Part shown: piece by piece, positions 1 through 64,000 of the stretch | Layout: each line of letters begins with the position of its first letter | How positions within the stretch are numbered: position 1 is the first letter of the stretch | Assembly (NCBI GenBank): GCA_900752065.1 | Contig: CAADTT010000136.1 | Span: 34,439 to 98,438 of the forward strand | From: Lachnospiraceae bacterium | GTDB lineage: Bacteria > Bacillota > Clostridia > Lachnospirales > Lachnospiraceae | Length of the DNA stretch: 64,000 bases | Direction: 5' to 3' | Made by a program: the position numbers and the translations under genes | The notes under the pieces: model-generated | Seen by the model: only the letters and a program-made list of their open reading frames with translations | What the model was told of the DNA's origin: nothing | Databases searched by the model: none

Positions 1-2340
1 GCAGAATTACTTGCACCGGCAGGTTCTATGGATAGCCTGAAAGCGGCTGTGAGGGCGGGAGCCGATGCCGTTTATGCAGGAGGCGCCCGTTTTGGCGCAA
101 GAGCCTATGCAGATAATTTTACGGAAGAACAGCTACTTGAGGCAATTGATTACTGTCATCTGCACGGAAGCAGGCTGTACCTGACAGTCAATACACTGTT
201 AAAAGACAGTGAAATAGAAGAACTGTACGATTACCTCCTGCCTTTCTATAGACAGGGGCTGGATGCGGTGATCGTGCAGGATATCGGTGTGCTCCGCTAT
301 ATCCGTGAGGCATTCCCGGATCTGGATATTCACGCCAGTACGCAGATGACACTCTGCGCCGCAGAAGGGGCAGAGCTTCTGGAGAAAGCAGGAGCCAGCA
401 GGATCGTTACAGCCCGGAAACTATCCCTGGAGGAGATTCGAAAGCTTCACCGAAGAACGCAGATAGAAATTGAAAGCTTTGTTCATGGGGCGCTGTGTTA
501 CTGTTATTCCGGGCAGTGCCTTTTGAGCAGCATGATCGGGGGACGCAGCGGAAACAGGGGACGGTGCGCACAGCCTTGCCGCCTGCCCTGGCAGACAGAG
601 CGTACAGAAGGCTTCCTTCTCTCACCAAAAGATATCTGTACCCTTGATATTCTTCCCGATATTCTGGAGGCAGGCGTCTATTCCCTGAAGATCGAGGGAC
701 GGATGAAGAGGGCTGAATATACGGCAGGCGTCGTGCGGATCTACCGAAAATATCTCGACCGGTTCCAGACTCAGGGCCGAAAGAATTACAGGGTTTCCGA
801 AGAGGACAAAAGAGAGCTGATGGCGCTCTATAACCGGGGAGGATTTACCACAGGCTATTACCACAGGCATAATGGCAGAGAAATGATGTCTATGAAACGG
901 GCTAATCATTTTGGGACGGAGGCGGCAAGGGTTGTCTCCGTACGGAAAGGAAATCTTACGGTGAAGGCGCTGGAGCCTCTTCATAAAGGCGATCTGCTGG
1001 AAGATGCGCAGGTTGTAAAGGACACGGGAAAAGGAGATACCCTTCTGCTGAAAATGCCGCCGGATTCCATAAAAGGCAGGAAGGCGGGAGATATCCTTCA
1101 CCGCACACGGGATGAAGCCCTGCTGACAGAGCTGAACCGGCTGTACTTACAGACAGAAAGAAAAGAAAAAATTAATGGGAAATTAATGATTTCGTCAGAC
1201 CAGCCTGTTATACTGACCATAACTATGGGAAAGACTGCCATAAAAGTAAAGGGCGCCGTCCCTCAAAGATCCATGAACCAGCCGCTGACGCCGGAGAAAG
1301 CAAAAAAGCAAATGGAAAAGACAGGCAACACCCCTTTTTTATTCGAAAAGCTGGAGGTACAGGTAGAAGAAGGGCTGTTCCTGCCGCTGCAAAGCCTGAA
1401 TGAACTGCGGCGGGAAGGGCTGGAGCGGCTGACAGAAAAGATCCTGACTGCCCGAAGGCGCGGGCAGGAGAGTCAAAGACCTGAAAAGGTGCCGGAGGCG
1501 GAGAAAACATGGAAGGGACATCGTCTGTATGCGTCTGTGGAAACGGCTGGACAGGTAGAGATCCTATGTGGCGTTCCGGAGATTTCAGGAATCTATCTGG
1601 ATTGTAAAGGACTGGAGTTTCCCCTGTCCGAAGAACAGGCAGAAAAGTGGGTGAAGCGCTGCCATGAGGCAGGGAAGTCCTGCTATTATATCCTGCCTCA
1701 TATTTTTCGGGAGGATACGGCGAAGCTGTATGAGGGGGAGGAAAGCCTGAGGGCGCTGCAGCGCTTTGACGGCGTGCTGTTTAAGAATTATGAGGAATAT
1801 GTTTTTCTGGAACATGCAGGCTACGCAAAAGAACGGATTCCCGATCATAATGTGTACACGTTCAACCGTTATGCAGAAGAATTCTGGAGGCAAAAGGGAA
1901 TCAAAAAAAATACAGCGCCGCTGGAAATGAACGACAGGGAATTGAAAATGCGGGGCTGTGCAGACAGTGAGCTTCTTGTATACGGCTACCTGCCGATGAT
2001 GGTATCTGCCCAGTGCGTCCGAAAAAATACGGAAGGATGCACGAAGAAGAGCGGACTCCTGTATCTGAAGGACCGCAAAGGCAAACGGTTCCCCGTGAAA
2101 AATCACTGCGGGTTCTGTTATAATACGATTTATAATCAGGTTCCTTTATCGCTTTTTGCAAATAAGAAGGAATTGGATAGTCTGAAACCCGGAGGACTGA
2201 GGCTGTCATTTACGATAGAGTCTCCGGAGGAAGCCGCAAAGATTGCAGGGGCTTTTGCAGAAAAATTTATCGTGGGCGGGAATGGTGTTTTTGAGGCAGG
2301 AGATTTTACGAGAGGACATTTTAAGCGCGGAGTGGAGTAG
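1..2340 (+). CDS. U32 family peptidase with long C-terminal extension (DUF3656-like), 5'-partial (reading frame is open from nt 1; true start lies upstream of the window)
   Basis: The translation from nt 1 (AELLAPAGSMDSLKAAVRAGADAVYAGGARFGARAYA) matches the conserved U32 N-terminus. The U32 cysteine signature ESFVHGALCYCYSGQCLLSSMIGGRSGNRGRCAQPCR is present. The 770-aa length implies an extra C-terminal domain. Confidence 0.85.
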   Translation, partial: AELLAPAGSMDSLKAAVRAGADAVYAGGARFGARAYADNFTEEQLLEAIDYCHLHGSRLYLTVNTLLKDSEIEELYDYLLPFYRQGLDAVIVQDIGVLRYIREAFPDLDIHASTQMTLCAAEGAELLEKAGASRIVTARKLSLEEIRKLHRRTQIEIESFVHGALCYCYSGQCLLSSMIGGRSGNRGRCAQPCRLPWQTERTEGFLLSPKDICTLDILPDILEAGVYSLKIEGRMKRAEYTAGVVRIYRKYLDRFQTQGRKNYRVSEEDKRELMALYNRGGFTTGYYHRHNGREMMSMKRANHFGTEAARVVSVRKGNLTVKALEPLHKGDLLEDAQVVKDTGKGDTLLLKMPPDSIKGRKAGDILHRTRDEALLTELNRLYLQTERKEKINGKLMISSDQPVILTITMGKTAIKVKGAVPQRSMNQPLTPEKAKKQMEKTGNTPFLFEKLEVQVEEGLFLPLQSLNELRREGLERLTEKILTARRRGQESQRPEKVPEAEKTWKGHRLYASVETAGQVEILCGVPEISGIYLDCKGLEFPLSEEQAEKWVKRCHEAGKSCYYILPHIFREDTAKLYEGEESLRALQRFDGVLFKNYEEYVFLEHAGYAKERIPDHNVYTFNRYAEEFWRQKGIKKNTAPLEMNDRELKMRGCADSELLVYGYLPMMVSAQCVRKNTEGCTKKSGLLYLKDRKGKRFPVKNHCGFCYNTIYNQVPLSLFANKKELDSLKPGGLRLSFTIESPEEAAKIAGAFAEKFIVGGNGVFEAGDFTRGHFKRGVE

Positions 2341-2348
2341 GTGAAAAA

Positions 2349-3728
2349 GTGACAAGACTGATTATAGAGATTTCAAGATATGTACTGATCGCTTTGATCG
2401 TAATTTATACGTTACAGTGCTACCTCGCCTTTTTCAGAAAGGATGAGGAAGCCAGAGAATACATGTTCCTGCGGCAGAATATCGTGATGTTTTGCATTCA
2501 TTTTGTTGCCTTTATGGTACTTTACCTGAAGATGGAGCGTCCTATGCTTTTATATTTTTACGGGGCACAGGTGCTGTATCTGCTGGCTGCACTGGTTTTT
2601 TTCAGGAATCTGTATCCGAGGGCTTCGAAGCTTATCATAAATAATATGTGTATGTTGATCACGGTTGGATTTATCATGCTGACCAGACTTTCCTACGACC
2701 AGGCAATGAAGCAGTTTCAGATCCTGGTGGTTGGAACCATCATCGCACTGGTCATTCCCGTGATTATCCGAAAGCTGCACATTCTTACAAAATGGGCCTG
2801 GCTTTATGCGGTTTTAGGTATTGGTCTTCTGGGGGCGGTGGCGGTGATGGCACGTTCCACCTACGGGGCGAAGCTGTCCCTGACGGTTGGAGGGATTACC
2901 CTGCAGCCTTCTGAATTTGTAAAAATCATTTTTGTGTTTTTCGTGGCCGGAATGCTGGCGAAGTCCGTGGCCTTTAAAAATGTAGCTGTGACGACAGCGC
3001 TGGCAGCCGTACATGTGCTGATCCTGGTGATCTCCACAGATTTGGGAAGTGCGCTGATCTTCTTTATTACTTATCTGATGATGCTCTATGTGGCGACAAA
3101 GGATTCCAGGTATCTTCTGGCGGGATTTGCTGCCGGGGCCCTGGCGTGCGTGGCGGCCTATTTTCTGTTCAGCCATGTGCGTGTACGGGTGCAGATCTGG
3201 CAAGATCCCTTCCAGGAATATGAAGGCGGCGGATATCAGGTGGCACAGGCGCTCTTTGCGATCGGCGCCGGCGGATGGTTCGGCACCGGGCTGTTTCAGG
3301 GTTCGCCGGGGGCAATTCCTATCGTGGATCAGGATTTTATGTTCGCAGCGATCACGGAGGAGCTGGGTGGCATCTTTTCCATCTGCCTGATCCTGATCTG
3401 CATGAGCTGTTTCATCATGTTTGTCAATATTTCGATGAAGCTGGAGGAGGATTTTTACCGCTATGTGGCTTTTGGTCTGGGGTGTCTGTACGGCGTGCAG
3501 GTATTTCTGACCGTGGGAGGCGCTATGAAGATGATACCGATGACAGGGGTGACACTGCCGCTGATCAGTACGGGAGGAAGCTCCCTTTTGAGCACACTGG
3601 TATCCTTTGCGATCATCCAGGGACTTTACATTTTAAGAGAGGACGAGGAAGAAGAGCTTGATGAGGAAGAAGACTACTACGACGAATACGAATATGGAGG
3701 ATATCCAGATCAGCGATATCCCTATTGA
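2349..3728 (+). CDS. SEDS family peptidoglycan polymerase (FtsW/RodA/SpoVE)
   Basis: GTG start lies 5 nt after an AGGTGA Shine-Dalgarno. The protein is polytopic, with SEDS-like motifs (GGITLQPSEFVKI, PLISTGGSSLL) and a highly acidic C-terminal tail. Confidence 0.85.
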   Translation: MTRLIIEISRYVLIALIVIYTLQCYLAFFRKDEEAREYMFLRQNIVMFCIHFVAFMVLYLKMERPMLLYFYGAQVLYLLAALVFFRNLYPRASKLIINNMCMLITVGFIMLTRLSYDQAMKQFQILVVGTIIALVIPVIIRKLHILTKWAWLYAVLGIGLLGAVAVMARSTYGAKLSLTVGGITLQPSEFVKIIFVFFVAGMLAKSVAFKNVAVTTALAAVHVLILVISTDLGSALIFFITYLMMLYVATKDSRYLLAGFAAGALACVAAYFLFSHVRVRVQIWQDPFQEYEGGGYQVAQALFAIGAGGWFGTGLFQGSPGAIPIVDQDFMFAAITEELGGIFSICLILICMSCFIMFVNISMKLEEDFYRYVAFGLGCLYGVQVFLTVGGAMKMIPMTGVTLPLISTGGSSLLSTLVSFAIIQGLYILREDEEEELDEEEDYYDEYEYGGYPDQRYPY

Positions 3729-5244
3729 GGAAGAACGGCCGCGCAGAAAGCGGAAGCCACCCCTGTTTCGGAAAAAAAAGCCGGAAAAACCGAAGATGTC
3801 TGAGGAGGGCAGCGGCAGAAAATGGAGAAACCGGGAACTGGTGAGGGTCAGCTATATTTTTGTTTTCATGTTTTTGTCTCTGGCAGGCTATCTGGTATAT
3901 TTTAACATCTACAAAGCGGATGAAATCAATTCAAATGCGAATAATACAAAGCAGGAGAGTAAGCAGGAGCAGATCATCCGCGGCTCCATCCTGTCGGCTG
4001 ACGGAGAGATCCTCGCCGGGACAAATGTGGATGATGAGGGAAATGAGACGAGGATTTATCCTTTTGACAATATATTTGCACACGTGGTGGGATATGGGAC
4101 AAACGGGAAGGCCGGCGTGGAGTCTGCTTCCAATTTTGATCTGATGTCCTGTCACGCTTCGATTTTGGATCAGGTCAGGGATCATTCTCTGGATACAAAG
4201 GTTCGTGGAGACAGCGTGGTTCTGACACTGGATTCCAGGCTTCAGAAAGCCTGCTACGATGCCCTCGGCACCTATAATGGCGCAGTTGTCGTATTGGAAC
4301 CGGATACGGGAAAGATCCTTGCAATGGTTTCTAAGCCGGATTTTAATCCGAATACCATCGCAGCAGACTGGGAAACGCTGATCAGTGATTCCGCCAACAG
4401 TTCTCTTTTTAACCGCGCGCTGCAGGGTCAGTATCCGCCAGGCTCTACGTTTAAGATCGTGACAACACTTGCATATCTGAGAGAGCATCCGGACGACTAT
4501 TCGTCGTATGGATATGACTGCAGCGGCAGCATTTCCAGGGATGATGTGAGGATCACCTGCTATGGCGGAGAAGTACACGGTCATGTAGATCTGGAGTCTG
4601 CTTTTACGGAATCCTGCAACGGTGCCTTTGCGAATATTGGTATGGAATTGGACAATCAGTCGTATAAGGAACTCTGTGAGGATTTCCTGTTTAATCAGGA
4701 TCTGCCCATTGATCTGCCTGCCAGCAAAAGCCTGTTTTCTATGGAAAAAGGCGCTTCTTATGGAGAAGAGATGATGACGGCTATCGGACAGGGAAATACG
4801 GTGGTATCGCCGCTTGAGATGGCGCTGATCGTTTCTGCTGTGGCAAACGGCGGAAATATGATGACTCCATATTATATCGATCATATTGAGACTTATGACG
4901 GAGATATGGTGAAGGAATACAAGCCTTCCGTGTGCAGAGAAGTGATGAGCACAGAGGAGGCCGGGATTCTTGCCGGATTTATGACAAAGACGGTAGAGCA
5001 GGGAACAGCGTCCAAGCTTTCCGGGCAGAGTTATACAGCGGCAGGAAAAACAGGATCTGCGGAATATGAGGCGGCAGGAGCTAAAGAGACGCATTCCTGG
5101 TTCGTGGGCTACAGCAATGTCAATGACCCGGATCTGGCGATCGCTGTCATTGCTGAGAACGGCGGTTCCGGCAGTTCTACAGCCGTACCGATCGCAAAAC
5201 AGATCTTTGATGCTTACTATAACAATTACTATCGCGGATATTAG
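3658..5244 (+). CDS. class B penicillin-binding protein (D,D-transpeptidase; PBP2/SpoVD-like)
   Basis: Transpeptidase motifs STFK (PGSTFKIV), SCN (ESCNGAF) and KTG(S) (AGKTGSAEY) are present. A single TM follows a basic cytoplasmic N-terminus. A GAGGAAGAAGAG Shine-Dalgarno precedes the 3658 ATG. The start is uncertain; alternative ATGs lie at 3694 and 3796. Confidence 0.8.
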   Translation: MMRKKTTTTNTNMEDIQISDIPIEEERPRRKRKPPLFRKKKPEKPKMSEEGSGRKWRNRELVRVSYIFVFMFLSLAGYLVYFNIYKADEINSNANNTKQESKQEQIIRGSILSADGEILAGTNVDDEGNETRIYPFDNIFAHVVGYGTNGKAGVESASNFDLMSCHASILDQVRDHSLDTKVRGDSVVLTLDSRLQKACYDALGTYNGAVVVLEPDTGKILAMVSKPDFNPNTIAADWETLISDSANSSLFNRALQGQYPPGSTFKIVTTLAYLREHPDDYSSYGYDCSGSISRDDVRITCYGGEVHGHVDLESAFTESCNGAFANIGMELDNQSYKELCEDFLFNQDLPIDLPASKSLFSMEKGASYGEEMMTAIGQGNTVVSPLEMALIVSAVANGGNMMTPYYIDHIETYDGDMVKEYKPSVCREVMSTEEAGILAGFMTKTVEQGTASKLSGQSYTAAGKTGSAEYEAAGAKETHSWFVGYSNVNDPDLAIAVIAENGGSGSSTAVPIAKQIFDAYYNNYYRGY

Positions 5245-5332
5245 AAATAACCACAAACGGGTTGCAGGATTTCTGAAAACGAGGTATACTAAAACCAGTC
5301 AAATGACACAACGCATAACAGGAGGGATTGCA

Positions 5333-5785
5333 ATGATTGAGGCAACGAGCTGTGGCGGTGTGGTAATATTTCGAGGCAAGATACTGGTTCTGTATAAAAG
5401 TTATAAAAATAAATACGAGGGCTGGGTTTTGCCGAAAGGAACTGTAGAGGACGGTGAAGAATATAAGGACACCGCCGCAAGAGAGGTTCTGGAGGAAACT
5501 GGAGTACAGGCATCTATCATTAAATATATTGGGAAGAGCCAGTATACATTTAATGTCCCTGAGGATACTGTGGAGAAAGATGTCCACTGGTATTTGATGA
5601 TGTCAGACAGCTATTACAGCAAACCACAACGTGAGGAGTATTTTGTGGATTCAGGATATTACAAGTTTCACGAGGCGTATCACTTGCTGAAGTTTTCAAA
5701 TGAGAAGATGATTTTGGAAAAAGCATACAATGAATATCTGGATTTGAAGAAACGAAATCTCTGGGGAAACCGCAAATATTTTTAG
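5333..5785 (+). CDS. NUDIX hydrolase
   Basis: A Nudix box is present (LPKGTVEDGEEYKDTAAREVLEETGV). A GGAGGG Shine-Dalgarno lies 7 nt upstream of the ATG at 5333. The longer six-frame ORF starting at 5066 overlaps the PBP gene and is rejected. Confidence 0.85.
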   Translation: MIEATSCGGVVIFRGKILVLYKSYKNKYEGWVLPKGTVEDGEEYKDTAAREVLEETGVQASIIKYIGKSQYTFNVPEDTVEKDVHWYLMMSDSYYSKPQREEYFVDSGYYKFHEAYHLLKFSNEKMILEKAYNEYLDLKKRNLWGNRKYF

Positions 5786-5791
5786 TAACCA

Positions 5792-5820
5792 TTGACAACA
5801 GCAGACATGCTGCATAATGT
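5792..5820 (+). promoter_or_regulatory. putative sigmaA promoter (TTGACA -35, CATAAT/TAATGT -10)
   Basis: A consensus -35 hexamer TTGACA at 5792-5797 lies 15-17 bp upstream of an A/T-rich -10. Confidence 0.35.
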
Positions 5821-5854
5821 CTGGAAAAATCAAAGTACACGATAGGAAAGGAGG

Positions 5855-5896
5855 GCTGCCGCAGAACGTAGGGACATTCTGCGGCAGCGCTTTTTA
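5855..5896 (+). terminator. 12-bp GC-rich hairpin plus U-tract (intrinsic terminator or attenuator) located 25 nt upstream of the PPK2 start codon
   Basis: GCTGCCGCAGAA-cgtagggaca-TTCTGCGGCAGC is followed by gcTTTTTA. Confidence 0.7.
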
Positions 5897-5920
5897 TCAG
5901 GCGTTAAAAGGAGGGATAGT

Positions 5921-7405
5921 ATGCTGGAAAAGATTGATCTTTCCAAAAAGCTGGAAAAAAAGGAATTTAAGGAAATCATGGACGCGGAAGCCATCCGTCT
6001 GGGTAAGCTGCAGCGGGAATGCAAGGAATTAAAAATTCCGGTGCTCATTGTTTTTGAAGGTTTCGGTGCAGCAGGAAAAGGAACACTGATCAATCAGTTG
6101 ATCCAGCCGCTGGATCCCAGAGGATTTAAGGTTTTTTCTATCAAGGGGGAATCTGAGGAGGAAAAGATGCGTCCGTTTCTCTGGCGCTTCTGGACGAAAA
6201 CGCCTGAAAATGGACGAATTCATATTTTTGACAGGAGCTGGTACCGCAGGGTCCTGGTGGACCGGTTTGATAAGGTCACGACGGAAAGCCAGCTTGCCTC
6301 GGCGTATCAGGAGATCATCTCCTTTGAAAAGACACTGACAGACGGAGGTGCTGTCATCATTAAGTTTTTCCTGGATATCACAAAGAAGGAGCAGGAAAAG
6401 CGTTTTGGAAAGCTTTTGGACAATAAGGAGACTGCGTGGAGAGTTTCAAAAGGAGATTTAAAGAGAAATAAGCATTTTGAAGAATATAAGATCATGAATG
6501 AGGAAATGCTTCAGAAGACGGATACGGATTTTGCACCGTGGACGATCGTAGAAGCGATGGATCGGGAGTATGCGGCAGTAAAAGTGATCCGGACAGTGGC
6601 GGACCGGCTGGAAGAATATGTGACGAAGAGGAAGGGAAGAAAAGCGGGAAAAGAGTCTGAAAGCGTAAGGCTGGTAAAGCCTGCCTTCCAGTCCTCTATT
6701 TTAAGCAACGCTGATCTGAGCCTTGCCTATACAAAGGAAGAATATAAAGAACGGCTGAAGAATCTTCAGAAACGCCTGTCATTTCTTCACAGTGAGCTGT
6801 ATAGACGGAAAATCCCTGTAGTCCTGGGCTTTGAGGGATGGGATGCAGGAGGCAAGGGAGGCGCCATCAAGCGCCTGACTCAGTGCATGGATCCGAGGGG
6901 ATATGCGGTAAATCCCACAGCAGCTCCCAATGATATTGAAAAGTCCCATCACTATCTCTGGCGTTTCTGGCAGAATATGCCGAAGGATGGCCATGTAGCT
7001 ATTTTTGACAGAACTTGGTATGGAAGGGTGATGGTAGAACGGATCGAAGGCTTCTGCAGTCAGGAGGAATGGATGAGGGCCTATAAAGAGATCAACGATA
7101 TGGAAGAGCATCTGGCGAATAACGGAGCCATTGTCATCAAATTCTGGATGCAGATCGATAAAGATGAGCAGGAGCGAAGATTTAAGGAGCGCATGGAGAC
7201 ACCGGAGAAGCAGTGGAAGATCACCGAGGAGGACTGGCGCAACCGCGAGAAATGGGATGCCTATGAGGAGGCTGTGGACGAGATGCTGATCCGCACATCC
7301 ACCACCTATGCGCCCTGGATCATCGTAGAGGGAAATAACAAATATTATGCCAGGATAAAAGTGCTGGAAACCGTGGTGAAGGCCATCGAGGAAAGGTTGA
7401 AGTAA
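5921..7405 (+). CDS. ppk2: two-domain polyphosphate kinase 2 (class II PPK2; polyphosphate:AMP/ADP phosphotransferase-like)
   Basis: Two tandem PPK2 modules are present, each with a Walker A-like motif (FEGFGAAGKGT and FEGWDAGGKGG) and a WRFW motif. A GGAGGG Shine-Dalgarno precedes the start. Confidence 0.85.
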   Translation: MLEKIDLSKKLEKKEFKEIMDAEAIRLGKLQRECKELKIPVLIVFEGFGAAGKGTLINQLIQPLDPRGFKVFSIKGESEEEKMRPFLWRFWTKTPENGRIHIFDRSWYRRVLVDRFDKVTTESQLASAYQEIISFEKTLTDGGAVIIKFFLDITKKEQEKRFGKLLDNKETAWRVSKGDLKRNKHFEEYKIMNEEMLQKTDTDFAPWTIVEAMDREYAAVKVIRTVADRLEEYVTKRKGRKAGKESESVRLVKPAFQSSILSNADLSLAYTKEEYKERLKNLQKRLSFLHSELYRRKIPVVLGFEGWDAGGKGGAIKRLTQCMDPRGYAVNPTAAPNDIEKSHHYLWRFWQNMPKDGHVAIFDRTWYGRVMVERIEGFCSQEEWMRAYKEINDMEEHLANNGAIVIKFWMQIDKDEQERRFKERMETPEKQWKITEEDWRNREKWDAYEEAVDEMLIRTSTTYAPWIIVEGNNKYYARIKVLETVVKAIEERLK

Positions 7406-7409
7406 ATTC

Positions 7410-7757
7410 ATGAACTGGTATTCGCAGTTGTATATCGGGGAAGGGGCAAGGCCCAAGGCAAAGAAGATTATTCGGAAATTAAAAAGAAATGCCGGACAGG
7501 TGGATATCTATCTGATTACCTTGGCTGCAAACGGGCAGGATATGCTGGATATTATAAACTCCGCATATCTGAAGCAGCCTGTTGTGCGCAGAAATCTTCC
7601 CATGATTGTGGGAATCGCAAAGGGGTACAGCGAGGCGGTTGAGCTGGTACAGCAGATGCTTTTGGAATCCTATGAACAGACACATGGTTTCTGGATTCCG
7701 GCATACCTTGCAAAAAAAGCAGGGATCGAAATCGGAGAAAGACAGCAGCAGGAGTGA
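7410..7757 (+). CDS. hypothetical protein (115 aa)
   Basis: This is an intact ORF with only a weak Shine-Dalgarno. It is tightly packed, ending 5 nt before the next gene. No recognisable motif. Confidence 0.45.
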   Translation: MNWYSQLYIGEGARPKAKKIIRKLKRNAGQVDIYLITLAANGQDMLDIINSAYLKQPVVRRNLPMIVGIAKGYSEAVELVQQMLLESYEQTHGFWIPAYLAKKAGIEIGERQQQE

Positions 7758-7761
7758 GAAT

Positions 7762-8742
7762 ATGCTACATATCATTTTGGCAATACTAAAAATAGTGGGA
7801 ATTCTGTTGGCGGTTCTGCTGCTCCTGGTGCTATTGGTCGTCTGTTCGGTGCTTTTTGTACCTTTGCGCTATCGTGTAAGCGCCGCCAAGGATGCGGAAG
7901 GAATCCGGGCGCAGGGAAGGGTGAGCTGGCTGCTGCGTGCCGTATCTGCAACGGTGGAATTGCATGACGGGAAGCCCGGATTGAAAGTGCGGATTCTGTT
8001 CTTTAAAAAAAATTTTTTGCCGGATCAGGGACAGCCGCCGGATGAAAAAAGAAAAAAAAGAAGAAAGAAAGCCCAAAAGAAGCCGCCGGAGAGACAGGAT
8101 AAAGCTGTGAAAACAGAAAGAAAAGTTCCGGAAAAATTACAGAAGGGACAAACGGCAGCAGAGCCTGGGAAGTCTTCCGTACCTCCGGAAATTACGGAAG
8201 AGGATTTCCGGGAATCTACTGAGGAAAATACGAAGGAAGAAAAACCAGATACGAAGGAAGAAGAACCAGAAAAGAGAGGTGGCAAACTTCGGGCGCTTTG
8301 GAACAGGATAAAAGAATTGTGGGAAAAGCTGATGGCGGTTCCGCAGAAGCTCAGGCAGTTCACAGAGCGCGGGAGAGCTGCATTCCAAAAAATCAGCGAC
8401 TGGGTATCCTTTCTCTTTTCTGACATGGTAAAAGCGGTGATCTGCCGTTTTAAACAGCATCTTTTGTATCTGTGGAGGCACCTGAAGCCGGACAGGATAC
8501 GGGGAGAGCTGCGATACGGGTTTGATGATCCGTCTCTGACGGGACAGCTTACCGGACTGCTCTATATACTGCTCCCGGTAGGGTGCTATGAGATCCGCCT
8601 TCAGCCGGATTTTGAAAATACTTTATACGAAGGAGAACTGCATATAAAAGGACACATACGGCTCTGTCATCTGGCAATCGTCGGATGGAAAGTATTTCGG
8701 GATAAGGAGTTTAGAAAAATATTGAAAAAATTTCAAGCATAA
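7762..8742 (+). CDS. DUF2953-like sporulation membrane protein (YtfI-like) with a Lys/Glu-rich low-complexity insert
   Basis: AGGAGTGAG Shine-Dalgarno. An N-terminal TM segment is present (ILAILKIVGILLAVLLLLVLLVV). The gene sits directly upstream of a ytfJ homolog, as in the B. subtilis ytfI-ytfJ pair. The longer six-frame ORF from 7606 is rejected. Confidence 0.7.
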   Translation: MLHIILAILKIVGILLAVLLLLVLLVVCSVLFVPLRYRVSAAKDAEGIRAQGRVSWLLRAVSATVELHDGKPGLKVRILFFKKNFLPDQGQPPDEKRKKRRKKAQKKPPERQDKAVKTERKVPEKLQKGQTAAEPGKSSVPPEITEEDFRESTEENTKEEKPDTKEEEPEKRGGKLRALWNRIKELWEKLMAVPQKLRQFTERGRAAFQKISDWVSFLFSDMVKAVICRFKQHLLYLWRHLKPDRIRGELRYGFDDPSLTGQLTGLLYILLPVGCYEIRLQPDFENTLYEGELHIKGHIRLCHLAIVGWKVFRDKEFRKILKKFQA

Positions 8743-8757
8743 GGAGGAATCAGAAAC

Positions 8758-9159
8758 ATGGCATCAGAAAATAATGTTCAGACAACCGTTGATTCTCTGT
8801 TTAAGGGGATGAACAGCTTTATTACCACAAAGACCGTGGTGGGAGACGCGATTCATATCGGCGATACGATCATTCTTCCGTTGGTGGATGTATCCTTTGG
8901 AATCGGAGCAGCGGCAAAGGCAGAGGATAAGAAAAACGGCGGAGGCGGCGGAATGGGCGGAAAAATGACTCCCAGCGCAATTCTGGTGATCCAAAATGGA
9001 ACAACGAAGCTTGTGAATGTAAAGAATCAGGATGGACTCACGAAGATTCTGGATATGGTTCCCGATTTCGTGAACCGTTTCGCAGGCAGCGGGAAAAGTT
9101 ACTCGGAGGAGGAGACAAAGGCGGCGGCAGAGGCTGTAGACGATATTTTTTCAGAGTAA
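8758..9159 (+). CDS. ytfJ: sporulation protein YtfJ / GerW family
   Basis: Family-typical sequence includes KTVVGDAIHIGDTIILPL, GIGAAAKAE and a GGGGGMGG glycine tract. GGAGG Shine-Dalgarno. Confidence 0.8.
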   Translation: MASENNVQTTVDSLFKGMNSFITTKTVVGDAIHIGDTIILPLVDVSFGIGAAAKAEDKKNGGGGGMGGKMTPSAILVIQNGTTKLVNVKNQDGLTKILDMVPDFVNRFAGSGKSYSEEETKAAAEAVDDIFSE

Positions 9160-9216
9160 TGTGGTAGGACAAAGGGAAGCTGCATATATTGAAGAAAAGA
9201 TGTTTCAGGAGCGGAC

Positions 9217-9354
9217 ATGAAACGCATTGCAGGGTATACGCTTTTCTGGATGGGAATCGGAATGCTTCTGGCAGTCATCATCCCGTATAAGTTTTTTTCT
9301 ATTTTAATTTGTGCCGTAATATTGCTAATTGGATATAATCTGTTTTGTTCATAA
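9217..9354 (+). CDS. small hydrophobic membrane peptide (45 aa)
   Basis: MKRIAGYTLFWMGIGMLLAVIIPYKFFSILICAVILLIGYNLFCS is followed by a clean intrinsic terminator. It falls below the ORF-track length cut-off. Confidence 0.4.
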   Translation: MKRIAGYTLFWMGIGMLLAVIIPYKFFSILICAVILLIGYNLFCS

Positions 9355-9372
9355 AAGGCAAAACCGGGGATA

Positions 9373-9407
9373 AGAGACAGGTGAAGATTTATCTGTCTCT
9401 TTTTATT
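9373..9407 (+). terminator. intrinsic terminator
   Basis: AGAGACAG-gtgaagatttat-CTGTCTCT followed by TTTTATT. Confidence 0.7.
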
Positions 9408-9483
9408 GAAAGTAGGTTATATCTTCTTGTCCCAGGCAGCGCTGAACGAATACGATGCCTATGTTGAGGCGGAGGAGCAGCTC

Positions 9484-9828
9484 ATGCTGGCGAAGGTATT
9501 CAAAGATTTTCCAGCGGCATTGCCTGTGATCTATGACAGAGCCTTGAAAGCAGAAGAAATCAACTTTGATGCATGGCATGGCCTGATCAATTTCTACAGC
9601 CAGGATAAAGCAAAAACGGAAAATGACTGGTATGCACTGGCGGAAAGGATTGCTGATACCCTGAAATATTATCCGCTGCCGATGTACGATCTGCTGAGGA
9701 TGATCGAGCCGCATCTGACATCAAAAGAATTTAAGGATCAGTATGCGTCACTTCTCGATACCTCTTTAAAAGCGGCGCCGAAGGCAGCGAAGCAGATCGC
9801 AAATTATCTGCTCAGCCTGCAAAAATAA
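9484..9828 (+). CDS. hypothetical protein (114 aa from an internal ATG with a strong Shine-Dalgarno; the six-frame ORF starts at a TTG at 9406)
   Basis: GGAGGAG lies 6 nt upstream of the ATG at 9484. The amino-acid composition is protein-like. The ORF is bracketed by hairpin terminators on both sides. Confidence 0.45.
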   Translation: MLAKVFKDFPAALPVIYDRALKAEEINFDAWHGLINFYSQDKAKTENDWYALAERIADTLKYYPLPMYDLLRMIEPHLTSKEFKDQYASLLDTSLKAAPKAAKQIANYLLSLQK

Positions 9829-9858
9829 AGTGCAGATCAATAGTTTCACAGAATAAAG

Positions 9859-9897
9859 AATCCCCTCTCGACAATTCTTTCATGTCGAGAGAGGATT
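9859..9897. terminator. 14-bp near-perfect inverted repeat (terminator or insulator between convergent genes)
   Basis: AATCCCCTCTCGAC-n11-GTCGAGAGAGGATT. Confidence 0.5.
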
Positions 9898-9913
9898 CTG
9901 GTAAAAAGAGGGT

Positions 9914-9940
9914 ATAAAAAACCCCTCATCGTCTGAGGGG
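9914..9940 (-). terminator. rpmB intrinsic terminator
   Basis: A CCCCTCA-n5-TGAGGGG stem is followed on the minus strand by TTTTTTAT. Confidence 0.7.
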
Positions 9941-9953
9941 CTGTAAATTCCGT

Positions 9954-10139
9954 TTAAGCTCTTTCTACTTTACCGGACTTTAAGCAAGAAGTACATACAT
10001 ACATCTTCTTAGCCGCACCGTTTACTTTAACTCTTACGGACTTTATGTTGGATTTCCACATTTTATTTGATCTTCTATGTGAATGACTCACGTTATTTCC
10101 GAAATGAGCGCCTTTATCACAAATAGCACATCTAGCCAT
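9954..10139 (-). CDS. rpmB: 50S ribosomal protein L28
   Basis: MARCAICDKGAHFGNNVSHSHRRSNKMWKSNIKSV carries the L28 signature. Confidence 0.95.
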   Translation of the reverse strand: MARCAICDKGAHFGNNVSHSHRRSNKMWKSNIKSVRVKVNGAAKKMYVCTSCLKSGKVERA

Positions 10140-10369
10140 GACTGCACCTCCTTGAAAATAGATTACCTGTTCTCTTACAGGCTCACAACAATAGGTAGTT
10201 TATCAGATATCGGTGTTTTTTGCAAGAGAATTTTTTAAATTTGTCAAAATTGTTTTATCCGTAAATTTTTACTTCACAGAAAAACAAAAATAGATATTTC
10301 ATTTTGGCGCAAAACAGGGTATAATTATAACAATACTGCTAAAATTATTATAATTAGGAGGTTACAGTT

Positions 10370-10726
10370 ATGAAGGGACGTATGGACACAGAACTGGGTT
10401 CAATCTTAATAGATACCGACGTAATATCAACTTATGCCGGAAGCGTTGCCGTAGAGTGTTTTGGTATTGTTGGAATGGCGGCCGTAAATATGAAGGACGG
10501 CCTGGTAAAATTATTGAAGAGAGAGAGTCTGAAGCACGGCATCAATGTGACCCTCAGGGACAACAGGATTTCTCTTGACTTTCATGTGATCGTGGCATAT
10601 GGTGTCAGCATCTCCGCTGTAGCACAGAATCTGTATGCGAATGTGAAATATAAGGTAGAAGAATTTACCGGAATGGAGATTGAAAAGATCAATATTTATG
10701 TAGAAGGCGTAAGAGCCATAGATTAA
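10370..10726 (+). CDS. Asp23/Gls24 family alkaline shock protein (YloU-like)
   Basis: Family-typical sequence; AGGAGG Shine-Dalgarno. The gene sits in the conserved rpmB / asp23 / DAK2 / recG arrangement. Confidence 0.9.
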   Translation: MKGRMDTELGSILIDTDVISTYAGSVAVECFGIVGMAAVNMKDGLVKLLKRESLKHGINVTLRDNRISLDFHVIVAYGVSISAVAQNLYANVKYKVEEFTGMEIEKINIYVEGVRAID

Positions 10727-10739
10727 GGAGGATTTTGTT

Positions 10740-12407
10740 GTGATAACAAATACGATAAATGCCAGACTATGCGCAAAAATGTTCCTGGCAGGAGCAAAAA
10801 ATCTGGAGTCGAAAAAAGAATGGATCAATGAACTGAATGTATTTCCGGTTCCGGACGGTGATACGGGAACGAATATGACACTAACGATCATGTCAGCAGC
10901 AAAGGAAGTGGCATCTCTTAACGATCTTACCATGGAGACGCTTGCAAAAGCGATTTCTTCCGGCTCCCTGCGCGGAGCAAGAGGAAACTCCGGCGTAATC
11001 CTTTCCCAGCTTTTCCGTGGCTTTACAAAGGGAATCAAGCCGTATGAGGAAATTGATACGGTGATTCTGGCGGCTGCGATGCAGAAAGCGGTGGAAACAG
11101 CCTATAAAGCAGTTATGAAGCCGAAGGAAGGCACGATCCTGACGGTGGCAAAGGGAGCGGCTGATAAGGCGGCGGAGCTCGCAGAGACAGATACGGATAT
11201 GAAGACCTTTATCGGAACCGTCATTGAGCATGCAGACCGCGTACTTGCTCAGACGCCGGAGATGCTCCCGGTTCTGAAGGAGGCAGGTGTCGTGGATTCC
11301 GGCGGACAGGGACTGCTGCAGGTACTGCGGGGGGCATACGATGCATTTCTCGGCAAAGAGATTGATTACTCAATTGAGGAAGCCGGGGCAGGTTCTGCGC
11401 CTGTGGGAAAGATGAAACCTCAGACGGAGACGGATATTAAGTTCGGCTACTGCACAGAGTTTATCATCATGCTTGAAAAAGAATATTCCGAGGATATAGA
11501 GATGGAGTTTAAGGCGTTCCTGAATTCTATCGGTGACTCGATCGTTGTTGTTTCTGATGAGGATATTGTGAAGGTTCATGTACATACGAATGATCCTGGA
11601 AAAGCAATATCAAGAGCTTTAACCTACGGCTCCCTCACAAAGATGAAGATTGACAATATGAGAGAAGAACATCAGGAAAAGCTGATCAAAGACGCAGAGA
11701 AGATGGCGGCAAAACAGGCGGTTGAGGATGCGAAAAAGACGCCGAAAAAAGATGTGGGATTCATTTCCGTGTCCATCGGAGAGGGAATCGGACAGATTTT
11801 CAAGGATCTGGGTGTGGACTATCTGATCGAGGGCGGTCAGACGATGAACCCCAGTACGGAGGATATGCTGAAAGCTATTGATGCCGTAAATGCAGACACC
11901 ATCTTCATTCTGCCGAATAATAAAAATATCATCCTTGCTGCAAATCAGGCAAAGGTTTTGACAAAAGGAAAGCAGGTTATCGTAATTCCGACAAAGACCG
12001 TTCCGCAGGGAATCGGCGCTATCATCAGCTACAATGCGGAGCTTTCTATTGAAGAAAATGAATCTTCAATGGTGGAGGGAAGCCAGGCAGTTAAAACGGG
12101 ACAGATCACCTATGCTGTGCGGGATACGCACATTGAGGACAAGGAAATTCATGAGGGCGATATCATGGGAATCGGGGACAGCTCGATTCTGGCTGTGGGA
12201 AAGGATATCCAGCAGGTTGCGGAAGAAACGGTTGCACTTATGATGGAGGAGGAATCCGAGCTGATCAGCGTATACTATGGCTGTGATGTGGAGGAAGAGA
12301 CTGCAAAGGCGTTGGGAGATGCACTGACTGCAAAGTATCCCGACTGCGAAGTAGAGGTATATTCCGGCGGGCAGCCGATCTATTACTATGTAATCTCTGT
12401 AGAATAA
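10740..12407 (+). CDS. DAK2 domain-containing protein (YloV-like; DegV/fatty-acid-kinase related)
   Basis: An N-terminal Dak2 motif is present (PDGDTGTNMTLT). Length of 555 aa and position upstream of recG match B. subtilis yloV. Confidence 0.85.
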   Translation: MITNTINARLCAKMFLAGAKNLESKKEWINELNVFPVPDGDTGTNMTLTIMSAAKEVASLNDLTMETLAKAISSGSLRGARGNSGVILSQLFRGFTKGIKPYEEIDTVILAAAMQKAVETAYKAVMKPKEGTILTVAKGAADKAAELAETDTDMKTFIGTVIEHADRVLAQTPEMLPVLKEAGVVDSGGQGLLQVLRGAYDAFLGKEIDYSIEEAGAGSAPVGKMKPQTETDIKFGYCTEFIIMLEKEYSEDIEMEFKAFLNSIGDSIVVVSDEDIVKVHVHTNDPGKAISRALTYGSLTKMKIDNMREEHQEKLIKDAEKMAAKQAVEDAKKTPKKDVGFISVSIGEGIGQIFKDLGVDYLIEGGQTMNPSTEDMLKAIDAVNADTIFILPNNKNIILAANQAKVLTKGKQVIVIPTKTVPQGIGAIISYNAELSIEENESSMVEGSQAVKTGQITYAVRDTHIEDKEIHEGDIMGIGDSSILAVGKDIQQVAEETVALMMEEESELISVYYGCDVEEETAKALGDALTAKYPDCEVEVYSGGQPIYYYVISVE

Positions 12408-12557
12408 AACATGGCATGTAGAAGCAGCTTCACAGGAACGATATTCCTTACAGATACGATGCTGTCTGTAAGGAATGCGGGATCTGGGGAGCTGTTGTTT
12501 CTTTGCTGCTCCCGGCAAAACGGGACGGCAGATTGCTTTTCAGTCAGGGGGCAGTTT

Positions 12558-14615
12558 ATGAATGAACAATCCAGTCTGGATACGATCAAAGGCATCGGAG
12601 AAAAGACGAAAAAAATATTTGAGAGAGCGGGGATCTTTCAGATTGGAGATCTCCTCCGCTACTATCCCAGAAGATATGATACCTATGAACCGGTCAGAGA
12701 TATCGCAGAGCTGCAGGAAGGAGAAATGGCTGCAGTCTGTGCTGTCATTTTTCGTGATGTTACCGTCCGCCACGTTCGGCGGATGAGCATTGCATCCACC
12801 ATTCTGAGGGATCCGTCAGGAACGCTGCAGGTATCCTGGTACAACATGCCTTACCTGAAAAACACCTTGAAGCCGGGAAAATGCTGTGTCTTCCGGGGGA
12901 AAATTACAAAGAAAGGACAGCAGACCGTAATGGAGCAGCCTGCTGTTTTTGATGTCGATGCATACAGCAAGCTTCAGGGAAGTATGCAGCCTCTCTATCC
13001 GCTGGTGGATGGACTCACCAACAAGATGGTGACGAAAGCTGTCCGTCAGGCTTTGGATGAAGCGGAGCTTTCCGGAGATTTTCTGCCGCAGGAGCTTCGT
13101 ATCCGGTATCATCTGGCGGAATACCGGTTTTCTCTGGAACAGATACACTTTCCGGAAAACGAACAGGCCATGCGGCTGGCCAGACAGCGGCTGGTATTTG
13201 AAGAGTTTTTTCTTTTTATACTGGGACTTCGCAGCCTGAGAAACGACAGAGTTGTGCGTAGACCTCAGCATCATTTGGAGAGAAAGGAATTGACAGCCAG
13301 AGTCATAGAAAATCTGCCATATGTGCTGACAAATGCACAGACAAAGGTGTGGCGGGAGCTGGAACGGGATATGACAGGAGACCATGTCTGTGCGCGTCTG
13401 ATCCAGGGAGATGTGGGTTCCGGCAAAACGATCCTGGCAGTGCTGGCTCTGCTCCTTGCGGCGGAGAACGGGTGCCAGGGATGCCTGATGGTACCCACAG
13501 AAGTGTTGGCCAGACAGCATTTTGAATCGCTCACAGCGCTGCTCTGTGAGCAAAAGCTTTCCTTCCGGGCTGTTCTTTTAACAGGGTCTATGAAAGCGAA
13601 GGAAAGGAGGGAGGCATACGAGGAAATATCTTCCGGAGCAGCAGATATTATCATCGGCACCCATGCACTGATCCAGGAAAAGGTTATCTACCATAAACTT
13701 GCACTTGTTATCACCGATGAGCAGCACCGTTTCGGTGTGAGGCAGCGGGAATCATTGGCCGATAAGGGACATACCCCACATACGATCGTCATGAGCGCTA
13801 CGCCGATTCCGCGGACATTGGCAGTCATCCTGTACGGTGATCTGGATATCTCCGTTGTAGATGAACTTCCGGCAAACAGGCTGCCCATCAAAAATTGTGT
13901 GGTGGGAACCTCTTACCGTCAGAAAGCCTATGCCTTTATCCGCAGGGAGGTGGAACAGGGACATCAGGCATACGTTATCTGCCCGATGGTGGAAGAAAGT
14001 GAAGCCGTTGAAGCAGAAAATGTCATAGAATATACGGAACAGCTTCGGGCGGCGCTGCCGGAGTCTGTTTCGGTGGAATATCTGCATGGCAAGATGAAGC
14101 CCGCCCTAAAAAATGAGATTATGGATCAATTTTTGAAAAATGAGATTCAGGTTCTGGTATCAACAACCGTTGTGGAGGTGGGAGTCAATGTTCCCAATGC
14201 CACGGTCATGATGATCGAAAATGCCGAACGTTTCGGGTTGGCACAGCTTCACCAGCTTCGGGGGCGTGTGGGGCGGGGAAAAGCACAGTCCTATTGCATC
14301 ATGGTCCACAGCTCTGACAGCAGGCGGACACGGCAGAGACTTGAAATCCTGAATCAGTCCAATGATGGATTTTTTATTGCCAGTGAAGATTTAAAGCTGC
14401 GTGGTCCGGGGGATCTGTTCGGAATCCGTCAAAGTGGGATGCTGGAATTCCGGCTGGGTGATGTGTTTCAGGATGCCGGTGTGCTCGGGCAGGCCAGCGA
14501 GGCAGCCGCAGAGATTCTCGGACAGGATGAAACGCTGTCTTTTCCGGAGCACATGCTTTTAAAAGAACGGCTTTCAGATTATATCAGAGGAGATAGCGGA
14601 GGCTTAAACCTTTGA
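12558..14615 (+). CDS. recG: ATP-dependent DNA helicase RecG
   Basis: Helicase motifs include Walker A GDVGSGKT and DEQHRFG. The ATG at 12558 (MNEQSSLDTIKGIGEKT) is the likely start; the upstream extension in the ORF track is rejected. Confidence 0.9.
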   Translation: MNEQSSLDTIKGIGEKTKKIFERAGIFQIGDLLRYYPRRYDTYEPVRDIAELQEGEMAAVCAVIFRDVTVRHVRRMSIASTILRDPSGTLQVSWYNMPYLKNTLKPGKCCVFRGKITKKGQQTVMEQPAVFDVDAYSKLQGSMQPLYPLVDGLTNKMVTKAVRQALDEAELSGDFLPQELRIRYHLAEYRFSLEQIHFPENEQAMRLARQRLVFEEFFLFILGLRSLRNDRVVRRPQHHLERKELTARVIENLPYVLTNAQTKVWRELERDMTGDHVCARLIQGDVGSGKTILAVLALLLAAENGCQGCLMVPTEVLARQHFESLTALLCEQKLSFRAVLLTGSMKAKERREAYEEISSGAADIIIGTHALIQEKVIYHKLALVITDEQHRFGVRQRESLADKGHTPHTIVMSATPIPRTLAVILYGDLDISVVDELPANRLPIKNCVVGTSYRQKAYAFIRREVEQGHQAYVICPMVEESEAVEAENVIEYTEQLRAALPESVSVEYLHGKMKPALKNEIMDQFLKNEIQVLVSTTVVEVGVNVPNATVMMIENAERFGLAQLHQLRGRVGRGKAQSYCIMVHSSDSRRTRQRLEILNQSNDGFFIASEDLKLRGPGDLFGIRQSGMLEFRLGDVFQDAGVLGQASEAAAEILGQDETLSFPEHMLLKERLSDYIRGDSGGLNL

Positions 14616-14672
14616 TGTGATTAATAGACATATATTACCGTCTTTCTCCAGGTTGTTTGTGCATTTTTCCTG

Positions 14673-14701
14673 TTGTCTTTTCTGAAATTCTGTTATATTA
14701 T
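14673..14701 (+). promoter_or_regulatory. putative sigmaA promoter (TTGTCT-N17-TATTAT)
   Basis: A -35/-10 pair with 17-bp spacing lies immediately downstream of recG. Confidence 0.4.
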
Positions 14702-14707
14702 CTTGGT

Positions 14708-14937
14708 TGTAGCGTTTTAATTCCCGCGAGGAATGAACCGGGTGGGTAAGCTTGCTTGCACATTTGGCGAATGTCGCGGGGGTCAGATGCCCTGTAGCTC
14801 TGCTGTGCTGCAGGCTTGATGCCCCGCAGCTTGATGCGGGTATCTGACTGCGTATATTCTGGTGTCCGAAGCATGATTATCACAGCATCCGTGTAAAATC
14901 GGACGCTTATGCGTAGTTTTGAGGAGGATTTAAACAT
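14708..14937 (+). ncRNA. highly structured 5' leader / candidate cis-regulatory RNA (unclassified) upstream of the DUF6465-like gene
   Basis: Nested complementary arms are present: CCCGCGA(14723)/TCGCGGG(14774); GTCAGATGCCC(14782)/GGGTATCTGAC(14838) enclosing CCUGUAGC/GCUGCAGG and CCCGC/GCGGG hairpins; GTCCGA(14864)/TCGGAC(14899); and a terminal ACGC-ttat-GCGT hairpin followed by UUUU directly before the GAGGAGG Shine-Dalgarno. No ORF is present. Confidence 0.45.
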
Positions 14938-15369
14938 ATGAAAAAAACTGTAAAAACAACCGCAAAAGAAACAGCGAAGGCAACAGTCGTTAAGACAGAA
15001 ACTGCTGTAAAAGAGGCTGCCGCAAAGGAAACGGCAAAGGCGGAAACAAAAGCTCCGGCTGCAAAGAAAACTGCACCGAAGAAGGAAGAAATAAAAGCAG
15101 CGGCTCCGGTAAAGCAAGAGGAGACAAAGGCAGAACCGGTGAAGAAGACGGCTGCAAAGAAAGCAGCTATTAAAGAAACCGTATATTTGCAGTATCTTGG
15201 CAAAGAGATCAACCATCAGGATATTGTAAAGCAGGTAAAAGAAGTCTGGACAAAGCAGTTAAAGAAAAAGGTCGGCGATATCAAATCCATCACGATTTAT
15301 TTTAAACCGGAAGAGAATGCCGCATACTATGTAGTAAACGATGACGTGACAGGCAGCATTGCATTATAA
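14938..15369 (+). CDS. lysine/alanine-rich protein with DUF6465-like C-terminal domain
   Basis: GAGGAGG Shine-Dalgarno. The N-terminal 90 aa are KTA/KEA-rich low complexity. The C-terminus is globular (TVYLQYLGKEINHQDIVKQVKEVW...YFKPEENAAYYVVNDD). The antisense ORF 14698-15216 is rejected. Confidence 0.75.
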   Translation: MKKTVKTTAKETAKATVVKTETAVKEAAAKETAKAETKAPAAKKTAPKKEEIKAAAPVKQEETKAEPVKKTAAKKAAIKETVYLQYLGKEINHQDIVKQVKEVWTKQLKKKVGDIKSITIYFKPEENAAYYVVNDDVTGSIAL

Positions 15370-15380
15370 TTGGAATTATT

Positions 15381-15416
15381 AAAATCTGTGATCTTTCGAT
15401 TGCAGATTTTTTTATA
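15381..15416 (+). terminator. intrinsic terminator (AT-rich stem)
   Basis: AAAATCTG-n13-CAGATTTT followed by TTTT. Confidence 0.5.
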
Positions 15417-15599
15417 GGAAACTTTGTTTCCCATATAAAAAGATCATCCGGAAAAACGTGCAAAGCGTAATCTTTTTTACTAAAAACAGTTGAAATAGAA
15501 CATGGTTATTCGTTATAATGACTATTAAGGAACCCGGAGGGAAAGGGGGAGTTTGTGCAAAACATGATGAACCGGGGCAAAATAAAAAAGGAGAATTAC

Positions 15600-18500
15600 A
15601 TGAAGCAGAAATTTAAAAAGGTATTTGCAATGCTGCTCAGTTTATGTCTGGTGCTGGGAATGGTTCAGATTCCGGCGATGACAGGCAAAGCGGCAGCGGC
15701 TGACGGTGAGATTGATACGTCAGAGGAAGGCTATGCAGTGGTAAAGTATTATACGGATACAGAAACTGCAGTTTCATCTGCACAGACGAAGAATGAGAGA
15801 GTATCCGACTTCTTTGAAGGAACAGAGTCTATGATTTGGTCGGTAGACTTCAAGACTACAGAATCAAAGCTTCAGTCTCTGCTCACACTGGAATATAGTA
15901 CATCAAAGTATATGACATTATTTCTCCGCGACGGCAATAAAGTCGGACTGGAGACAAAAGAGGGAACAAACCTTGGTCCTACTGTGGCGAAAAGCTATAC
16001 GGACGGAGCGTGGCATACGCTGAAGCTGGAGATGACAAAGAATCAGAAAGCGATTCTTTCTTTAGATGATGCAGTGGTGGTACAGTCAGAAAACGCACCC
16101 ACCTGTATTGCGACTCTGAGCTGGACGCCGGATACGTTTACCATTGGCGGTATGACAAATTACAGCAGCAAGAGTGGATGGACATTTTCGGGCAGCTTAC
16201 GTAATATTGTGATGAAAAAGAAAGTGGCGGGTCCCATGCCGGCACCTGTTTACACGGAGAAAAATCCGAAAGCAGACAGTACATCCCAGAATATCGGAAA
16301 TTTAACAAATTCAACGTTCCAAATGACATTCCGCCGCACAGAAGCATCTGAGACGGAGGAAACATTGGCAGAATTTGGCTCAAACGGCAAAATTTCCGTG
16401 GATGCCTCAAAGGTCAGCATTGCACTGGGGGACAGCAAAGCAGAGGTCCAGGTAGAAAACACGAGTCTTGCGACAACAAAGTGGCATAACCTTGCGATAA
16501 CGGCAAATGGTGCAAAAGCGAGTGTTTATGTAGATGGCGTTATGGCAGGAGAGACAGATTTTTCCGGTACACTTTCCGGTGCATTGAAATATGGAAACGT
16601 ATATATTTCTGAAGTCAGTGTTTATGACAAAGCATTGAGCGAAGAACAGATTGCAACGCTCCATGAGACAACGTTATCTTCCGCTTATCCTGACGGCACA
16701 GAGAAAATGGAGGGATATGAAAAAACTCCAAACAGAGAAGTCTTTAATTCAGGATTTGACGGATCCGTGGCATACCGTATTCCGGGAATTGCTGTTTCTG
16801 AAAAGACCGGAACGGTGATCACATCTATTGATAAACGCTGGGATCATTCAGGTGACGTAGGTAAGATCGATACAGTCATCCGCAGAAGTGAGGACAATGG
16901 AAAAACCTGGAGCCCGGTCATTCCGGTCATTGATATGCCGGATAGTGATGCCTATACAGTAGACCCGTCACTGGCAGTAGACAATGACCCGGACAGCCCA
17001 TATTACGGCAGGATTTACTGTCTGGTGGATATGTATCCATACAACATCGGTCTGTGGGCGTCTAAGCCTGGTACCGGATATCGGGAGGTAGACGGTGTAC
17101 AGTGCCGGATACTGTATGACAGTGCAAAGAATGAATATATTATGAAGCCTGACGGAACTGTGTATGACAGCAATGGCAATCAGACAGCGTATCAGGTGGA
17201 GACAGAGGCAGCAGCGCCTTACAAGGATCTGGGAGCCCTGTACAAAGATGGTCAGAGAATCGGCAGTATTTACAAGAACAGCGAACTTGTGATCTATGAG
17301 ACAACATATCTGTGGGTAAGTTACAGTGATGACGACGGTTTGACCTGGTCACTGCCAAAAGATATCACACCGGAGGTCAAGGATGACTGGATGTGTTTCC
17401 ATGGCACAGGACCGGGGCATGGCATCCAGCTTCAGAATGGGCGCATTATGTTCCCAACCTACTGCAGCCATACGGGGCAGACTTCAGCATTGTCATCCTT
17501 ACATGTCTATACGGATGATGGAGGAGCGACCTGGCACAGAGGGGCATCGCCAAACGATGTATCAGAGACCTCCAGCGCAGCGAATAGCACCAGGCAATTA
17601 AACGAAAACACCATTGTCCAGTTAGACAACGGGCATCTGATTCAGTTTATGAAAAACAGTACCGCAAATGTAGCAATGGCCATCAGCACGGACAATGGCG
17701 CAAGCTGGGGACAGGTTACTTATGCACAGGGCATTCCGGAGCCATACTGTAATCTGACATCCCTCCACTATCCGGAGAAGATTGTGGATCCCAGGGATGG
17801 GATAGCAAAAGAGGCCATCATATTTGCCAATCCGAGAGGAACGACGAATTTTACCGGGAATGGAAGAGAGGGAGGTACGGTCCGTATTGCGTTTGTAAAT
17901 TCGGACGACACTCTTGACTGGGCATATTCCAAGCTGATCGAAGAGAATAAATTTGTCTACTGCTCTATCGCAGCTATGAACAATGGCAATATCGCTATGA
18001 TTTACGAGCAGGAAGGGTATGCGATGATCGGCGCGGCATTTACTTCCTTTAGCCCGGAATATATCATGGACAGCAACGTTTACGAAAATACACCTGTCCC
18101 GACGGATGTTACAACAACGGTACAGGATGCGAACGGACAGCCTGCAGCGGAATTGGCTCCGGGCAATAAGGTGAATATTCAGGTGACATTTTCCCAGAAT
18201 GTATTTGCGGCAGGAAATGTGACGTTGAATGTGAAGGCAGGCAACAGGACAAAAGAAGCTGTACTGGCAGGAAATGTGGCAGCGAACAAGCTGGAGTTTG
18301 TTTATACGGTCGATGAGTCAGATGAAGGAACGCTGACAGCAACGGGCGAAGTAAATGTAAAAGACGGCGGCGCAGCCGAAACGATTTACAATGTGAGTCT
18401 GACAGATAAACCATGCGTTACAAAAGAAACGGTTGTCGGCGAGATAGCAGCAGGAGCGGAAGATGCTCTGTTTGCGGAGCTTCCTACAGAGGGTATGAGT

Positions 18501-20120
18501 GCAACGGCAGGAAGTGCCGCAGGTGACGGCGCTGCCTCCAATGTTCTTGATGGAAACCGGGATACCATCTGGCATTCCCTTTACCCGGCAGACAATGGCG
18601 TTCGTGAAAAACATTATATTACGATTGCTCTTGGAGAAACCTGTCTGGTAAAAGGACTCGTATATACTCCGAGAAATGGCGGCGGAAACGGCAATTTTAA
18701 GGATTATCAGATCGAAGTCAGCACAAACGGAACGGATTTCACTCCTGTGGCATCCGGAAGCTGGATGAGAAACGCAGATACAAAAACCACGAAATTTTAT
18801 GGCGCAGTGCTTGCGTCCCACGTAAGGCTTCGTTCTATAGACAGTGGCGATGATTTTGCGAGTGCGGCTGAAATCAGAATTATCGGAAGTAAAGATACCA
18901 GTGTGGCATCGGATAAAACAGCCCTCTTGAAAGCATTGGCGGAGGTAGAAGCCTATGGCGACAGGCTGGCCATGGCCGGCAGTACCGGAAATCTGGAGGA
19001 AGCCTTGAAAGCAGCCCGGCAGACGGCAAAGGATTCCAGGGCAGACGAAGCGGCGATTGCAGAGGCGGCACAGAAGCTGAGTGCAGCTATGGCTGAAATT
19101 TCCGGATCTGCAAGAAACAATCTTCAATCTGCGATTGCAAAGGGAAATGAAAAGGTTCAGGAAAATTATAACCTTACAACATGGACGGCATATGCGCAGG
19201 CTCTTGCAGCGGCAGGAGAGATCACATCCGCTTCCAGTGAAAAAGAAGTTCTTATTGCATATTTGAATCTTCTTGAGGCGGAGAAAAATCTTGCTTTTTC
19301 AGCAGCAGGAGATACGGCAATGCTTTCGGAAGTAAAAGCAGAAGCCAGCGCAGTGGTGGAAAATGAGAAGGCGGTTATAGAAGCAGGGCAGAAGAATTAT
19401 ACAAATGAGTCCTGGCAGCAGTATGAGAGTGCATATAACAGGCTGAACAAAGCAGCACAGGACGCAACAAGCGCCACTGCGTTAAAGCAGTACATGCAGA
19501 TGTTACAAAATGCGAAAGCGGCACTTGCATTAAAGGCGGATGCGACATCCGAACCGGATCCAGAACCGACTCCGGATCCCAAACCAACCCCGGACCCCAA
19601 ACCAACTCCGGACATCAAACCGACTCCGGACATCAAACCGACCCCGGACATCAAACCGACCCCAATTCCGGATCCGGCGTCCTCCCTCACAGCAGGCAAG
19701 ACCTACCAGACTGCAGACGGACTGAAATATAAAGTATTAAGCGCTGATAAGAAAACGGTATCTCTTGTAGGAACAGCAAACAAAAAGAAGCTGAAAAAAC
19801 TGACTGTGAAATCATCCGTGAAGGTTGAAGGTGTAAACTGTAAAGTAACGTCCGTTGACGCGAAAGCTTTCAGCGGGTGCAAAAAGCTTACGAAGGTGAC
19901 GGTTGGTGCCAATGTGACATCTATTGGGAAACAGGCATTTTCAGGATGTGGAAAGCTGAAAACGATCGTGATCAAGAGCAAGTCCTTAAAGAAGGTTGGA
20001 GTAAAGGCATTCAAGGGAATCTATAAGAAAGCAGTTATCAAGGTTCCAAAAGCAAAACGAACAAAATACAGAAAACTGCTTGCAAAGAAAGGCCAGGCAT
20101 CAACAGTAAAGATTAAATAA
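15600..20120 (+). CDS. secreted multidomain exo-alpha-sialidase (GH33) with N-terminal lectin-like beta-sandwich domains, F5/8-type-C (CBM32-like) domain, FIVAR-like helical repeats, Pro/Thr linker and C-terminal BspA-type leucine-rich-repeat domain
   Basis: GGAG Shine-Dalgarno; signal peptide MKQKFKKVFAMLLSLCLVLGMVQIPAMTGKAAAA. An RIP motif is present (AYRIPGIAV). Four Asp boxes occur (SEDNGKTW, SDDDGLTW, TDDGGATW, STDNGASW). A discoidin-like segment is present (NVLDGNRDTIWHS). A PDPKPTPDIKPTPDIKP linker precedes a basic C-terminal LRR_5-like tail. Confidence 0.85.
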   Translation: MKQKFKKVFAMLLSLCLVLGMVQIPAMTGKAAAADGEIDTSEEGYAVVKYYTDTETAVSSAQTKNERVSDFFEGTESMIWSVDFKTTESKLQSLLTLEYSTSKYMTLFLRDGNKVGLETKEGTNLGPTVAKSYTDGAWHTLKLEMTKNQKAILSLDDAVVVQSENAPTCIATLSWTPDTFTIGGMTNYSSKSGWTFSGSLRNIVMKKKVAGPMPAPVYTEKNPKADSTSQNIGNLTNSTFQMTFRRTEASETEETLAEFGSNGKISVDASKVSIALGDSKAEVQVENTSLATTKWHNLAITANGAKASVYVDGVMAGETDFSGTLSGALKYGNVYISEVSVYDKALSEEQIATLHETTLSSAYPDGTEKMEGYEKTPNREVFNSGFDGSVAYRIPGIAVSEKTGTVITSIDKRWDHSGDVGKIDTVIRRSEDNGKTWSPVIPVIDMPDSDAYTVDPSLAVDNDPDSPYYGRIYCLVDMYPYNIGLWASKPGTGYREVDGVQCRILYDSAKNEYIMKPDGTVYDSNGNQTAYQVETEAAAPYKDLGALYKDGQRIGSIYKNSELVIYETTYLWVSYSDDDGLTWSLPKDITPEVKDDWMCFHGTGPGHGIQLQNGRIMFPTYCSHTGQTSALSSLHVYTDDGGATWHRGASPNDVSETSSAANSTRQLNENTIVQLDNGHLIQFMKNSTANVAMAISTDNGASWGQVTYAQGIPEPYCNLTSLHYPEKIVDPRDGIAKEAIIFANPRGTTNFTGNGREGGTVRIAFVNSDDTLDWAYSKLIEENKFVYCSIAAMNNGNIAMIYEQEGYAMIGAAFTSFSPEYIMDSNVYENTPVPTDVTTTVQDANGQPAAELAPGNKVNIQVTFSQNVFAAGNVTLNVKAGNRTKEAVLAGNVAANKLEFVYTVDESDEGTLTATGEVNVKDGGAAETIYNVSLTDKPCVTKETVVGEIAAGAEDALFAELPTEGMSATAGSAAGDGAASNVLDGNRDTIWHSLYPADNGVREKHYITIALGETCLVKGLVYTPRNGGGNGNFKDYQIEVSTNGTDFTPVASGSWMRNADTKTTKFYGAVLASHVRLRSIDSGDDFASAAEIRIIGSKDTSVASDKTALLKALAEVEAYGDRLAMAGSTGNLEEALKAARQTAKDSRADEAAIAEAAQKLSAAMAEISGSARNNLQSAIAKGNEKVQENYNLTTWTAYAQALAAAGEITSASSEKEVLIAYLNLLEAEKNLAFSAAGDTAMLSEVKAEASAVVENEKAVIEAGQKNYTNESWQQYESAYNRLNKAAQDATSATALKQYMQMLQNAKAALALKADATSEPDPEPTPDPKPTPDPKPTPDIKPTPDIKPTPDIKPTPIPDPASSLTAGKTYQTADGLKYKVLSADKKTVSLVGTANKKKLKKLTVKSSVKVEGVNCKVTSVDAKAFSGCKKLTKVTVGANVTSIGKQAFSGCGKLKTIVIKSKSLKKVGVKAFKGIYKKAVIKVPKAKRTKYRKLLAKKGQASTVKIK
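19548..19678 (+). repeat. in-frame tandem 15-nt repeats encoding the Pro/Thr linker
   Basis: ccgac(c/t)ccggacatcaaa units are repeated; this is internal to the sialidase gene. Confidence 0.8.
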
Positions 20121-20125
20121 AGGCT

Positions 20126-20168
20126 AAAAAACTCCCCGTTCCCATGTAAAAGGGATTCGGGGAGTTTT
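20126..20168. terminator. bidirectional intrinsic terminator shared by convergent sialidase (+) and SASP (-) genes
   Basis: AAAAACTCCCCG-n20-CGGGGAGTTTT with U-tracts on both strands. Confidence 0.8.
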
Positions 20169-20194
20169 CAGCTTTTCGGTTAAAATACGAAAAG

Positions 20195-20413
20195 TTAGAA
20201 CTGAGAAGTTCCGTTTGTCATCTGGCGCTCCTGTGCCTCAATCATCTTTTTCACCATATAGCCGCCGACAGAACCGTTCTGCTTAGAGGTCAGGTCGCCG
20301 TTGTATCCCTCTTTCAGAGGTACTCCGATTTCCTGTGCCACTTCCATTTTAAAACGGTCTAATGCACTCTTTGCTTCCGGTACTGCTGCTGTGTTTGAAG
20401 ATCTGTTTGACAT
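20195..20413 (-). CDS. alpha/beta-type small acid-soluble spore protein
   Basis: MSNRSSNTAAVPEAKSALDRFKMEVAQEIGVPL...GGYMVKKMIEAQE is a canonical SASP. AAAGGAGG Shine-Dalgarno on the minus strand. The longer 95-aa ORF is rejected. Confidence 0.9.
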   Translation of the reverse strand: MSNRSSNTAAVPEAKSALDRFKMEVAQEIGVPLKEGYNGDLTSKQNGSVGGYMVKKMIEAQERQMTNGTSQF

Positions 20414-20633
20414 AATATAACGCCTCCTTTTGAATTTCCTATTCTTTTTTCTTTTGATTTCATTTGCAATTTTTAGTTGCAATTCTAGTATGTGAATTAA
20501 AAAGTTTTTTAAACAGGAAATGAATGGTTTTTTTTGAATTTAATTGAAAAAAGTATAAAATAGTCTTTTCTCTTTGATAGAAACCATGATATAATTGTTA
20601 GGAATGGAGAAAAATATTAATGAGGTAAATGAC

Positions 20634-21020
20634 ATGAACGTAGGCTTAATAGCGCACAATGAAAAAAGAGCGCTTCTTGAAGATTTCTGCGTGGCATACA
20701 AGAAGATCCTTGAAAAACACAATCTTTATGCCACAGGAATAACAGGAAGGCGTGTTGAGGAAGTAACAAACCTGAAGGTATACAAATTTCTGCCGGGAAG
20801 CCTGGGAGGGGATAAGCAGTTTATGGAAATGATCAGCCGGGATGAAATGGATATGGTGATTTTTTTCTACAGCCCGATCCTTGCAGATCCAAAAGAACCG
20901 AGTATGGAACAAATTTCAAAATGCTGTGACCGTTATAATATTCCGATTGCGACCAATATTGCCACAGCAGAATCATTGATCCTTGGATTATCACACGGGG
21001 ATCTGGAATGGAGAGAGTAA
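20634..21020 (+). CDS. mgsA: methylglyoxal synthase
   Basis: MNVGLIAHNEKRALLEDF...YATGITG...LPGSLGGDKQ matches MgsA. GAGGT Shine-Dalgarno. Confidence 0.8.
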   Translation: MNVGLIAHNEKRALLEDFCVAYKKILEKHNLYATGITGRRVEEVTNLKVYKFLPGSLGGDKQFMEMISRDEMDMVIFFYSPILADPKEPSMEQISKCCDRYNIPIATNIATAESLILGLSHGDLEWRE

Positions 21021-21021
21021 A

Positions 21022-22695
21022 ATGTCGATCAATGATATAGAAAATCTGTTTTTATTCGCCGGAGGTCTGGGGATGTTTCTTTATGGCATGCACAGCATGT
21101 CAGATGGTATCCAGAAATCTGCCGGCAAGAAGATGCAGGAGCTTTTAGGTATCCTGACAAATAACCGTCTCATGGGAGTTCTTGTAGGAACTCTCGTCAC
21201 AGCCATTATACAGAGCAGCGGTGCCACCACGGTTATGGTGGTAGGATTTGTAAATGCAGGAATTATGAGTCTGGGACAGGCCGTAGGCGTCATCATGGGC
21301 GCAAACATCGGCACTTGTATCACATCCTGGATCGTCTCGCTGGGGCAGCTTGGAGACAGCTTTAAGGCCATCTCACCGTCCCTGTATGCACCGCTTCTGG
21401 TAGGGATCGGCGCGTTTTTCATTATGTTTTCGAAAAAGCAGAAGAGGCAGATTACCGGAGAGATCATCATCGGTCTGGGACTTCTGTTCATTGGTCTTGA
21501 TTTCATGAAGGGAGCGGCTTCCGCCTATACGCACCTTCCGATTTTCACGCAGGCATTTATCCTGTTTGGAAACAATCCGCTGCTGGGTATCGGCATCGGT
21601 ATCCTTGTCACTGCCATCATGCAGAGTTCTTCGGCATCGGTGGGCGTTCTTCAGACGCTGGCGTCTATGGGCGGCGTGGTGACGACAAGCTCTGCTGTCT
21701 ATATCGGTCTTGGTTCCAACATCGGCTCCACCGTAACGGCGCTGCTTTCTAGTATCGGTGCATCACGAAATGCAAAGAGAGCAGCAATGATCCATTTGAC
21801 CTTTAATGTAATAGGTGTGACTATCTTTGGTACGATATTTTTTATATTCTTTAAATTCATGCCTCAGTACGGCATGGCAGGGATCAACAGTGTGGGAATC
21901 TCCATTTTCCACACAGGTTTCAGCATTGCCCGCACGATTCTGATGTTTCCCTTTGCGGATAAGCTGGTATCCCTTTCCGGGATTCTGGTAAAGGAAAAGC
22001 AGGATGTAAAGGAAGTGGCAGACAGCGAGGAGAAGCAGACGCTGCGCCATTTGGACAAACGTATTTTGGAGACGCCGTCCTTTGCTGTGGAAAATGCAAT
22101 TCTTGAGGTTGTACATATGGGTAAAATTGTTTCCGAAAACCTGCATCGTGCCTTTGATGCAGTTCTGAAGCATGACACAGACAAGATTGAAGAGATTTAT
22201 AAGACAGAAAAGACCATTAATGCTATGGAAAAGCTGATTACAGAATATCTGGTTCAGATCAGCAACCTGTCTCTGAATGAAGAGCAGCATAACATAGTCA
22301 ATAACCTGTTTTATTCTGTCAGTGACATTGAAAGAGTCGGCGACCATGTAGAAAATATTGCTGAGCTGGTAGATATGAAGGACGGGAATTCCTTTGAATT
22401 TTCTGACAGCGCCATGACGGAGATGGAAGAGATCATGGGACTGGTGGCGAATGCTTTTCGTTATTCTATGAAAGCGAGAGAAGAACGAAGCGTTGCCGAT
22501 GCTGTGAAGGTTGGAAAGTATGAAGATATGGTGGACAGCATGGAAGAAGAGCTTCGGGAAAAGCATATCGAGCGCCTGTCAAAGCAGCTTTGCGCCCCTT
22601 CAAACGGTGTGATCTTTCTGGATATTATCAGCAATCTGGAGCGTATTTCCGACCATGCCTATAACCTGGCAGGATATGTGATCTCAGAACAATAA
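21022..22695 (+). CDS. Na+/phosphate cotransporter family protein with C-terminal PhoU-like domain
   Basis: Repeated NaPi-II motifs (QSSGATTVMVVGFVNAG, QSSSASVGVL) are followed by a soluble helical domain. Confidence 0.8.
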   Translation: MSINDIENLFLFAGGLGMFLYGMHSMSDGIQKSAGKKMQELLGILTNNRLMGVLVGTLVTAIIQSSGATTVMVVGFVNAGIMSLGQAVGVIMGANIGTCITSWIVSLGQLGDSFKAISPSLYAPLLVGIGAFFIMFSKKQKRQITGEIIIGLGLLFIGLDFMKGAASAYTHLPIFTQAFILFGNNPLLGIGIGILVTAIMQSSSASVGVLQTLASMGGVVTTSSAVYIGLGSNIGSTVTALLSSIGASRNAKRAAMIHLTFNVIGVTIFGTIFFIFFKFMPQYGMAGINSVGISIFHTGFSIARTILMFPFADKLVSLSGILVKEKQDVKEVADSEEKQTLRHLDKRILETPSFAVENAILEVVHMGKIVSENLHRAFDAVLKHDTDKIEEIYKTEKTINAMEKLITEYLVQISNLSLNEEQHNIVNNLFYSVSDIERVGDHVENIAELVDMKDGNSFEFSDSAMTEMEEIMGLVANAFRYSMKAREERSVADAVKVGKYEDMVDSMEEELREKHIERLSKQLCAPSNGVIFLDIISNLERISDHAYNLAGYVISEQ

Positions 22696-22748
22696 AGCAG
22701 GAGAGCCTGCATTGTACAGCCGGCGTCGTTATATAAGAGAGGAATATT

Positions 22749-23435
22749 ATGGGAAATTGTATTTATTGCGTGGAAGATGACGCAAACATCCGGGAACTCG
22801 TTGTATATGCGCTTAAAACAGCAGGTTATGAAGGAGTCGGCTTCTCATGTGCCTCCGATTTTTATAAGCATACAGCCAAAGAAAAACCGAGCCTGATCCT
22901 TCTGGATATTATGCTGCCGGATGAAGATGGTTTTTCTATCCTGAAAAAGCTGAAAAGCACGAAGGAACTGAAAAAGATTCCGGTCATCATGCTGACGGCA
23001 AAGACAGCGGAATACGATAAGGTTCGCGGTCTGGATGCCGGGGCGGACGATTATGTGACAAAGCCCTTTGGTGTGATGGAACTGCTTTCCCGTGTGAAAG
23101 CAGTTTTGCGCCGTACGGAGGCAGACGCTGAGGAGAGCAGCGTTATTGCTCTGGGAGACCTGCGGGTGGATGAACAGAAGCATGAGGTTTTTGTAAAGGA
23201 AACACCTGTGACCCTCACCTTTAAGGAATTTGAGCTTCTCGCGTATCTTTTGAAAAATAAAGGAATTGTACTTTCCAGGGACAAGATTCTGGATGTGATC
23301 TGGAATTACGAGTATGAAGGGGAAAGCCGTACCGTGGATGTACATATCGGTTCTCTGCGCCAGAAGCTGGGAACATGCGGGGATATGATCAAAACCATTC
23401 GCGGCGTGGGCTACAAGATAGGAGATTCCAAATGA
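22749..23435 (+). CDS. OmpR-family response regulator (PhoP/PhoB-like)
   Basis: A receiver domain is followed by a winged-helix (VHIGSLRQKL...IRGVGYK). The gene is adjacent to the pst operon. Confidence 0.85.
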   Translation: MGNCIYCVEDDANIRELVVYALKTAGYEGVGFSCASDFYKHTAKEKPSLILLDIMLPDEDGFSILKKLKSTKELKKIPVIMLTAKTAEYDKVRGLDAGADDYVTKPFGVMELLSRVKAVLRRTEADAEESSVIALGDLRVDEQKHEVFVKETPVTLTFKEFELLAYLLKNKGIVLSRDKILDVIWNYEYEGESRTVDVHIGSLRQKLGTCGDMIKTIRGVGYKIGDSK

Positions 23436-25099
23436 AAAAAAGGATTTATAAAAATATCCTGGGATTGGCAGTGATGACCATACTGCTGATCTCCGGGATA
23501 TTTGTGTATTTTTATAATCAGAGCATGCACCGGGAGATGCAGGAACAGGTGAGGACGGAGGCTTACTGTACGGCTGCGGCCTTTGAGGTGAAGGGGAATG
23601 ATCTGGAATATCTGGATAAGCTGAAGGAGAAAGGAAACCGCAGGGTTTCTCTGGTGGGGACGGATGGCAAGGTCCTCTATGACAGCGCCGCCAGTATCTA
23701 TGGCCTGGAAAATCATGCGGAGCGTCCGGAAATCCAGGATGCCATAAAAAACGGAGCAGGATCCGATACGCGTCTCTCTGACACCCTGAAAACAGAGACT
23801 TACTACTATGCAATTAAGCTGTCTGACGGGAGAATTCTGCGGCTGGCGATTGAAGTAAAAAGCAATCTGACTACGTTTATCGATCTGCTGCCTCTGCTCA
23901 CCAGCGTGGCAGCTCTTATCCTGCTCTGCGCCTGTCTGGTGGCCCACAGACTGGCTTTCGGAATCGCAGACAGAGTAAATAAGATTGATCTGAAAAATCC
24001 TACAAAGGAGGGAAACTTTGAGGAACTTTGGCCTCTTCTTCATAAAATCGAAAAGCAGAATACGCAGCTCAAGGAGCAGATGGAAAATCTGATGGATCAG
24101 GAAGAAAAATTTATGACCATCACAAAAAATATGTCGGAGGGGCTGATTCTGCTGGACACCAGTTCCAAGATCCTTTTTATTAACCAGAGCTGCAAGGAGC
24201 TTTTTGATGTGCCTTCTATCCGCTATGAGGGGAAGCATATCTCCACTTTCAATAGCAGTGAGCAGCTCGAAGAGACGGTCAGCGCCGCTCTGAAAGGAGA
24301 ATCCTACAGCGCCATGCTCCGGCTTCCAGAAAAGCAGGTACAGTTTTGGGGAAATCCGGTGCGTGAGAACGACCAGGTGACAGGCGCCGTCCTTTTTGTG
24401 ATGGATGTGACGACAAACCAGAAGGCGGAGCAGCTCAGAAAAGAATTTTCCGCCAATGTTTCTCACGAGTTAAAGACTCCTCTGACCTCTATTTCAGGGT
24501 TTGCGGAGCTGATGCAGAATAATCTGGTACAGCCTGCGGATATTCCTGTTTTCGCAGGGAAAATCTATGATGAAGCACAGCGGCTGCTGACGCTGGTGAA
24601 CGATATCATCCGTATCAGCCAGTTGGATGAAAAAGACAGCCGTATCGCCAAAGAGTCGGTAGATCTGTATCAGGTGGCAGAAGAGGTCTGCACCCGCCTG
24701 GCCCCGGTAGCGGAAAAGGCTTCTGTGAGAGTGCGGCTGAAGGGAAAACATGTGACCATATGGGCCGTCCGCCAGATCATGTATGATCTGATCTACAATC
24801 TTTGCGAAAATGGAATCAAGTATAACGTGGAAGATGGTTCTGTGACTGTATCCATCTATGAAAATAAGGAGCATTCCGTTATCCGGGTGGCGGATACAGG
24901 GATCGGTATTCCCATGGAATACCAGGAACGGATTTTTGAACGGTTCTACCGTATTGATAAGAGCCATTCCAAGCAGACGGGAGGAACCGGATTGGGTCTG
25001 TCCATTGTAAAGCACGCCGTGGAGTATCAGGGCGGATATATTGAGATCCACAGTAATAAAGAAGAAGGAACCACGATCACGGTTCATCTTCAGGAATAA
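23432..25099 (+). CDS. sensor histidine kinase (PhoR-like; TM, PAS, HisKA, HATPase)
   Basis: ATGA start/stop overlap with the response regulator gene. H-box SHELKTPLTSI; GxGxG ATPase motif (GGTGLGLSIV). Confidence 0.85.
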   Translation: MKKRIYKNILGLAVMTILLISGIFVYFYNQSMHREMQEQVRTEAYCTAAAFEVKGNDLEYLDKLKEKGNRRVSLVGTDGKVLYDSAASIYGLENHAERPEIQDAIKNGAGSDTRLSDTLKTETYYYAIKLSDGRILRLAIEVKSNLTTFIDLLPLLTSVAALILLCACLVAHRLAFGIADRVNKIDLKNPTKEGNFEELWPLLHKIEKQNTQLKEQMENLMDQEEKFMTITKNMSEGLILLDTSSKILFINQSCKELFDVPSIRYEGKHISTFNSSEQLEETVSAALKGESYSAMLRLPEKQVQFWGNPVRENDQVTGAVLFVMDVTTNQKAEQLRKEFSANVSHELKTPLTSISGFAELMQNNLVQPADIPVFAGKIYDEAQRLLTLVNDIIRISQLDEKDSRIAKESVDLYQVAEEVCTRLAPVAEKASVRVRLKGKHVTIWAVRQIMYDLIYNLCENGIKYNVEDGSVTVSIYENKEHSVIRVADTGIGIPMEYQERIFERFYRIDKSHSKQTGGTGLGLSIVKHAVEYQGGYIEIHSNKEEGTTITVHLQE

Positions 25100-25127
25100 G
25101 GGCTGCGAAAGCAGCCCGTTTTTTTAT
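25100..25127 (+). terminator. intrinsic terminator
   Basis: GGGCTGC-gaaa-GCAGCCC followed by GTTTTTTT. Confidence 0.85.
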
Positions 25128-25145
25128 ATCATAGGAAACTGTTTT

Positions 25146-25199
25146 TTTACTTGAATTTTACAATTGTCATATGATTTCTTGACCTCCGGTATGTAGAAT
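25146..25199 (+). promoter_or_regulatory. putative PhoP-box promoter of pst operon
   Basis: Direct repeats TTTACT(25146)/TTTACA(25157) with 11-bp periodicity lie upstream of a TAGAAT -10 (25194), with no canonical -35. Confidence 0.4.
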
Positions 25200-25316
25200 T
25201 CATACTTGTAAGATTTCGTTAGAAGCTTTCATTCAGCATCCATTTTAAGAGATAGACAGTTCCGGCGATGCCTGCTGTGAAAGCAGAAAACCTGTAATTT
25301 GATGGAGGAAAAGAAA

Positions 25317-26225
25317 ATGAAAAAATTACTTGCAATGACACTGATTGGAATGATGACACTGGGACTTACCGCATGCGGAAGCAGCGAGAGCGAAACAAAG
25401 GCGCCGGAAGTGACAGAGGAAAATACAAAGGGCGCAGATCTGGAAACCTCTGTGGATACGGCGGAAGTAACTGGTGATGTGGGAGGAACCATCGTGATCA
25501 CGGGATCAACCTCCGTTGAGAAGATCCTGAATGAGATGAAAGATGAATTTGAAGCGCTGAACTCGGATGTATCGATTGAATATACGGGAAGCGGCTCTTC
25601 CGCAGGAATCACGGATACGAAAGCGGGAACAAATAATATCGGAGCCTCATCCAGAGAACTGAAGGAGGAGGAAAAGGAAGATGCTTTAAAGACGGAAGTG
25701 TTCGCATACGACGGAATTGCCGTCATCGTAAATCCTGCGAATACAGCAGTCACAGATATCACAGAAGAACAGCTTGCTGACATCTATTCCGGGAAAATCA
25801 CGAACTGGAAGGAGCTGGGTGGAAATGATGCAGATATCTTTGTGGTATCCCGTGAAGAAAGCTCCGGGACGAGAAGCGCCTTTGAAGAGCTGATCGGTCT
25901 GGAAGGCGCAGGGGGACTGACAGGAAATGCAGCCGTCTCGGAAGGAAACGGACCTGTGCAGGCTGCTGTGGCAGGAAATGAAAATGCCATCGGCTATGTC
26001 TCCTTCTCTTTTATTGATGAGACGGTAAAGCCCCTGACCGTATCCGGCGTGGAGGCAAATGCGGACAACGCAAAGGATGGGATCTATCCGCTGAGCCGTC
26101 CCTTCCTGTTCTGTTACTATGAAGACAAGGTGACAGATGCAGGAAAAGCATTTTTAAAATTTGCCATTTCTGAGGAAGGCCAGGCTGCGGTGGAAGAGCA
26201 TGGCGGAATTAAAGTGACAGAATAG
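25317..26225 (+). CDS. pstS: phosphate ABC transporter substrate-binding lipoprotein PstS
   Basis: GGAGGA Shine-Dalgarno; lipobox LTAC. PBP superfamily motifs (ITGSTSV...GSGSSAGI). Confidence 0.9.
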   Translation: MKKLLAMTLIGMMTLGLTACGSSESETKAPEVTEENTKGADLETSVDTAEVTGDVGGTIVITGSTSVEKILNEMKDEFEALNSDVSIEYTGSGSSAGITDTKAGTNNIGASSRELKEEEKEDALKTEVFAYDGIAVIVNPANTAVTDITEEQLADIYSGKITNWKELGGNDADIFVVSREESSGTRSAFEELIGLEGAGGLTGNAAVSEGNGPVQAAVAGNENAIGYVSFSFIDETVKPLTVSGVEANADNAKDGIYPLSRPFLFCYYEDKVTDAGKAFLKFAISEEGQAAVEEHGGIKVTE

Positions 26226-26258
26226 AACGGACAGGAAGCTTCAGGGAAGGATATAATT

Positions 26259-27155
26259 ATGAATCAGATGAACCGGAATATGAAAAGAGATTTTCTGGAA
26301 AAAGCGGTAGAAGGGCTGTTTCTGGTCTGTGCCCTTGTGGGGGTCGTTTCAGTTATTGCTATTATCCTATTTGTGTTTTACAAAGGAATGCATCCGTTTT
26401 TTGGAAAGGATGCCTATAGCTTTATTGACTTTATCACGGGTATACGCTGGGCGCCGGGACAGAATATTTACGGGATTTTCTACATGATCGCAGGCTCCGT
26501 GTTTTCGACTCTCGGTGCGATTCTTATCGGCGTGCCGATCGGCGTACTGACGGCGGTATTTATTTCCGAGATCGCCCCGGAAAGCGCCGTGAAGGTGATA
26601 AAGCCTGCGGTAGAGCTTTTGGCGGGAATTCCGTCCGTGCTCTACGGCGCTTTTGGACTTGGCGTGGTAGTGCCGATGATCAAAGCTGTTTCCCCAAAGG
26701 TTCAGGGGCAGTCCCTTTTGGCAGTTATCATCGTTCTGACGATCATGATCCTGCCCACCATCGTGTCCCTGTCCGAGAGCGCCCTGCGGTCAGTCCCGAA
26801 CTCCTACCGGGAGGCGTCTCTGGGACTTGGAGCTTCAAAAATGCAGACGATCTTCAGGGCTGTGCTTCCGGCGGCAAAATCGGGGATCCTCTCTGCTGTG
26901 GTGCTGGGGGTAGGGCGCGCCATCGGTGAGACCATGGCGGTTATGATGATCGCCGGAAACCCGACGCAGGGGCTTCCGGACAGCCTATGGTCTATGGTAA
27001 GGCCTCTTACGACAAATATTGCCATGGAGATGAGCTATTCATCCGGCAGGCAGCAGGAAATGCTGTTTGCCACGGGAGTTGTCCTCTTTTTCTTTATCAT
27101 GATCGTAAACCTTACGCTTCTCAGATTAACACACAGAGAGGGGGAACATAAATGA
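26259..27155 (+). CDS. pstC: phosphate ABC transporter permease PstC
   Basis: ABC permease EAA-like region EASLGLGASKMQTIFRAVLP. Confidence 0.9.
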   Translation: MNQMNRNMKRDFLEKAVEGLFLVCALVGVVSVIAIILFVFYKGMHPFFGKDAYSFIDFITGIRWAPGQNIYGIFYMIAGSVFSTLGAILIGVPIGVLTAVFISEIAPESAVKVIKPAVELLAGIPSVLYGAFGLGVVVPMIKAVSPKVQGQSLLAVIIVLTIMILPTIVSLSESALRSVPNSYREASLGLGASKMQTIFRAVLPAAKSGILSAVVLGVGRAIGETMAVMMIAGNPTQGLPDSLWSMVRPLTTNIAMEMSYSSGRQQEMLFATGVVLFFFIMIVNLTLLRLTHREGEHK

Positions 27156-28237
27156 GCCGGGATATAAAAGATAATCTTCAGAAAGCAGCCGTTTATGTTT
27201 CTGCTGGATTTACTGTGATCATCCTGCTGGTGATCATCGGGTTTATCGTGATCAAAGGTATGCCGGGAATTAATCTGCATTTTCTCACCAGCAGCTACGA
27301 TGATAAGACCACATACGTTACCGTGGAATCCCGGGCAGAGATGTCCAAAATAGTGGAAGGAGATGTGGCGGAGCTTGGAATAACCCTTCAGGCAAATGAG
27401 AAAGGAGAGCTTGCCATCACAAAGATGGAGAAAAACTCTCCTCTGAAAAACGGCAGAAATTCCAAAGAAGAAAAATATCCGGCAAAAAAGGGAGATCTGA
27501 TCACAAAAGCGGAGAAACTGGACGGTTCCACCCTGCGGCTGAAAATCGTCCGTCCCGGCGGAGGGATCGTGCCGATGACGGTCACCACGATCTATATGAT
27601 TTTGCTTTCCTTGCTGGTTGCAGCACCGGTCAGCATTATGGCTGCGATCTATCTGATCGAGTATGCAAAGCCGGGGAAGCTGATGACGGTCATTCATTTT
27701 GCGATTGAAAATCTGGCAGGCATCCCTTCTATCATATATGGGCTTTTTGGATCACTGTTTTTTGTGAAGGTGTGCGGTTTCCAGTATTCCATTTTATCGG
27801 GGGCTCTGACGCTGGCGATCATCCTGCTGCCCACTTTGATCACGACCACGGAGGAAGCTTTAAAAGCAATCCCGAAAACCTATCGGGAATCTTCACTGGG
27901 ACTGGGGGCAACAAAGCTTCAGACGATTTCCAGAGTCATTCTCCCAAATGCCCTGCCCGGTATTCTGGTGGCTGTGCTTTTGAGCATCGGACGTATCGTG
28001 GGGGAGTCTGCGGCGCTTCTTTTGACCGCGGGAACCGTGGCGCAGATTCCGAAGGCGCTTTTTGGAAACTCAGCCAGCGGCGCCACCCTGACGATCAAAG
28101 CCTATACGCTGATGAAAGAGGAGAATGACCTGACGACAGCCTGCGCCATCGGCATCATCCTTCTGGTCATCATCATCGTTCTGAATTTTGCATCGAAAAT
28201 GGTTACGAAAAAACTTTTAAATAAAAAAGGAGCATAG
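27152..28237 (+). CDS. pstA: phosphate ABC transporter permease PstA with about 90-aa extracytoplasmic insertion
   Basis: [20 protein letters not shown]. Overlaps pstC by 4 nt. Confidence 0.85.
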
Positions 28238-28242
28238 CCTTT

Positions 28243-29007
28243 ATGAAAGCAAGAAAACTGCCGAAATTTACAGTAAAGGATCTAAGCCTTTACTATGGGG
28301 ATTTCAAAGCCCTGAATCAGATCAATATGGAAATTCCGGAGAATCAGATCGTGGCCTTTATCGGCCCCTCCGGATGCGGAAAATCTACATTTTTGAAAAC
28401 CATCAACCGGATGAATGACCTGGTGGACGGTGTGCGGGTAGAGGGAAAGATCTATCTGGATGACACGGATATCTACAGCGATATCGACGTGATCAAGCTC
28501 CGGCAGCGGGTCGGCATGGTCTTTCAGCAGCCGAATCCTTTTCCTATGAGCATCTATGATAACGTAGCCTACGGCCCCCGCATCCACGGAATCAAAAAGA
28601 AGGCACAGCTTGATGAGATCGTGGAACGCAGTCTGCGGCAGGCGGCCATCTGGGATGAGGTCAAAGACCGCCTGAAAAAGAATGCCATCGGGGTATCCGG
28701 CGGGCAGCAGCAGAGGATCTGCATCGCCAGAGCGCTGGCAGTGGAGCCGGAGGTGATCCTTATGGATGAGCCAACCAGTGCGCTGGATCCGATCTCCACG
28801 CTGAAGATTGAGGATCTGGCGGTGGAACTGAAGAAAAAATACACCATCGTCATCGTGACGCACAACATGCAGCAGGCCAGCCGGATCTCGGATAAAACTG
28901 CATTTTTCCTGACAGGGGATGTGGTGGAATACGGTGACACGGAGCAGATTTTCAATAATCCCAGAGAGAAGAAAACAGAAGAATATATTACCGGAAGATT
29001 CGGTTGA
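28243..29007 (+). CDS. pstB: phosphate ABC transporter ATP-binding protein PstB
   Basis: Walker [13 protein letters not shown] signature VSGGQQQR, Walker [12 protein letters not shown]. Confidence 0.95.
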
Positions 29008-29684
29008 TGGAGGATAAAAGAATGACGACCAGAAAAATGTATATAGCGGAGCTGGAGGAGCTGACCTGTCAGGTGAGCCGTATGGGAACCCAGTTGGAAC
29101 ACATGATCGACCAGGTCATTGAGGCGCTGAAGGAAATGGACGGGGAGGAAGCAGGAACTCTGATCAAAGAGGATGATATCATCGACCGGATGGAGCGGGA
29201 GATTGAGCGGCGCTGCATTGACATCATTGCCAAGCAGCAGCCCGTAGCGACGGACCTGCGGCGTATCTCCTCCATCATGCGGCTGATCTCCGATATTGAG
29301 CGCATTGCGGATCACTGTGCAGACATCGCAGAGCATATCATCTCGCTTTGCACCCGTCCGGAGATTCCCATGCCCAGAGGCCTCTTTGAAATGCTGCGCC
29401 ATATGCGGAGCATGGTATCCCGGACGATCAACAGCTTTATCGAAGAAAACATTGAAAATACCAGGCAGATCGTGAAAGATGACGATATCGTGGACCAGTA
29501 TTTTGCGGAAATTAAGGATAACATCTGCGATCTGATGAAAGAAAATCCGGACAATATCCAGCCATATGTTGATTATCTGCTGATCATCAAATACGTGGAA
29601 CGCATGGCAGACCATGCCACGAATATCGCCGAGTGGGTGGCGTTTATCGTCACCGGAGATCTGGAGGGGCCTTTGCATAACTGA
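29004..29684 (+). CDS. phoU: phosphate signalling complex protein PhoU
   Basis: Two PhoU repeats (E(R/H)xADHxxNIAE). Confidence 0.9.
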
Positions 29685-29711
29685 GAGAATTTGGAGAGAT
29701 TTCCGCATAGG

Positions 29712-29752
29712 ACAGGGCAGCACTTTTTACGGAGGTGCTGCCCTGTTCTGTA
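29712..29752 (+). terminator. intrinsic terminator
   Basis: ACAGGGCAGCAC-n11-GTGCTGCCCTGT. Confidence 0.7.
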
Positions 29753-29879
29753 ATGCCTTAGTATGCAAGGAAGGGCGCCGGTGGCGCGCTTTCTGCATCC
29801 AGATGGAAACAAAGTTGACAAGAATATACAAACCAACTATAATAAAAACGAAAAAGGTAAGCGGGAGCGGAATATTTTC

Positions 29880-30449
29880 ATGAGAGTGATTGCAGGAACA
29901 GCCAAAAGGCTGCCACTAAAGACGGTACCGGGAGACGGGACAAGACCTACCACGGACCGGATCAAAGAAACTTTATTTAATATGATGCAAAATGAAGTAT
30001 ACGATGCCCGTTTTCTGGATCTGTTTGCAGGGAGCGGCGGCATCGGCATCGAGGCGTTAAGCCGGGGAGCAAAAAAGGCCGTTTTTGTGGAGAAAGACAG
30101 AAGAGCTGCCGCATGTATCCGGCAGAACCTGACATTTACCAGACTGGCAGACAGAGGAGAACTTTTGCAGATGGATGTGATGAGCGCTTTAAGCCGGCTG
30201 TCCGGCGGAGAGCCTTTTGACCTGGTGTTTATGGATCCTCCCTATCATGATGGATGGGAAGAGCGGGTACTCACGTTTCTGGCAGGCTCCGGACTTCTCC
30301 ATGAGGACTCTGTTGTGATCGTAGAAGCCGCTATGGAAACATCTTTTGCTTATCTGGAAGAGATTGGATTTACGCTGCAAAGGAGAAAAGAATATAAGAC
30401 GAACTGCCATCTTTTTTTAAAGCTGGCAGAGGGGAGAAAGGTACTATGA
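29880..30449 (+). CDS. rsmD: 16S rRNA (guanine966-N2)-methyltransferase RsmD
   Basis: [12 protein letters not shown]...[18 protein letters not shown]...DPPY. The upstream extension from 29763 is rejected. Confidence 0.85.
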
Positions 30450-30928
30450 GGAGAGCAGTCTATCCCGGAAGTTTTGATCCGGTAACCTTCGGACATCTCG
30501 ATGTGATCAAACGTTCTTCAGCATTGGTGGACGAGTTAATTGTCGGAGTTTTGAATAATAATACGAAAACACCGTTGTTTTCTGTGGAAGAACGTGTTAA
30601 GATACTACTGGAAGTCACGAAAGATATCAGCAATGTACGCATCGAATCTTTTACTGGTCTGTCTGTAGATTTCGTGAAAAAATGTAATGCAGGCTTTCTG
30701 GTCCGGGGGCTTCGGGCGATTACGGATTTTGATTATGAGCTGCAGATGGCACAGACAAACCGTATCATGAATCCTGAAATTGACACCATTTTTCTGACGA
30801 CCAGTCTGGAGTACGCCTATTTAAGCTCCAGTACGGTAAAGGAAGTAGCAGCCTACGGCGGAGATATCTCAAAATTTGTACCTGAGATCGCTGTCAAAGA
30901 AATGCAGAAAAAGTATGGGAAAATATAA
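30446..30928 (+). CDS. coaD: phosphopantetheine adenylyltransferase
   Basis: [18 protein letters not shown]; overlaps the rsmD stop. Confidence 0.95.
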
Positions 30929-30949
30929 ATGAATAAGGAGAGAACGTAA

Positions 30950-31540
30950 ATGAGCAGCAGAATTGAACAAATCATTGAAGACATCGAAGAATATGTAGAC
31001 AGTTGTAAATTCCAGCCCTTGTCCTCAACGAAGATCGTAGTGAACAAGGAAGAGCTTGAGGAGCTTTTGAGAGAACTTCGCATGAAGACACCGGATGAGA
31101 TCAAGCGCTACCAGAAGATCATCAGCAATAAGGATGCGATTTTGGCGGACGCACAGGCGAAGGCGGATGCTCTGATCGCCGATGCACAGGCACAGCAGAA
31201 GCAGCTTGTAGAGGAGAGCGAAGTTATGCAGCAGGCGTATGCCCAGTCCAACGAGCTTCTGGAGAAGACGAATGCCCAGGCGCAGGAAATCCTGGATAAT
31301 GCGACCAATGATGCAAACAGCATCCGTATGGGGGCAATTCAGTACACAGACGAGATGCTGGAAAATCTGGAGAAGATCATGAGCCATACGATCGAAACGG
31401 CAGGAGGAAGATACAGCAACTTCATCAATTCTCTGCAGTCCTGCTATGATATCGTAAATAAGAACCGCCGGGAGCTTTCCCCGCAGGCGGCACAGGGAGG
31501 CTACAGCGCAGCTCCTGTGGAAGAATATCAGGAAGATTAA
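30950..31540 (+). CDS. hypothetical coiled-coil protein (196 aa)
   Basis: GGAGAG Shine-Dalgarno. The sequence is a Q/A/E-rich coiled coil (ADAQAKADALIADAQAQQKQL). Confidence 0.6.
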   Translation: MSSRIEQIIEDIEEYVDSCKFQPLSSTKIVVNKEELEELLRELRMKTPDEIKRYQKIISNKDAILADAQAKADALIADAQAQQKQLVEESEVMQQAYAQSNELLEKTNAQAQEILDNATNDANSIRMGAIQYTDEMLENLEKIMSHTIETAGGRYSNFINSLQSCYDIVNKNRRELSPQAAQGGYSAAPVEEYQED

Positions 31541-31581
31541 TGAATGCCCTGCCAGTTGGAAAAGATACATAGGATACTGGC

Positions 31582-32544
31582 TCAACTGAGAAAACAGAGG
31601 GAAAGAAAGAGCGCAAGCGCGCTGATGATGAGTTTGGAACGCACATATTTCCATAAGGAGAGATGTGCGTTTTTCATGTTCCCGGAAGATGTCTTTCCAT
31701 CTGCTTTTTGCAGTACGCTGTCGGTCTGAGCTATGGCGGACAGGCCGCCAAAGGCGGTCAGACACATCAAAAGGAGGAAGCTTGCCGGATAAGGAAAGGC
31801 TTTTATCAGGGCGGGGATCCCATTTGTGATCTCGGCCATTGCAGTTAATAATGCCTTTCCTTTTAACGGGATCGGAAGAACCTGCAGAACTCCTGCCAGA
31901 AGAGCGAAGAGCATAATATAACCGCCGACCCGGACGATTGTGATGACACCGTCTAAAATGCATACATCCACCATTCCGAAGCACAGGGGTTCTTTCAGAG
32001 GCTTCACTTCTTCCGGCAGGCTTGTGGCCTGTCCGGAACAGGCACGGCGGTAAGAGGGATTTGTCAGAATGCCATAAAATAATGGGGAACCGTAAAGGAT
32101 CACCAGAGACGGAAGCATCAGGGCGGGACGGCCAAGCTGTTCGGTCACCAGAAAGGTAATGATAAAGGATGGACTGATATTGTTGCAGAAGCCCAGCAGA
32201 TACTGGGCCTCCGGAAGCGTAAGCTGGCCTCTTGCCAGAAGATCGCTGACTGTCTTCGCTCCCATAGGGCAGCCGCATAAAAATCCCATGAACAATGCGT
32301 AGGTTCCGCCAGGGCTCAGCATCAGCGTCTTTTGAAAAAAAGGAGACAGAATCGCCACCAGAGGACGGACAAGGTCCGCACGGATCAGGATGCCGGAGAG
32401 GATCATAAACGGCAGAAGGGTGGGGAGAAGCGTGTCAAACCAGAGATGAAGCCCCGTTCTCGATGCTGTGAGAGCCTGGGATGGATACAGGAAGAGAAAC
32501 AGTAAAATAGCAGTGATTGAGATTCCATAGCAGATTTTTTTCAT
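31582..32544 (-). CDS. ylbJ: sporulation integral membrane protein YlbJ (nucleoside-recognition/Gate domain)
   Basis: The protein is polytopic and shows synteny with rsmD-coaD, as in the B. subtilis ylbH-ylbI / ylbJ arrangement. Confidence 0.7.
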   Translation of the reverse strand: MKKICYGISITAILLFLFLYPSQALTASRTGLHLWFDTLLPTLLPFMILSGILIRADLVRPLVAILSPFFQKTLMLSPGGTYALFMGFLCGCPMGAKTVSDLLARGQLTLPEAQYLLGFCNNISPSFIITFLVTEQLGRPALMLPSLVILYGSPLFYGILTNPSYRRACSGQATSLPEEVKPLKEPLCFGMVDVCILDGVITIVRVGGYIMLFALLAGVLQVLPIPLKGKALLTAMAEITNGIPALIKAFPYPASFLLLMCLTAFGGLSAIAQTDSVLQKADGKTSSGNMKNAHLSLWKYVRSKLIISALALFLSLCFLS

Positions 32545-32715
32545 GGCGGCATCCTCCTTTGTACACTATATGCGGTGCCTGTCGTTTAAGAACCGGAGTG
32601 TAAAATTGTGAAAACAGGCATGGATTTCATCAGAAAGCGCATAGAGTAATCTATGGAGTTATACGGTGCTGCCGGTCATGGAAGGGAAGCAGCCCTGTGA
32701 AAAAAGGAGAGGCGC

Positions 32716-33585
32716 ATGAAGCCGAAGGCGTTGAGAGATTATCTGTACCAAATTTTTTTTCTCCTGCTTCTGGCAGGACTGTGTACCAATCTGCTGCATA
32801 TCTGTATTTTTTTCGGTTCTGTCATGAACCTGAAAACAGATGCCGGAACCTCTGACGCTTTTCGAAGACAGGAGCTTTCAGGAAAAATCCTGGAGCAGCT
32901 TGAAAAGGCAGAGGAAAGTTCCGGGCTTTCAAAGGGGACGCTTTTGGCTTCCTGGATGCCCATACAGCATTTCAGACCGCATCCGGAAGCCGTTTTAACA
33001 GAAGAGAGCTGTGTGGAGCGTCAGGCTGTTTTTTTGAAATACCGCAGCCGTGCATATGAAAGCCTTCTCTCTCTCTATCAGGCCGTATGGGATGATCTCG
33101 TTTATTTTCCGACAGAAGCGGGCATGGCTTATGAAAATTCCTGGATGTTCGAGCGGAACTACGGCGGAAAGCGGGGGCACGAGGGGTGTGATCTGATGCC
33201 GCCGGAAAATAAAAGCGGCATCTATCCCATATTCAGCATGACAGATGGAACCGTGGAAAAGGCAGGATGGCTGGATAAAGGCGGATACCGGATCGGAATC
33301 CGAAGTCCTCACGGGGGCTACTTTTATTACGCACATCTTTCAGACGGCAGCCCCTGGATAACCGTGGGACAGAGCGTCCGCGCCGGAGATGTGATCGGCT
33401 ATATGGGGGACACAGGATATGGTCCTGAGGGGACCAGGGGAAAATTTGACGTTCATCTGCATCTGGGCATTTATGTCCGTACTCCGGAAAACCCGGAGGT
33501 GAGCGTAAATCCTTACTGGATTTTAAAAAGCCTTGAGGGTCATAAGTTGAAATACAGGCATCAGGTGTGTTATACTATATCCTGA
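32716..33585 (+). CDS. M23 family metallopeptidase (LytM domain)
   Basis: HEGCDL...H..GD.GY...H.HL motif set (GHEGCDLM, DTGYGPEGTRGKFDVHLHLGIY). AAGGAGAGG Shine-Dalgarno. N-terminal TM segment. Confidence 0.85.
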   Translation: MKPKALRDYLYQIFFLLLLAGLCTNLLHICIFFGSVMNLKTDAGTSDAFRRQELSGKILEQLEKAEESSGLSKGTLLASWMPIQHFRPHPEAVLTEESCVERQAVFLKYRSRAYESLLSLYQAVWDDLVYFPTEAGMAYENSWMFERNYGGKRGHEGCDLMPPENKSGIYPIFSMTDGTVEKAGWLDKGGYRIGIRSPHGGYFYYAHLSDGSPWITVGQSVRAGDVIGYMGDTGYGPEGTRGKFDVHLHLGIYVRTPENPEVSVNPYWILKSLEGHKLKYRHQVCYTIS

Positions 33586-33648
33586 ATCTGCATGCCGCAC
33601 TCCGTTAAATTACCGGGCGTGGATTGAAAAAAGGAGATTTATGAATTT

Positions 33649-34473
33649 ATGGAAATACAATTATGGAAAGAAATCCTGGATCCTTATGAGCTTGCCGTCA
33701 AGGAACTGATCGTCAAGTTTAACCATCTGATCCAGGAGCACCGGTCGCAGGGACTCTATTCTCCGATTGAACAGGTGCATGGAAGGGTGAAGACGATTTC
33801 CAGTATTCTGGACAAAGCCCAGAAAAAGAAGATCCGTATCGAGGATATAGAGGAAAAGCTGGAGGATATTGCAGGAATCCGCATTATCTGCCAGTTTGTA
33901 GAGGATATTGAAAAGGTGGTTGAGATTATCCGCAGCCGGACGGATATGACGGTGAAGAGTGAGAAGGATTATGTGACTCACACAAAAAAGAGCGGATACC
34001 GAAGCTATCACATGATCATTTATTATGAGGTCCAGACCTTAAAGGGATGCAAAAGGATTCAGGCGGAGATCCAGATCCGCACGCTGGCGATGAATTTCTG
34101 GTCTACGATCGAGCATTCCCTGCAGTATAAATATAAGGGCAGTATTCCGGAGCATATTCGAAAGAAGCTTATGAATGCTTCAGACGCGATCCTCCTTCTG
34201 GACAATGAGATGTCCGCAGTGCGGGGGGAGATCATGGATGCACAGAATTCCTTCCAGATACAGGCAAATCTGGTGAGCGATATTCTGAATAATATCCAGA
34301 ATCTTTATCATCTGGCAAATAAGCGGGAGATCATCCGTATTCAGGATGAATTTTACCGGATCTATGAGAAAAATGATATCGAGCAGCTCCGGCGCTTCCA
34401 CAGGCAGCTTGATATTATCGCAGAGGGATACCGTGCCCAGTCAAATGAGCACCGCTATGAGGAGAACCAATGA
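33649..34473 (+). CDS. small alarmone synthetase (RelQ/YjbM-like GTP pyrophosphokinase)
   Basis: DIAGIRIICQFVEDI...GYRSYHMIIYY...IQIRTLAMNFWSTIEHSLQYKY aligns closely to B. subtilis YjbM. Confidence 0.85.
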   Translation: MEIQLWKEILDPYELAVKELIVKFNHLIQEHRSQGLYSPIEQVHGRVKTISSILDKAQKKKIRIEDIEEKLEDIAGIRIICQFVEDIEKVVEIIRSRTDMTVKSEKDYVTHTKKSGYRSYHMIIYYEVQTLKGCKRIQAEIQIRTLAMNFWSTIEHSLQYKYKGSIPEHIRKKLMNASDAILLLDNEMSAVRGEIMDAQNSFQIQANLVSDILNNIQNLYHLANKREIIRIQDEFYRIYEKNDIEQLRRFHRQLDIIAEGYRAQSNEHRYEENQ

Positions 34474-35825
34474 AACTTCCGGAATCATATACCGCAGCTA
34501 TGAAGGAGCTGCTGGGCAATGAATATGAGGCATATCTGGCTAGTCTGGAGGAGCCAAAGTCTCTGGGACTGCGGGTGAATACTTCGAAAATATCCGTGGA
34601 GGATTTCAGGAAGATCACGCCCTTTTCCCTGACTCCCGTTCCCTGGACAGAGAACGGCTTTTACTATGATGCGGGGGTGCCCGTGACGAAGCATCCCCAT
34701 TATTATGCGGGGCTTTATTATATCCAGGAGCCAAGCGCGATGATTCCGGCATCCCGGCTTCCCGTCAACGCCGGAGACAGGGTGTTGGATCTGTGTGCGG
34801 CTCCCGGCGGCAAAGCGACGGAGCTGGCTGCCAGGCTTTCCGGTACGGGTCTGCTGGTGGCAAATGATATCAGCAATTCCAGGGCGAAGGGACTTTTGAA
34901 AAATCTGGAGCTTTTCGGCGTGGGAAATATGCTGGTCACCAGCGAGGCACCGGAAAAGCTTCTTCGCTATTTTGAGGGATATTTTGATAAGATACTGATC
35001 GATGCGCCCTGTTCCGGGGAGGGTATGTTCCGCCGGGATCCTGCTATGATCAAGAGCTGGGAGGAGCATGGCCCTGCTTACTATGCCAAAATCCAGCGTG
35101 AGATCATGGAATCAGCCGTGAAACTTCTGCGTCCCGGCGGGAAGCTTCTGTATTCCACCTGTACCTTTTCGGAAACCGAAAATGAGGGAACCATCCGGGC
35201 GCTTCTGGAGGCACACCCGGAGCTTTCGCTGCTGCCCATAAAAGGATACGAAAGTTTTTCCGGCGGAAGTCTTTCTGACTGCATCCGTGTATATCCGCAT
35301 AAGGTAAAGGGGGAAGGACATTTTGCCGCTCTGCTCCAAAAGGCAGGGGAGGGCAGGCGGGGTGTTGAAGAAAAACAGCCGGATAAAAGAAAGGGGAAAA
35401 AGCTGCCCCCGGAGCTTCTGGAATTTCTGGCGATGATTCCCAGGCTGAAGGGACGGCTGGATCATATTGAACTTCGGGAGGAACGTGCCTATCTCATGCC
35501 GGAGGACCTGCCCCCTATCCGGGGGCTTCGCTTTCTCAGGACGGGGCTTTATCTGGGCGAGTGCAGGAAAAACCGCTTTGAGCCAAGCCAGGCACTGGCC
35601 ATGTATCTTCGCATGGAAGACTTTCCCTGCGGCGTATCCCTTTCTTCGGAAGACGGCCGCATTATGCGCTATTTAAAAGGAGAATCTGTGGAGCTTTCTG
35701 AGAAGGAAGCGCCTGTGAAAAAGGGATGGGTTCTCGTGGGAACAGACGGTTTTCCTCTGGGCTGGGCGAAACTGGCGGGAGGTATGCTGAAAAATAAATA
35801 TTATCCGGGATGGAGAGTGCAGTGA
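34470..35825 (+). CDS. NOL1/NOP2/Sun family rRNA m5C methyltransferase (RsmF/RsmB-like)
   Basis: SAM motif DLCAAPGGKAT; catalytic DAPCSGEGMFRRDP...YSTCT. Confidence 0.85.
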   Translation: MKLPESYTAAMKELLGNEYEAYLASLEEPKSLGLRVNTSKISVEDFRKITPFSLTPVPWTENGFYYDAGVPVTKHPHYYAGLYYIQEPSAMIPASRLPVNAGDRVLDLCAAPGGKATELAARLSGTGLLVANDISNSRAKGLLKNLELFGVGNMLVTSEAPEKLLRYFEGYFDKILIDAPCSGEGMFRRDPAMIKSWEEHGPAYYAKIQREIMESAVKLLRPGGKLLYSTCTFSETENEGTIRALLEAHPELSLLPIKGYESFSGGSLSDCIRVYPHKVKGEGHFAALLQKAGEGRRGVEEKQPDKRKGKKLPPELLEFLAMIPRLKGRLDHIELREERAYLMPEDLPPIRGLRFLRTGLYLGECRKNRFEPSQALAMYLRMEDFPCGVSLSSEDGRIMRYLKGESVELSEKEAPVKKGWVLVGTDGFPLGWAKLAGGMLKNKYYPGWRVQ

Positions 35826-35826
35826 A

Positions 35827-36555
35827 ATGGGAAGAATACGGCTGGACAAGTTTCTGGCAAATGGAAACGTCGGAACACGCAGCGAGGTGAAAAGCCTGAT
35901 TAAAAGCGGGCGTGTATCGGTAAACGGAGAAACGGTGACAAAACCGGAAACAAAGGTTAGCGACACGGAAGACAAGATCCTGGCGGACGGATGCGAGGTA
36001 CGCTGCACAAAATATGAAACGTATCTGTTCCATAAGCCTGCGGGCTGCGTCACAGCCACGAGGGATGCCCGTGACAGGACGGTGATGGACTATCTGGATG
36101 TTCCCGGAAAGGCAAAGCTCTTTCCGGTGGGAAGGCTGGACAAGGATACGGAAGGACTGCTGTTTGTCACAAACGATGGCGCTCTGGCACATAATCTTCT
36201 GGCGCCTGGGAAGCATGTGGACAAGACTTATTTCGTTAGAGTAAAAGGACAGCTTTTGCCGGAGCATGGCATCCTCTTTGAAGAGGGACTGGATATCGGG
36301 GATGATAAGCCCACGCTCCCTGCCGTGCTCAAAATTCTTTCTTCCGGAAAGGAAGTTTCAGAGGCAAAAGTCACCATCCGGGAGGGAAGGTTTCATCAGG
36401 TAAAGCGGATGTTTGCGGCAGTGGGATGCGAAGTACTTTACCTGAAGCGTCTTTCTATGGGCTGCGTGGCGCTGGATGCATCTCTGCCGCCCGGTGCCTG
36501 GCGTCTGCTCACAGCGGAAGAGATGGAAATGCTCAGGAAATCTTCGGGCGGATGA
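35827..36555 (+). CDS. RsuA/RluB-family pseudouridine synthase with S4 domain
   Basis: An S4 N-terminus (RLDKFLANGNVGTRSEVKSLIKSGRVSVNG) is followed by the catalytic GRLDKDTEGLL motif. Confidence 0.85.
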   Translation: MGRIRLDKFLANGNVGTRSEVKSLIKSGRVSVNGETVTKPETKVSDTEDKILADGCEVRCTKYETYLFHKPAGCVTATRDARDRTVMDYLDVPGKAKLFPVGRLDKDTEGLLFVTNDGALAHNLLAPGKHVDKTYFVRVKGQLLPEHGILFEEGLDIGDDKPTLPAVLKILSSGKEVSEAKVTIREGRFHQVKRMFAAVGCEVLYLKRLSMGCVALDASLPPGAWRLLTAEEMEMLRKSSGG

Positions 36556-36598
36556 ATGAAACCTGTACCGGATGTAGTAGAATGGAGATAAATAGTTT

Positions 36599-37300
36599 AT
36601 GTTAGATGAAATACAGGCGGTCATTTTTGACCTGGATGGAACATTAGTAGATTCCATGTGGATGTGGAAGGACATTGATATTGTATATCTGAGACAGTTT
36701 GGTATTGAGCTCCCGGAAAATCTGCAGCAGGAGATTGAAGGCATGAGCTTTACAGAGACGGCAACTTATTTTAAGGAAACCTTTCAGATACCGAAAACAC
36801 TGGACGAGATCAAACAGGACTGGTATGATATGGCTTATGAAAAATATGCCCATGAGGTTCCCTTAAAGGAGGGTGCGCTGGATTTCCTGAAGTTCCTGAA
36901 GAAAAAGGGGATTCGGACCGGCATCGCTACCAGCAACGGTATCCGCCTGGTAAAAGCGGTCATGGAGGCAAATCAACTGGAGAATTACATAGATGCAGTG
37001 CGGACAGCCTGTGACGTGGCAAAAGGAAAGCCGGCTCCCGACATTTATCTGAAGGTTGCGGAGGATCTGGATGTGGAGTATGAGAGCTGCCTGGTCTTCG
37101 AGGATGTTCCTATGGGAGTTCTGGCGGGAAAAAATGCCGGAATGACCGTATGTGCCGTGGACGATGCATTTTCCAGGCATCAGACGGGAGATAAGAGGCG
37201 TTTTGCCGATTTTTATATCAATAGTTTCCGGGATATATTCAGCGGTACTTATGAAGTGCTGAATGCCAGGAACGATATTTTCGGGAACGGAAAGGAGTGA
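36599..37300 (+). CDS. HAD-IA family hydrolase (beta-phosphoglucomutase-like)
   Basis: DxDG motif ([12 protein letters not shown]) and downstream HAD motifs. Confidence 0.8.
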
Positions 37301-39195
37301 CCATGCATATGGGTTTTCTGCCCCTGTCACGGGAAGATATGGAAAAACGGGGGATCCGCCAGTTTGATTTCGTCTATGTGATTGGTGATGCCTATGTGGA
37401 TCATCCTTCCTTCGGACACGCCATCATCAGCCGGCTTTTGGAATCCCACGGATATTCTGCGGGAATTATCTCGCAGCCCGACTGGAATGATCCGGAGAGC
37501 GTCGCCATATATGGGGAACCGAGGCTTGCATTTCTCGTTTCTTCCGGAAATATGGATTCTATGGTAAACCATTATACCGTGTCGAAAAAGAGAAGGAGTA
37601 CGGATGCTTTTACTCCGGGCGGCGTTATGGGAAAACGCCCGGATCACGCCATCGTCGTTTACTGTAACCTGATCCGGAGAAACTATAAGCATACGCCCCT
37701 CATCATCGGCGGCATTGAGGCAAGCCTGCGGCGTCTGGCACATTATGATTACTGGACGGATTCTCTCAAGCGTTCCATTCTGCTGGATTCCGGAGCGGAT
37801 CTCATCTCCTACGGGATGGGGGAACGTTCCATGATACAGATCGCCGATGCCTTAAACAGCGGGATTGACATAAAGGATCTTACTTTTATAGAGGGGACTG
37901 TTTTTAAGACAAGAAATCCGGAACTTCTTTACGATTACATCGGGCTTCCCTCCTACGGGGAATTAAAAAAGGACAAATTAAATTATGCCAAAAGCTTTTA
38001 TATCCAGTACTGCAACACAGATCCCTTCTCTGGAAAGCGTCTGGCGGAGCCCTATGACGGGCAGCTTTATGTGGTGCAGAATCCCCCGGCAAAGCCGCTG
38101 AGCCAGGAAGAGATGGACAGCGTCTACGCACTGCCCTATATGCGGACTTATCATCCCAGCTATGAGGCTCTGGGCGGTGTCCCGGCCATTGCAGAAGTGA
38201 AATTCTCTCTGGTAAGCAATCGGGGATGCTTCGGCGGATGCAGCTTTTGTGCTCTGACCTTCCATCAGGGAAGGATCATCCAGACGAGGAGCCACGCTTC
38301 GATCATAGAAGAAGCAGAGAAGATGACAGAGGATCGGGATTTTAAAGGTTATATTCACGATGTGGGCGGCCCCACAGCGGATTTCAGGCATCCGGCCTGT
38401 GAAAAACAGCTTATCAGGGGAGCCTGTCCCACAAAGCAGTGTCTTTTTCCAAAGCCCTGTAAAAATCTGAATATCAGCCACAGGGATTACCTGTCGCTGC
38501 TTCGGAAGCTTCGGACGCTGCCGAAGGTAAAAAAAGTTTTTATCCGGTCGGGCATCCGTTTTGATTATCTGATTCATGATAAAGATGAGACATTTTTCAG
38601 GGAGCTGGTGCAGCATCATGTCAGCGGACAGCTCAAGGTAGCGCCGGAGCATGTGGCGGATCCGGTACTTTTGCGGATGGGAAAGCCGGAGCACGCCGTT
38701 TACCAGAGGTTTACAGAGCGATACCGGGAGCTGAACAGACAGTGTGGGAAAAACCAGTTTCTGGTGCCTTACCTGATGTCCTCCCATCCCGGATCTACCA
38801 TGCGGGAAGCTGTGCAGCTTGCGGAATATCTCAGAGATCTGGGGTATATGCCGGAGCAGGTGCAGGACTTTTATCCTACGCCGTCCACGATCTCTACCTG
38901 TATGTATTACACAGGGGTGGATCCCCGCACGATGGAGAAGGTTTATGTTCCGGTAAATCCCCACGAGAAAGCGATGCAGCGGGCGCTGATCCAGTACCGG
39001 AATCCGAAAAACTATGATCTGGTGGAGGAGGCGCTGAAGATCGCCCATCGGACAGATCTGATCGGATACGATAAGAGATGCCTGATTCGTCCAAGACAGG
39101 GCGGAAAACCAGCAAATGGAAACGGACAGAAAAATAGCGGCGTAAAAAAGAAAACCATACGGAACGTGCATAAAAAGGCGGGTGGGCGCAAGTGA
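37297..39195 (+). CDS. YgiQ family (UPF0313) radical SAM protein
   Basis: N-terminal [10 protein letters not shown] region; radical SAM cysteine cluster CFGGCSFC. Length 632 aa. Confidence 0.85.
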
Positions 39196-39974
39196 AAATC
39201 GCAGTAGTGACAGGGGCATCCTCGGGGATGGGACAGGAATTTGTAAAACAGATATCGAAAACCTACAGGGTTCTCGATGAGATATGGGTCATCGGGCGGA
39301 GCATCGAAAAACTGTCCCGGTTGCAAAAGAGCGTCATGGGAAAGGTGCGTATCCTCCCGATGGATTTAACCGCACAGGAATCGAAAGAGCGTCTGCATCA
39401 GATCCTGAAAACAGAAAAGCCTCACATCAAACTTCTCATAAACTGTGCCGGAGCCGGAAAACTCGGTGGTTTTTCCGAACTTTCCCAGAGAGATCAGGAG
39501 ATGTGTGTGCAGTTAAACTGTGAAGCACTTATGGCAGTCACGCACCTCTGTCTGCCCTATATGCATCCACGCGCGCGAATCGTCCAGATGGCGTCCGCCG
39601 CTGCTTTCGTCCCACAGCCGGGATTTGCGGTCTATGCCGCCTCCAAAGCGTACGTCCTCAGCTTTTCCAGGGCGCTCCGGGAGGAACTTCGGGAGAGGGA
39701 AATCACTGTTACAGCCGTATGTCCAGGTTCTGTGGATACGCCGTTTTTTGATGACCAGCGTTATCCTGTTCCGGATTATAAGAGAAAAGTGATGGCGAAA
39801 CCGGAGAAGGTGGTGAGAAAAGCCATCCGGGATGCGGCAAAAGGAAGAGAGCTGTCTGTCTACGGAGGCAGCATGAAGGCATTTCAAATCCTGTGCAGAC
39901 TGCTCCCGCATACAGTGATCATCCGCATAGCGGGAAAACTCTGGAAATTATATGAAAAAGGAGAAGTCAAATGA
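39192..39974 (+). CDS. SDR family oxidoreductase
   Basis: TGASSGMG Rossmann motif and YAASKAY catalytic motif. Overlaps the ygiQ stop. Confidence 0.85.
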
Positions 39975-40573
39975 AAATACAAAAAGGAGATTTCGGATAT
40001 ATCAATGCCCAGAAGAAAAAGCGTACCCTGATCACGGCTGTTCTTTTTCTCATTCCCCTGGTGATATTCTTTACCGGGCTGCATGAGACGGGGACGAGGC
40101 TGAACCTGTTTACCTTCGTGGCGATCATGGGGTGCCTTCCGGCTTCCCGCTCGGCGGTGGGCATGATCATGATGCTTATGCAGAAACCTGTTTCGCCGGA
40201 GGTTCATCAGAAGGTAGAGGCGCAGGCGGGAGAGCTGGTACGGGCCTATGAGCTGACCATATCCGCATACGAAAAGAACACCTCTCTGGACAGTCTGGTG
40301 GTCTGCGGCTATCATGTGGCAGCTTACAGCAGCAATCCAAAGACGGATGCTGCTTTTGCTGAAAAACATATCCGGGAGATTCTGAAAGGGAATGGATTCC
40401 GGGCAGACGTTAAGATTTTTAAAGATCTGAAACCTTACCTGGAACGTGTTTCCTCCCTGGAGAAGCAGCGGGAGACGGTCGAGAAGGATATCCCCTATAC
40501 GCCAAATCCCACCTATCCCGACCTGTCCAGAAGCGAGCTGGTAAAACACACGATCCTCGCGATTTCCCTGTAG
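39971..40573 (+). CDS. hypothetical membrane protein (200 aa)
   Basis: Two TM helices are followed by a soluble domain. The gene is translationally coupled to the SDR gene. Confidence 0.6.
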   Translation: MKIQKGDFGYINAQKKKRTLITAVLFLIPLVIFFTGLHETGTRLNLFTFVAIMGCLPASRSAVGMIMMLMQKPVSPEVHQKVEAQAGELVRAYELTISAYEKNTSLDSLVVCGYHVAAYSSNPKTDAAFAEKHIREILKGNGFRADVKIFKDLKPYLERVSSLEKQRETVEKDIPYTPNPTYPDLSRSELVKHTILAISL

Positions 40574-40582
40574 GAGACTTGT

Positions 40583-41593
40583 ATGAAAATCATTACCATA
40601 TCAAAAAATGAGGCAGGACAGCGGCTGGACAAGCTTTTGTCTAAATATCTGAACCAGGCGCCGAAAAGCTTTCTCTATAAAATGCTGCGGAAGAAAAATA
40701 TCACCCTGAACGGAAAAAAGGCGGACGGCAGCGAAAAGACAGCAATCGGTGATGAAGTAAAGCTGTTTCTTTCCGATGAAACAATCAGGAAATTTTCTTC
40801 TGTGGAAATCCCGGACGCCCACGGAAATCTGGATATTATTTATGAGGATGAAAACATTCTGCTGATCAATAAACCCTGCGGTATGCTGTCCCAAAAAGCG
40901 AAATCTTCCGATGTTTCCCTTGTGGAGCACCTGATCTCTTATCTGTTAGAGGAGGGCAGCGTGACAGAGACATCTCTGTCCGTGTTCCGCCCTTCCATCT
41001 GCAACCGTTTGGACAGAAATACCAGCGGTATTGTGGCTGCCGGAAAGTCTCTCGCAGGACTTCAGGCTATGGCGGAGGTCTTTAAGGACAGAAGCCTTCA
41101 TAAATATTATCTCTGTATCGTGGAGGGAAGAATCGCAGAGGAACGGCTGATCGAAGGCTATCTCACAAAAAATGAAGCGGCAAATCAGGTGCGCATCACG
41201 GAAAAGCCAAATGGAAAGGATTCTCTGCCGATCCGCACAAAATACCGCCCGGTGTCTGCGGCGGAGGATGCCACACTTCTGGAGGTGGAGCTGATCACGG
41301 GACGTTCTCATCAGATTCGTGCCCATTTGTCATCCATCGGACATCCGATCCTCGGAGATACGAAGTACGGCGATCCTGCGGCGAACGAGAGAATGCGGCA
41401 GCGCTTCGGTCTGAAATATCAGCTTTTGCATTCCTGGCGGTTTAAGCTGCCAAAGATGTCCGGGGAGTTGTCCGGACTGTCGGGAAAAGTATTTACTGCC
41501 AGACCGCCGAAGCAGTTTGACAGAATTCGAAAGGAGATGGGACTTAGCTATGGCGACCTGGAATTCCAGAGGACTTCGGGGCTCCACCCTTGA
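40583..41593 (+). CDS. RluA family pseudouridine synthase (RluD-like, S4 domain)
   Basis: RLDKLLSKYL S4 N-terminus; catalytic NRLDRNTSGIV; HQIRAHL. Confidence 0.85.
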   Translation: MKIITISKNEAGQRLDKLLSKYLNQAPKSFLYKMLRKKNITLNGKKADGSEKTAIGDEVKLFLSDETIRKFSSVEIPDAHGNLDIIYEDENILLINKPCGMLSQKAKSSDVSLVEHLISYLLEEGSVTETSLSVFRPSICNRLDRNTSGIVAAGKSLAGLQAMAEVFKDRSLHKYYLCIVEGRIAEERLIEGYLTKNEAANQVRITEKPNGKDSLPIRTKYRPVSAAEDATLLEVELITGRSHQIRAHLSSIGHPILGDTKYGDPAANERMRQRFGLKYQLLHSWRFKLPKMSGELSGLSGKVFTARPPKQFDRIRKEMGLSYGDLEFQRTSGLHP

Positions 41594-42083
41594 AGATCTG
41601 ATCAACCGCTCCAATGAGCACTATATGGAAAAGGGGCTGGCCCTGATACAGAAAATCCCAACCCCGATCACGCCGATAAAAATTGATAAGGAGCACCGGC
41701 ACATCACCCTTGCCTACTTCGATCAGAAAAGCACCGTGGACTATATCGGAGCCGTGCAGGGAATCCCCGTCTGTTTCGATGCAAAAGAATGTACATCCGA
41801 TACCTTTGCCCTCCAGAATATCCATGAGCATCAGGTTGCTTTTATGGAGAAATTCGAAGGTCAGGGCGGGATTTCCTTTTTGATCCTCTTCTTTTCCAGC
41901 CGAAACGAGCTGTTCTACCTTCCCTATGCCCATATGCGCATCTTTTGGGACAGGGCAAAAGCAGGCGGCAGAAAAAGCTTTCGCTACGAGGAGCTGGACC
42001 AGAATTTTAAAATCCATCCCGCCGGAGGAATCCTTGTACCGTATCTGGAAACCCTGCAAATGGATTTAGATCTGAGGGATTGA
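41550..42083 (+). CDS. recU: Holliday junction resolvase RecU
   Basis: MATWNSRGLRGSTLEDLINRSNEHY...FDAKEC are conserved RecU motifs. The start overlaps the rluD-like 3' end. Confidence 0.85.
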   Translation: MATWNSRGLRGSTLEDLINRSNEHYMEKGLALIQKIPTPITPIKIDKEHRHITLAYFDQKSTVDYIGAVQGIPVCFDAKECTSDTFALQNIHEHQVAFMEKFEGQGGISFLILFFSSRNELFYLPYAHMRIFWDRAKAGGRKSFRYEELDQNFKIHPAGGILVPYLETLQMDLDLRD

Positions 42084-42108
42084 CATTTGAGATACCTTAG
42101 CATATAAT
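42080..42108 (+). promoter_or_regulatory. perfect-consensus sigmaA promoter (TTGACA-N17-TATAAT) for his operon, overlapping recU stop codon
   Basis: TTGACA at 42080-42085, a 17-bp spacer, and TATAAT at 42103-42108. Confidence 0.6.
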
Positions 42109-42287
42109 TGTGTGAGCTTAATTTTATTATGATAGTGAATTATCACATTAAAGTGTTAAAGTGAAGAACGGGCTCAACGAGTGCATTAGAAAATCACAGA
42201 ACTGGTCAGATGTGCCAGTACTTTGATTTGCGATGTACCGGGTATGCCTATAAAAAAGCTGCTGTTCATGCGGCACGGGAGGTAAAT

Positions 42288-43400
42288 ATGGATCAGAAAC
42301 TGCTGCACACGCCGGACGGCGTCCGGGATATCTATAATGAGGAATGTGAGAAGAAGCTGACGCTGCAGCATCATCTGCATGAGATTATGAAAGGTTATGG
42401 ATATCGGGATATTGAGACGCCGACCTTTGAATTTTTTGATGTATTCAGTAAGGAGGTGGGTACGACTCCCTCCAGAGATTTATACAAATTTTTTGACAGA
42501 GAGGGGAATACGCTGGTGCTCCGGCCGGATATTACGCCTTCTATCGCCAGAGCTTCCGCTAAATATTTTGGCGGAGAGACAGATCCTTTGCGATTCTGTT
42601 ATGTGGGAAACACTTTTATCAACAACTCCAGCTATCAGGGATATCTCAAGGAGACGACACAGCTCGGTGCAGAGCTGATTGGTGATAATTCTGTGGACTC
42701 TGACGCAGAAATCATCGCTATGGTTATCGAGTGTCTGCTAAAAGCCGGGCTGAAGGAATTTCAGGTGAGCATCGGGCAGGTGAACTTTTTTGAAAGCCTG
42801 CTGAAAGAGGCGGGAATCCAGGGCGAAGAAGAAGAGGAGCTGAAGCGCCTGATATCAAATAAAAATAATTTTGGCGTGGAGGAGCTTCTCAGTGAAAAAA
42901 ATATCCGTGGGGATTTAAAACAGCTTTTTGTCAGCCTGCCGAAGCTTTATGGCGGCATGGAAGCGTTGGAGACGGCAAGGAGCATGACCGAAAATCCGGA
43001 GGCACTGGCGGCTCTTCACAGGCTTGAGGAGATCTATGAGATCCTGACCGTCTACGGCGTGGAGCGGTATGTTTCCTTTGACCTGGGAATGCTCAGCAAA
43101 TATATGTACTATACGGGAGTGATTTTCCGGGCATACACCTTCGGCACCGGAGGAGCTGTCGTAAAAGGCGGCCGCTATGATAAGCTTCTGGAGCATTTTG
43201 GAAAGGAAGCACCTTCCATCGGATTTGTCGTTGTGGTAAACCAGCTTTTAAACGCACTGGAACGTCAGAAGATTTCTCTTCCCTCCTCCGAGGTTCCCAT
43301 GATCCTGCGCTACCGTCCGGAGGAGAGGGATGCCATGATACGAAAGGCAGGAGAAATGAGACGGGAAGGAAACTATGTGGCGCTGGTGCCGGAAAAATAG
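42288..43400 (+). CDS. hisZ: ATP phosphoribosyltransferase regulatory subunit HisZ
   Basis: HisS-like class II aaRS core without an anticodon-binding domain. GGGAGG Shine-Dalgarno. Directly upstream of short-form hisG. Confidence 0.85.
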   Translation: MDQKLLHTPDGVRDIYNEECEKKLTLQHHLHEIMKGYGYRDIETPTFEFFDVFSKEVGTTPSRDLYKFFDREGNTLVLRPDITPSIARASAKYFGGETDPLRFCYVGNTFINNSSYQGYLKETTQLGAELIGDNSVDSDAEIIAMVIECLLKAGLKEFQVSIGQVNFFESLLKEAGIQGEEEEELKRLISNKNNFGVEELLSEKNIRGDLKQLFVSLPKLYGGMEALETARSMTENPEALAALHRLEEIYEILTVYGVERYVSFDLGMLSKYMYYTGVIFRAYTFGTGGAVVKGGRYDKLLEHFGKEAPSIGFVVVVNQLLNALERQKISLPSSEVPMILRYRPEERDAMIRKAGEMRREGNYVALVPEK

Positions 43401-43412
43401 AAGGAGCAAACT

Positions 43413-44048
43413 ATGAGATATTTGACATTTGCATTAGGAAAGGGACGGCTGGCCAATACCACTCTTTCCCTGTTTGAAAAAATCGGGATCACCTGTGAAG
43501 AGATGAAGGATAAAAATTCCCGAAAGCTGATTTTTGTAAATGAAGATCTGAAGCTGAAATTCTTCCTGGCAAAAGGGCCGGATGTGCCTACCTATGTGGA
43601 GTACGGCGCGGCAGATATCGGTATTGTGGGAGAAGATACGATTTTAGAGGAACAGCGAAAACTCTATGAGGTGCTGGACCTGGGCTTTGGCAAATGCCGC
43701 ATGTGCGTCTGCGGTCCATCGTCGGCAAAAGAGCTTTTGCAGCATCAGGAGCAGATTCGGGTAGCTACAAAATATCCCCGGATCGCTAAGGATTATTTTT
43801 ACAATAAGAAGCATCAGACTGTGGAGATCATTAAGCTCAACGGTTCCATCGAGCTGGCTCCCATCGTGGGACTTTCAGAGGTGATCGTAGACATCGTGGA
43901 GACGGGAAGCACCCTCCGGGAAAACGGTCTGGAGGTATTGGAGGAGGTCTGCCCCCTCTCAGCCAGAGTGGTGGTAAACCAGGTGAGCATGAGAATGGAA
44001 AATGAACGGATCACAAAAATTCTGACAGACTTAAAGTCTGTGCTGTAA
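43413..44048 (+). CDS. hisG: ATP phosphoribosyltransferase (short form)
   Basis: [13 protein letters not shown]...; 211 aa. Confidence 0.9.
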
Positions 44049-44061
44049 ATGAGGTGAAGTT

Positions 44062-45354
44062 ATGCGCACGATTAGATTAACAGAAGAGACGAAAAAAAAT
44101 CTGCTGCAGGATCTCTTAAAGAGAAGTCCCGGCAGCTATGGCGAATATGAAGGAAGAGTGGCGGATATCGTAAATGCTGTCCGTGAAAAAGGTGATGCAG
44201 CGGTGTTTGCATTTACAGAGAAGTTCGACAAGGCCCATATCACAGCAGAAAATGTCCGCGTGACAAAAGAAGAACTGGAGGAGGCTTATACGCTGGTAGA
44301 TCCGGAGCTTATAGAGGTCATCCGCAAATCCCTGGTCAATATCCGCAGCTATCATGAAAAGCAGCGCCGCTATAGCTGGTTTGACAGCCAGGAGAACGGC
44401 ACTCTGCTGGGACAGAAAGTGATGCCGCTGGCGAAAGTGGGCGTGTACGTTCCAGGCGGGAAAGCAGTCTATCCTTCCTCTGTGCTGATGAACATTGTTC
44501 CGGCGAAGGTGGCTGGAGTAGGAAAAATCGTCATGACTACTCCATGTGGAAAAGATGGAAAAGTGAATCCGACAACTCTGGTGGCCGCACATGAGGCCGG
44601 AGCCGATGAAGTTTATAAGGTAGGGGGCGCTCAGGCAATCGCGGCCCTGGCATTTGGAACGGAAACCATCCCAAAAGTAGATAAGATCGTAGGCCCCGGA
44701 AATATCTATGTGGCGCTGGCAAAAAGGGCGGTGTATGGTCATGTCAATATCGATTCCATCGCAGGCCCGAGCGAAATTCTGGTTTTGGCGGATGAGAGCG
44801 CGAATCCCCGCTATGTGGCGGCAGATCTGCTGTCCCAGGCGGAGCATGATGAAATGGCAAGTGCAATTCTCATCACTACCAGTGAAGAGCTGGCAGGAAA
44901 GGTATCGGAGGAAGCGGACGGCTTTCTGGAAGTCCTCTCCCGAAAAGAGATCATCCAAAAATCTCTGGATAACTACGGATACATCCTGCTGGCAGACTCT
45001 ATGGAAGCAGCCATCGACGCTGCCAATGAAATTGCATCTGAGCATCTGGAGATCGTCACGAAGGATCCCTTCCATGTGATGACAAAAATCAAAAACGCCG
45101 GAGCAATCTTTATCGGAGAATACAGCAGCGAGCCTTTGGGAGACTATTTTGCAGGGCCGAACCATGTATTGCCCACCAACGGCACTGCTAAATTCTTCTC
45201 CCCTCTGTCTGTGGATGACTTTACGAAAAAATCCAGTATCGTTTACTATTCCAGAGAGGCACTGGAGCCGGTGCATAAAGATATTATCCGGTTTGCCGAG
45301 GCGGAGCAGCTTACCGCACACGCCAATTCCATCCGTGTGCGTTTCGAGAAATGA
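44062..45354 (+). CDS. hisD: histidinol dehydrogenase
   Basis: Conserved HisD regions (GPGNIYVALAK, SQAEHDE). Confidence 0.9.
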   Translation: MRTIRLTEETKKNLLQDLLKRSPGSYGEYEGRVADIVNAVREKGDAAVFAFTEKFDKAHITAENVRVTKEELEEAYTLVDPELIEVIRKSLVNIRSYHEKQRRYSWFDSQENGTLLGQKVMPLAKVGVYVPGGKAVYPSSVLMNIVPAKVAGVGKIVMTTPCGKDGKVNPTTLVAAHEAGADEVYKVGGAQAIAALAFGTETIPKVDKIVGPGNIYVALAKRAVYGHVNIDSIAGPSEILVLADESANPRYVAADLLSQAEHDEMASAILITTSEELAGKVSEEADGFLEVLSRKEIIQKSLDNYGYILLADSMEAAIDAANEIASEHLEIVTKDPFHVMTKIKNAGAIFIGEYSSEPLGDYFAGPNHVLPTNGTAKFFSPLSVDDFTKKSSIVYYSREALEPVHKDIIRFAEAEQLTAHANSIRVRFEK

Positions 45355-45362
45355 GGTGCATC

Positions 45363-45953
45363 ATGACAGAACGCAGAGCAGTGATCGAGAGAAATACGAA
45401 AGAAACACAGATACGCCTGACGCTTAATCTGGACGGAACGGGAAAGTGCCGGGTAGATTCCGGAATCCCATTTTTTGACCATATGCTGGAGGGCTTTGCA
45501 AGACATGGACTTTTTGACCTGGAAGCGGAAATTCATGGAGACACCCAGATAGACTCCCATCATACGATCGAAGATACAGGTATCGTACTGGGAGAGGCAA
45601 TTCGAAAAGCAGTGGGTGATAAGGCAGGCATCCGGCGCTACGGCAGCGCGATCCTGCCTATGGATGAGTCCCTGATCCTCTGTGCCGTGGATTTATCCGG
45701 ACGGCCTTATCTTTCCTTCGACTGTGATTACACGGTAGAGAGGATCGGCGCTCTGGATACAGAGATGATTCATGACTTTTTTTATGCTGTTTCCTACGGG
45801 GCAGCTATGAACCTGCATATCAAAAAGATTTCCGGGTTCAATAACCACCATCTCGCCGAATGCACGTTTAAGGCATTTGCAAAAGCACTGGATGCCGCCG
45901 TCATGTATGATGAGCGTATCTGTGGCGTATTATCAACGAAAGGGACCTTATGA
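45363..45953 (+). CDS. hisB: imidazoleglycerol-phosphate dehydratase
   Basis: RNTKETQI...D/H metal motifs ([15 protein letters not shown]). GAGGTG Shine-Dalgarno. Confidence 0.9.
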
Positions 45954-47245
45954 TTATGAAGACGAAGAAACTGGCATCATATATTTTTATCAGAAATGGG
46001 AAAGCAGTCAAAGACTTTTCCGACGATACGCTGTTCGAGGGCGGAGATGTGCTGGAACTGGCACAGTATTACAGCAACAACGGCGCAGACGAGCTGATCA
46101 TTTTCGATCTCTCCGACGACGATGCTTCCCACGAGGAATCTCTGCTGCTAATCAAAGAGATGTCCCGTCTGATCGATATCCCTATGGCGGGCGGCGGAAA
46201 TGTAAAGCGTATGGAGGATATCAAGAAGCTGATTTACGCAGGATGCCGGAAGGCGTTCCTGAATTTTTCCAAACCGGGAAATATAGGGCTGCTGGAGGAA
46301 GTATCCAAACGATTCGGAAAGGAGAAGATCGCTGTCTGTGCGGACAGCATCGCAGAGCTGAGCTCCAACAGGGGGCTGATCGAGGAATATGCGGGGGAGG
46401 TTCTGTTTCTGGCAGACGAGGTGCATGCATCCGAAGCCTGCAAAGCAGCAAATGTTCCGGTGATGCCCGTTGTCACACACTTTGACGTGGACGGCATCTT
46501 AGAACTTCTGCGTATCGAAAATGTTTCCGGTGTCTGTGCGAAAGCACTTTCTGAAAAAGACAGTGATCTTATGGGAATGAAGCTTCAGGCAAAGGAGCAG
46601 GGGATTCCGGTGAATACCTTTGAGAGCAGTATGGACTGGCCGGAGTTCAAGACAAATGAGGACGGTCTGCTTCCTGTAGTCGTACAGGACTATAAAACTC
46701 TGGAGGTCCTGATGGTGGCTTATATGAACCGCGAGGCCTATGAGACGACCATCCGGACAGGAAAAATGACCTACTGGAGCCGCAGCCGGAAGGAACTCTG
46801 GGTTAAGGGTCTGACCTCCGGACATTTCCAGTATGTGAGGGAGCTTCTCATCGACTGCGACAATGATACGATTCTGGCGAAGGTGCTTCAGGTGGGTGCC
46901 GCCTGTCACACGGGAAACAGAAGCTGCTTCTACCGCAGCATGGTGAAAAAGGACTATGACGAGACGAATCCTATGAAGGTATTTGAGGATGTTTTCTCCG
47001 TGATCCTGGACAGAAAAGAACACCCGAAGGAGGGTTCCTATACCAACTACCTGTTTGACAAGGGTATTGACAAGATTTTAAAGAAGGTGGGCGAGGAGGC
47101 GACGGAAATCGTCATCGCCGCCAAGAATCCGAACCCGGAAGAGATCAAATACGAAATCTCGGATTTCCTCTATCATGTCATGGTGCTGATGGCAGAAAGA
47201 GGTGTGACCTGGGAGGATATCACAAAAGAGCTTGCACAGAGATAA
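45950..47245 (+). CDS. hisIE: fusion protein: N-terminal HisA/HisF-like (beta/alpha)8 barrel domain + phosphoribosyl-AMP cyclohydrolase (HisI) + phosphoribosyl-ATP pyrophosphatase (HisE)
   Basis: The C-terminal half has HisI ([11 protein letters not shown]) and HisE ([24 protein letters not shown]) signatures. The N-terminal 230 aa resemble the HisA/HisF fold, with a [11 protein letters not shown] phosphate-binding motif. Confidence 0.75.
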
Positions 47246-47270
47246 AGAACCGGAAACGGTTCTTTTTTTC
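47246..47270 (+). terminator. intrinsic terminator
   Basis: AAGAACCG-gaaa-CGGTTCTT followed by TTTTTT. Confidence 0.85.
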
Positions 47271-47325
47271 TGCCCGGCACAATATGGTTTTAGAGAGATA
47301 CCGTGATAGAAGGGACGTGAACAGG

Positions 47326-47574
47326 ATGCGGAATGCCTACGGATGCCGTTTCGATCACCTGGAGACGGAGGAAACAGAAAGAGGGGACGGAGGCAATACC
47401 TTTTTTCTGCGTCTTCTGCTCTCTCTGCTGCTGTTTGGCGGCTTTTTATGGATACACACAGAAAAAAGAGCAGTTTTTGGCTGCCATCCGGAGCAGGCGG
47501 TGGAAGCCATCAGCCGAAACACAGACTTGCAGGCCCTCGTAAAGTCTGTTAGAATAGAGCGGGAGACGAGATAG
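47326..47574 (+). CDS. hypothetical small membrane protein (about 82 aa)
   Basis: One TM segment (FFLRLLLSLLLFGGFLWI). Start is uncertain; the six-frame ORF begins at 47284. Confidence 0.3.
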   Translation: MRNAYGCRFDHLETEETERGDGGNTFFLRLLLSLLLFGGFLWIHTEKRAVFGCHPEQAVEAISRNTDLQALVKSVRIERETR

Positions 47575-47599
47575 GCAAAAGGTACGAAAGGGGAGACGT

Positions 47600-49015
47600 A
47601 TGAAACAGAAGATTAGAAAAAGGGGCATAAGGATATTCCTTTTGCTTTGCTTTTTGATGGCGGCATCCGTCGGGATGTCCGGAAACAGAGCACAGGCGGC
47701 TCCGGTGAAAGGCTGGGTAACGGAGGGAAATGCCCGCTATTATTACCGGGAGGGTGAGAAAGTCCTCGGTTTACAGAAGATCGGAAAATACCAATATTAT
47801 TTTAATCTGAAGACAGGAAAAATGATACGAAACAAATGGAAGCTGATAAACAACAAGTATTATTTTTTCCTTTCGAATGGCAGAATGGCTGTCAGGCAGT
47901 GGATCAGAGGAAACTATTACGTCAATTCCAAAGGCGTCCGCGTGAGAAACCAATGGGTTGGAAAGAAGTTTCTGGGTGAAGACGGAAAATGGATCCGGAA
48001 CTTTAAAGGCGGCTGGCAGCAGATTGACGGTAAGTGGTACTATTATACAGCAAAGGGAAAGAAAAAGACCGGATGGATCACTTATAAGGGAAACCGCTAT
48101 TATCTGGATGCAAATGGCGTCCGTCTGACGAAAAAGCAGACGATTAATGAGAAGACCTATTTTTTTACAAAGAAGGGCGTAATGAAAAACAGCAGTTGGG
48201 TGAAAAGCGGCGGCTGGTATTATTATGCCAATGAGAGCGGCGTCTTGAATACAAAAGAACGCATCAATGCGAAAGCGCTCAGCAGCGCTACCATTATTGA
48301 ATATAACAGCGGCAGTCTGAAGGTCCGAATGCAGAAATTTTCAAATTACGGGACGAATTTCTGGACGGCACAGGTAAAGATCGCCAGTGTCAGCCAGATG
48401 AAGGCGGCTCTTTCCTATGGTACATATGGCGGAACCAGACAGACCACTTCCGATGCTGTCAAAAGTAATCATGCTATCATCGGCATCAACGGCAGCGCTT
48501 TTTCCTATGAGACGGGAAAACCGGGGTTTGATGCAGTGATGCTGAAAAACGGAAAGATCTATAATAAGGCGCTGGGAACCAGCTACTCCCTGATGGCAAT
48601 CGCAAATGACGGCACTATGTTCAGCCCGCCCCAGGGACTGAGCGCGGCACAGTTGAAAAAGAGCGGTGTGAGAGATACGTTTAACTTCGGCCCGATCCTT
48701 TTAAAAGAAGGGAAGCCGGCATCCCTTTATGACCAGGGATACCCAGAGGTTTATGCCAGCCCGGATATGACGGGAAGATACCCGCGTTCCGCAGTGGGAA
48801 TGGTTCGTCCGGGGGAATATGTTCTTCTGGTATCAAATGCGCCGGGGCTAACGCTGAAACAGATGCGGACGGTTTTCCGGCAGTATGGCTGCGTATACGC
48901 CTATAATCTGGACGGCGGCGGCTCCGCCACCATGTCCTACAAAGGCTATGTACTGAACAGCCCTACTGATGGGGTGGAACGTCCCTGCGGTGATTTTCTT
49001 TTATTTACAGAATAG
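47600..49015 (+). CDS. secreted cell-wall-binding-repeat protein with C-terminal phosphodiester glycosidase (NAGPA/DUF2233-like) domain
   Basis: Signal peptide present. Repeated GW..NGKWYYY choline/cell-wall-binding-like modules occur. C-terminal ...AYNLDGGGSATM motif. Confidence 0.75.
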   Translation: MKQKIRKRGIRIFLLLCFLMAASVGMSGNRAQAAPVKGWVTEGNARYYYREGEKVLGLQKIGKYQYYFNLKTGKMIRNKWKLINNKYYFFLSNGRMAVRQWIRGNYYVNSKGVRVRNQWVGKKFLGEDGKWIRNFKGGWQQIDGKWYYYTAKGKKKTGWITYKGNRYYLDANGVRLTKKQTINEKTYFFTKKGVMKNSSWVKSGGWYYYANESGVLNTKERINAKALSSATIIEYNSGSLKVRMQKFSNYGTNFWTAQVKIASVSQMKAALSYGTYGGTRQTTSDAVKSNHAIIGINGSAFSYETGKPGFDAVMLKNGKIYNKALGTSYSLMAIANDGTMFSPPQGLSAAQLKKSGVRDTFNFGPILLKEGKPASLYDQGYPEVYASPDMTGRYPRSAVGMVRPGEYVLLVSNAPGLTLKQMRTVFRQYGCVYAYNLDGGGSATMSYKGYVLNSPTDGVERPCGDFLLFTE

Positions 49016-49017
49016 TG

Positions 49018-49045
49018 CAAAACAGCCGGGTTTTCCCGGCTGTTT
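49018..49045. terminator. bidirectional intrinsic terminator between convergent genes
   Basis: AAAACAGCCGGG-tttt-CCCGGCTGTTTT. Confidence 0.85.
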
Positions 49046-49050
49046 TGCTG

Positions 49051-49911
49051 TTATAGGAAGCCGTTACAGGAGGTAATGGCGTCTGCGGGACAGATCTTTT
49101 TGCACTGGCCGCAGCGGATACACTCCAGATGGTTGGCATTCTGTACAGGGTCCACCTGCATCTTGCAAACTCTGGCGCAGGCCCCGCAATTGGTGCATTT
49201 CTCCTGATCTACCCGGTAGCGGAATACGGAAATCGGATTGAATACAGAGTAGATGGCTCCCAGTGGACATATGTATTTGCAGAAGGGGCGGTAGATGATG
49301 ATGGACAGAAAAATTGTCGCAAACAGCAGTAGATTTTTCCATGCATACAGCCAGCCGATGGTTCCCCGCAGTGCTTCGTTCAGCAGCACGAGGGGGATTC
49401 CGCCTTCCAGCGTTCCCACCGGGCAGATCAGTTTGCAGAAATAAGGTGATCCCTGACCGATCACATCCACCAGAAACAGAGGCAGAAGGATCACAAACAC
49501 AAGGAGGATCACATATTTCAGTTTTCGAAGCAGTTTATCTCCCCGAAAGGTTTTAATTTTTTTCGGGAAGGGGATCTTGTGCAGCAGATCCTGAATCAGC
49601 CCGAAGGGGCAGAGCCAGCCGCAGACAAATCTTCCGATCAAAGCCCCCACAAACATGAGAAATCCTGCTGCATAAAAGGCAAATTTAAAATTCCAGCTTC
49701 CGATCACCGCCTGCATTGCCCCGATGGGACAGGCGCCTGCCGCGCCCGGGCATGAGTAGCAGTTCAAACCCGGAACGCAGAGATTTTTCAGTTTTCCTTT
49801 ATAAATCTTTCCCTGAACGAAACCAAGCAGATAGCTGTTCGTCAGGAGCGCCCATAAAGCCTGTATCCGGTGGCGGGGCCATTCACTTGTTTTTTTCTTT
49901 CTTTTATCCAA
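49051..49911 (-). CDS. polytopic membrane 4Fe-4S ferredoxin-type protein (NapH/MauN-like)
   Basis: C-terminal 2x[4Fe-4S] motifs ([11 protein letters not shown]...[12 protein letters not shown]) plus N-terminal CxxC pairs. Multiple TM helices. Confidence 0.8.
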
Positions 49912-50053
49912 TTCCGATACACTCCAGACATATTTTTGTAGCTTTTTCCAGTACCACCGCCGCTTCTCCGCGGCTGATGCCGTAGACCATCAGGGCAAGC
50001 CCCAGAGCCGCCACACCGATTCCGCACCAGCGGGAGAACTGCTCCCGGCGCAT
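49904..50053 (-). CDS. CD1871A-like small CXXC-motif membrane protein (49 aa)
   Basis: [25 protein letters not shown]...[10 protein letters not shown]. Start overlaps the upstream stop by 1 nt (TGATG); the 3' end overlaps the 4Fe-4S gene by 8 nt. Confidence 0.6.
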
Positions 50054-50814
50054 CAGTTGGCTCCTTTCAGGTTGGAAAGTTCTTTCTCGACAACGGACTT
50101 CCAATCCTCAAAGCTGCGGCTGCCTACGTAGGTTTCTCCTACGATATTACCGTCTTTATCCACAAAGAAGGTTTCCGGAACAGAATCAATGTTATTCAGC
50201 CTTCCGTTCATCTTTGTTTCATCCGGCAGCAGGAAGGGGTAGGAAGCACCCGTTTTTTCTGCGATCAGCTTTGCTTTTTCCACAGCCTCCTCATTGATAT
50301 TTCCGGTTCCGTCGTCGGCATCCAGGACTACGCCGATGACATTGACACCTTTTTCGGCCATCTCATCTTTGAGCTTTTGCAGCTCCGGAATCTCGCCGAC
50401 ACAGGGGGTGCACCAGGTGGTGAACAGATTTATCATGGTCAGGTCATAATCCTTAAACATTTCTTCCGTATATTCTGTTTCATGAATATCCCTGATTTTA
50501 AAACTGCCGAGATTTTTGACAGGAGCCGGATCTACACCGGGATCGATGATACTTTCAGAAAAAGCGGAATTCTGATCAAAAGGCGCTGGTTCCGTAAGCT
50601 CGGTCGTGATCTGCTTCACCTCATCGGTCAGCTCCTCATCTGAGAGTTCCATTTCTTCGGCTGCCTCTGTGGAATTTTCCGGTGCAGCCGTAGTTTCCTT
50701 TACTGTTTCTTTTACAGTTTCCTTCGTCTGCTCCTTTGAGCATCCCGTAAAAATTGTCATACTTAAAGTGCCTGCCAGAAAGAGGGCACAGATTCTATAA
50801 ATTCGTTTTTTCAT
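50053..50814 (-). CDS. TlpA-family thioredoxin-like lipoprotein (thiol-disulfide oxidoreductase)
   Basis: Lipobox IFTGC. A Glu/Thr-rich linker is followed by the WCTPC active site. Confidence 0.85.
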
Positions 50815-51277
50815 GTTGATCGTATCTCCTTTCTTTTGATGGTGTCATCATATCATACCTGACATAAAATCTTTGTTAAGAAAACATTATTTCTTCAATT
50901 TTTGTAAAAAAAGATGAAAAAACCCTGTGTGTCTTCATCACAGAAGGACTGCGGATGAACGGCTATGAGGCAGATCCCTGTCATGACGGTGCATGGGAGC
51001 TTCCAAGCGGAATATTCTTCTCATATTTTATACGATGCATAAAAATGATATAACGTGAATATAATAATAAATTTGGTTTTTTTCTATAATGAACAGTTGC
51101 TTATGTGGGAAAATTATGTTATGTTTTCAATGGAGGATTCGGTCTATACAATGAAATGACCGGACATGTGGGGAAAGCCGTCAGGCGAGTGACCATGAAT
51201 GCATATGAGATTGACAGTATTCAGGTTATTTACATCTGTGAAAAAGATTGTTAACGTTACATATAAGGAGGGATTTT

Positions 51278-52351
51278 ATGGCAAAAAATGATTTATTCAG
51301 GGTATCATTAATTGGAGGTTACAATAAGACAGATGTCGAAGAATATGTGAAAAACATGGAAAATGAAATTGAGTCTGTTAAAGTAATGTGTAAGAAAGAA
51401 AAAAATGACCTCATACGGCGTATAGACAACAATGAGGAAGCCTCGGTACTTCAAAAGGAGCTTTTGGAAAAGGATCTTCAGGAAGCGCAGGAGAAATTGA
51501 AGGTGGAAACGCAGGAGCTTCAGGAGACGAAGGAGGAGCTGAGGATAAGAACGCAGGAACTTCAGGAGACGAAGGAGGAGCTGAGGATAAGAACGCAGGA
51601 GCTTCAGAAGGCGGAGAAGGAACTGAGTGCAAGAACGCAGGAACTTCAGGAGCTTCAGGAGGAACTGAAGGCAAGAACGCAGGAGCTTCAGGAGGAACTG
51701 AGGGTAAGGACGCAGGAACTTCAGGAGGAGCTGAGAGGAAGGACGCAGGAACTTCAGGAGGAGCAGGAGCAGAAGACACAGGAATCTTTGGATGCGGATC
51801 ATCTTTGGGAAGCAGGGACAGATCAGGCTGCCGACACTACAGAGACGGATGCGCTTCTGCTTGAAAACAAGATGCTGAAACAGGAGCTCCAGGAGAAATC
51901 AGAAGAGCTTCTGATCCTGCAGCAGCAGTATAAACAACTGAAAACGGAAAATCAGGACGAAGGCTTTCTGGATCGGAATACGATTGCTGAAATCATGAGG
52001 GATGCAAGAGAAAATGCAAAGCTGATCAAAGAAGAAACGATGAAAGAGCGGGATAGAATGCTGGAGGCCGCACGGACTGAGGCAGAAAAATTAAAATCAG
52101 ATCTGCTGCTTCAGATGAACAGTGAGCTTGAAGATAAGGGAATCCAACTGATCGCTGCAAAGTATAAGATCATTCAATATATCAAGGAAGTAAAGTTCGC
52201 AGAAGAAGGGCTGTACAATATCCATTCAAGGATGAATAACCTGGTGGAGTCTATGACTGCCCGTCTGGATAATTACTGGGATGGAGAAAAGTACAAGATA
52301 CTGGAGGACACTCTTCGCGAGAGTGAAAATGTACATAAGGAAGGAAAGTAG
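51278..52351 (+). CDS. DivIVA-domain protein with long tandem-repeat coiled coil
   Basis: AAGGAGGG Shine-Dalgarno. The N-terminal DivIVA motif is FRVSLIGGYNKTDVEEYV. About 7 copies of the ELRxRTQELQE heptad-based repeats follow. Confidence 0.8.
   Translation: MAKNDLFRVSLIGGYNKTDVEEYVKNMENEIESVKVMCKKEKNDLIRRIDNNEEASVLQKELLEKDLQEAQEKLKVETQELQETKEELRIRTQELQETKEELRIRTQELQKAEKELSARTQELQELQEELKARTQELQEELRVRTQELQEELRGRTQELQEEQEQKTQESLDADHLWEAGTDQAADTTETDALLLENKMLKQELQEKSEELLILQQQYKQLKTENQDEGFLDRNTIAEIMRDARENAKLIKEETMKERDRMLEAARTEAEKLKSDLLLQMNSELEDKGIQLIAAKYKIIQYIKEVKFAEEGLYNIHSRMNNLVESMTARLDNYWDGEKYKILEDTLRESENVHKEGK
51500..51775 (+). repeat. in-frame tandem 42/33-nt repeats (RTQELQ units) inside DivIVA-domain gene
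   Basis: gagacgaaggaggagctgaggataagaacgcaggaacttcag is duplicated exactly, then degenerates. Confidence 0.85.
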
Positions 52352-52356
52352 ATCTT

Positions 52357-53511
52357 ATGGGACCGGAAAAGAAGCAAACCATCATGATTGTAGACGATTC
52401 AGAAATGAACCGGGCAATCCTGACAGAAATGCTGGCAGAAGAATACGGCATATTAGAGGCTGAAGACGGTCTTGAGGCGATAGAAATATTAAGTCATTCC
52501 TGGCATGAGGTTTCTCTGGTTCTTCTGGACCTCATGATGCCTAAGATGGATGGCTTTGCCGTATTAGAGTATATGAAAAAAATGCAATGGCTGGAAGAGT
52601 TTCCTGTTCTTATAATTTCCGCGGAAAGCGACTCTTCCCAGGTACAGCGTGCATATGAGATTGGTGCGACGGATTTTATCATACGCCCCTTTAACGCACT
52701 GATCGTTCACAAGCGTGTGAATAATACAATCCTTTTATATGAAAAGCAGAAGAGGCTGATGGGCATGTTGGCCGCGCAGATTTATGAAAAGGAGAAACGC
52801 AGCAGTATGCTGATCAATATTTTAAGCCATATTGTAGAATTTCGAAACGGAGAGAGCGGGCCTCATGTCATTCATGTGCGGGTGCTTACAGAGCTGCTGC
52901 TGGATGCACTGTGTAAACGGGACAGCCGCTATCAATTTACGGCTGCGGAGATTTCCATGATCGGAATGGCGTCTTCTCTTCATGATATCGGAAAAATTTC
53001 AATTGCCGAGGGAATCCTTAATAAGCCCGGAAGATTGACAGAAGAGGAGCGGGAAATCATGCAGACCCATTCCATGATCGGTGCGGAGATACTGGAGGAG
53101 CTGCCCGTCTACCAGAAAGAGCCGCTGGTAAAAATCGCCTGCCAGATCTGCCGCTGGCATCATGAGCGGTACGATGGAAATGGATACCCGGATGGACTGA
53201 AGGGAGATGATATTCCAATCTATGCCCAGATCGTGTCGATAGCGGATGTCTATGACGCCCTCACCAGTGAACGGGTGTATAAAAAGGCGTTTTCCCATGA
53301 AAAGGCTATAGAGATGATCTTAAACGGAGAGTGTGGTTCCTTTAACCCGCTGGTGCTGAAATGTCTGAATGACATCGAAAAAGAAATTCCCCAGCGGCTG
53401 AACAGCGAAGTAGAAAGGCATGACCGCAGAGAACTTAAAGATATCGTTCTGGAAAGCCTGGAGAATATGAATCTTTCCGTTTCCGAACAATATCTGGCTT
53501 TGCCGGAGTGA
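52357..53511 (+). CDS. response regulator with HD-GYP domain (c-di-GMP phosphodiesterase, RpfG-like)
   Basis: A receiver domain (IMIVDDSEMNR...LLDLMMPKMDG) is followed by HDIGK...HHERYDGNGYP. Confidence 0.85.
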   Translation: MGPEKKQTIMIVDDSEMNRAILTEMLAEEYGILEAEDGLEAIEILSHSWHEVSLVLLDLMMPKMDGFAVLEYMKKMQWLEEFPVLIISAESDSSQVQRAYEIGATDFIIRPFNALIVHKRVNNTILLYEKQKRLMGMLAAQIYEKEKRSSMLINILSHIVEFRNGESGPHVIHVRVLTELLLDALCKRDSRYQFTAAEISMIGMASSLHDIGKISIAEGILNKPGRLTEEEREIMQTHSMIGAEILEELPVYQKEPLVKIACQICRWHHERYDGNGYPDGLKGDDIPIYAQIVSIADVYDALTSERVYKKAFSHEKAIEMILNGECGSFNPLVLKCLNDIEKEIPQRLNSEVERHDRRELKDIVLESLENMNLSVSEQYLALPE

Positions 53512-53563
53512 TGTTTGCTGTATAATGTTCAAATTAAAATACAAAGGAAGAGGATGTGAAATT

Positions 53564-53926
53564 ATGACATTAAAGGAATGTTACGCCGTTCTCGGCGGAG
53601 GTTATGAAGATGTATTGGGAAGGCTCGGAAGCGAGCGCCTGGTTAAAAGGTTTGTATTAAAGTTTTTAGATGATCCAAGCTTTAGAATGTTGTCAGAAGC
53701 TCTGGAGAGTGAAAATTATGAAGAGGCTTTCCGGGCTTCCCATACGATAAAAGGAATATGCCAGAATCTGAGTTTTATGCATCTGCTGGAATCCAGCAGC
53801 AGATTGACGGAAGAGCTGCGTCCAGGCACGGCACCGGCATCTGATGAATTCTTCGCACAAGTGACGGCGGATTATAGCGCCGCTGCGGAAGCGATTCGTC
53901 AGTACCGTGATTCAGCCACAGCGTGA
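53564..53926 (+). CDS. stand-alone Hpt phosphotransfer protein
   Basis: HTIKG phosphorylatable His motif. AAAGGAAGAGGA Shine-Dalgarno. The longer ORF from 53525 is rejected. Confidence 0.8.
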   Translation: MTLKECYAVLGGGYEDVLGRLGSERLVKRFVLKFLDDPSFRMLSEALESENYEEAFRASHTIKGICQNLSFMHLLESSSRLTEELRPGTAPASDEFFAQVTADYSAAAEAIRQYRDSATA

Positions 53927-53983
53927 CAGATATCAAAATCATTCCTGAATTTTGACGCATAGAATGCGGAGTGGGAGGTAGAA

Positions 53984-56551
53984 ATGAAAAACAGGATGAC
54001 ACGTGTTCTTACATGCACGATTATTGGGATATCTGTTCTGTGTATTTTTGTATTTATGATTATCACGGTCCGGATGAACCAGATGAGCCATGATACCATC
54101 GGACAGGTGGGGAATCTCTATATGTCAGGAACCAGCCAGAGGATCAAGACTCATTTTAATACGATTATTACCACCAGATTTACTTATGTAAAGGCTGTTT
54201 CGGAATATACACCTCCGGAGGAATACGGCAACAATGAAGAGGTCATGCGGGAGCGGCTGAGATACAGCGCCGAGGTACGGGATTTTGAATATCTGGCTTT
54301 AGGATCTGAAGAGCGGACCGAGGATGTTCTGTACGGAAGATCTTTACAGATTCTGGAAGAGGATGCTTTCTTTTCTGCATTGGACGCAGGAGAAGAAAAG
54401 GTGACCGTCGGTATTGACAAGAACGGGGAGCGTGTTCTTCTTCTGGGTATTCCTGCCGTTTATCCTATGAAAAACGGCGGAATGTCCAGTTCTCTGGTAG
54501 CGGGGATTTCCATTGAAAACATTAAGAGTATCCTTGCACTGGATGAGGAGGATGCACTGGTATTTTCCCATGTGGTTTTAAAAGACGGAACCTTCGTGAT
54601 CCGAAGCGGAGATGCCGTCAGGGATAATTATTTTACACGTATCCGGGAAATGTTTGAGCCTCTGGATGGAAAAGATGCGGAGCAGTATGTCAATGAGCTT
54701 GCTGGCGCAATGGAACGGGAGGAAGATTTTTCTACGGAATTTAAGGTAGACGGAGAGCGCAGATATCTTTATTGCAGCGCGCTGCCTTACAGTGATTGGT
54801 ATCTGATTACCATTATGCCTTATGGAGAACTGGATAAGGCTGTTTCCGAGCTTTCAAGCGGAATGCTCTCTAACGCCATAGTGTACTGCGTACTGCTTGT
54901 AGCGGCTATGCTGCTCGTCTTCGGCTGGTATATCCAACTGATAAAAAAACAGATGAAGGAGCTTGAGGAAGCACGCCTGGCAGCGGAGACAGCTAACAGG
55001 GCAAAGAGCGAATTTTTATCGAACATGAGCCATGACATCCGCACACCGATGAATGCCATCGTGGGAATGACAGCTATCGCAGCGGCAAATCTGGACAAGC
55101 CGGAAAAGGTGCAGGAATGCCTGAAAAAGGTTACGATATCAGGGAAGCATCTTTTGGGGCTTATCAATGATGTGCTGGATATGTCAAAAATAGAGAGCGG
55201 GAAAATTACGATGAATATAAGCCGGGTATCCCTGAAGGAAGCCATCGACAGTATCGTTGCGATTATTCAGCCCCAGGCGAAGTCAAAGCATCAGCAGTTT
55301 GATGTATTTATCCATGATATTTCTGCAGAGTATGTGCTGTGTGACGGTGTGCGGTTGAATCAGATCTTGATCAACCTGCTTTCAAATGCCGTAAAATTTA
55401 CTCCGGATGGCGGAAAAATAGAAATGGCCCTGTGGGAAAAGCCATCCCCTCTGGGCAGCAGGTACGTTCGTGTCTATCTGCGGGTAAAAGACACGGGCAT
55501 CGGTATGTCTGAGGAATTTCAAAAGAAAATTTTCGAGGCGTTTGCCCGCGAGGATATTGCCAGGGTCAACCGGACAGAGGGAACCGGGCTGGGAATGGCG
55601 ATCACGAAGTATATCGTAGATGCCATGAAGGGAACGTTGACTATAGACAGTGAATCCGGAAAGGGAACGGAGTGCAATCTTCACCTTGATTTTGAACGCC
55701 TGCCGGATAAAGAGATCAATATGGAGCTGCCCGCCTGGAACATGCTGCTGGTGGATGACGACAGACAGCTTTGTGAAAGTACAGTGGCTTCTCTGAAAGA
55801 TATGGGGATCCGGGCAGAATGGGCGCTGGATGGAGAGATGGCCCTGAAGATGATCGAAGACCGTCATAAAAAACAGGAGGATTATCAGATTATCCTTCTG
55901 GACTGGAAGCTGCCCGGCATGGATGGCATTGAAACAGCAGAGAAAATCCGCAGCCGTTTATGCAAAGATATCCCCATCCTTCTGATTTCTGCTTACGACT
56001 GCACCGAGATCGAAGAACATGCAAGGGAAGCAGGGATCAACGGCTTTATTGGAAAGCCACTGTTTAAGTCTACGCTTTTCTATGGATTAAGGGAACATAT
56101 GCAGAAAATTGAGAAACCCTTGGAGTCTGAGAAACATCCAGAAGATTTTGAAGGAAAACGCATTCTGCTGGCAGAGGACAACGAACTGAACTGGGAAGTG
56201 GCAGAAGCGCTTCTGGAGGATCTGGGACTTGAACTGGAGTGGGCGGAAAACGGACAGATCTGCGCCGAAAAATTTGCACAGTCCCCTGTTGGATTTTATG
56301 ACGCAGTGCTTATGGATCTTAGGATGCCGAAGATGAACGGCTATGAGGCGGCGGATGCGATCCGTGCCTCGGGACGGCCTGACGCGGATATTCCTATCCT
56401 CGCTATGACGGCTGATGTTTTTTTGGAGGATATTGAGAGGTGCCACGAACACGGCATGAATGGCCATGTGCCGAAGCCCATTCAGGTAGAAGAGGTTGCA
56501 AGGCTTCTGGAAGGCTTCTGGAAAGAAAGGCAGGCGAATAGCTGTGAATGA
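53984..56551 (+). CDS. hybrid sensor histidine kinase (2 TM + periplasmic sensor, HisKA, HATPase, two receiver domains)
   Basis: H-box [11 protein letters not shown]; GTGLGMAI; two REC modules (VDDD...DWKLPGMDG and AEDN...DLRMPKMNG). Confidence 0.85.
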
Positions 56552-59500
56552 AAAAGAATATGTACGGATTTTAGATTCTCTTCCAGTGACAGGCGTTTAT
56601 GTCATAACGGAGGACAATCATGAAATTCAATATTATAACAAGCGGGTCAGGGAGGTTGCCCCGGAGGTACGCCGGGGTGACATCTGCCATGAATTGTGGA
56701 AAGGCGTCTGTGCCAACTGTCCCCTGAAAAGTATAGGAGATAAAAAGCAGGCACGCACGATCAATTATGATAATCCGTTTGGAGAGGTAGTTGAAATCGT
56801 GGCATCACGGATTTTATGGGAAGATCGTATCCCTGCCTTTTTAATTACCGTATCCCCTCACGAAGAAGTGGCTGACGTTACTTACTACCGGGTGCTGCGG
56901 GTCAATCTGACGAAAAACACTTTTCATGTGGTACATGGCACCAGAGATGGATTTCGGGTGATGGAGGAGGAACAGAGCCCCCTGTCATCCTGGTTGCAAA
57001 GCCTGCTGCGGAAGGGATATATTCATGAAGAGGATGAACAGTGCTTTCTGGAATTTATCCAGCTTGACAATCTTCGCGGCAGACTGAAAGACAGACCCGG
57101 AGGAAACCGATGCATTTACAGATACAGGAGCGGAAATGAATTCCGCTGGCATATCATGGAGATTGTTGCAGATTTTAATTACTGTGATGAAGAACAGACT
57201 GCCATGATCTATGTAAAGGATGTCCACGACGCTTTCAAAGAAAGTGTCAGAAGAGAAGAAATCAATATCAAAGGCCAGGAAATTATTGATGCTCTGGGTG
57301 AAATGAATCTTGGAATCTATATTGTCGATCTTCAGACTGGAATCGCGAATGTGATAAAGACAACGGAAGTCGCTAAAAAGGCCATCCATTCAGATAATTT
57401 CCTGTGGGATGATATTGTGGAGGCTTTGGGAAGAACCTGTACAGCCGTGGAATTTCAGGATGAATTTAAGGCAAAATATTCCTGTGAGGCCATGCGCCAG
57501 GCATGGAAAAACGGTGAGAAGAAAAAGATGTTCATTTACCGGGCCAGGATCGGAGAGAACTGGCGCTACGTTTCTGCAACCGGATATTTTAAGAAAAATA
57601 GAAGCGGCAGGGGCTATGCCATCCTTACTTTTCAGGATGTGGATGACCGTACCCGTGAAAATATGCTGCGTATCCAGAACGACAGGCGCATGGCTGCCCT
57701 GATCAAATCCAGATACGATGTCATTAATACAGTGGATCTGGAGTCGGGCCACTGTGAGCGTGTTCATATACGGGATGGCATTTTGCAGGAGCGGCTGGAG
57801 GGAGACTACAGTTGCTATATTCAAAAAGCGCTGGATATGCACATAGCTGAGGAGGATCGGGAGAATTTCAACAATGCGTTTCTGCTGGAAAATCTCAGAA
57901 AACGTGCAGAAGATGTGGAGGATTATAAGGAAGAAATTTTTCAATACCGTTTCCGTGAGGGTGCTGTCCGGTGGGTCGAGGATCGTGTGATGTACATTCG
58001 CCAGGGAAGCCAGATAACAGTGAATATTCTGGGGCGCGACATCACAAAGAATAAGGAGGCAGAGGAAGCAGCGAAGAAGGCATTTAATGAGAAGGTATCT
58101 ATCATCAATACCCTGAGCGGTATGTTTTTCGCCTCTTACTACGTGGATCTGGAACAGGACTGCTTCCGCTCTGTGACCCAGGAGGGGAAGGCTGAACAGA
58201 TGCTGGGAGAAGCACAGAACTACAGCAATGGAATCCGGGCCTATGCAGAGCATTTCATCCATCCGGATGACCGTGCAGACTTTATCCTTTACATGGACCG
58301 TCAGAATCTTTTAAATGCGCTTAGCCCGGAGAATCCTTACATCGCCTTTGAATACCGGAAGATGCCTGAAAATGGACAGAAAAGAGCATGGATACGAGCT
58401 ACCGCGGCGCTGGCTGAGACATCTCCTGACGGACGGCCGAGACGCATCGTATATGTGGCGCAGGATATCACAGAGAGCAAGCTGCGGGAAGAGCAGGAAC
58501 AGCTTGCCCTTGAAGCGGCATGTGAAGCGGCAAACCGTGCCAATGCTGCAAAGAGTGAATTCCTGTCCCGTATGAGCCACGATATCCGGACGCCGTTGAA
58601 CGCGATCATCGGCATGACAGCTATTGCCGGAAGATATCTGGATAATCAGGAGCGCGTAGCCGACTGTCTGGGAAAAATCGTTACTTCCAGCCGCCATCTT
58701 CTGTCTCTGATCAATGAAGTTCTGGATATGAGCAAGATCGAATCAGGAAAGATGGAACTGACAGAAGAAGAGGTCGATCTGTCGGAGCTGGTGAGCAGTC
58801 TGGTAACGATGATGCGGCCGTCTATAGAAGAGAAAAACCATCAATTTGAGGTACATATTTCCAACCTGAAAACAGAGCATGTTATCGGTGACTCGATACG
58901 TTTGCAGCAGGTGTTTATAAATATCCTGGGAAATGCCATCAAATATACGCCCCCCGGAGGAAAAATAGAAATGGAAATCCGGGAAAAGCCATCTTCCTCC
59001 TACGGTTATAGCTGTTTTGAATTTGTATTTCGTGATACGGGGATCGGCATGAGCCGGGAGTTCCAGAAGAAACTCTTTGAGCCGTTTACCCGTGCGGAGG
59101 ACTCCAGAATCAGCACCACCGAGGGAACCGGGCTGGGCATGACCATTGCCCGGAATATCGCCCGCATGATGGACGGAAGTATTGAGGTGGAAAGTGAACC
59201 GGGCAGGGGAACACAGTTTACCGTTACTCTTATGCTTAAAAAATATGACGCAGATGAACCGGACTTAAAGCAGCTTATGGATCTTCCTGTACTGGTGGCA
59301 GATGATGATGAGACAGCCGGGCAGATGGCGTGCCTGATGCTGGACAATATTGGCATGAAGAGCGAATACGTCACAAATGGGGCCGATGCCGTGGAGCGTG
59401 TCTTTATCCATCATCAGTCCGGTGATGATTACTTTGCGGTAATTCTGGACTGGAAAATGCCGGATATGGATGGAATCGAGACGGCAAGGGCAATCCGGGC

Positions 59501-60083
59501 GCAAGTTGGACCGGATGTGCCGATCATTATTCTTTCTGCCTACGACTGGAGCAGTGTAGAAGAGGAAGCACGGGATGCAGGCGTCAATGGGTTTATCGCA
59601 AAGCCGCTGTTCCGTTCACGCCTTGTCTATCTGTTCAGCCAGTTTACTGACAGGGAGAAATTCTCTGAGGAGTCGGATAAAGACAGAAAAACCGAGACTT
59701 CTTTGGCAGAAAAGAGGATTCTTCTGGTGGAGGATAATGCGCTGAACCGTGAAATTGCGGAAGAGATGATCTATCAGCTCGGAGCCAGCGTGGAAACTGC
59801 GAAAAACGGGAAGGAAGCAGTAGAGAAATTCGAGCAGATGGAAGAAGGATATTATGATATGATTGTTATGGATATCCAAATGCCTGTCATGAATGGTTAT
59901 GAGGCTTCACGGACGATCCGGAGTCTGCCGCGTCCGGATGCGGCAGAGATTCCGATTGTTGCCATGACAGCCAATGCCTTTGCAGAAGATATGATCCAGA
60001 GCCGGAATGCCGGGATGAATGAGCATCTCACGAAACCTCTTGGCATCGAAGATCTGGAAAAATGCATACGGCGCTGGACTTAA
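56496..60083 (+). CDS. cytoplasmic multi-PAS hybrid sensor histidine kinase with N-terminal Cys cluster and two receiver domains
   Basis: C-x8-C-x2-C cluster ([12 protein letters not shown]); PAS-like repeats; H-box [11 protein letters not shown]; GTGLGMTI; two REC domains. Start is uncertain: an in-frame GTG at 56544 overlaps the upstream stop. Confidence 0.8.
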
Positions 60084-60098
60084 TATCTATAAAAATAA

Positions 60099-60166
60099 AA
60101 AAGAGTATTTCCACAGGGATCAGGGATTTAAATTACATGTTCTCCTGATGGGAATACTCTTTTTCC
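60099..60166 (+). terminator. long-stem intrinsic terminator
   Basis: AAGAGTATTCC...GGAATACTCTT followed by TTTT. Confidence 0.75.
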
Positions 60167-60311
60167 AGTTACAACTCATCCAGGAGGACGATTTTTTTCG
60201 CCATATTTCCGTTGCTGAAATCTGCTTTTTATGATAAAGTGCTTATGTTGGAAATTTATGCGAAGTTTACAGCCGCCGGCTGTACAATCTATATATTAAA
60301 AGGATGATGGA

Positions 60312-62171
60312 ATGAGAAAATTAGCATTAGACGAAGAAATTCTGTTACAGATCGAGAAGCCTGCCCGGTACATCGGCAACGAGGTGAATTCGGTCATGAA
60401 AGATAAGGACAAGGTGGATATCCGTTTCTGCATGTGCTTTCCGGATGTGTATGAGATCGGCATGTCCCACCTGGGAATACAGATCCTCTATGATATGTTT
60501 AACCGCCGGGAAGATATCTGGTGTGAGAGAGTTTATTCTCCCTGGACGGATTTGGACAAGATCATGCGGGAAAAGAAGATTCCGCTGTTTGCGCTGGAAT
60601 CCCAGGATCCGTTGAAAAAGTTTGATTTTATCGGAATTACAATCCAGTATGAGATGTGTTATACAAATATCCTGCAGGTGTTGGATCTTAGCGGAATTCC
60701 GCTTCTGGCAAAAGACCGGACAGAGGAGGATCCAATCATCATAGGCGGAGGCCCCTGCACCTATAATCCGGAACCGCTGGCGGATTTTTTTGATGTGTTT
60801 TATATCGGTGAGGGGGAAACGGTGTACTTCCGGTTGATGGATCTCTACAAAGAGTATCGGGATCAGAAGCTCGGGAGAAAGGCATTTCTCCATGAAGCGG
60901 CAAAGCTGCCGGGAATTTATGTGCCTTCTCTTTATCAGGTGTCCTATCAGGAGGATGGAACCATTGCTGCTTTTGAACCCGTATGTGAAGATATCCCAGC
61001 CACGATTGAAAAACAGATCGTCATGGATGTGACAGACACTTATTATCCCAAAAAGCCTGTAGTTCCTTTTATTAAGGTAACGCAGGACAGAGTCGTTCTG
61101 GAAATTCAGCGCGGCTGTATCCGGGGGTGCCGTTTCTGTCAGGCAGGGATGCTTTACCGCCCTCTCAGGGAGCGGAAGCTTTCTATGCTGAAAGAGTATG
61201 CCAAAGCTATGTTAAAAAGTACGGGGCACGAGGAGATTTCCCTGAGCTCTTTAAGCTCCAGCGATTATTCTGAGCTGGAGGGCATTGTGAATTTCCTGAT
61301 TGATGAGTTTAAGGGGCAGGGAGTCAATATTTCTCTGCCGTCCCTGCGGATCGACGCCTTCTCCCTGGATGTCATGAGCAAGGTACAGGATGTGAGAAAG
61401 AGCAGCCTGACCTTCGCACCGGAGGCAGGCTCCCAGAGGCTTCGTGATGTCATCAATAAGGGACTGACGGAAGAGGTGATTCTGGAGGGCGCAGGACAGG
61501 CTTTTGAGGGCGGCTGGAACAGGGTGAAGCTTTACTTTATGCTGGGACTGCCTACGGAGACAGAGGAGGATATGAAAGATATCGCTCATCTGGCAGAGAA
61601 GATCGCAAAGCGCTACTATGAGATTCCGAAGGATCAGCGGAACGGGAAATGCCAGATTACCGTGAGCACTTCCTTCTTTGTGCCGAAGCCCTTTACGCCG
61701 TTCCAGTGGGTTCCCATGAACACCAAGGAAGAATTTCTGGCAAAAGCAAAGATCGTAAATCAGGAGGTAAAGGAGCAGCTCAATAAAAAGAGCATCAAAT
61801 ACAACTGGCATGAGGCCGACGTCTCTGTGCTGGAGGGCATTCTGGCAAGAGGCGACAGAAAAGTGGGAGCATCCATTCTTCGTGCTTATGAAAAGGGCTC
61901 TCTCTATGATGCCTGGGGCGAGAATTTTGACAATGATCTGTGGATGTCCGCCTTTGCAGAGACGGGGGTAGATCCTGATTTTTATACCTGCCGTACCCGT
62001 GATAAGGCGGAAATCCTTCCATGGGATTTTATCAATATCGGAGTGACGAAGAAATTTCTCTGGCGGGAATGGGAAAACGCCCAGGCAGAGTCGGTGACGA
62101 AGAACTGCCGTATGGGATGCTCCGGCTGCGGAGCGAAGGCTTATGGAGGAGGTGTCTGCTATGAAGGTTAG
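60312..62171 (+). CDS. TIGR03960-like B12-binding-domain radical SAM protein
   Basis: N-terminal B12-binding-like region; radical SAM cluster CIRGCRFC. Length 619 aa. Confidence 0.8.
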   Translation: MRKLALDEEILLQIEKPARYIGNEVNSVMKDKDKVDIRFCMCFPDVYEIGMSHLGIQILYDMFNRREDIWCERVYSPWTDLDKIMREKKIPLFALESQDPLKKFDFIGITIQYEMCYTNILQVLDLSGIPLLAKDRTEEDPIIIGGGPCTYNPEPLADFFDVFYIGEGETVYFRLMDLYKEYRDQKLGRKAFLHEAAKLPGIYVPSLYQVSYQEDGTIAAFEPVCEDIPATIEKQIVMDVTDTYYPKKPVVPFIKVTQDRVVLEIQRGCIRGCRFCQAGMLYRPLRERKLSMLKEYAKAMLKSTGHEEISLSSLSSSDYSELEGIVNFLIDEFKGQGVNISLPSLRIDAFSLDVMSKVQDVRKSSLTFAPEAGSQRLRDVINKGLTEEVILEGAGQAFEGGWNRVKLYFMLGLPTETEEDMKDIAHLAEKIAKRYYEIPKDQRNGKCQITVSTSFFVPKPFTPFQWVPMNTKEEFLAKAKIVNQEVKEQLNKKSIKYNWHEADVSVLEGILARGDRKVGASILRAYEKGSLYDAWGENFDNDLWMSAFAETGVDPDFYTCRTRDKAEILPWDFINIGVTKKFLWREWENAQAESVTKNCRMGCSGCGAKAYGGGVCYEG

Positions 62172-62853
62172 AGTGAAATTCTCCAAGCATGGAGTTATGA
62201 AGTTTATCGGTCATCTGGATATCATGCGCTACTTCCAGAAAGCCATCCGCAGGGCGGAAATCCCAATCTGTTTCACAGAAGGGTTCAGCCCCCATATGAT
62301 CATGTCCTTCGCCTCCCCTCTGGGGGTGGGACTGACCAGCGACGGGGAATATATGGATATTGAGGTAAAGGAATCCATCCCGTCAAAAGAGGCGGTGGAG
62401 CGCCTGAACCGTGTGATGGTGGAGGGGATGAAGGTCATAAGCTACCGGCAGATTCCGGATGGGAAAGCGAGCAATGCCATGTCCCTGGTGGCCTATGCCG
62501 ATTATACTGTGACATTCCGAGAGGGGAAGGAACCTGCCCCGGACTGGAGGGAAAGGCTGGCGGACTTTGCAGCGCAGCCCTCTCTTATGATTACAAAAAA
62601 AACGAAAAAAAGTGAAAAAGAAGTAGATATCAGGCCCATGATCCATGAACTTTGCCTGCTGGAAAACGGCGGGATCTTCATGCGGCTGTCTTCTGGCAGC
62701 GCAAGCAACCTGAAGCCGGAGCTTGTGATGGAGGCGTTTATTTCTTATCTGGGGGAGGCATCCGAGCCATTTGCCCTGTTGGTGAACCGGATGGAGCTGT
62801 ATGATGAGCATATGGTATCACTGGAAGAACTGGGGGAAGACATTGGAGAATAA
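62161..62853 (+). CDS. TIGR03936/DUF2344-like radical-SAM-associated protein
   Basis: MKVRVKFSKHGVMKFIGHLDIMRYFQKAIRRAEIP; overlaps the upstream gene by 11 nt. The longer ORF from 62143 is rejected. Confidence 0.75.
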   Translation: MKVRVKFSKHGVMKFIGHLDIMRYFQKAIRRAEIPICFTEGFSPHMIMSFASPLGVGLTSDGEYMDIEVKESIPSKEAVERLNRVMVEGMKVISYRQIPDGKASNAMSLVAYADYTVTFREGKEPAPDWRERLADFAAQPSLMITKKTKKSEKEVDIRPMIHELCLLENGGIFMRLSSGSASNLKPELVMEAFISYLGEASEPFALLVNRMELYDEHMVSLEELGEDIGE

Positions 62854-64000
62854 GCTGATCATCGTCCGGGAGGACAAAAAAATTATGGCGTATCTTCTGG
62901 AAAAAGGGCGGGTATGTTCGATATCCTGCTATCATCCGGAAGCCCCTTCCCTTCTGGGAAATATTTATGTGGGACGGGTTCAGAAGATCGTAAAAAATAT
63001 TGGCGCTGCTTTTATCGAGATTGAAAAGGGGTTTCCCTGTTACTATCCTCTGGATGATTGTAAACATCCGATCTATACAAAAAAAATAAATTCTCCAGCT
63101 ATGGCAGCCGGAGATGAGGTTCTGGTTCAGGTAAAAAGGGAGGCTCTGAAAACAAAACCGCCTGCCCTGACTGCAAATTTAAACTTTACCGGGAAATATC
63201 TGGTGCTGACGACCGGAGACTGCCGAATCGGCGCTTCTGCAAAGCTGGATGCAGAGACAAAGGAACGCCTGAAAGCACTGGTCTCTGACGCTGCCGGCGG
63301 CAGATACGGTTTTATTATCCGCACGAATGCGGGACATGCCCCAGACAAAGAGATTTTAAAGGAGGCAGGGGAATTGATTTCTCTCTGCGAATCTATCACT
63401 GAGAGGGCGAAATACAGAAGCTGTTTCACACGGATGTACCAGCTTCCGGCTCCCTGGCTTTCTCTGCTGCGGGATACCTGTGACAGAGAACTGTCGGTGG
63501 TAACGGATGACAGAGAACTTTACGGACAGATGGAAGATTATCTGCGCTCTGCCCATCCGGAGGATCTGTCCAGACTCTCCCTTTATGAGGATGACCTGCT
63601 GCCGCTCTCAAAACTTTACAGTCTGGAAAGGGAGCTTAGAGAAGCTTTGAGCGAACGTGTCTGGCTGAAGTCCGGCGCTTACCTTGTGATACAGCCCACG
63701 GAGGCTTTGACGGTGATCGATGTAAATACAGGAAAATACGAAAGCAAAAAGAAAAAGCAGGATACGTTTTTAAAGATTAATCTGGAGGCTGCATGGGAGA
63801 TCGCCAGACAGCTCCGGCTCAGAAATATCTCAGGGATCATTCTTGTTGATTTTATCAATATGGATGCAGAGGAGGATAAGGAAGTCCTGAAAAAGACCCT
63901 GGCGGATGCGCTTCACAGGGATCCCATCAAGGCATTGCTGGTTGATCTGACAGCTCTGAACCTTGTGGAGATTACCCGCAAAAAGGTGCGGAAGCCTCTG
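62843..64000 (+). CDS. rng: Rne/Rng family ribonuclease (RNase G-like), 3'-partial
   Basis: A TTG start lies 8 nt after GGGGGAAG. The N-terminus (LIIVREDKKIMAYLLEKGRV) carries an S1 domain. Downstream DVNTGKY...ILVDFINMD matches the RNase E/G catalytic core. The gene runs off the window end. Confidence 0.8.
   Translation, partial: MENKLIIVREDKKIMAYLLEKGRVCSISCYHPEAPSLLGNIYVGRVQKIVKNIGAAFIEIEKGFPCYYPLDDCKHPIYTKKINSPAMAAGDEVLVQVKREALKTKPPALTANLNFTGKYLVLTTGDCRIGASAKLDAETKERLKALVSDAAGGRYGFIIRTNAGHAPDKEILKEAGELISLCESITERAKYRSCFTRMYQLPAPWLSLLRDTCDRELSVVTDDRELYGQMEDYLRSAHPEDLSRLSLYEDDLLPLSKLYSLERELREALSERVWLKSGAYLVIQPTEALTVIDVNTGKYESKKKKQDTFLKINLEAAWEIARQLRLRNISGIILVDFINMDAEEDKEVLKKTLADALHRDPIKALLVDLTALNLVEITRKKVRKPL

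Follow-up and report, generated by a model that had tools for sequence, protein, structure and literature searches.

A conserved three-gene membrane redox module in a Lachnospiraceae bacterium that may pass reducing power to an extracytoplasmic thioredoxin

Three overlapping minus-strand genes that span positions 50814-49051 of the window, the 64,000-nucleotide stretch of Lachnospiraceae DNA analyzed here, were read from the sequence as encoding, in this order, a thioredoxin lipoprotein, a mini-protein and a NapH-like protein. Our best explanation, which we hold as a whole with moderate confidence, is that the three genes form one operon for a membrane redox module and that this module transfers reductant outward. 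Reducing power would then probably leave the cell without the usual CcdA/DsbD proteins. To our knowledge, all characterized supply lines to extracytoplasmic thioredoxins, which serve in the repair and maturation of surface proteins, run through the DsbD/CcdA superfamily together with a cytoplasmic thioredoxin. No description of a module composed of the mini-protein, the NapH-like protein and a thioredoxin was found in the literature searched. The features of the locus, all on the minus strand, are as follows.

50852..50879, minus strand: promoter-like site TTAACA-16 nt-TATGAT (consensus scan, 10 of 12 matches; a pattern match only)
50053..50814, minus strand: thioredoxin-fold lipoprotein, 253 aa (Pfam, lipobox, one N-terminal hydrophobic segment)
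50401..50415, minus strand: W-C-T-P-C active-site codons of the thioredoxin domain (sequence reading)
49904..50053, minus strand: mini-protein of the CD1871A family, 49 aa, single helix (NF040920 profile and homologue alignment)
49919..49930, minus strand: C-L-E-C codons of the mini-protein (sequence reading)
49051..49911, minus strand: NapH-like membrane Fe-S protein, 286 aa (PF12801 Fer4_5, Fer4, alignments with partners and E. coli NapH)
49726..49779, minus strand: TM1-TM2 loop with invariant C45, C51, C54 and C61 (C.PG.NCY.CP.A...CP.G), predicted outside (alignment)
49606..49623, minus strand: cytoplasmic-face CX3CP motif 1, C97 and C101, common to NapH
49420..49437, minus strand: TM3-TM4 loop, FCxxxCPxG, C159 and C163, predicted outside (alignment); absent in E. 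coli NapH
49264..49281, minus strand: cytoplasmic-face CX3CP motif 2, C211 and C215, common to NapH
49072..49215, minus strand: ferredoxin domain with two CxxCxxCxxxC(P) motifs, C239/242/245/249 and C264/267/270/274 (Pfam Fer4/Fer4_7/Fer4_9)
49017..49048, minus strand: hairpin terminator, 14-bp stem with 9 GC pairs (sequence reading)

The arrangement given in the sequence-only reading, three minus-strand genes overlapping by 1 and 8 nt, is present as described: the thioredoxin and mini-protein genes share 1 nt (TGATG) and the mini-protein and NapH-like genes share 8 nt, with the TTG start of the latter lying inside the last codons of the former. The accompanying label “divergently transcribed” applies only trivially, in that the neighboring gene on the upstream side (51248-52351) lies on the plus strand. 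The promoter-like site is located ~40 nt upstream of the thioredoxin start codon and is followed by a AAAGGAGA ribosome-binding site, while the hairpin terminator is common to the three-gene unit and the convergent gene 47600-49015. A search of positions 48000-52000 against Rfam found no RNA elements. The neighbors of the trio in the window encode an NAGPA/choline-binding protein, a coiled-coil protein and two-component signaling proteins.

The first product consists of a signal peptide with the lipobox FTG/C25, an acidic Glu/Thr-rich linker (~aa 26-100) and a TlpA/ResA-type Redoxin domain (~aa 104-243), which scored 48.6 bits against the Pfam model Redoxin and 51.5 bits against AhpC-TSA. The earlier description of a TlpA-like lipoprotein with a WCTPC site and a Glu/Thr-rich linker was thus borne out, and the protein combines the Redoxin/AhpC-TSA fold, WCxPC-type active site and export signal that mark TlpA/ResA/DsbE-type proteins. 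Scores against NCBIfam models were below the cut-offs of the named equivalogs, i.e., 52.3 bits for ResA (cut-off 170), 47.6 for DsbE (123), 40.7 for StoA (210) and 36.6 for TlpA (230). As these scores place it, the protein has a TlpA-like fold and is outside the named orthologue groups ResA, DsbE, StoA, and TlpA. The nearest solved relatives in a PDB search were the TlpA/ResA-type entries 3kcm, 3or5, and 4nmu, the last of which is ResA.

The mini-protein matched NCBIfam profile NF040920 (CD1871A_fam) with 64.5 bits against a cut-off of 32 (E 5.7e-18, model positions 3-38 of 38), in agreement with the earlier suggestion of a CD1871A-like, 49-aa peptide with one transmembrane segment that ends in CLEC. 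As described for this family (~50 aa, one hydrophobic helix, CXXC at the extreme C-terminus), it has a basic N-terminus, a transmembrane helix at residues 10-26 and CLEC at 42-45, followed by four residues (C-terminus ...ICLECIGIG), and the tail RGE..VV..KA..IC(L/M)ECIGIG is invariant in the homologue alignment. The longest open reading frame would give 66 aa from a TTG codon; the 49-aa ATG form is the one that agrees with the homologues. The CLEC codons contain a GGAG that precedes the TTG start codon of the NapH-like gene by 10 nt. Across representatives clustered at 50%, the profile matched at least 2690 proteins of 40-105 aa, always at the extreme C-terminus, and among 150 of these representatives the motif was CLEC in 104 and CMEC in 41, with four residues after it in 138. 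The net charge of the N-terminal flank (+2.3 vs. +0.4 for the C-terminal tail) predicts an N-in/C-out orientation. No mention of CD1871A was found in the literature searched; the sole match to CD1871 was an unrelated ABC permease under the numbering of a different strain, and was set aside.

The third product contains 4 transmembrane helices, four C-x3-C-P-x-G-type motifs and a C-terminal 2x[4Fe-4S] ferredoxin domain, with PF12801 Fer4_5, the family called NapH-like in PMC8238504, matching in two stretches (67.5 bits, gathering threshold 22) and Fer4 matching twice. It is 26% identical to E. coli NapH and scored below the NapH/MauN cut-offs (TIGR02163, 75.1 bits, cut-off 213; NF007013, 64.3 bits, cut-off 234). 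In the alignment, E. coli NapH has counterparts of C97/C101, C211/C215 and each of the eight ferredoxin cysteines, and the hydropathy and charge profiles fit the four-helix layout. In an alignment of 25 sequences (the query and 24 diverse partners, 45-72% identity) all 18 cysteines were invariant, and six of these are additional to those of E. coli NapH and fall in the TM1-TM2 and TM3-TM4 loops, both of which are periplasmic in NapH. The TM1-TM2 loop, which is low in K+R, carries its cysteines where E. coli NapH has an 11-residue gap. Furthermore, the outer TM3-TM4 motif repeats the inner CX3CP motifs in sequence (hhalign, 96% against inner motif 2 and 91% against inner motif 1), and the TM2-plus-motif and TM4-plus-motif halves constitute an internal duplication (hhalign probability 92.6%). 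The claim of a polytopic protein with two 4Fe-4S motifs and extra CxxC pairs is therefore confirmed by the Fer4_5/Fer4 matches and the six additional invariant cysteines, whereas “polyferredoxin” is a loose label: an Fe-S membrane protein is indeed encoded, but it is rather a NapH-type four-helix module with one 2x[4Fe-4S] domain. PDB sequence matches covered residues 215-282 only, all to ferredoxin-type domains, and the same search gave no solved relative of the membrane module; AlphaFold2 returned mean pLDDT values of 43.8 and 46.3 from alignments with mean column identities of 82% and 70%, respectively, both too low for a usable model.

Mean K+R counts of the NapH-like proteins were 5.3 for the N-terminus, 7.7 for loop 2 and 13.9 for the C-terminus vs. 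3.0 for loop 1 and 2.1 for loop 3, a distribution that fits the N-in/C-in topology of NapH. The earlier proposal had called for topology to be checked, and the positive-inside charge, the lipobox and the E. coli NapH alignment predict an Fe-S domain inside and a thioredoxin outside. The topology of the module is in this sense a prediction from charge bias and homology.

The NapH-like gene directly follows the mini-gene in essentially all of the 80 genome loci fetched, which are the best 80 of at least 567 species-level matches to the mini-protein and span Lachnospiraceae, Oscillospiraceae, Peptoniphilaceae, Clostridium, Treponema, and Atopobium. An exported thioredoxin-fold (Redoxin-family) gene adjoins this pair in 65 of 81 loci, upstream of it (Trx-mini-Nap) in 51 and downstream (mini-Nap-Trx) in 14. 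The two orders differ in active-site type, which argues for selection and not for inheritance of one arrangement. The trio is thus kept as a unit, a point on which its first description had staked itself, with a universal mini/NapH-like pair and a thioredoxin adjacent in ~80% of loci; the module is not a chance arrangement. The other 16 loci have no adjacent thioredoxin, so that the mini/NapH-like pair may also serve other acceptors.

The partner thioredoxins at other loci have the active sites WC[STGN]PC, FCGPC, or WCGPC, and nearly all carry a lipobox or signal peptide. Sites such as WCGPC, FCGPC, and WC[ST]PC class these partners with reducing thioredoxins of the thioredoxin/TlpA/ResA type. 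Long partners (360-445 aa) have a single C-terminal Redoxin domain, and their N-terminal ~200 aa have no Pfam match and hence give no clue to the substrate. Clustering of the neighborhoods of the 80 loci found no conserved substrate gene; the recurrent neighbors were OmpR-type response regulators (30 of 80 loci) and, in a few loci, BlaI/BlaR-like pairs.

With respect to the usual route of supply, a phmmer search with the E. coli DsbD beta domain found no DsbD-beta/CcdA homologue among 9334 ORFs of the window and 84 loci. The only polytopic proteins of the window beside the trio are a Na/Pi-type transporter and PstC/PstA. Both results uphold the earlier statement that the window holds no DsbD/CcdA-type electron importer, and a ccdA gene may be present elsewhere in the host genome.

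Taken together, these results lead us to lean toward a reductive relay that would link the cytoplasm with a thioredoxin tethered to the external face of the membrane. For the donor, the direction in which electrons flow, the type of chemistry (Fe-S or thiol-disulfide), the substrates and the part played by the mini-protein, we infer the following sequence of events. The C-terminal 2x[4Fe-4S] domain of the NapH-like protein, predicted to be cytoplasmic, would be reduced by a soluble electron carrier of low potential, probably ferredoxin or flavodoxin; the vicinity of the trio holds no gene for a dehydrogenase partner. Electrons would then pass through the two inner-face CX3CP motifs and the four-helix bundle to the six extra cysteines in both outer loops, where the cysteines may act as thiol-disulfide pairs or as Fe-S ligands in an FTR/Hdr-like step. 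Translational coupling would hold the mini-protein in a fixed ratio with the NapH-like protein, and the mini-protein, crossing the membrane once with its C-terminal CXXC outside, could act as a small subunit or a shuttle. The WCxPC thioredoxin lipoprotein would thereby be reduced and would in turn keep extracytoplasmic targets reduced. Electrons at the level of ferredoxin reduce disulfides readily, the reverse being uphill. Previous work has already proposed NapH-like proteins as modular transmembrane electron conduits (PMC8238504), and has left the function of CX3CP open with a leaning to disulfide chemistry, as no more than about 8 Fe are present in NosR (PMC5928378). The idea put forward in the sequence-only reading, a ferredoxin-driven route to an extracytoplasmic thioredoxin as an alternative to CcdA, is supported in part.

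A broader proposal, which we offer tentatively, is that the module may represent a third class of transmembrane conduit, one based on Fe-S clusters and unrelated to DsbD/CcdA, that supplies extracytoplasmic thiol-disulfide oxidoreductases with reductant. Electrons at the ferredoxin level would enter at the cytoplasmic 2x[4Fe-4S] domain and appear on the outer face as a dithiol, having passed four CX3CP-type motifs (two on each side of the membrane) and the obligate mini-subunit with its CXXC. If so, the module would in effect be a membrane-spanning ferredoxin:thioredoxin reductase, and a function would be assigned to the long-unexplained CX3CP motifs of NapH, NosR, and RdhC.

Comparison with known systems shows both what the module shares and what sets it apart. 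The CcdA/DsbD systems that work with ResA, StoA, or TlpA, as well as the pneumococcal CcdA-Etrx-MsrAB2 system, likewise encode a TlpA/ResA-type thioredoxin, often a lipoprotein, beside the presumed membrane supplier of reductant (PMC3914529). The membrane partner here is in contrast unrelated to theirs, with no match in phmmer, and contains predicted Fe-S clusters, so that its input would probably come from one-electron carriers rather than from a cytoplasmic thioredoxin. Conceptually, the module resembles ferredoxin:thioredoxin reductase and the HdrB-type Fe-S disulfide reductases, in which electrons at the [4Fe-4S] level reduce a disulfide that then reduces thioredoxin or a heterodisulfide. 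This is a mechanistic analogy only, as there is no sequence relationship and those enzymes are soluble, whereas the chemistry here would span the membrane. A parallel to the mini-protein is provided by DUF4266, a small CXC protein of DsbD-DUF3570-thioredoxin-like clusters that has been proposed to redox-cycle (PMC8238504): both are very small, have a conserved C-terminal cysteine motif and are clustered with genes for a thioredoxin-like protein and a carrier that moves electrons across the membrane. The two belong to different families, with CXXC in the mini-protein vs. CXC in DUF4266, and DUF4266 is secreted and partners DsbD whereas the mini-protein is predicted to be membrane-anchored and has another membrane partner.

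The closest anatomical likeness is to NapH, NosR, and RdhC (PceC), which have the same four-helix membrane module with two cytoplasmic-face CX3CP motifs, and in the case of NapH and NosR also a C-terminal cytoplasmic 2x[4Fe-4S] domain; these modules have been put forward as electron carriers that link the membrane or the cytoplasm with extracytoplasmic redox partners (PMC8238504, PMC5928378). Homology of the membrane module to NapH, a quinol dehydrogenase subunit, raises an alternative that we consider unlikely, namely that the module works as NapH proper would, with (mena)quinol being oxidized, electrons moving outward to the outer cysteines and the thioredoxin, and the cytoplasmic Fe-S domain serving regulation or maturation instead of being the point of entry. 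NapH indeed possesses a cytoplasmic 2x[4Fe-4S] domain despite its proposed quinol donor (PMC5928378, PMC8238504). Nevertheless, the cysteines of the ferredoxin domain hardly vary within the family, and menaquinol at ~-75 mV would be a poor reductant for CGPC/CxPC thioredoxins at ~-200 to -270 mV. Most of the hosts, moreover, are Clostridia that live by fermentation, and many of these probably lack quinones. The NapH-like protein also departs from NapH/NosR/RdhC in scoring far below the NapH family cut-offs, in its six additional invariant outer-loop cysteines and obligate CXXC mini-protein partner, and in its proposed acceptor, which is a thioredoxin and not an Fe-S or flavin protein. Genes for NapG, periplasmic nitrate reductase, the mau cluster, N2O reductase or dehalogenases were neither among the window neighbors nor recurrent in the 80 loci. 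The flavinylated NapH-like extracytosolic electron-transfer systems (Meheust et al., 2021) are characterized by an FMN-binding domain and ApbE, and differ from the module in both respects: Pfam gave no FMN_bind match in the three proteins, and no ApbE/FMN_bind protein was seen among the immediate neighbors or the recurrent neighbor clusters of the 80 loci, as clustered by BLAST and not with a dedicated ApbE model.

Flow in the opposite direction, with the module substituting for DsbB/VKOR, strikes us as quite improbable. The lipoprotein would in that case oxidize exported cysteines and the NapH-like protein would dispose of the electrons in the cytoplasm or membrane, a possibility to which the lack of a known DsbB/VKOR in many of these anaerobes lends some weight, and anatomy alone leaves the direction of flow unfixed. 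The thioredoxin domains, however, are Redoxin/TlpA/ResA-like with WCGPC/FCGPC/WCxPC sites and not the CPHC of DsbA, and transfer of thiol electrons onto low-potential [4Fe-4S] clusters would be thermodynamically unfavorable.

We also see little likelihood in a metal (copper or similar) reductase or handling system akin to CcoG, in which the CX3CP-type motifs and the mini-protein CXXC would bind metal, the Fe-S domain would reduce it and a TlpA/Sco-like lipoprotein would service metal-site cysteines. The cupric reductase CcoG (FixG/RdxA) and E. coli YccM share with the NapH-like protein the Fer4_5 superfamily, cysteine motifs and two [4Fe-4S] clusters; CcoG additionally has two Cu sites and reduces Cu(II), its cysteine motifs binding copper rather than relaying thiols (PMC7558416). 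CXXC motifs are well-known ligands of Cu(I)/Hg, a weak SCO1/SenC match (E 1.2e-4) was obtained for one partner thioredoxin, and BlaI/CopY-family regulators adjoin a few loci. These regulators, however, pair here with BlaR-type sensors and not with copper systems, and the CcoG model (TIGR02745) scored only 21.8 bits vs. a cut-off of 316.7, with coverage of the ferredoxin motif only, which places the NapH-like protein outside that family; it also has no Ig-like domain. The partners here are also different, i.e., a thioredoxin and the mini-protein, and no cco/cop context was found near the trio or in the 80 neighborhoods, where CopA/CopZ or other metal-resistance genes were not recurrent. The hosts furthermore have few extracytoplasmic cuproenzymes.

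That the adjacency is functionally meaningless, with a CcdA from another part of the genome serving the thioredoxin and the mini/NapH-like pair doing an unrelated job, could appeal to the 16 loci without a thioredoxin but is highly improbable. Redoxin genes account for well below 1% of a genome, and adjacency at the observed frequency, seen in different phyla, in either gene order, with distinct thioredoxin lineages and with overlapping stop/start codons, is far beyond chance.

Should the favored relay prove to be a ferredoxin-linked Fe-S conduit, the upkeep of envelope thiols in fermentative anaerobes would draw directly on their pool of low-potential electrons. This could have consequences for how oral treponemes, Atopobium, and the dominant Lachnospiraceae and Oscillospiraceae of the human gut tolerate oxygen and oxidants. 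Judged by mini-protein matches, which come from no fewer than 567 species and form at least 2690 clusters at 50% identity, the module is widespread in gut and oral anaerobes. The role of the CX3CP motifs in NapH, NosR, and RdhC has been open for ~20 years, and the module offers a practicable way to approach it; in this subfamily the motif is duplicated onto the predicted outer face and paired with thiol-redox partners.

Three long matches that appeared to be natural fusions of the mini-protein and the NapH-like protein (P0018, P0137, P0138) were rejected, being internal duplications or chimeras joined at a repeated CKYICP motif, and most likely arose as errors of assembly. In annotation the 49-aa gene is easily lost, as gene callers often overlook it (3 of 4 contigs checked with the region upstream of the NapH-like gene present). 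A reverse search from the NapH side nonetheless recovered a mini ORF with the 8-nt overlap in 3 of 3 independent picks, even where gene callers had missed it.

The thioredoxin lipoprotein, the mini-protein and the NapH-like membrane protein make up an envelope redox module of three components that is real, strongly conserved, widespread and uncharacterised; its kin among known systems are the NapH-like conduits and the extracytoplasmic thioredoxin pathways. The three closely packed ORFs span 50814-49051 on the minus strand, and their overlaps of 1 nt and 8 nt agree with the sequence-only reading.

50879-50852, minus strand, promoter-like site TTAACA-16-TATGAT, 5' of gene 1
50053-50814, minus strand, gene 1, thioredoxin lipoprotein, 253 aa
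50401-50415, minus strand, WCTPC of the gene 1 thioredoxin-fold domain, from sequence
49904-50053, minus strand, gene 2, mini-protein, 49 aa
49051-49911, minus strand, gene 3, NapH-like protein, 286 aa, TTG start
49048-49017, minus strand, 14-bp hairpin, 3' of gene 3

An Rfam search of the trio region (48000-52000) returned zero RNA elements. The gene 1 product starts with a signal peptide carrying the lipobox FTG-C25, followed by an acidic Glu/Thr-rich linker that holds a 12-nt tandem repeat coding KETV; the gene 2 product has a basic N-terminus, a single hydrophobic helix and a tail. The TTG start of gene 3 sits within the final gene 2 codons (IGIG-stop; 49904-49930 / 49911), and its probable Shine-Dalgarno sequence, GGAG, is made by the mini-protein L-E-C codons, while at other loci an upstream TTG start yields a NapH-like N-terminus 'MELDKK...' and a 14-nt overlap. 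Since the gene 3 TTG and likely GGAG lie inside mini-protein codons, the extreme conservation of ...CLECIGIG may be partly due to dual coding or translational coupling.

The earlier description of the three proteins proved right. The mini-protein is a member of NCBIfam NF040920 ('CD1871A family CXXC motif-containing protein'; 64.5 bits, curated threshold 32), the gene 1 product matches Pfam Redoxin and AhpC-TSA, and the gene 3 product has two matches to PF12801 Fer4_5 together with two canonical 4Fe-4S motifs. Against the ResA, DsbE, StoA and TlpA models the gene 1 product stayed under every cut-off; its closest solved structures are TlpA/ResA-type proteins. The gene 3 product scored 75 bits against NapH/MauN, far under the family cut-off of 213, and its PDB relatives cover the ferredoxin domain only; its former label, 'polyferredoxin', is loose, and 'NapH-like' is more precise. 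The reported absence of a DsbD/CcdA importer from the window was likewise borne out: a phmmer query with the beta domain of E. coli DsbD gave zero matches among 9334 ORFs (the window plus 84 loci), and the only polytopic proteins in the window besides the trio are a Na/Pi-type transporter and PstC/PstA.

Scanning 185,579 species genomes with the conserved C-terminal pattern of the mini-protein resulted in at least 567 confirmed matches, the best 80 of which fall in Lachnospiraceae, Oscillospiraceae, Peptoniphilaceae, Clostridium, Peptoclostridium, Treponema and other spirochaetes, and Atopobium. The trio is conserved as a unit: a NapH-like ORF lies directly 3' of the mini ORF in essentially all of these best 80 loci, typically with an overlap of 8 or 14 nt (the exceptions being one truncated contig and one apparent frameshift), and 65 of 81 loci have an exported, co-oriented Redoxin-family gene next to the pair; of these genes, 51 lie upstream (Trx-mini-Nap) and 14 downstream (mini-Nap-Trx). 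Approached in reverse, each of three NapH-like proteins from the protein search (66-73% identity) had its gene preceded by a mini ORF that overlaps it by 8 nt. Upstream and downstream partner thioredoxins represent different lineages, the former with WC[STGN]PC or FCGPC and the latter with GCxPC, SCPPC or TCPPC; most carry a lipobox, and those of Treponema have ordinary signal peptides. The only other recurrent neighbours are OmpR-type response regulators (30 of the best 80 loci), and a BlaI/BlaR-like pair adjoins the module in a few loci.

After clustering at 50%, an exhaustive profile search yielded 2690 mini-protein representatives; each is 40-105 aa long and matches the profile at its extreme C-terminus, and the consensus is G.xRGExxVVxxKAxxIC(L/M)ECIGIG. 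Gene predictors had left the mini-gene uncalled in three of the four contigs that cover the stretch preceding the NapH-like gene, so public databases under-annotate the CD1871A family. The skipped genes (48-52 aa) are as follows.

L087:2853-3008, uncalled mini-gene
L088:2862-3008, uncalled mini-gene
L090:2850-3008, uncalled mini-gene

Several loci depart from the common arrangement. The thioredoxin-mini pair of Clostridium sp. Marseille-P2415 (locus L076) is doubled exactly (5824-7098 and 8313-9587; 1275 nt, 100% identical), with the copies ~1.2 kb apart and one NapH-like gene after the second, which could be genuine (a duplication in tandem or an insertion) or an artefact of assembly. Thioredoxin partners of 360-445 aa are many (L014, L021, L030, L035, L043, L051, L069, L076) and have one C-terminal Redoxin domain and a ~200-aa N-terminal region with zero Pfam family matches, which might be a substrate-binding or a second, degenerate thioredoxin-like domain. 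The pair stands without an adjacent thioredoxin in 16 of 81 loci, among them a Ruminococcus/Blautia-like one (L012:8158-13235) where NuoE/NuoF-like and Fe-S (hydrogenase or formate-dehydrogenase-type) genes, named by eye from their translations, directly follow and may point to a source of electrons in the cytoplasm.

All 18 cysteines are invariant or nearly so among 25 NapH-like partners (45-72% identity), which we then aligned with E. coli NapH (K-12). The CX3CP motifs C97/C101 and C211/C215 and the eight ferredoxin cysteines are common to E. coli NapH, whereas the loop 1 (TM1-TM2) motif C.PG.NCY.CP.A...CP.G (C45, C51, C54, C61) and the loop 3 (TM3-TM4) motif FCxxxCPxG (C159, C163) are not. 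In sequence the loop 3 motif copies the CX3CP motifs of the inner face (96% and 91% probability by hhalign), and TM2 and TM4, each with its motif, form an internal duplication (92.6%). Mean K+R counts (N-terminus 5.3, loop 1 3.0, loop 2 7.7, loop 3 2.1, C-terminus 13.9) fit a predicted N-in/C-in four-helix topology, which for NapH was reportedly established experimentally by Brondijk et al. in 2004; by this prediction all six extra cysteines look outward, to the thioredoxin side of the membrane. The shared NapH membrane module has been described (PMC5928378). Flank charges of the mini-protein (N-flank +2.3, tail +0.4) predict N-in/C-out, and so a CXXC outside. AlphaFold models of the NapH-like protein (pLDDT 43.8 and 46.3) are too low in confidence for the geometry of the cysteine motifs. 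Three NapH-like proteins of excessive length from metagenome assemblies (P0018, P0137, P0138; 350-375 aa) that resembled natural fusions repeat the TM3-TM4 block, joined exactly at CKYICP; some combine halves of different lineages, and they are probably chimeric assemblies across this conserved motif.

As functional analogues of the trio we consider the CcdA-fed surface thioredoxin lipoproteins, among which pneumococcal Etrx is said to be supplied by CcdA. Méheust et al. portrayed NapH-like proteins as modular transmembrane electron carriers that ApbE and flavinylated FMN-binding domains always accompany (PMC8238504); in contrast, neither FMN-binding domain nor ApbE was detected in the trio proteins or immediate window neighbours. 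The CD1871A mini-protein is paralleled by the small DUF4266 protein with a C-terminal CXC, which sits in DsbD/thioredoxin-like clusters (PMC8238504). The CD1871A family was named by NCBI with no function attached, and our literature search found no mention of it or of the gene trio.

The best-supported reading, and a moderately probable one, is that the module is a reductive conduit from the cytoplasm to the surface thioredoxin. Electrons would pass from a cytoplasmic donor to the 2x[4Fe-4S] domain of the NapH-like protein, then to the inner CX3CP pair, on to the outer cysteines and the mini-protein CXXC, and finally to the thioredoxin lipoprotein and its targets. The cysteine motifs may work as thiol-disulfide pairs or may bind further clusters; the iron content of NosR spoke against cluster ligation by its CX3CP motifs, and the authors of that work leaned to disulfide chemistry (PMC5928378), while the CcoG counterparts bind copper (PMC7558416). 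Outward flow is suggested by the TlpA/ResA-type fold of the partner thioredoxins, by their reducing-type active sites (canonical WCGPC in some) and by thermodynamics, as low-potential Fe-S centres reduce disulfides well and accept electrons from thiols poorly. The sequence-only reading had proposed a ferredoxin-driven alternative to CcdA; this passed the tests run and gains support from the outer-loop cysteines, while its key mechanistic claims are ones that we still infer. That quinol replaces the cytoplasmic carrier as donor appears unlikely. A reversed, DsbB-like oxidative system is more doubtful still, given the same active sites and the same Fe-S chemistry. Equally improbable is a CcoG-like metal reductase or metal-handling system, although copper binding by the CcoG motifs speaks for it. 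Coincidental gene adjacency is very unlikely in view of the conservation statistics of the pair and its thioredoxin.

Next to the trio in the window, the divergent gene (51248-52351, plus strand) encodes a highly charged 367-aa coiled-coil protein with no Pfam match, and 33/42-nt tandem repeats in its DNA (51471-51784) code RTQELQE(E/T)KEEL units; the long antisense ORFs over them are repeat artefacts. Directly past it, a signalling cluster (52357-60083, plus strand) comprises a response regulator whose HD domain is of the HD-GYP type, an Hpt protein, a two-receiver hybrid histidine kinase and a 1195-aa protein, and its adjacency to the mini-protein/NapH-like module is not kept in other genomes. 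The convergent gene (47600-49015, plus strand), which shares a bidirectional hairpin terminator with the trio, encodes a secreted protein that combines choline-binding cell-wall repeats with a phosphodiester glycosidase domain of the NAGPA type. Before it, an unusual three-part fusion of 431 aa (45950-47245, plus strand), made of a partial His_biosynth (HisA/HisF-type) domain, PRA-CH and PRA-PH (HisI-HisE), closes a histidine biosynthesis gene run.

Follow-up and report, generated by a model that had tools for sequence, protein, structure and literature searches.

A probable five-gene operon for a branched phosphorelay ending in a predicted c-di-GMP phosphodiesterase, headed by a coiled-coil protein of pel-associated family, in a Lachnospiraceae bacterium

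Five plus-strand open reading frames at 51278-60083 of the window, the 64-kb stretch of DNA analysed here, lie in the order P1-RR-Hpt-HK1-HK2 (Table 1). P1 and RR are separated by 5 nt, RR and Hpt by 52 nt (13 nt with the alternative Hpt start at 53525) and Hpt and HK1 by 57 nt, while HK1 and HK2 overlap by 8 nt (56 nt with the alternative HK2 start at 56496). A ribosome binding site precedes every start codon: AAGGAGG ahead of the P1 ATG and GGAAGAGGA ahead of the Hpt ATG at 53564, the start favoured by most gene callers. This is the tight same-strand arrangement that an earlier, sequence-only reading had described. The terminator which that reading placed at 60099 was also recovered, as a strong hairpin followed by a U run; none of 200 shuffled sequences was equally stable. 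The hairpin escaped a simple terminator scan because of its long loop, and looks bidirectional, having an A run on its upstream side and a U run on its downstream side. In the intergenic gaps no structure was found beyond that of shuffled controls. Of the 460-nt promoter region proposed upstream, the non-coding stretch stands, but promoter-like sites occur in it no more often than the shuffle expectation, so that the promoter is unproven; an Rfam search of the same region returned nothing at gathering score or at E <= 1, and hence no c-di-GMP riboswitch there. Judged by this layout, the five genes look like one transcription unit ending at the strong terminator, a probable operon whose genes would be co-transcribed.

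Table 1. Features of the five-gene locus and its flanks (window coordinates)
Feature	Position	Strand	Basis or remark
Upstream non-coding region, 463 nt	50815..51277	.	between divergent thioredoxin-like lipoprotein gene and P1
Single promoter-like site, TTTTCA-17-TACAAT	51124-51152		within the 463-nt upstream region
P1, 357-aa coiled-coil protein	51278..52351	+	ORF; family alignments; AF2 model
P1 N-terminal motif MAKNDLFRVSLIGGYNKTDVEEYV..., residues 1-45	51278..51412	+	weakly DivIVA-N-like
P1 tandem 33/42-nt repeats, RTQELQE...-type heptads	51471..51784	+	TRF
P1 conserved C-terminal region, residues 226-357	51953..52351	+	family alignments
RR, REC-HD-GYP regulator, RpfG family	52357..53511	+	Pfam REC + HD_5/HD
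RR REC domain	~52381-52716	+	phospho-acceptor Asp58 at nt 52528
RR HD-GYP domain	~52774-53361	+	motifs HDIGK, HHERYDGNGYP present
Hpt, stand-alone, 120 aa	53564..53926 (or from 53525)	+	PF01627 32.1 bits, cutoff 24.6
HK1, membrane hybrid kinase	53984..56551	+	Pfam HisKA+HATPase_c+2xREC; TM prediction
A7 poly-A tract directly after HK1 TM2	54943..54949	+	
HK2, cytoplasmic hybrid kinase	56544..60083 (or from 56496)	+	Pfam HisKA+HATPase_c+2xREC
Intrinsic-terminator-like long hairpin	60098..60164	+	dG -27.9 kcal/mol, z -5.17

HK1 runs from a first transmembrane segment (residues 4-34) through an extracytoplasmic domain of ~255 aa and a second transmembrane segment (residues 290-322) to HisKA (His350), HATPase and two receivers (Asp640 and Asp778), as befits the membrane hybrid kinase predicted earlier. 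The extracytoplasmic domain gives a weak dCache_1 match (14.5 bits across the full profile length). In two independent assemblies the poly-A tract is an A8 allele, which splits HK1 into products of 327 aa and 532 aa. HK2 consists of a ~550-aa N-terminal stretch, PAS, HisKA (His679), HATPase and two receivers (Asp969 and Asp1110). It had been described as a cytoplasmic multi-PAS kinase; no transmembrane segments were predicted, in keeping with the first term, but a single PAS domain (PAS_3, adjoining HisKA) is detectable, and the first 540 aa have no Pfam or PDB relatives. Both kinases contain the H-box histidine and the G1 and G2 boxes, each has the two receivers assigned to it, and the receiver aspartate is kept in all five receivers of the locus. 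The free Hpt protein is likewise as described, with a PF01627 match above cutoff and its phospho-acceptor His60 (nt 53741) within SHTIKG.

RR had been identified as a REC-HD-GYP protein and predicted to be a c-di-GMP phosphodiesterase, and its domain matches and motifs uphold this assignment. Its best PDB match is PmGH (4mcw, 3e-35), followed by the cGAMP-specific HD-GYP protein 5z7c (1e-28). Alignment of the catalytic residues showed that RR keeps eight of eight PmGH metal ligands together with the equivalents of K225, D308, GYP, R314 and K317, all of them invariant; RR thus shares the trinuclear-site ligands and the GYP motif with PmGH and TM0186-type active phosphodiesterases. It differs from PmGH in carrying Asn164 in place of Asp183 and in its regulatory domain, which is a GAF domain in PmGH and here a REC domain with Arg110 in place of the canonical Lys; both substitutions are present in 121 of 121 homologues. 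Work on the roles of HD-GYP residues found the Ala mutant of PmGH Asp183 to be inactive (PMC4159591), and the two substitutions suggest that the activity and activation of RR may differ from those of characterised enzymes. More than 8000 protein clusters match RR at E <= 1e-40, with ~60% identity among the matches listed. REC-HD-GYP proteins constitute the widespread RpfG family, HD-GYP is the predominant clostridial c-di-GMP hydrolase, and in several RpfG-family proteins c-di-GMP hydrolysis depends on the phosphorylation state of REC (Galperin HD-GYP census, bioRxiv 10.1101/2021.11.05.467447). The relay itself is therefore of a common kind, not an unusual one.

P1 is a member of a small family of cytoplasmic coiled-coil proteins that is Lachnospiraceae-specific and uncharacterised. 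AF2 modelled it as entirely helical (pLDDT 80, pTM 0.29), and no transmembrane segment was predicted. Members open with a conserved N-terminal motif, whose F7, R8, G13, G14, N16, D19 and V20 vary little or not at all; a repeat region that differs between members separates this motif from a C-terminal domain that is again conserved. Repeat copy number differs among strains, giving proteins of 333-386 aa in otherwise near-identical strains, and the P1 of a sister species has another 14-aa repeat and a length of 414 aa. A PDB profile search found the first helix of the C-terminal region to resemble ATP-synthase b and V-ATPase E stalks; the family signature that follows this helix, GIQLIAAKYKI.QY...RLD(D/N)YW.GE, has no known relatives in that search or in Pfam and NCBIfam scans.

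The contigs derive from metagenome assemblies (ENA, JGI, Logan), and every named relative belongs to the Lachnospiraceae. The sister species (L043; RR 86% identical) has P1-RR-Hpt-HK1, with the same 5-nt P1-RR gap, and lacks HK2. Among the other RR paralogues examined, the closest (61% identity) belongs to an HK-RR-Hpt module without P1; in another locus (L013), the kinase encoded next after P1-Hpt shares 61% identity with HK2. The five-gene set is thus not conserved as a whole, and fails the synteny check that the sequence-only reading had named as a possible refutation.

A survey of P1 in 36 distinct, mutually related Lachnospiraceae loci placed it at the flank of a Gram-positive pel cluster, DUF2194(PelA_DA)-PelF-PelG::CotH-CotH-VTC-DUF4956-DUF4832, in ~21. 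In 10 of the 36, the 5 kb downstream of P1 include a GGDEF or HD-GYP gene; c-di-GMP or relay genes adjoin P1 in ~11, with differing gene orders and RR paralogues, and neither pel nor c-di-GMP genes are near it in about one third. In one locus (L054) P1 stands at the head of the pel cluster, and in Egerieimonas it comes after a Wzy-type polysaccharide cluster. In Claveliimonas bilis a single run comprises pel cluster-P1-dCache hybrid HK-REC-HD-GYP-PAS-GGDEF; other orders are P1-HK-REC-HD-GYP-Hpt-GGDEF (L050/L028) and pel-P1-Hpt-HK2-like-HK (L013). Directly downstream of P1, 171 kb contain 13 ORFs for diguanylate cyclases or phosphodiesterases (counting three that begin just before the P1 stop) versus a single one in the remaining 433 kb of these loci, an enrichment that is not a probability, as the loci are related and not phylogenetically independent. 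The c-di-GMP genes following P1 in other species are often cyclases (GGDEF) and not phosphodiesterases; most P1 homologues have pel genes or a cyclase, and no HD-GYP gene, beside them. The coupling of P1 to HD-GYP implied by the sequence-only reading consequently gives way to the pel cluster as the dominant partner of the family. P1-adjacent RRs share 42-44% identity with the window RR, versus 61% for the RR of the P1-less module; the P1-adjacent RRs represent different paralogue lines, so that P1-RR adjacency is not merely one inherited block.

The combination of pel with cotH, PPP, DUF4956 and DUF4832 has been described for clostridia and streptococci, and the Pel of B. cereus is regulated by c-di-GMP through PelD, CdgF and CdgE (PMC7112168; PMC12345266). 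In many Lachnospiraceae, P1 homologues are the first or last gene of such loci (pelDEA_DAFG with cotH, PPP/VTC, DUF4956 and DUF4832) and often have GGDEF or HD-GYP genes after them, much as c-di-GMP enzymes are adjacent in B. cereus. Unlike these loci, the 64-kb window contains no pel or other EPS genes, and the Pel link consequently rests wholly on other species. No P1-like gene is among the accessory genes described for pel loci ("coiled" occurs 0 times in PMC7112168), and a literature search on Pel polysaccharide and DivIVA found only an unrelated review.

Since the conserved home of P1 is the edge of the pel cluster where c-di-GMP-turnover genes join it, we read the locus, on balance probably, as an operon encoding a branched, c-di-GMP-lowering phosphorelay, which would form the regulatory arm of exopolysaccharide or biofilm control. 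HK1 would receive an external signal through its Cache-like domain and HK2 a cytoplasmic one through its PAS-containing region. Each kinase would autophosphorylate on its H-box histidine, and one of the two receiver aspartates in that kinase would take over the phosphoryl group. Both kinases lack an Hpt domain, so the stand-alone Hpt (His60) would collect phosphoryl groups from the two and deliver them to Asp58 of RR, switching on c-di-GMP hydrolysis by HD-GYP. The domains, with their catalytic residues intact, accordingly imply the multi-input His-Asp-His-Asp relay to REC-HD-GYP proposed earlier. In the exopolysaccharide control pathway P1 would serve as an accessory or adaptor, not as a pole marker, and in the window species the regulatory arm would stand apart from the pel genes, at any rate over these 64 kb. 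The earlier reading is thus partly confirmed in what it observed and partly supported in what it made of it.

P1 may instead be functionally unrelated to the relay, a fast-evolving coiled-coil gene in a variable chromosomal region. The difference in content between the sister species, the shifting repeat copy number, the third of P1 loci without pel or c-di-GMP neighbours and the HK-RR-Hpt module without P1 are all consistent with this. However, P1 adjoins c-di-GMP or relay genes in varied orders and beside different RR paralogues, its 5-nt spacing to RR is conserved and cyclase and phosphodiesterase genes are very much scarcer in the rest of those loci, and we consider the explanation unlikely, if still a serious one.

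The sequence-only reading had P1 as a DivIVA-domain protein, and a DivIVA-type curvature sensor could tether RR, or the relay in its entirety, to poles or septa and create a local c-di-GMP sink. Full-length P1 has no Pfam match; the N-terminal 61 aa reach 17.5 bits with PF05103 (DivIVA; gathering score 28) and 11.7 bits with TIGR03544 (cutoff 22), so the claim fails at the Pfam and NCBIfam cutoffs. Sub-threshold PF05103 matches recur in the family, in 20 of 23 N-termini (best E 3e-5) and 14 of 26 full-length homologues. Like DivIVA and GpsB N-terminal domain proteins, P1 has a short N-terminal motif running directly into a long coiled coil; its family shares with DivIVA an aligned core, (F)..GY...V..(Y/F)(V/L), and a later A..I..EA-type helix that matches DivIVA profile positions 75-116. 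In hhalign, the family aligned to B. subtilis DivIVA 1-60 (PDB 2wuj) with P = 1e-3 and a probability of 22%, while a family profile run against the PDB did not find DivIVA, GpsB or Wag31 chains. The position of DivIVA Phe17 is hydrophobic in most members and Ile in the window P1; that of the membrane-binding Arg18 is an invariant Gly across the family. P1 further differs from DivIVA and GpsB by a one-residue insertion, ~190 aa of variable repeats and a genomic context of EPS and c-di-GMP genes in place of a division cluster, and has a C-terminal signature domain that DivIVA lacks. Family-level support for P1 being DivIVA thus appears weak; by these comparisons a housekeeping DivIVA is rejected, and P1 is no demonstrable DivIVA, its N-terminus being weakly DivIVA-like. 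The conserved 5-nt gap and the DivIVA-like core fit a tether, but with the Gly at Arg18, pel genes or a cyclase beside most homologues and the closest other RR paralogue examined in a P1-less module, we regard it as quite improbable; sequence is silent on localisation, and the proposed polar or septal c-di-GMP sink is unsupported. Equally improbable is an HD-GYP domain that is no c-di-GMP phosphodiesterase in vivo and hydrolyses 3'3'-cGAMP or acts mainly through protein-protein contacts: the match to 5z7c, Asn164 and the existence of RpfG-family proteins that lack catalytic activity and signal through interactions (bioRxiv 10.1101/2021.11.05.467447) would suit it, whereas the invariant catalytic residues and the GGDEF cyclases, a c-di-GMP partner, neighbouring related loci speak against it, and a search for a CD-NTase or defence family detected none.

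Among known systems, the c-di-GMP-lowering relay that we favour resembles Xanthomonas RpfC/RpfG, whose RpfG gives the REC-HD-GYP regulator family its name, in its REC-HD-GYP output and in signalling by a His-Asp-His-Asp relay. It differs in that Hpt, fused to the kinase in RpfC, is a separate protein, that two kinases with unrelated sensor domains and two receivers each are present, and that no DSF-synthesis genes lie near the locus. RpfG lacks two metal ligands (PMC4159591), whereas RR keeps all eight. In the Vibrio LuxN/LuxQ/CqsS-LuxU-LuxO system, several Hpt-less hybrid kinases converge on one free Hpt protein, and the logic here is the same; the output differs, being a predicted c-di-GMP hydrolase in place of the sigma-54 activator LuxO. 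The top NCBIfam similarities of HK1 and HK2 are to the LuxQ, TorS, BarA and ArcB models, at scores so far below the family cutoffs that the two kinases are not orthologues of these proteins.

The observation of a five-gene relay locus proved largely real, the relay itself ordinary, and the DivIVA-coupled polar c-di-GMP sink proposed for it unsupported; the gain lies in a new assignment for its first gene, P1, and not in the relay. The sequence-only reading described five same-strand genes with small gaps or overlaps, and ORF analysis bears this out (table): P1, a coiled-coil protein then called a DivIVA-domain protein, is followed by a REC-HD-GYP regulator (RR), a stand-alone phosphotransfer protein (Hpt) and two hybrid kinases, HK1 and HK2. 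The junctions between the genes fold no better than shuffled sequence, and internal terminators, which would have argued against a single unit, are represented by one weak scan match. Upstream of P1 lie 463 nt of non-coding sequence with a divergent thioredoxin-like lipoprotein gene on the far side. Rfam returned nothing at gathering score in the whole window and nothing at E <= 1 in 50780-51320, so that the leader shows no c-di-GMP-I or c-di-GMP-II riboswitch. By its layout, the five-gene unit looks like an operon.

Features of the window and of compared loci (window coordinates unless a locus from another assembly, L-number, is named)
Feature	Coordinates	Strand	Description
Five-gene locus	51278-60083	+	five ORFs
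P1	51278-52351	+	357 aa; ATG after strong AAGGAGG site
P1 N-terminal motif			M..N..FR..LFGGYNK.DV.EYI (family alignment)
P1 middle			variable coiled coil; 33/42-nt tandem repeats in window species
P1 repeats	51471-51784		copy number differs among strains: 333, 343, 357, 360, 385, 386 aa
P1 C-terminal region			conserved, ends GIQLIAAKYKI.QY...RLDDYW.GE
RR		+	starts 5 nt past P1 stop
RR Arg110	52684		in place of universally conserved receiver Lys
RR Asn164	52846		at PmGH Asp183 position
Internal terminator match	53493-53507		6-bp stem, poor T run
Hpt	start 53564	+	most likely ATG, GGAAGAGGA just upstream; majority choice of gene callers
HK1		+	starts 57 nt past Hpt stop
HK1 poly-A	54943-54949		A7 in window
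HK2	start 56544	+	most likely GTG; 8-nt overlap with HK1 stop
HK2 residues 48-59	56685-56720		Cys-His...Cys-x2-Cys cluster
Terminator hairpin			67 nt, 14 nt past HK2 stop; A run before, U run after; dG -27.9 kcal/mol, z -5.2
Peptidase_U32 - FtsW/RodA - ... - PPK2 block	28-7405
Sialidase- or adhesin-like protein	15555-20120		1521 aa; Laminin_G, BNR/sialidase-like, F5/8 type C, BspA-type LRR
P1 of sister species	L043 8751-9995		414 aa; different 14-aa repeat unit
Region lacking HK2	L043 11709-14189		compared with window 56544-60083
P1 heading pel cluster	L054 1573-12328
P1 ending Wzy-type cluster	L051/L052 1-10765		Egerieimonas

The claimed multi-input phosphorelay, predicted to converge on c-di-GMP hydrolysis, stands, with its domains and catalytic residues present and its catalytic inventory complete. 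RR has the features of the RpfG family, an N-terminal REC domain (PF00072, 83 bits) with phospho-acceptor Asp58 among the receiver residues D13, D14, D58 and S88, and a complete HD-GYP domain (HD/HD_5; HD_5 97 bits). Aligned with the HD-GYP phosphodiesterase PmGH (PDB 4mcw; 3e-35), RR residues E166, H170, H209, D210, H238, H268, H269 and D297 correspond to PmGH E185, H189, H221, D222, H250, H276, H277 and D305, and all eight ligands of the PmGH trinuclear iron site are thereby kept. Also retained are G276-Y277-P278 and the equivalents of PmGH Lys225, Asp308, GYP, Arg314 and Lys317. The assignment of a catalytic HD-GYP domain thus holds for the metal ligands and GYP and departs from the reference at Asn164, which stands for PmGH Asp183, the residue altered in the inactive Asp183-to-Ala mutant (residue roles from PMC4159591). 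Both Asn164 and Arg110 are invariant in 121/121 closest homologues and are therefore traits of the subfamily, not decay; they could alter activation or catalysis across a family of regulators that is very abundant in gut clostridia. That the HD-GYP domain acts on cGAMP, or through protein contacts only, we consider highly improbable, with Asn164 on one side and the full set of ligands on the other.

Hpt scores 32.1 bits against PF01627 (cutoff 24.6), with His60 within SHTIKG, the conserved HxxKG motif. In Pfam, HK1 and HK2 each carry HisKA, HATPase_c and two REC stretches, the make-up of hybrid kinases, with H-box His350 (HK1) and His679 (HK2), receiver Asp640/778 (HK1) and Asp969/1110 (HK2), and the DTGIGM and GTGLGM (G1 and G2) boxes. 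Neither has a fused Hpt domain, each ending in its second REC, and neither is an RpfC-type kinase, which would have such a domain at its C-terminus. Hydrophobic segments 4-34 and 290-322 of HK1 enclose ~255 residues that give a full-length but weak dCache_1 alignment. HK2 has no TM segment, and of the PAS domains in the multi-PAS description one is detectable, adjoining HisKA. Neither Pfam nor PDB yields a match to the first 540 residues of HK2, and a single-sequence AlphaFold model of the sensor region is unusable (pLDDT 35). The cysteine- and histidine-containing cluster near the HK2 N-terminus might bind a metal or sense redox state. In two independent assemblies (L001 and L008), whose sequence is 99.99% identical over 9.5 kb apart from this tract, the HK1 poly-A run is A8. 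With that allele HK1 is broken into a sensor of 327 aa and a kinase of 532 aa, and this may reflect phase variation of the extracellular input by strand slippage, or else a mistake in assembly.

To judge by its homologues, the relay is of an ordinary type with very many members. A search with RR returned at least 8000 protein clusters at E <= 1e-40, the best 120 of these mostly ~60% identical, and a census of HD-GYP proteins describes REC-HD-GYP as the widespread RpfG family and HD-GYP as the predominant clostridial c-di-GMP hydrolase (bioRxiv 10.1101/2021.11.05.467447). One RR paralogue, at 61% identity, belongs to a three-gene hybrid HK-RR-Hpt module without P1, and another homologue adjoins a GGDEF gene. 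Modules in which hybrid kinases feed a REC-HD-GYP regulator rank with the commonest signalling modules of gut clostridia, and the relay alone adds little.

Several metagenome assemblies carry a near-identical five-gene locus at one and the same chromosomal site, with the his operon on one side and a radical-SAM gene on the other. A sister species (L043; RR 86% identical) has P1-RR-Hpt-HK1 at this site with HK2 cleanly absent: the terminator region comes straight after HK1, and then the radical-SAM gene. The closest relative of HK2 found (61%) comes after P1-Hpt in another locus, L013, so the second kinase was gained or lost recently. Among the loci compared, the five-gene unit is conserved within the species and not beyond, and the synteny that the sequence-only reading expected in related genomes fails at that boundary. 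Its claim of a self-contained conserved unit is not borne out.

What kind of protein is P1? Full-length P1 has no Pfam match, and its first 61 aa score below the cutoffs of PF05103 (17.5 bits, cutoff 28) and TIGR03544 (11.7, cutoff 22), so the DivIVA domain assigned to it is not upheld. The family is small (one search gave 27 clusters, another 32), with homologues at 34 loci in species-representative genomes, all named ones Lachnospiraceae. Judged by E-value only, PF05103 is the most consistent match for 20/23 of the family's N-termini and in 14/26 full-length homologues (E <= 0.01; best 4e-7); two homologues carry a precomputed PF05103 match. Comparison of the family with residues 1-60 of B. 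subtilis DivIVA by hhalign gave P = 1e-3 and a probability of 22%, with a one-residue insertion. Phe17 and Arg18 of B. subtilis DivIVA reportedly form the membrane-binding pair of the N-terminal crossed loop. These positions, in a reference sequence verified against PDB 2wuj, align to Ile12-Gly13 of P1 (Phe-Gly in most homologues, Gly13 invariant), and P1 does not carry the pair. Against PDB, the N-terminal family profile found no DivIVA, GpsB or Wag31 and only chance coiled-coil matches, and the C-terminal profile only generic ATP-synthase stalk-like helices; the AF2 model is all long helices (pTM 0.29). PADLOC anti-phage defence models gave no match to P1, RR or Hpt. We read P1 as a coiled-coil protein with a remote likeness to DivIVA that cannot be demonstrated to be one. 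The proposed polar or septal sink would draw on the PF05103 resemblance of the family and is opposed by the subthreshold scores and the missing membrane-binding pair; we regard it as very unlikely. The repeats of P1 vary among strains and between species, so the length of the coiled coil evolves fast while both ends are conserved.

The comparative evidence points to P1 belonging with exopolysaccharide (EPS) clusters and their c-di-GMP control genes. When ORFs around P1 homologues were clustered and then annotated, a conserved same-strand run emerged, DUF2194 - PelF (DUF3492+GT1) - PelG::CotH - CotH - VTC - DUF4956 - DUF4832 - P1, with P1 usually 8-35 nt past the preceding gene; about 21/36 distinct P1 loci have this arrangement. 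The run corresponds to the Gram-positive pel cluster, the Pel exopolysaccharide genes, with the cotH/PPP/DUF4956/DUF4832 accessory set described in clostridia and streptococci (PMC7112168); the DUF4832 gene product of S. intermedius is a Pel hydrolase (PMC12345266). In L054 the pel cluster begins with P1, ahead of 709-aa and 299-aa unannotated genes and two DUF2194 genes, and in Egerieimonas it ends a Wzy-type polysaccharide cluster (Wzy_C, three GT2, acyltransferases, a carrier protein and an AMP-ligase). The Peptidase_U32...PPK2 block of the window lies a few kb downstream of P1 in Egerieimonas, which suggests large-scale synteny with P1 displaced by ~44 kb in the window genome.

The downstream side of P1 is often occupied by c-di-GMP genes: (i) pel-P1-dCache hybrid HK-REC-HD-GYP-PAS-GGDEF in Claveliimonas bilis; (ii) P1-HK-REC-HD-GYP-Hpt-GGDEF in L028/L050; (iii) pel-P1-Hpt-HK2-like-HK in L013, where the HK2-like protein is the 61% relative; and (iv) GGDEF proteins directly downstream of P1 in L020, L023, L024, L025, L027 and L035. 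Thirteen DGC/PDE ORFs, from 10/36 loci, fall in the 171 kb lying <=5.2 kb downstream of P1 (three whose starts precede the P1 stop by a few bases are counted as downstream), against 1 in the other 433 kb of the same loci; because the loci are related, the count is indicative and should not be taken as a probability. In B. cereus, Pel synthesis is activated by c-di-GMP through PelD, with the cyclase CdgF and the phosphodiesterase CdgE regulating reciprocally (PMC7112168).

In C. bilis and L050, the RRs that adjoin P1 share 42-44% identity with the window RR, less than the 61% of the P1-less paralogue, and P1 therefore adjoins different paralogous modules. In the window, no pel genes came up in tblastn searches with the seven proteins of the cluster, and its larger ORFs include no other EPS or c-di-GMP genes. 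P1 may instead lie beside the relay by chance, as a gene without connection to it in a variable region; set against the recurrence of P1 beside DGC/PDE genes, this reading seems to us unlikely. On the most economical model, the locus would serve the control of matrix production as a regulatory arm that lowers c-di-GMP, and P1 would be an accessory or adaptor in that control; beyond domain content and synteny, we infer it. A bolder version, to which we give little credence, is that the P1 family would be an accessory, as yet undescribed, of the Pel and other EPS machineries of Gram-positive bacteria, coupling them to local c-di-GMP turnover as a membrane-proximal coiled-coil scaffold, or possibly as an adaptor that responds to c-di-GMP through the invariant C-terminal R-L-D-x-Y-W signature. 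P1 would then bring a dedicated cyclase/phosphodiesterase module beside the secretion complex, and in the window species would recruit the Hpt-fed HD-GYP regulator. This scaffold is close in spirit to the polar sink and differs in location; if true, it would mean that a gut Firmicute confines c-di-GMP signalling in space, around exopolysaccharide secretion and not at the poles.

The literature searched on Pel, DivIVA and c-di-GMP yielded no P1 family and no relevant link of DivIVA with HD-GYP or Pel; a Bdellovibrio paper naming both DivIVA and HD-GYP concerns RomR, not a DivIVA-PDE pair. On the genomic associations described here, P1 represents an uncharacterised coiled-coil family that is associated with Pel and c-di-GMP genes across Lachnospiraceae. 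Since Gram-positive Pel regulation is only partly understood and the roles of pel accessory genes have been explicitly left open (PMC7112168, PMC12345266), P1, at the junction of pel and c-di-GMP, is a concrete candidate for matrix production or aggregation in gut commensals. Elsewhere in the window, and unrelated to the relay locus, the 1521-aa protein resembles a sialidase or adhesin.
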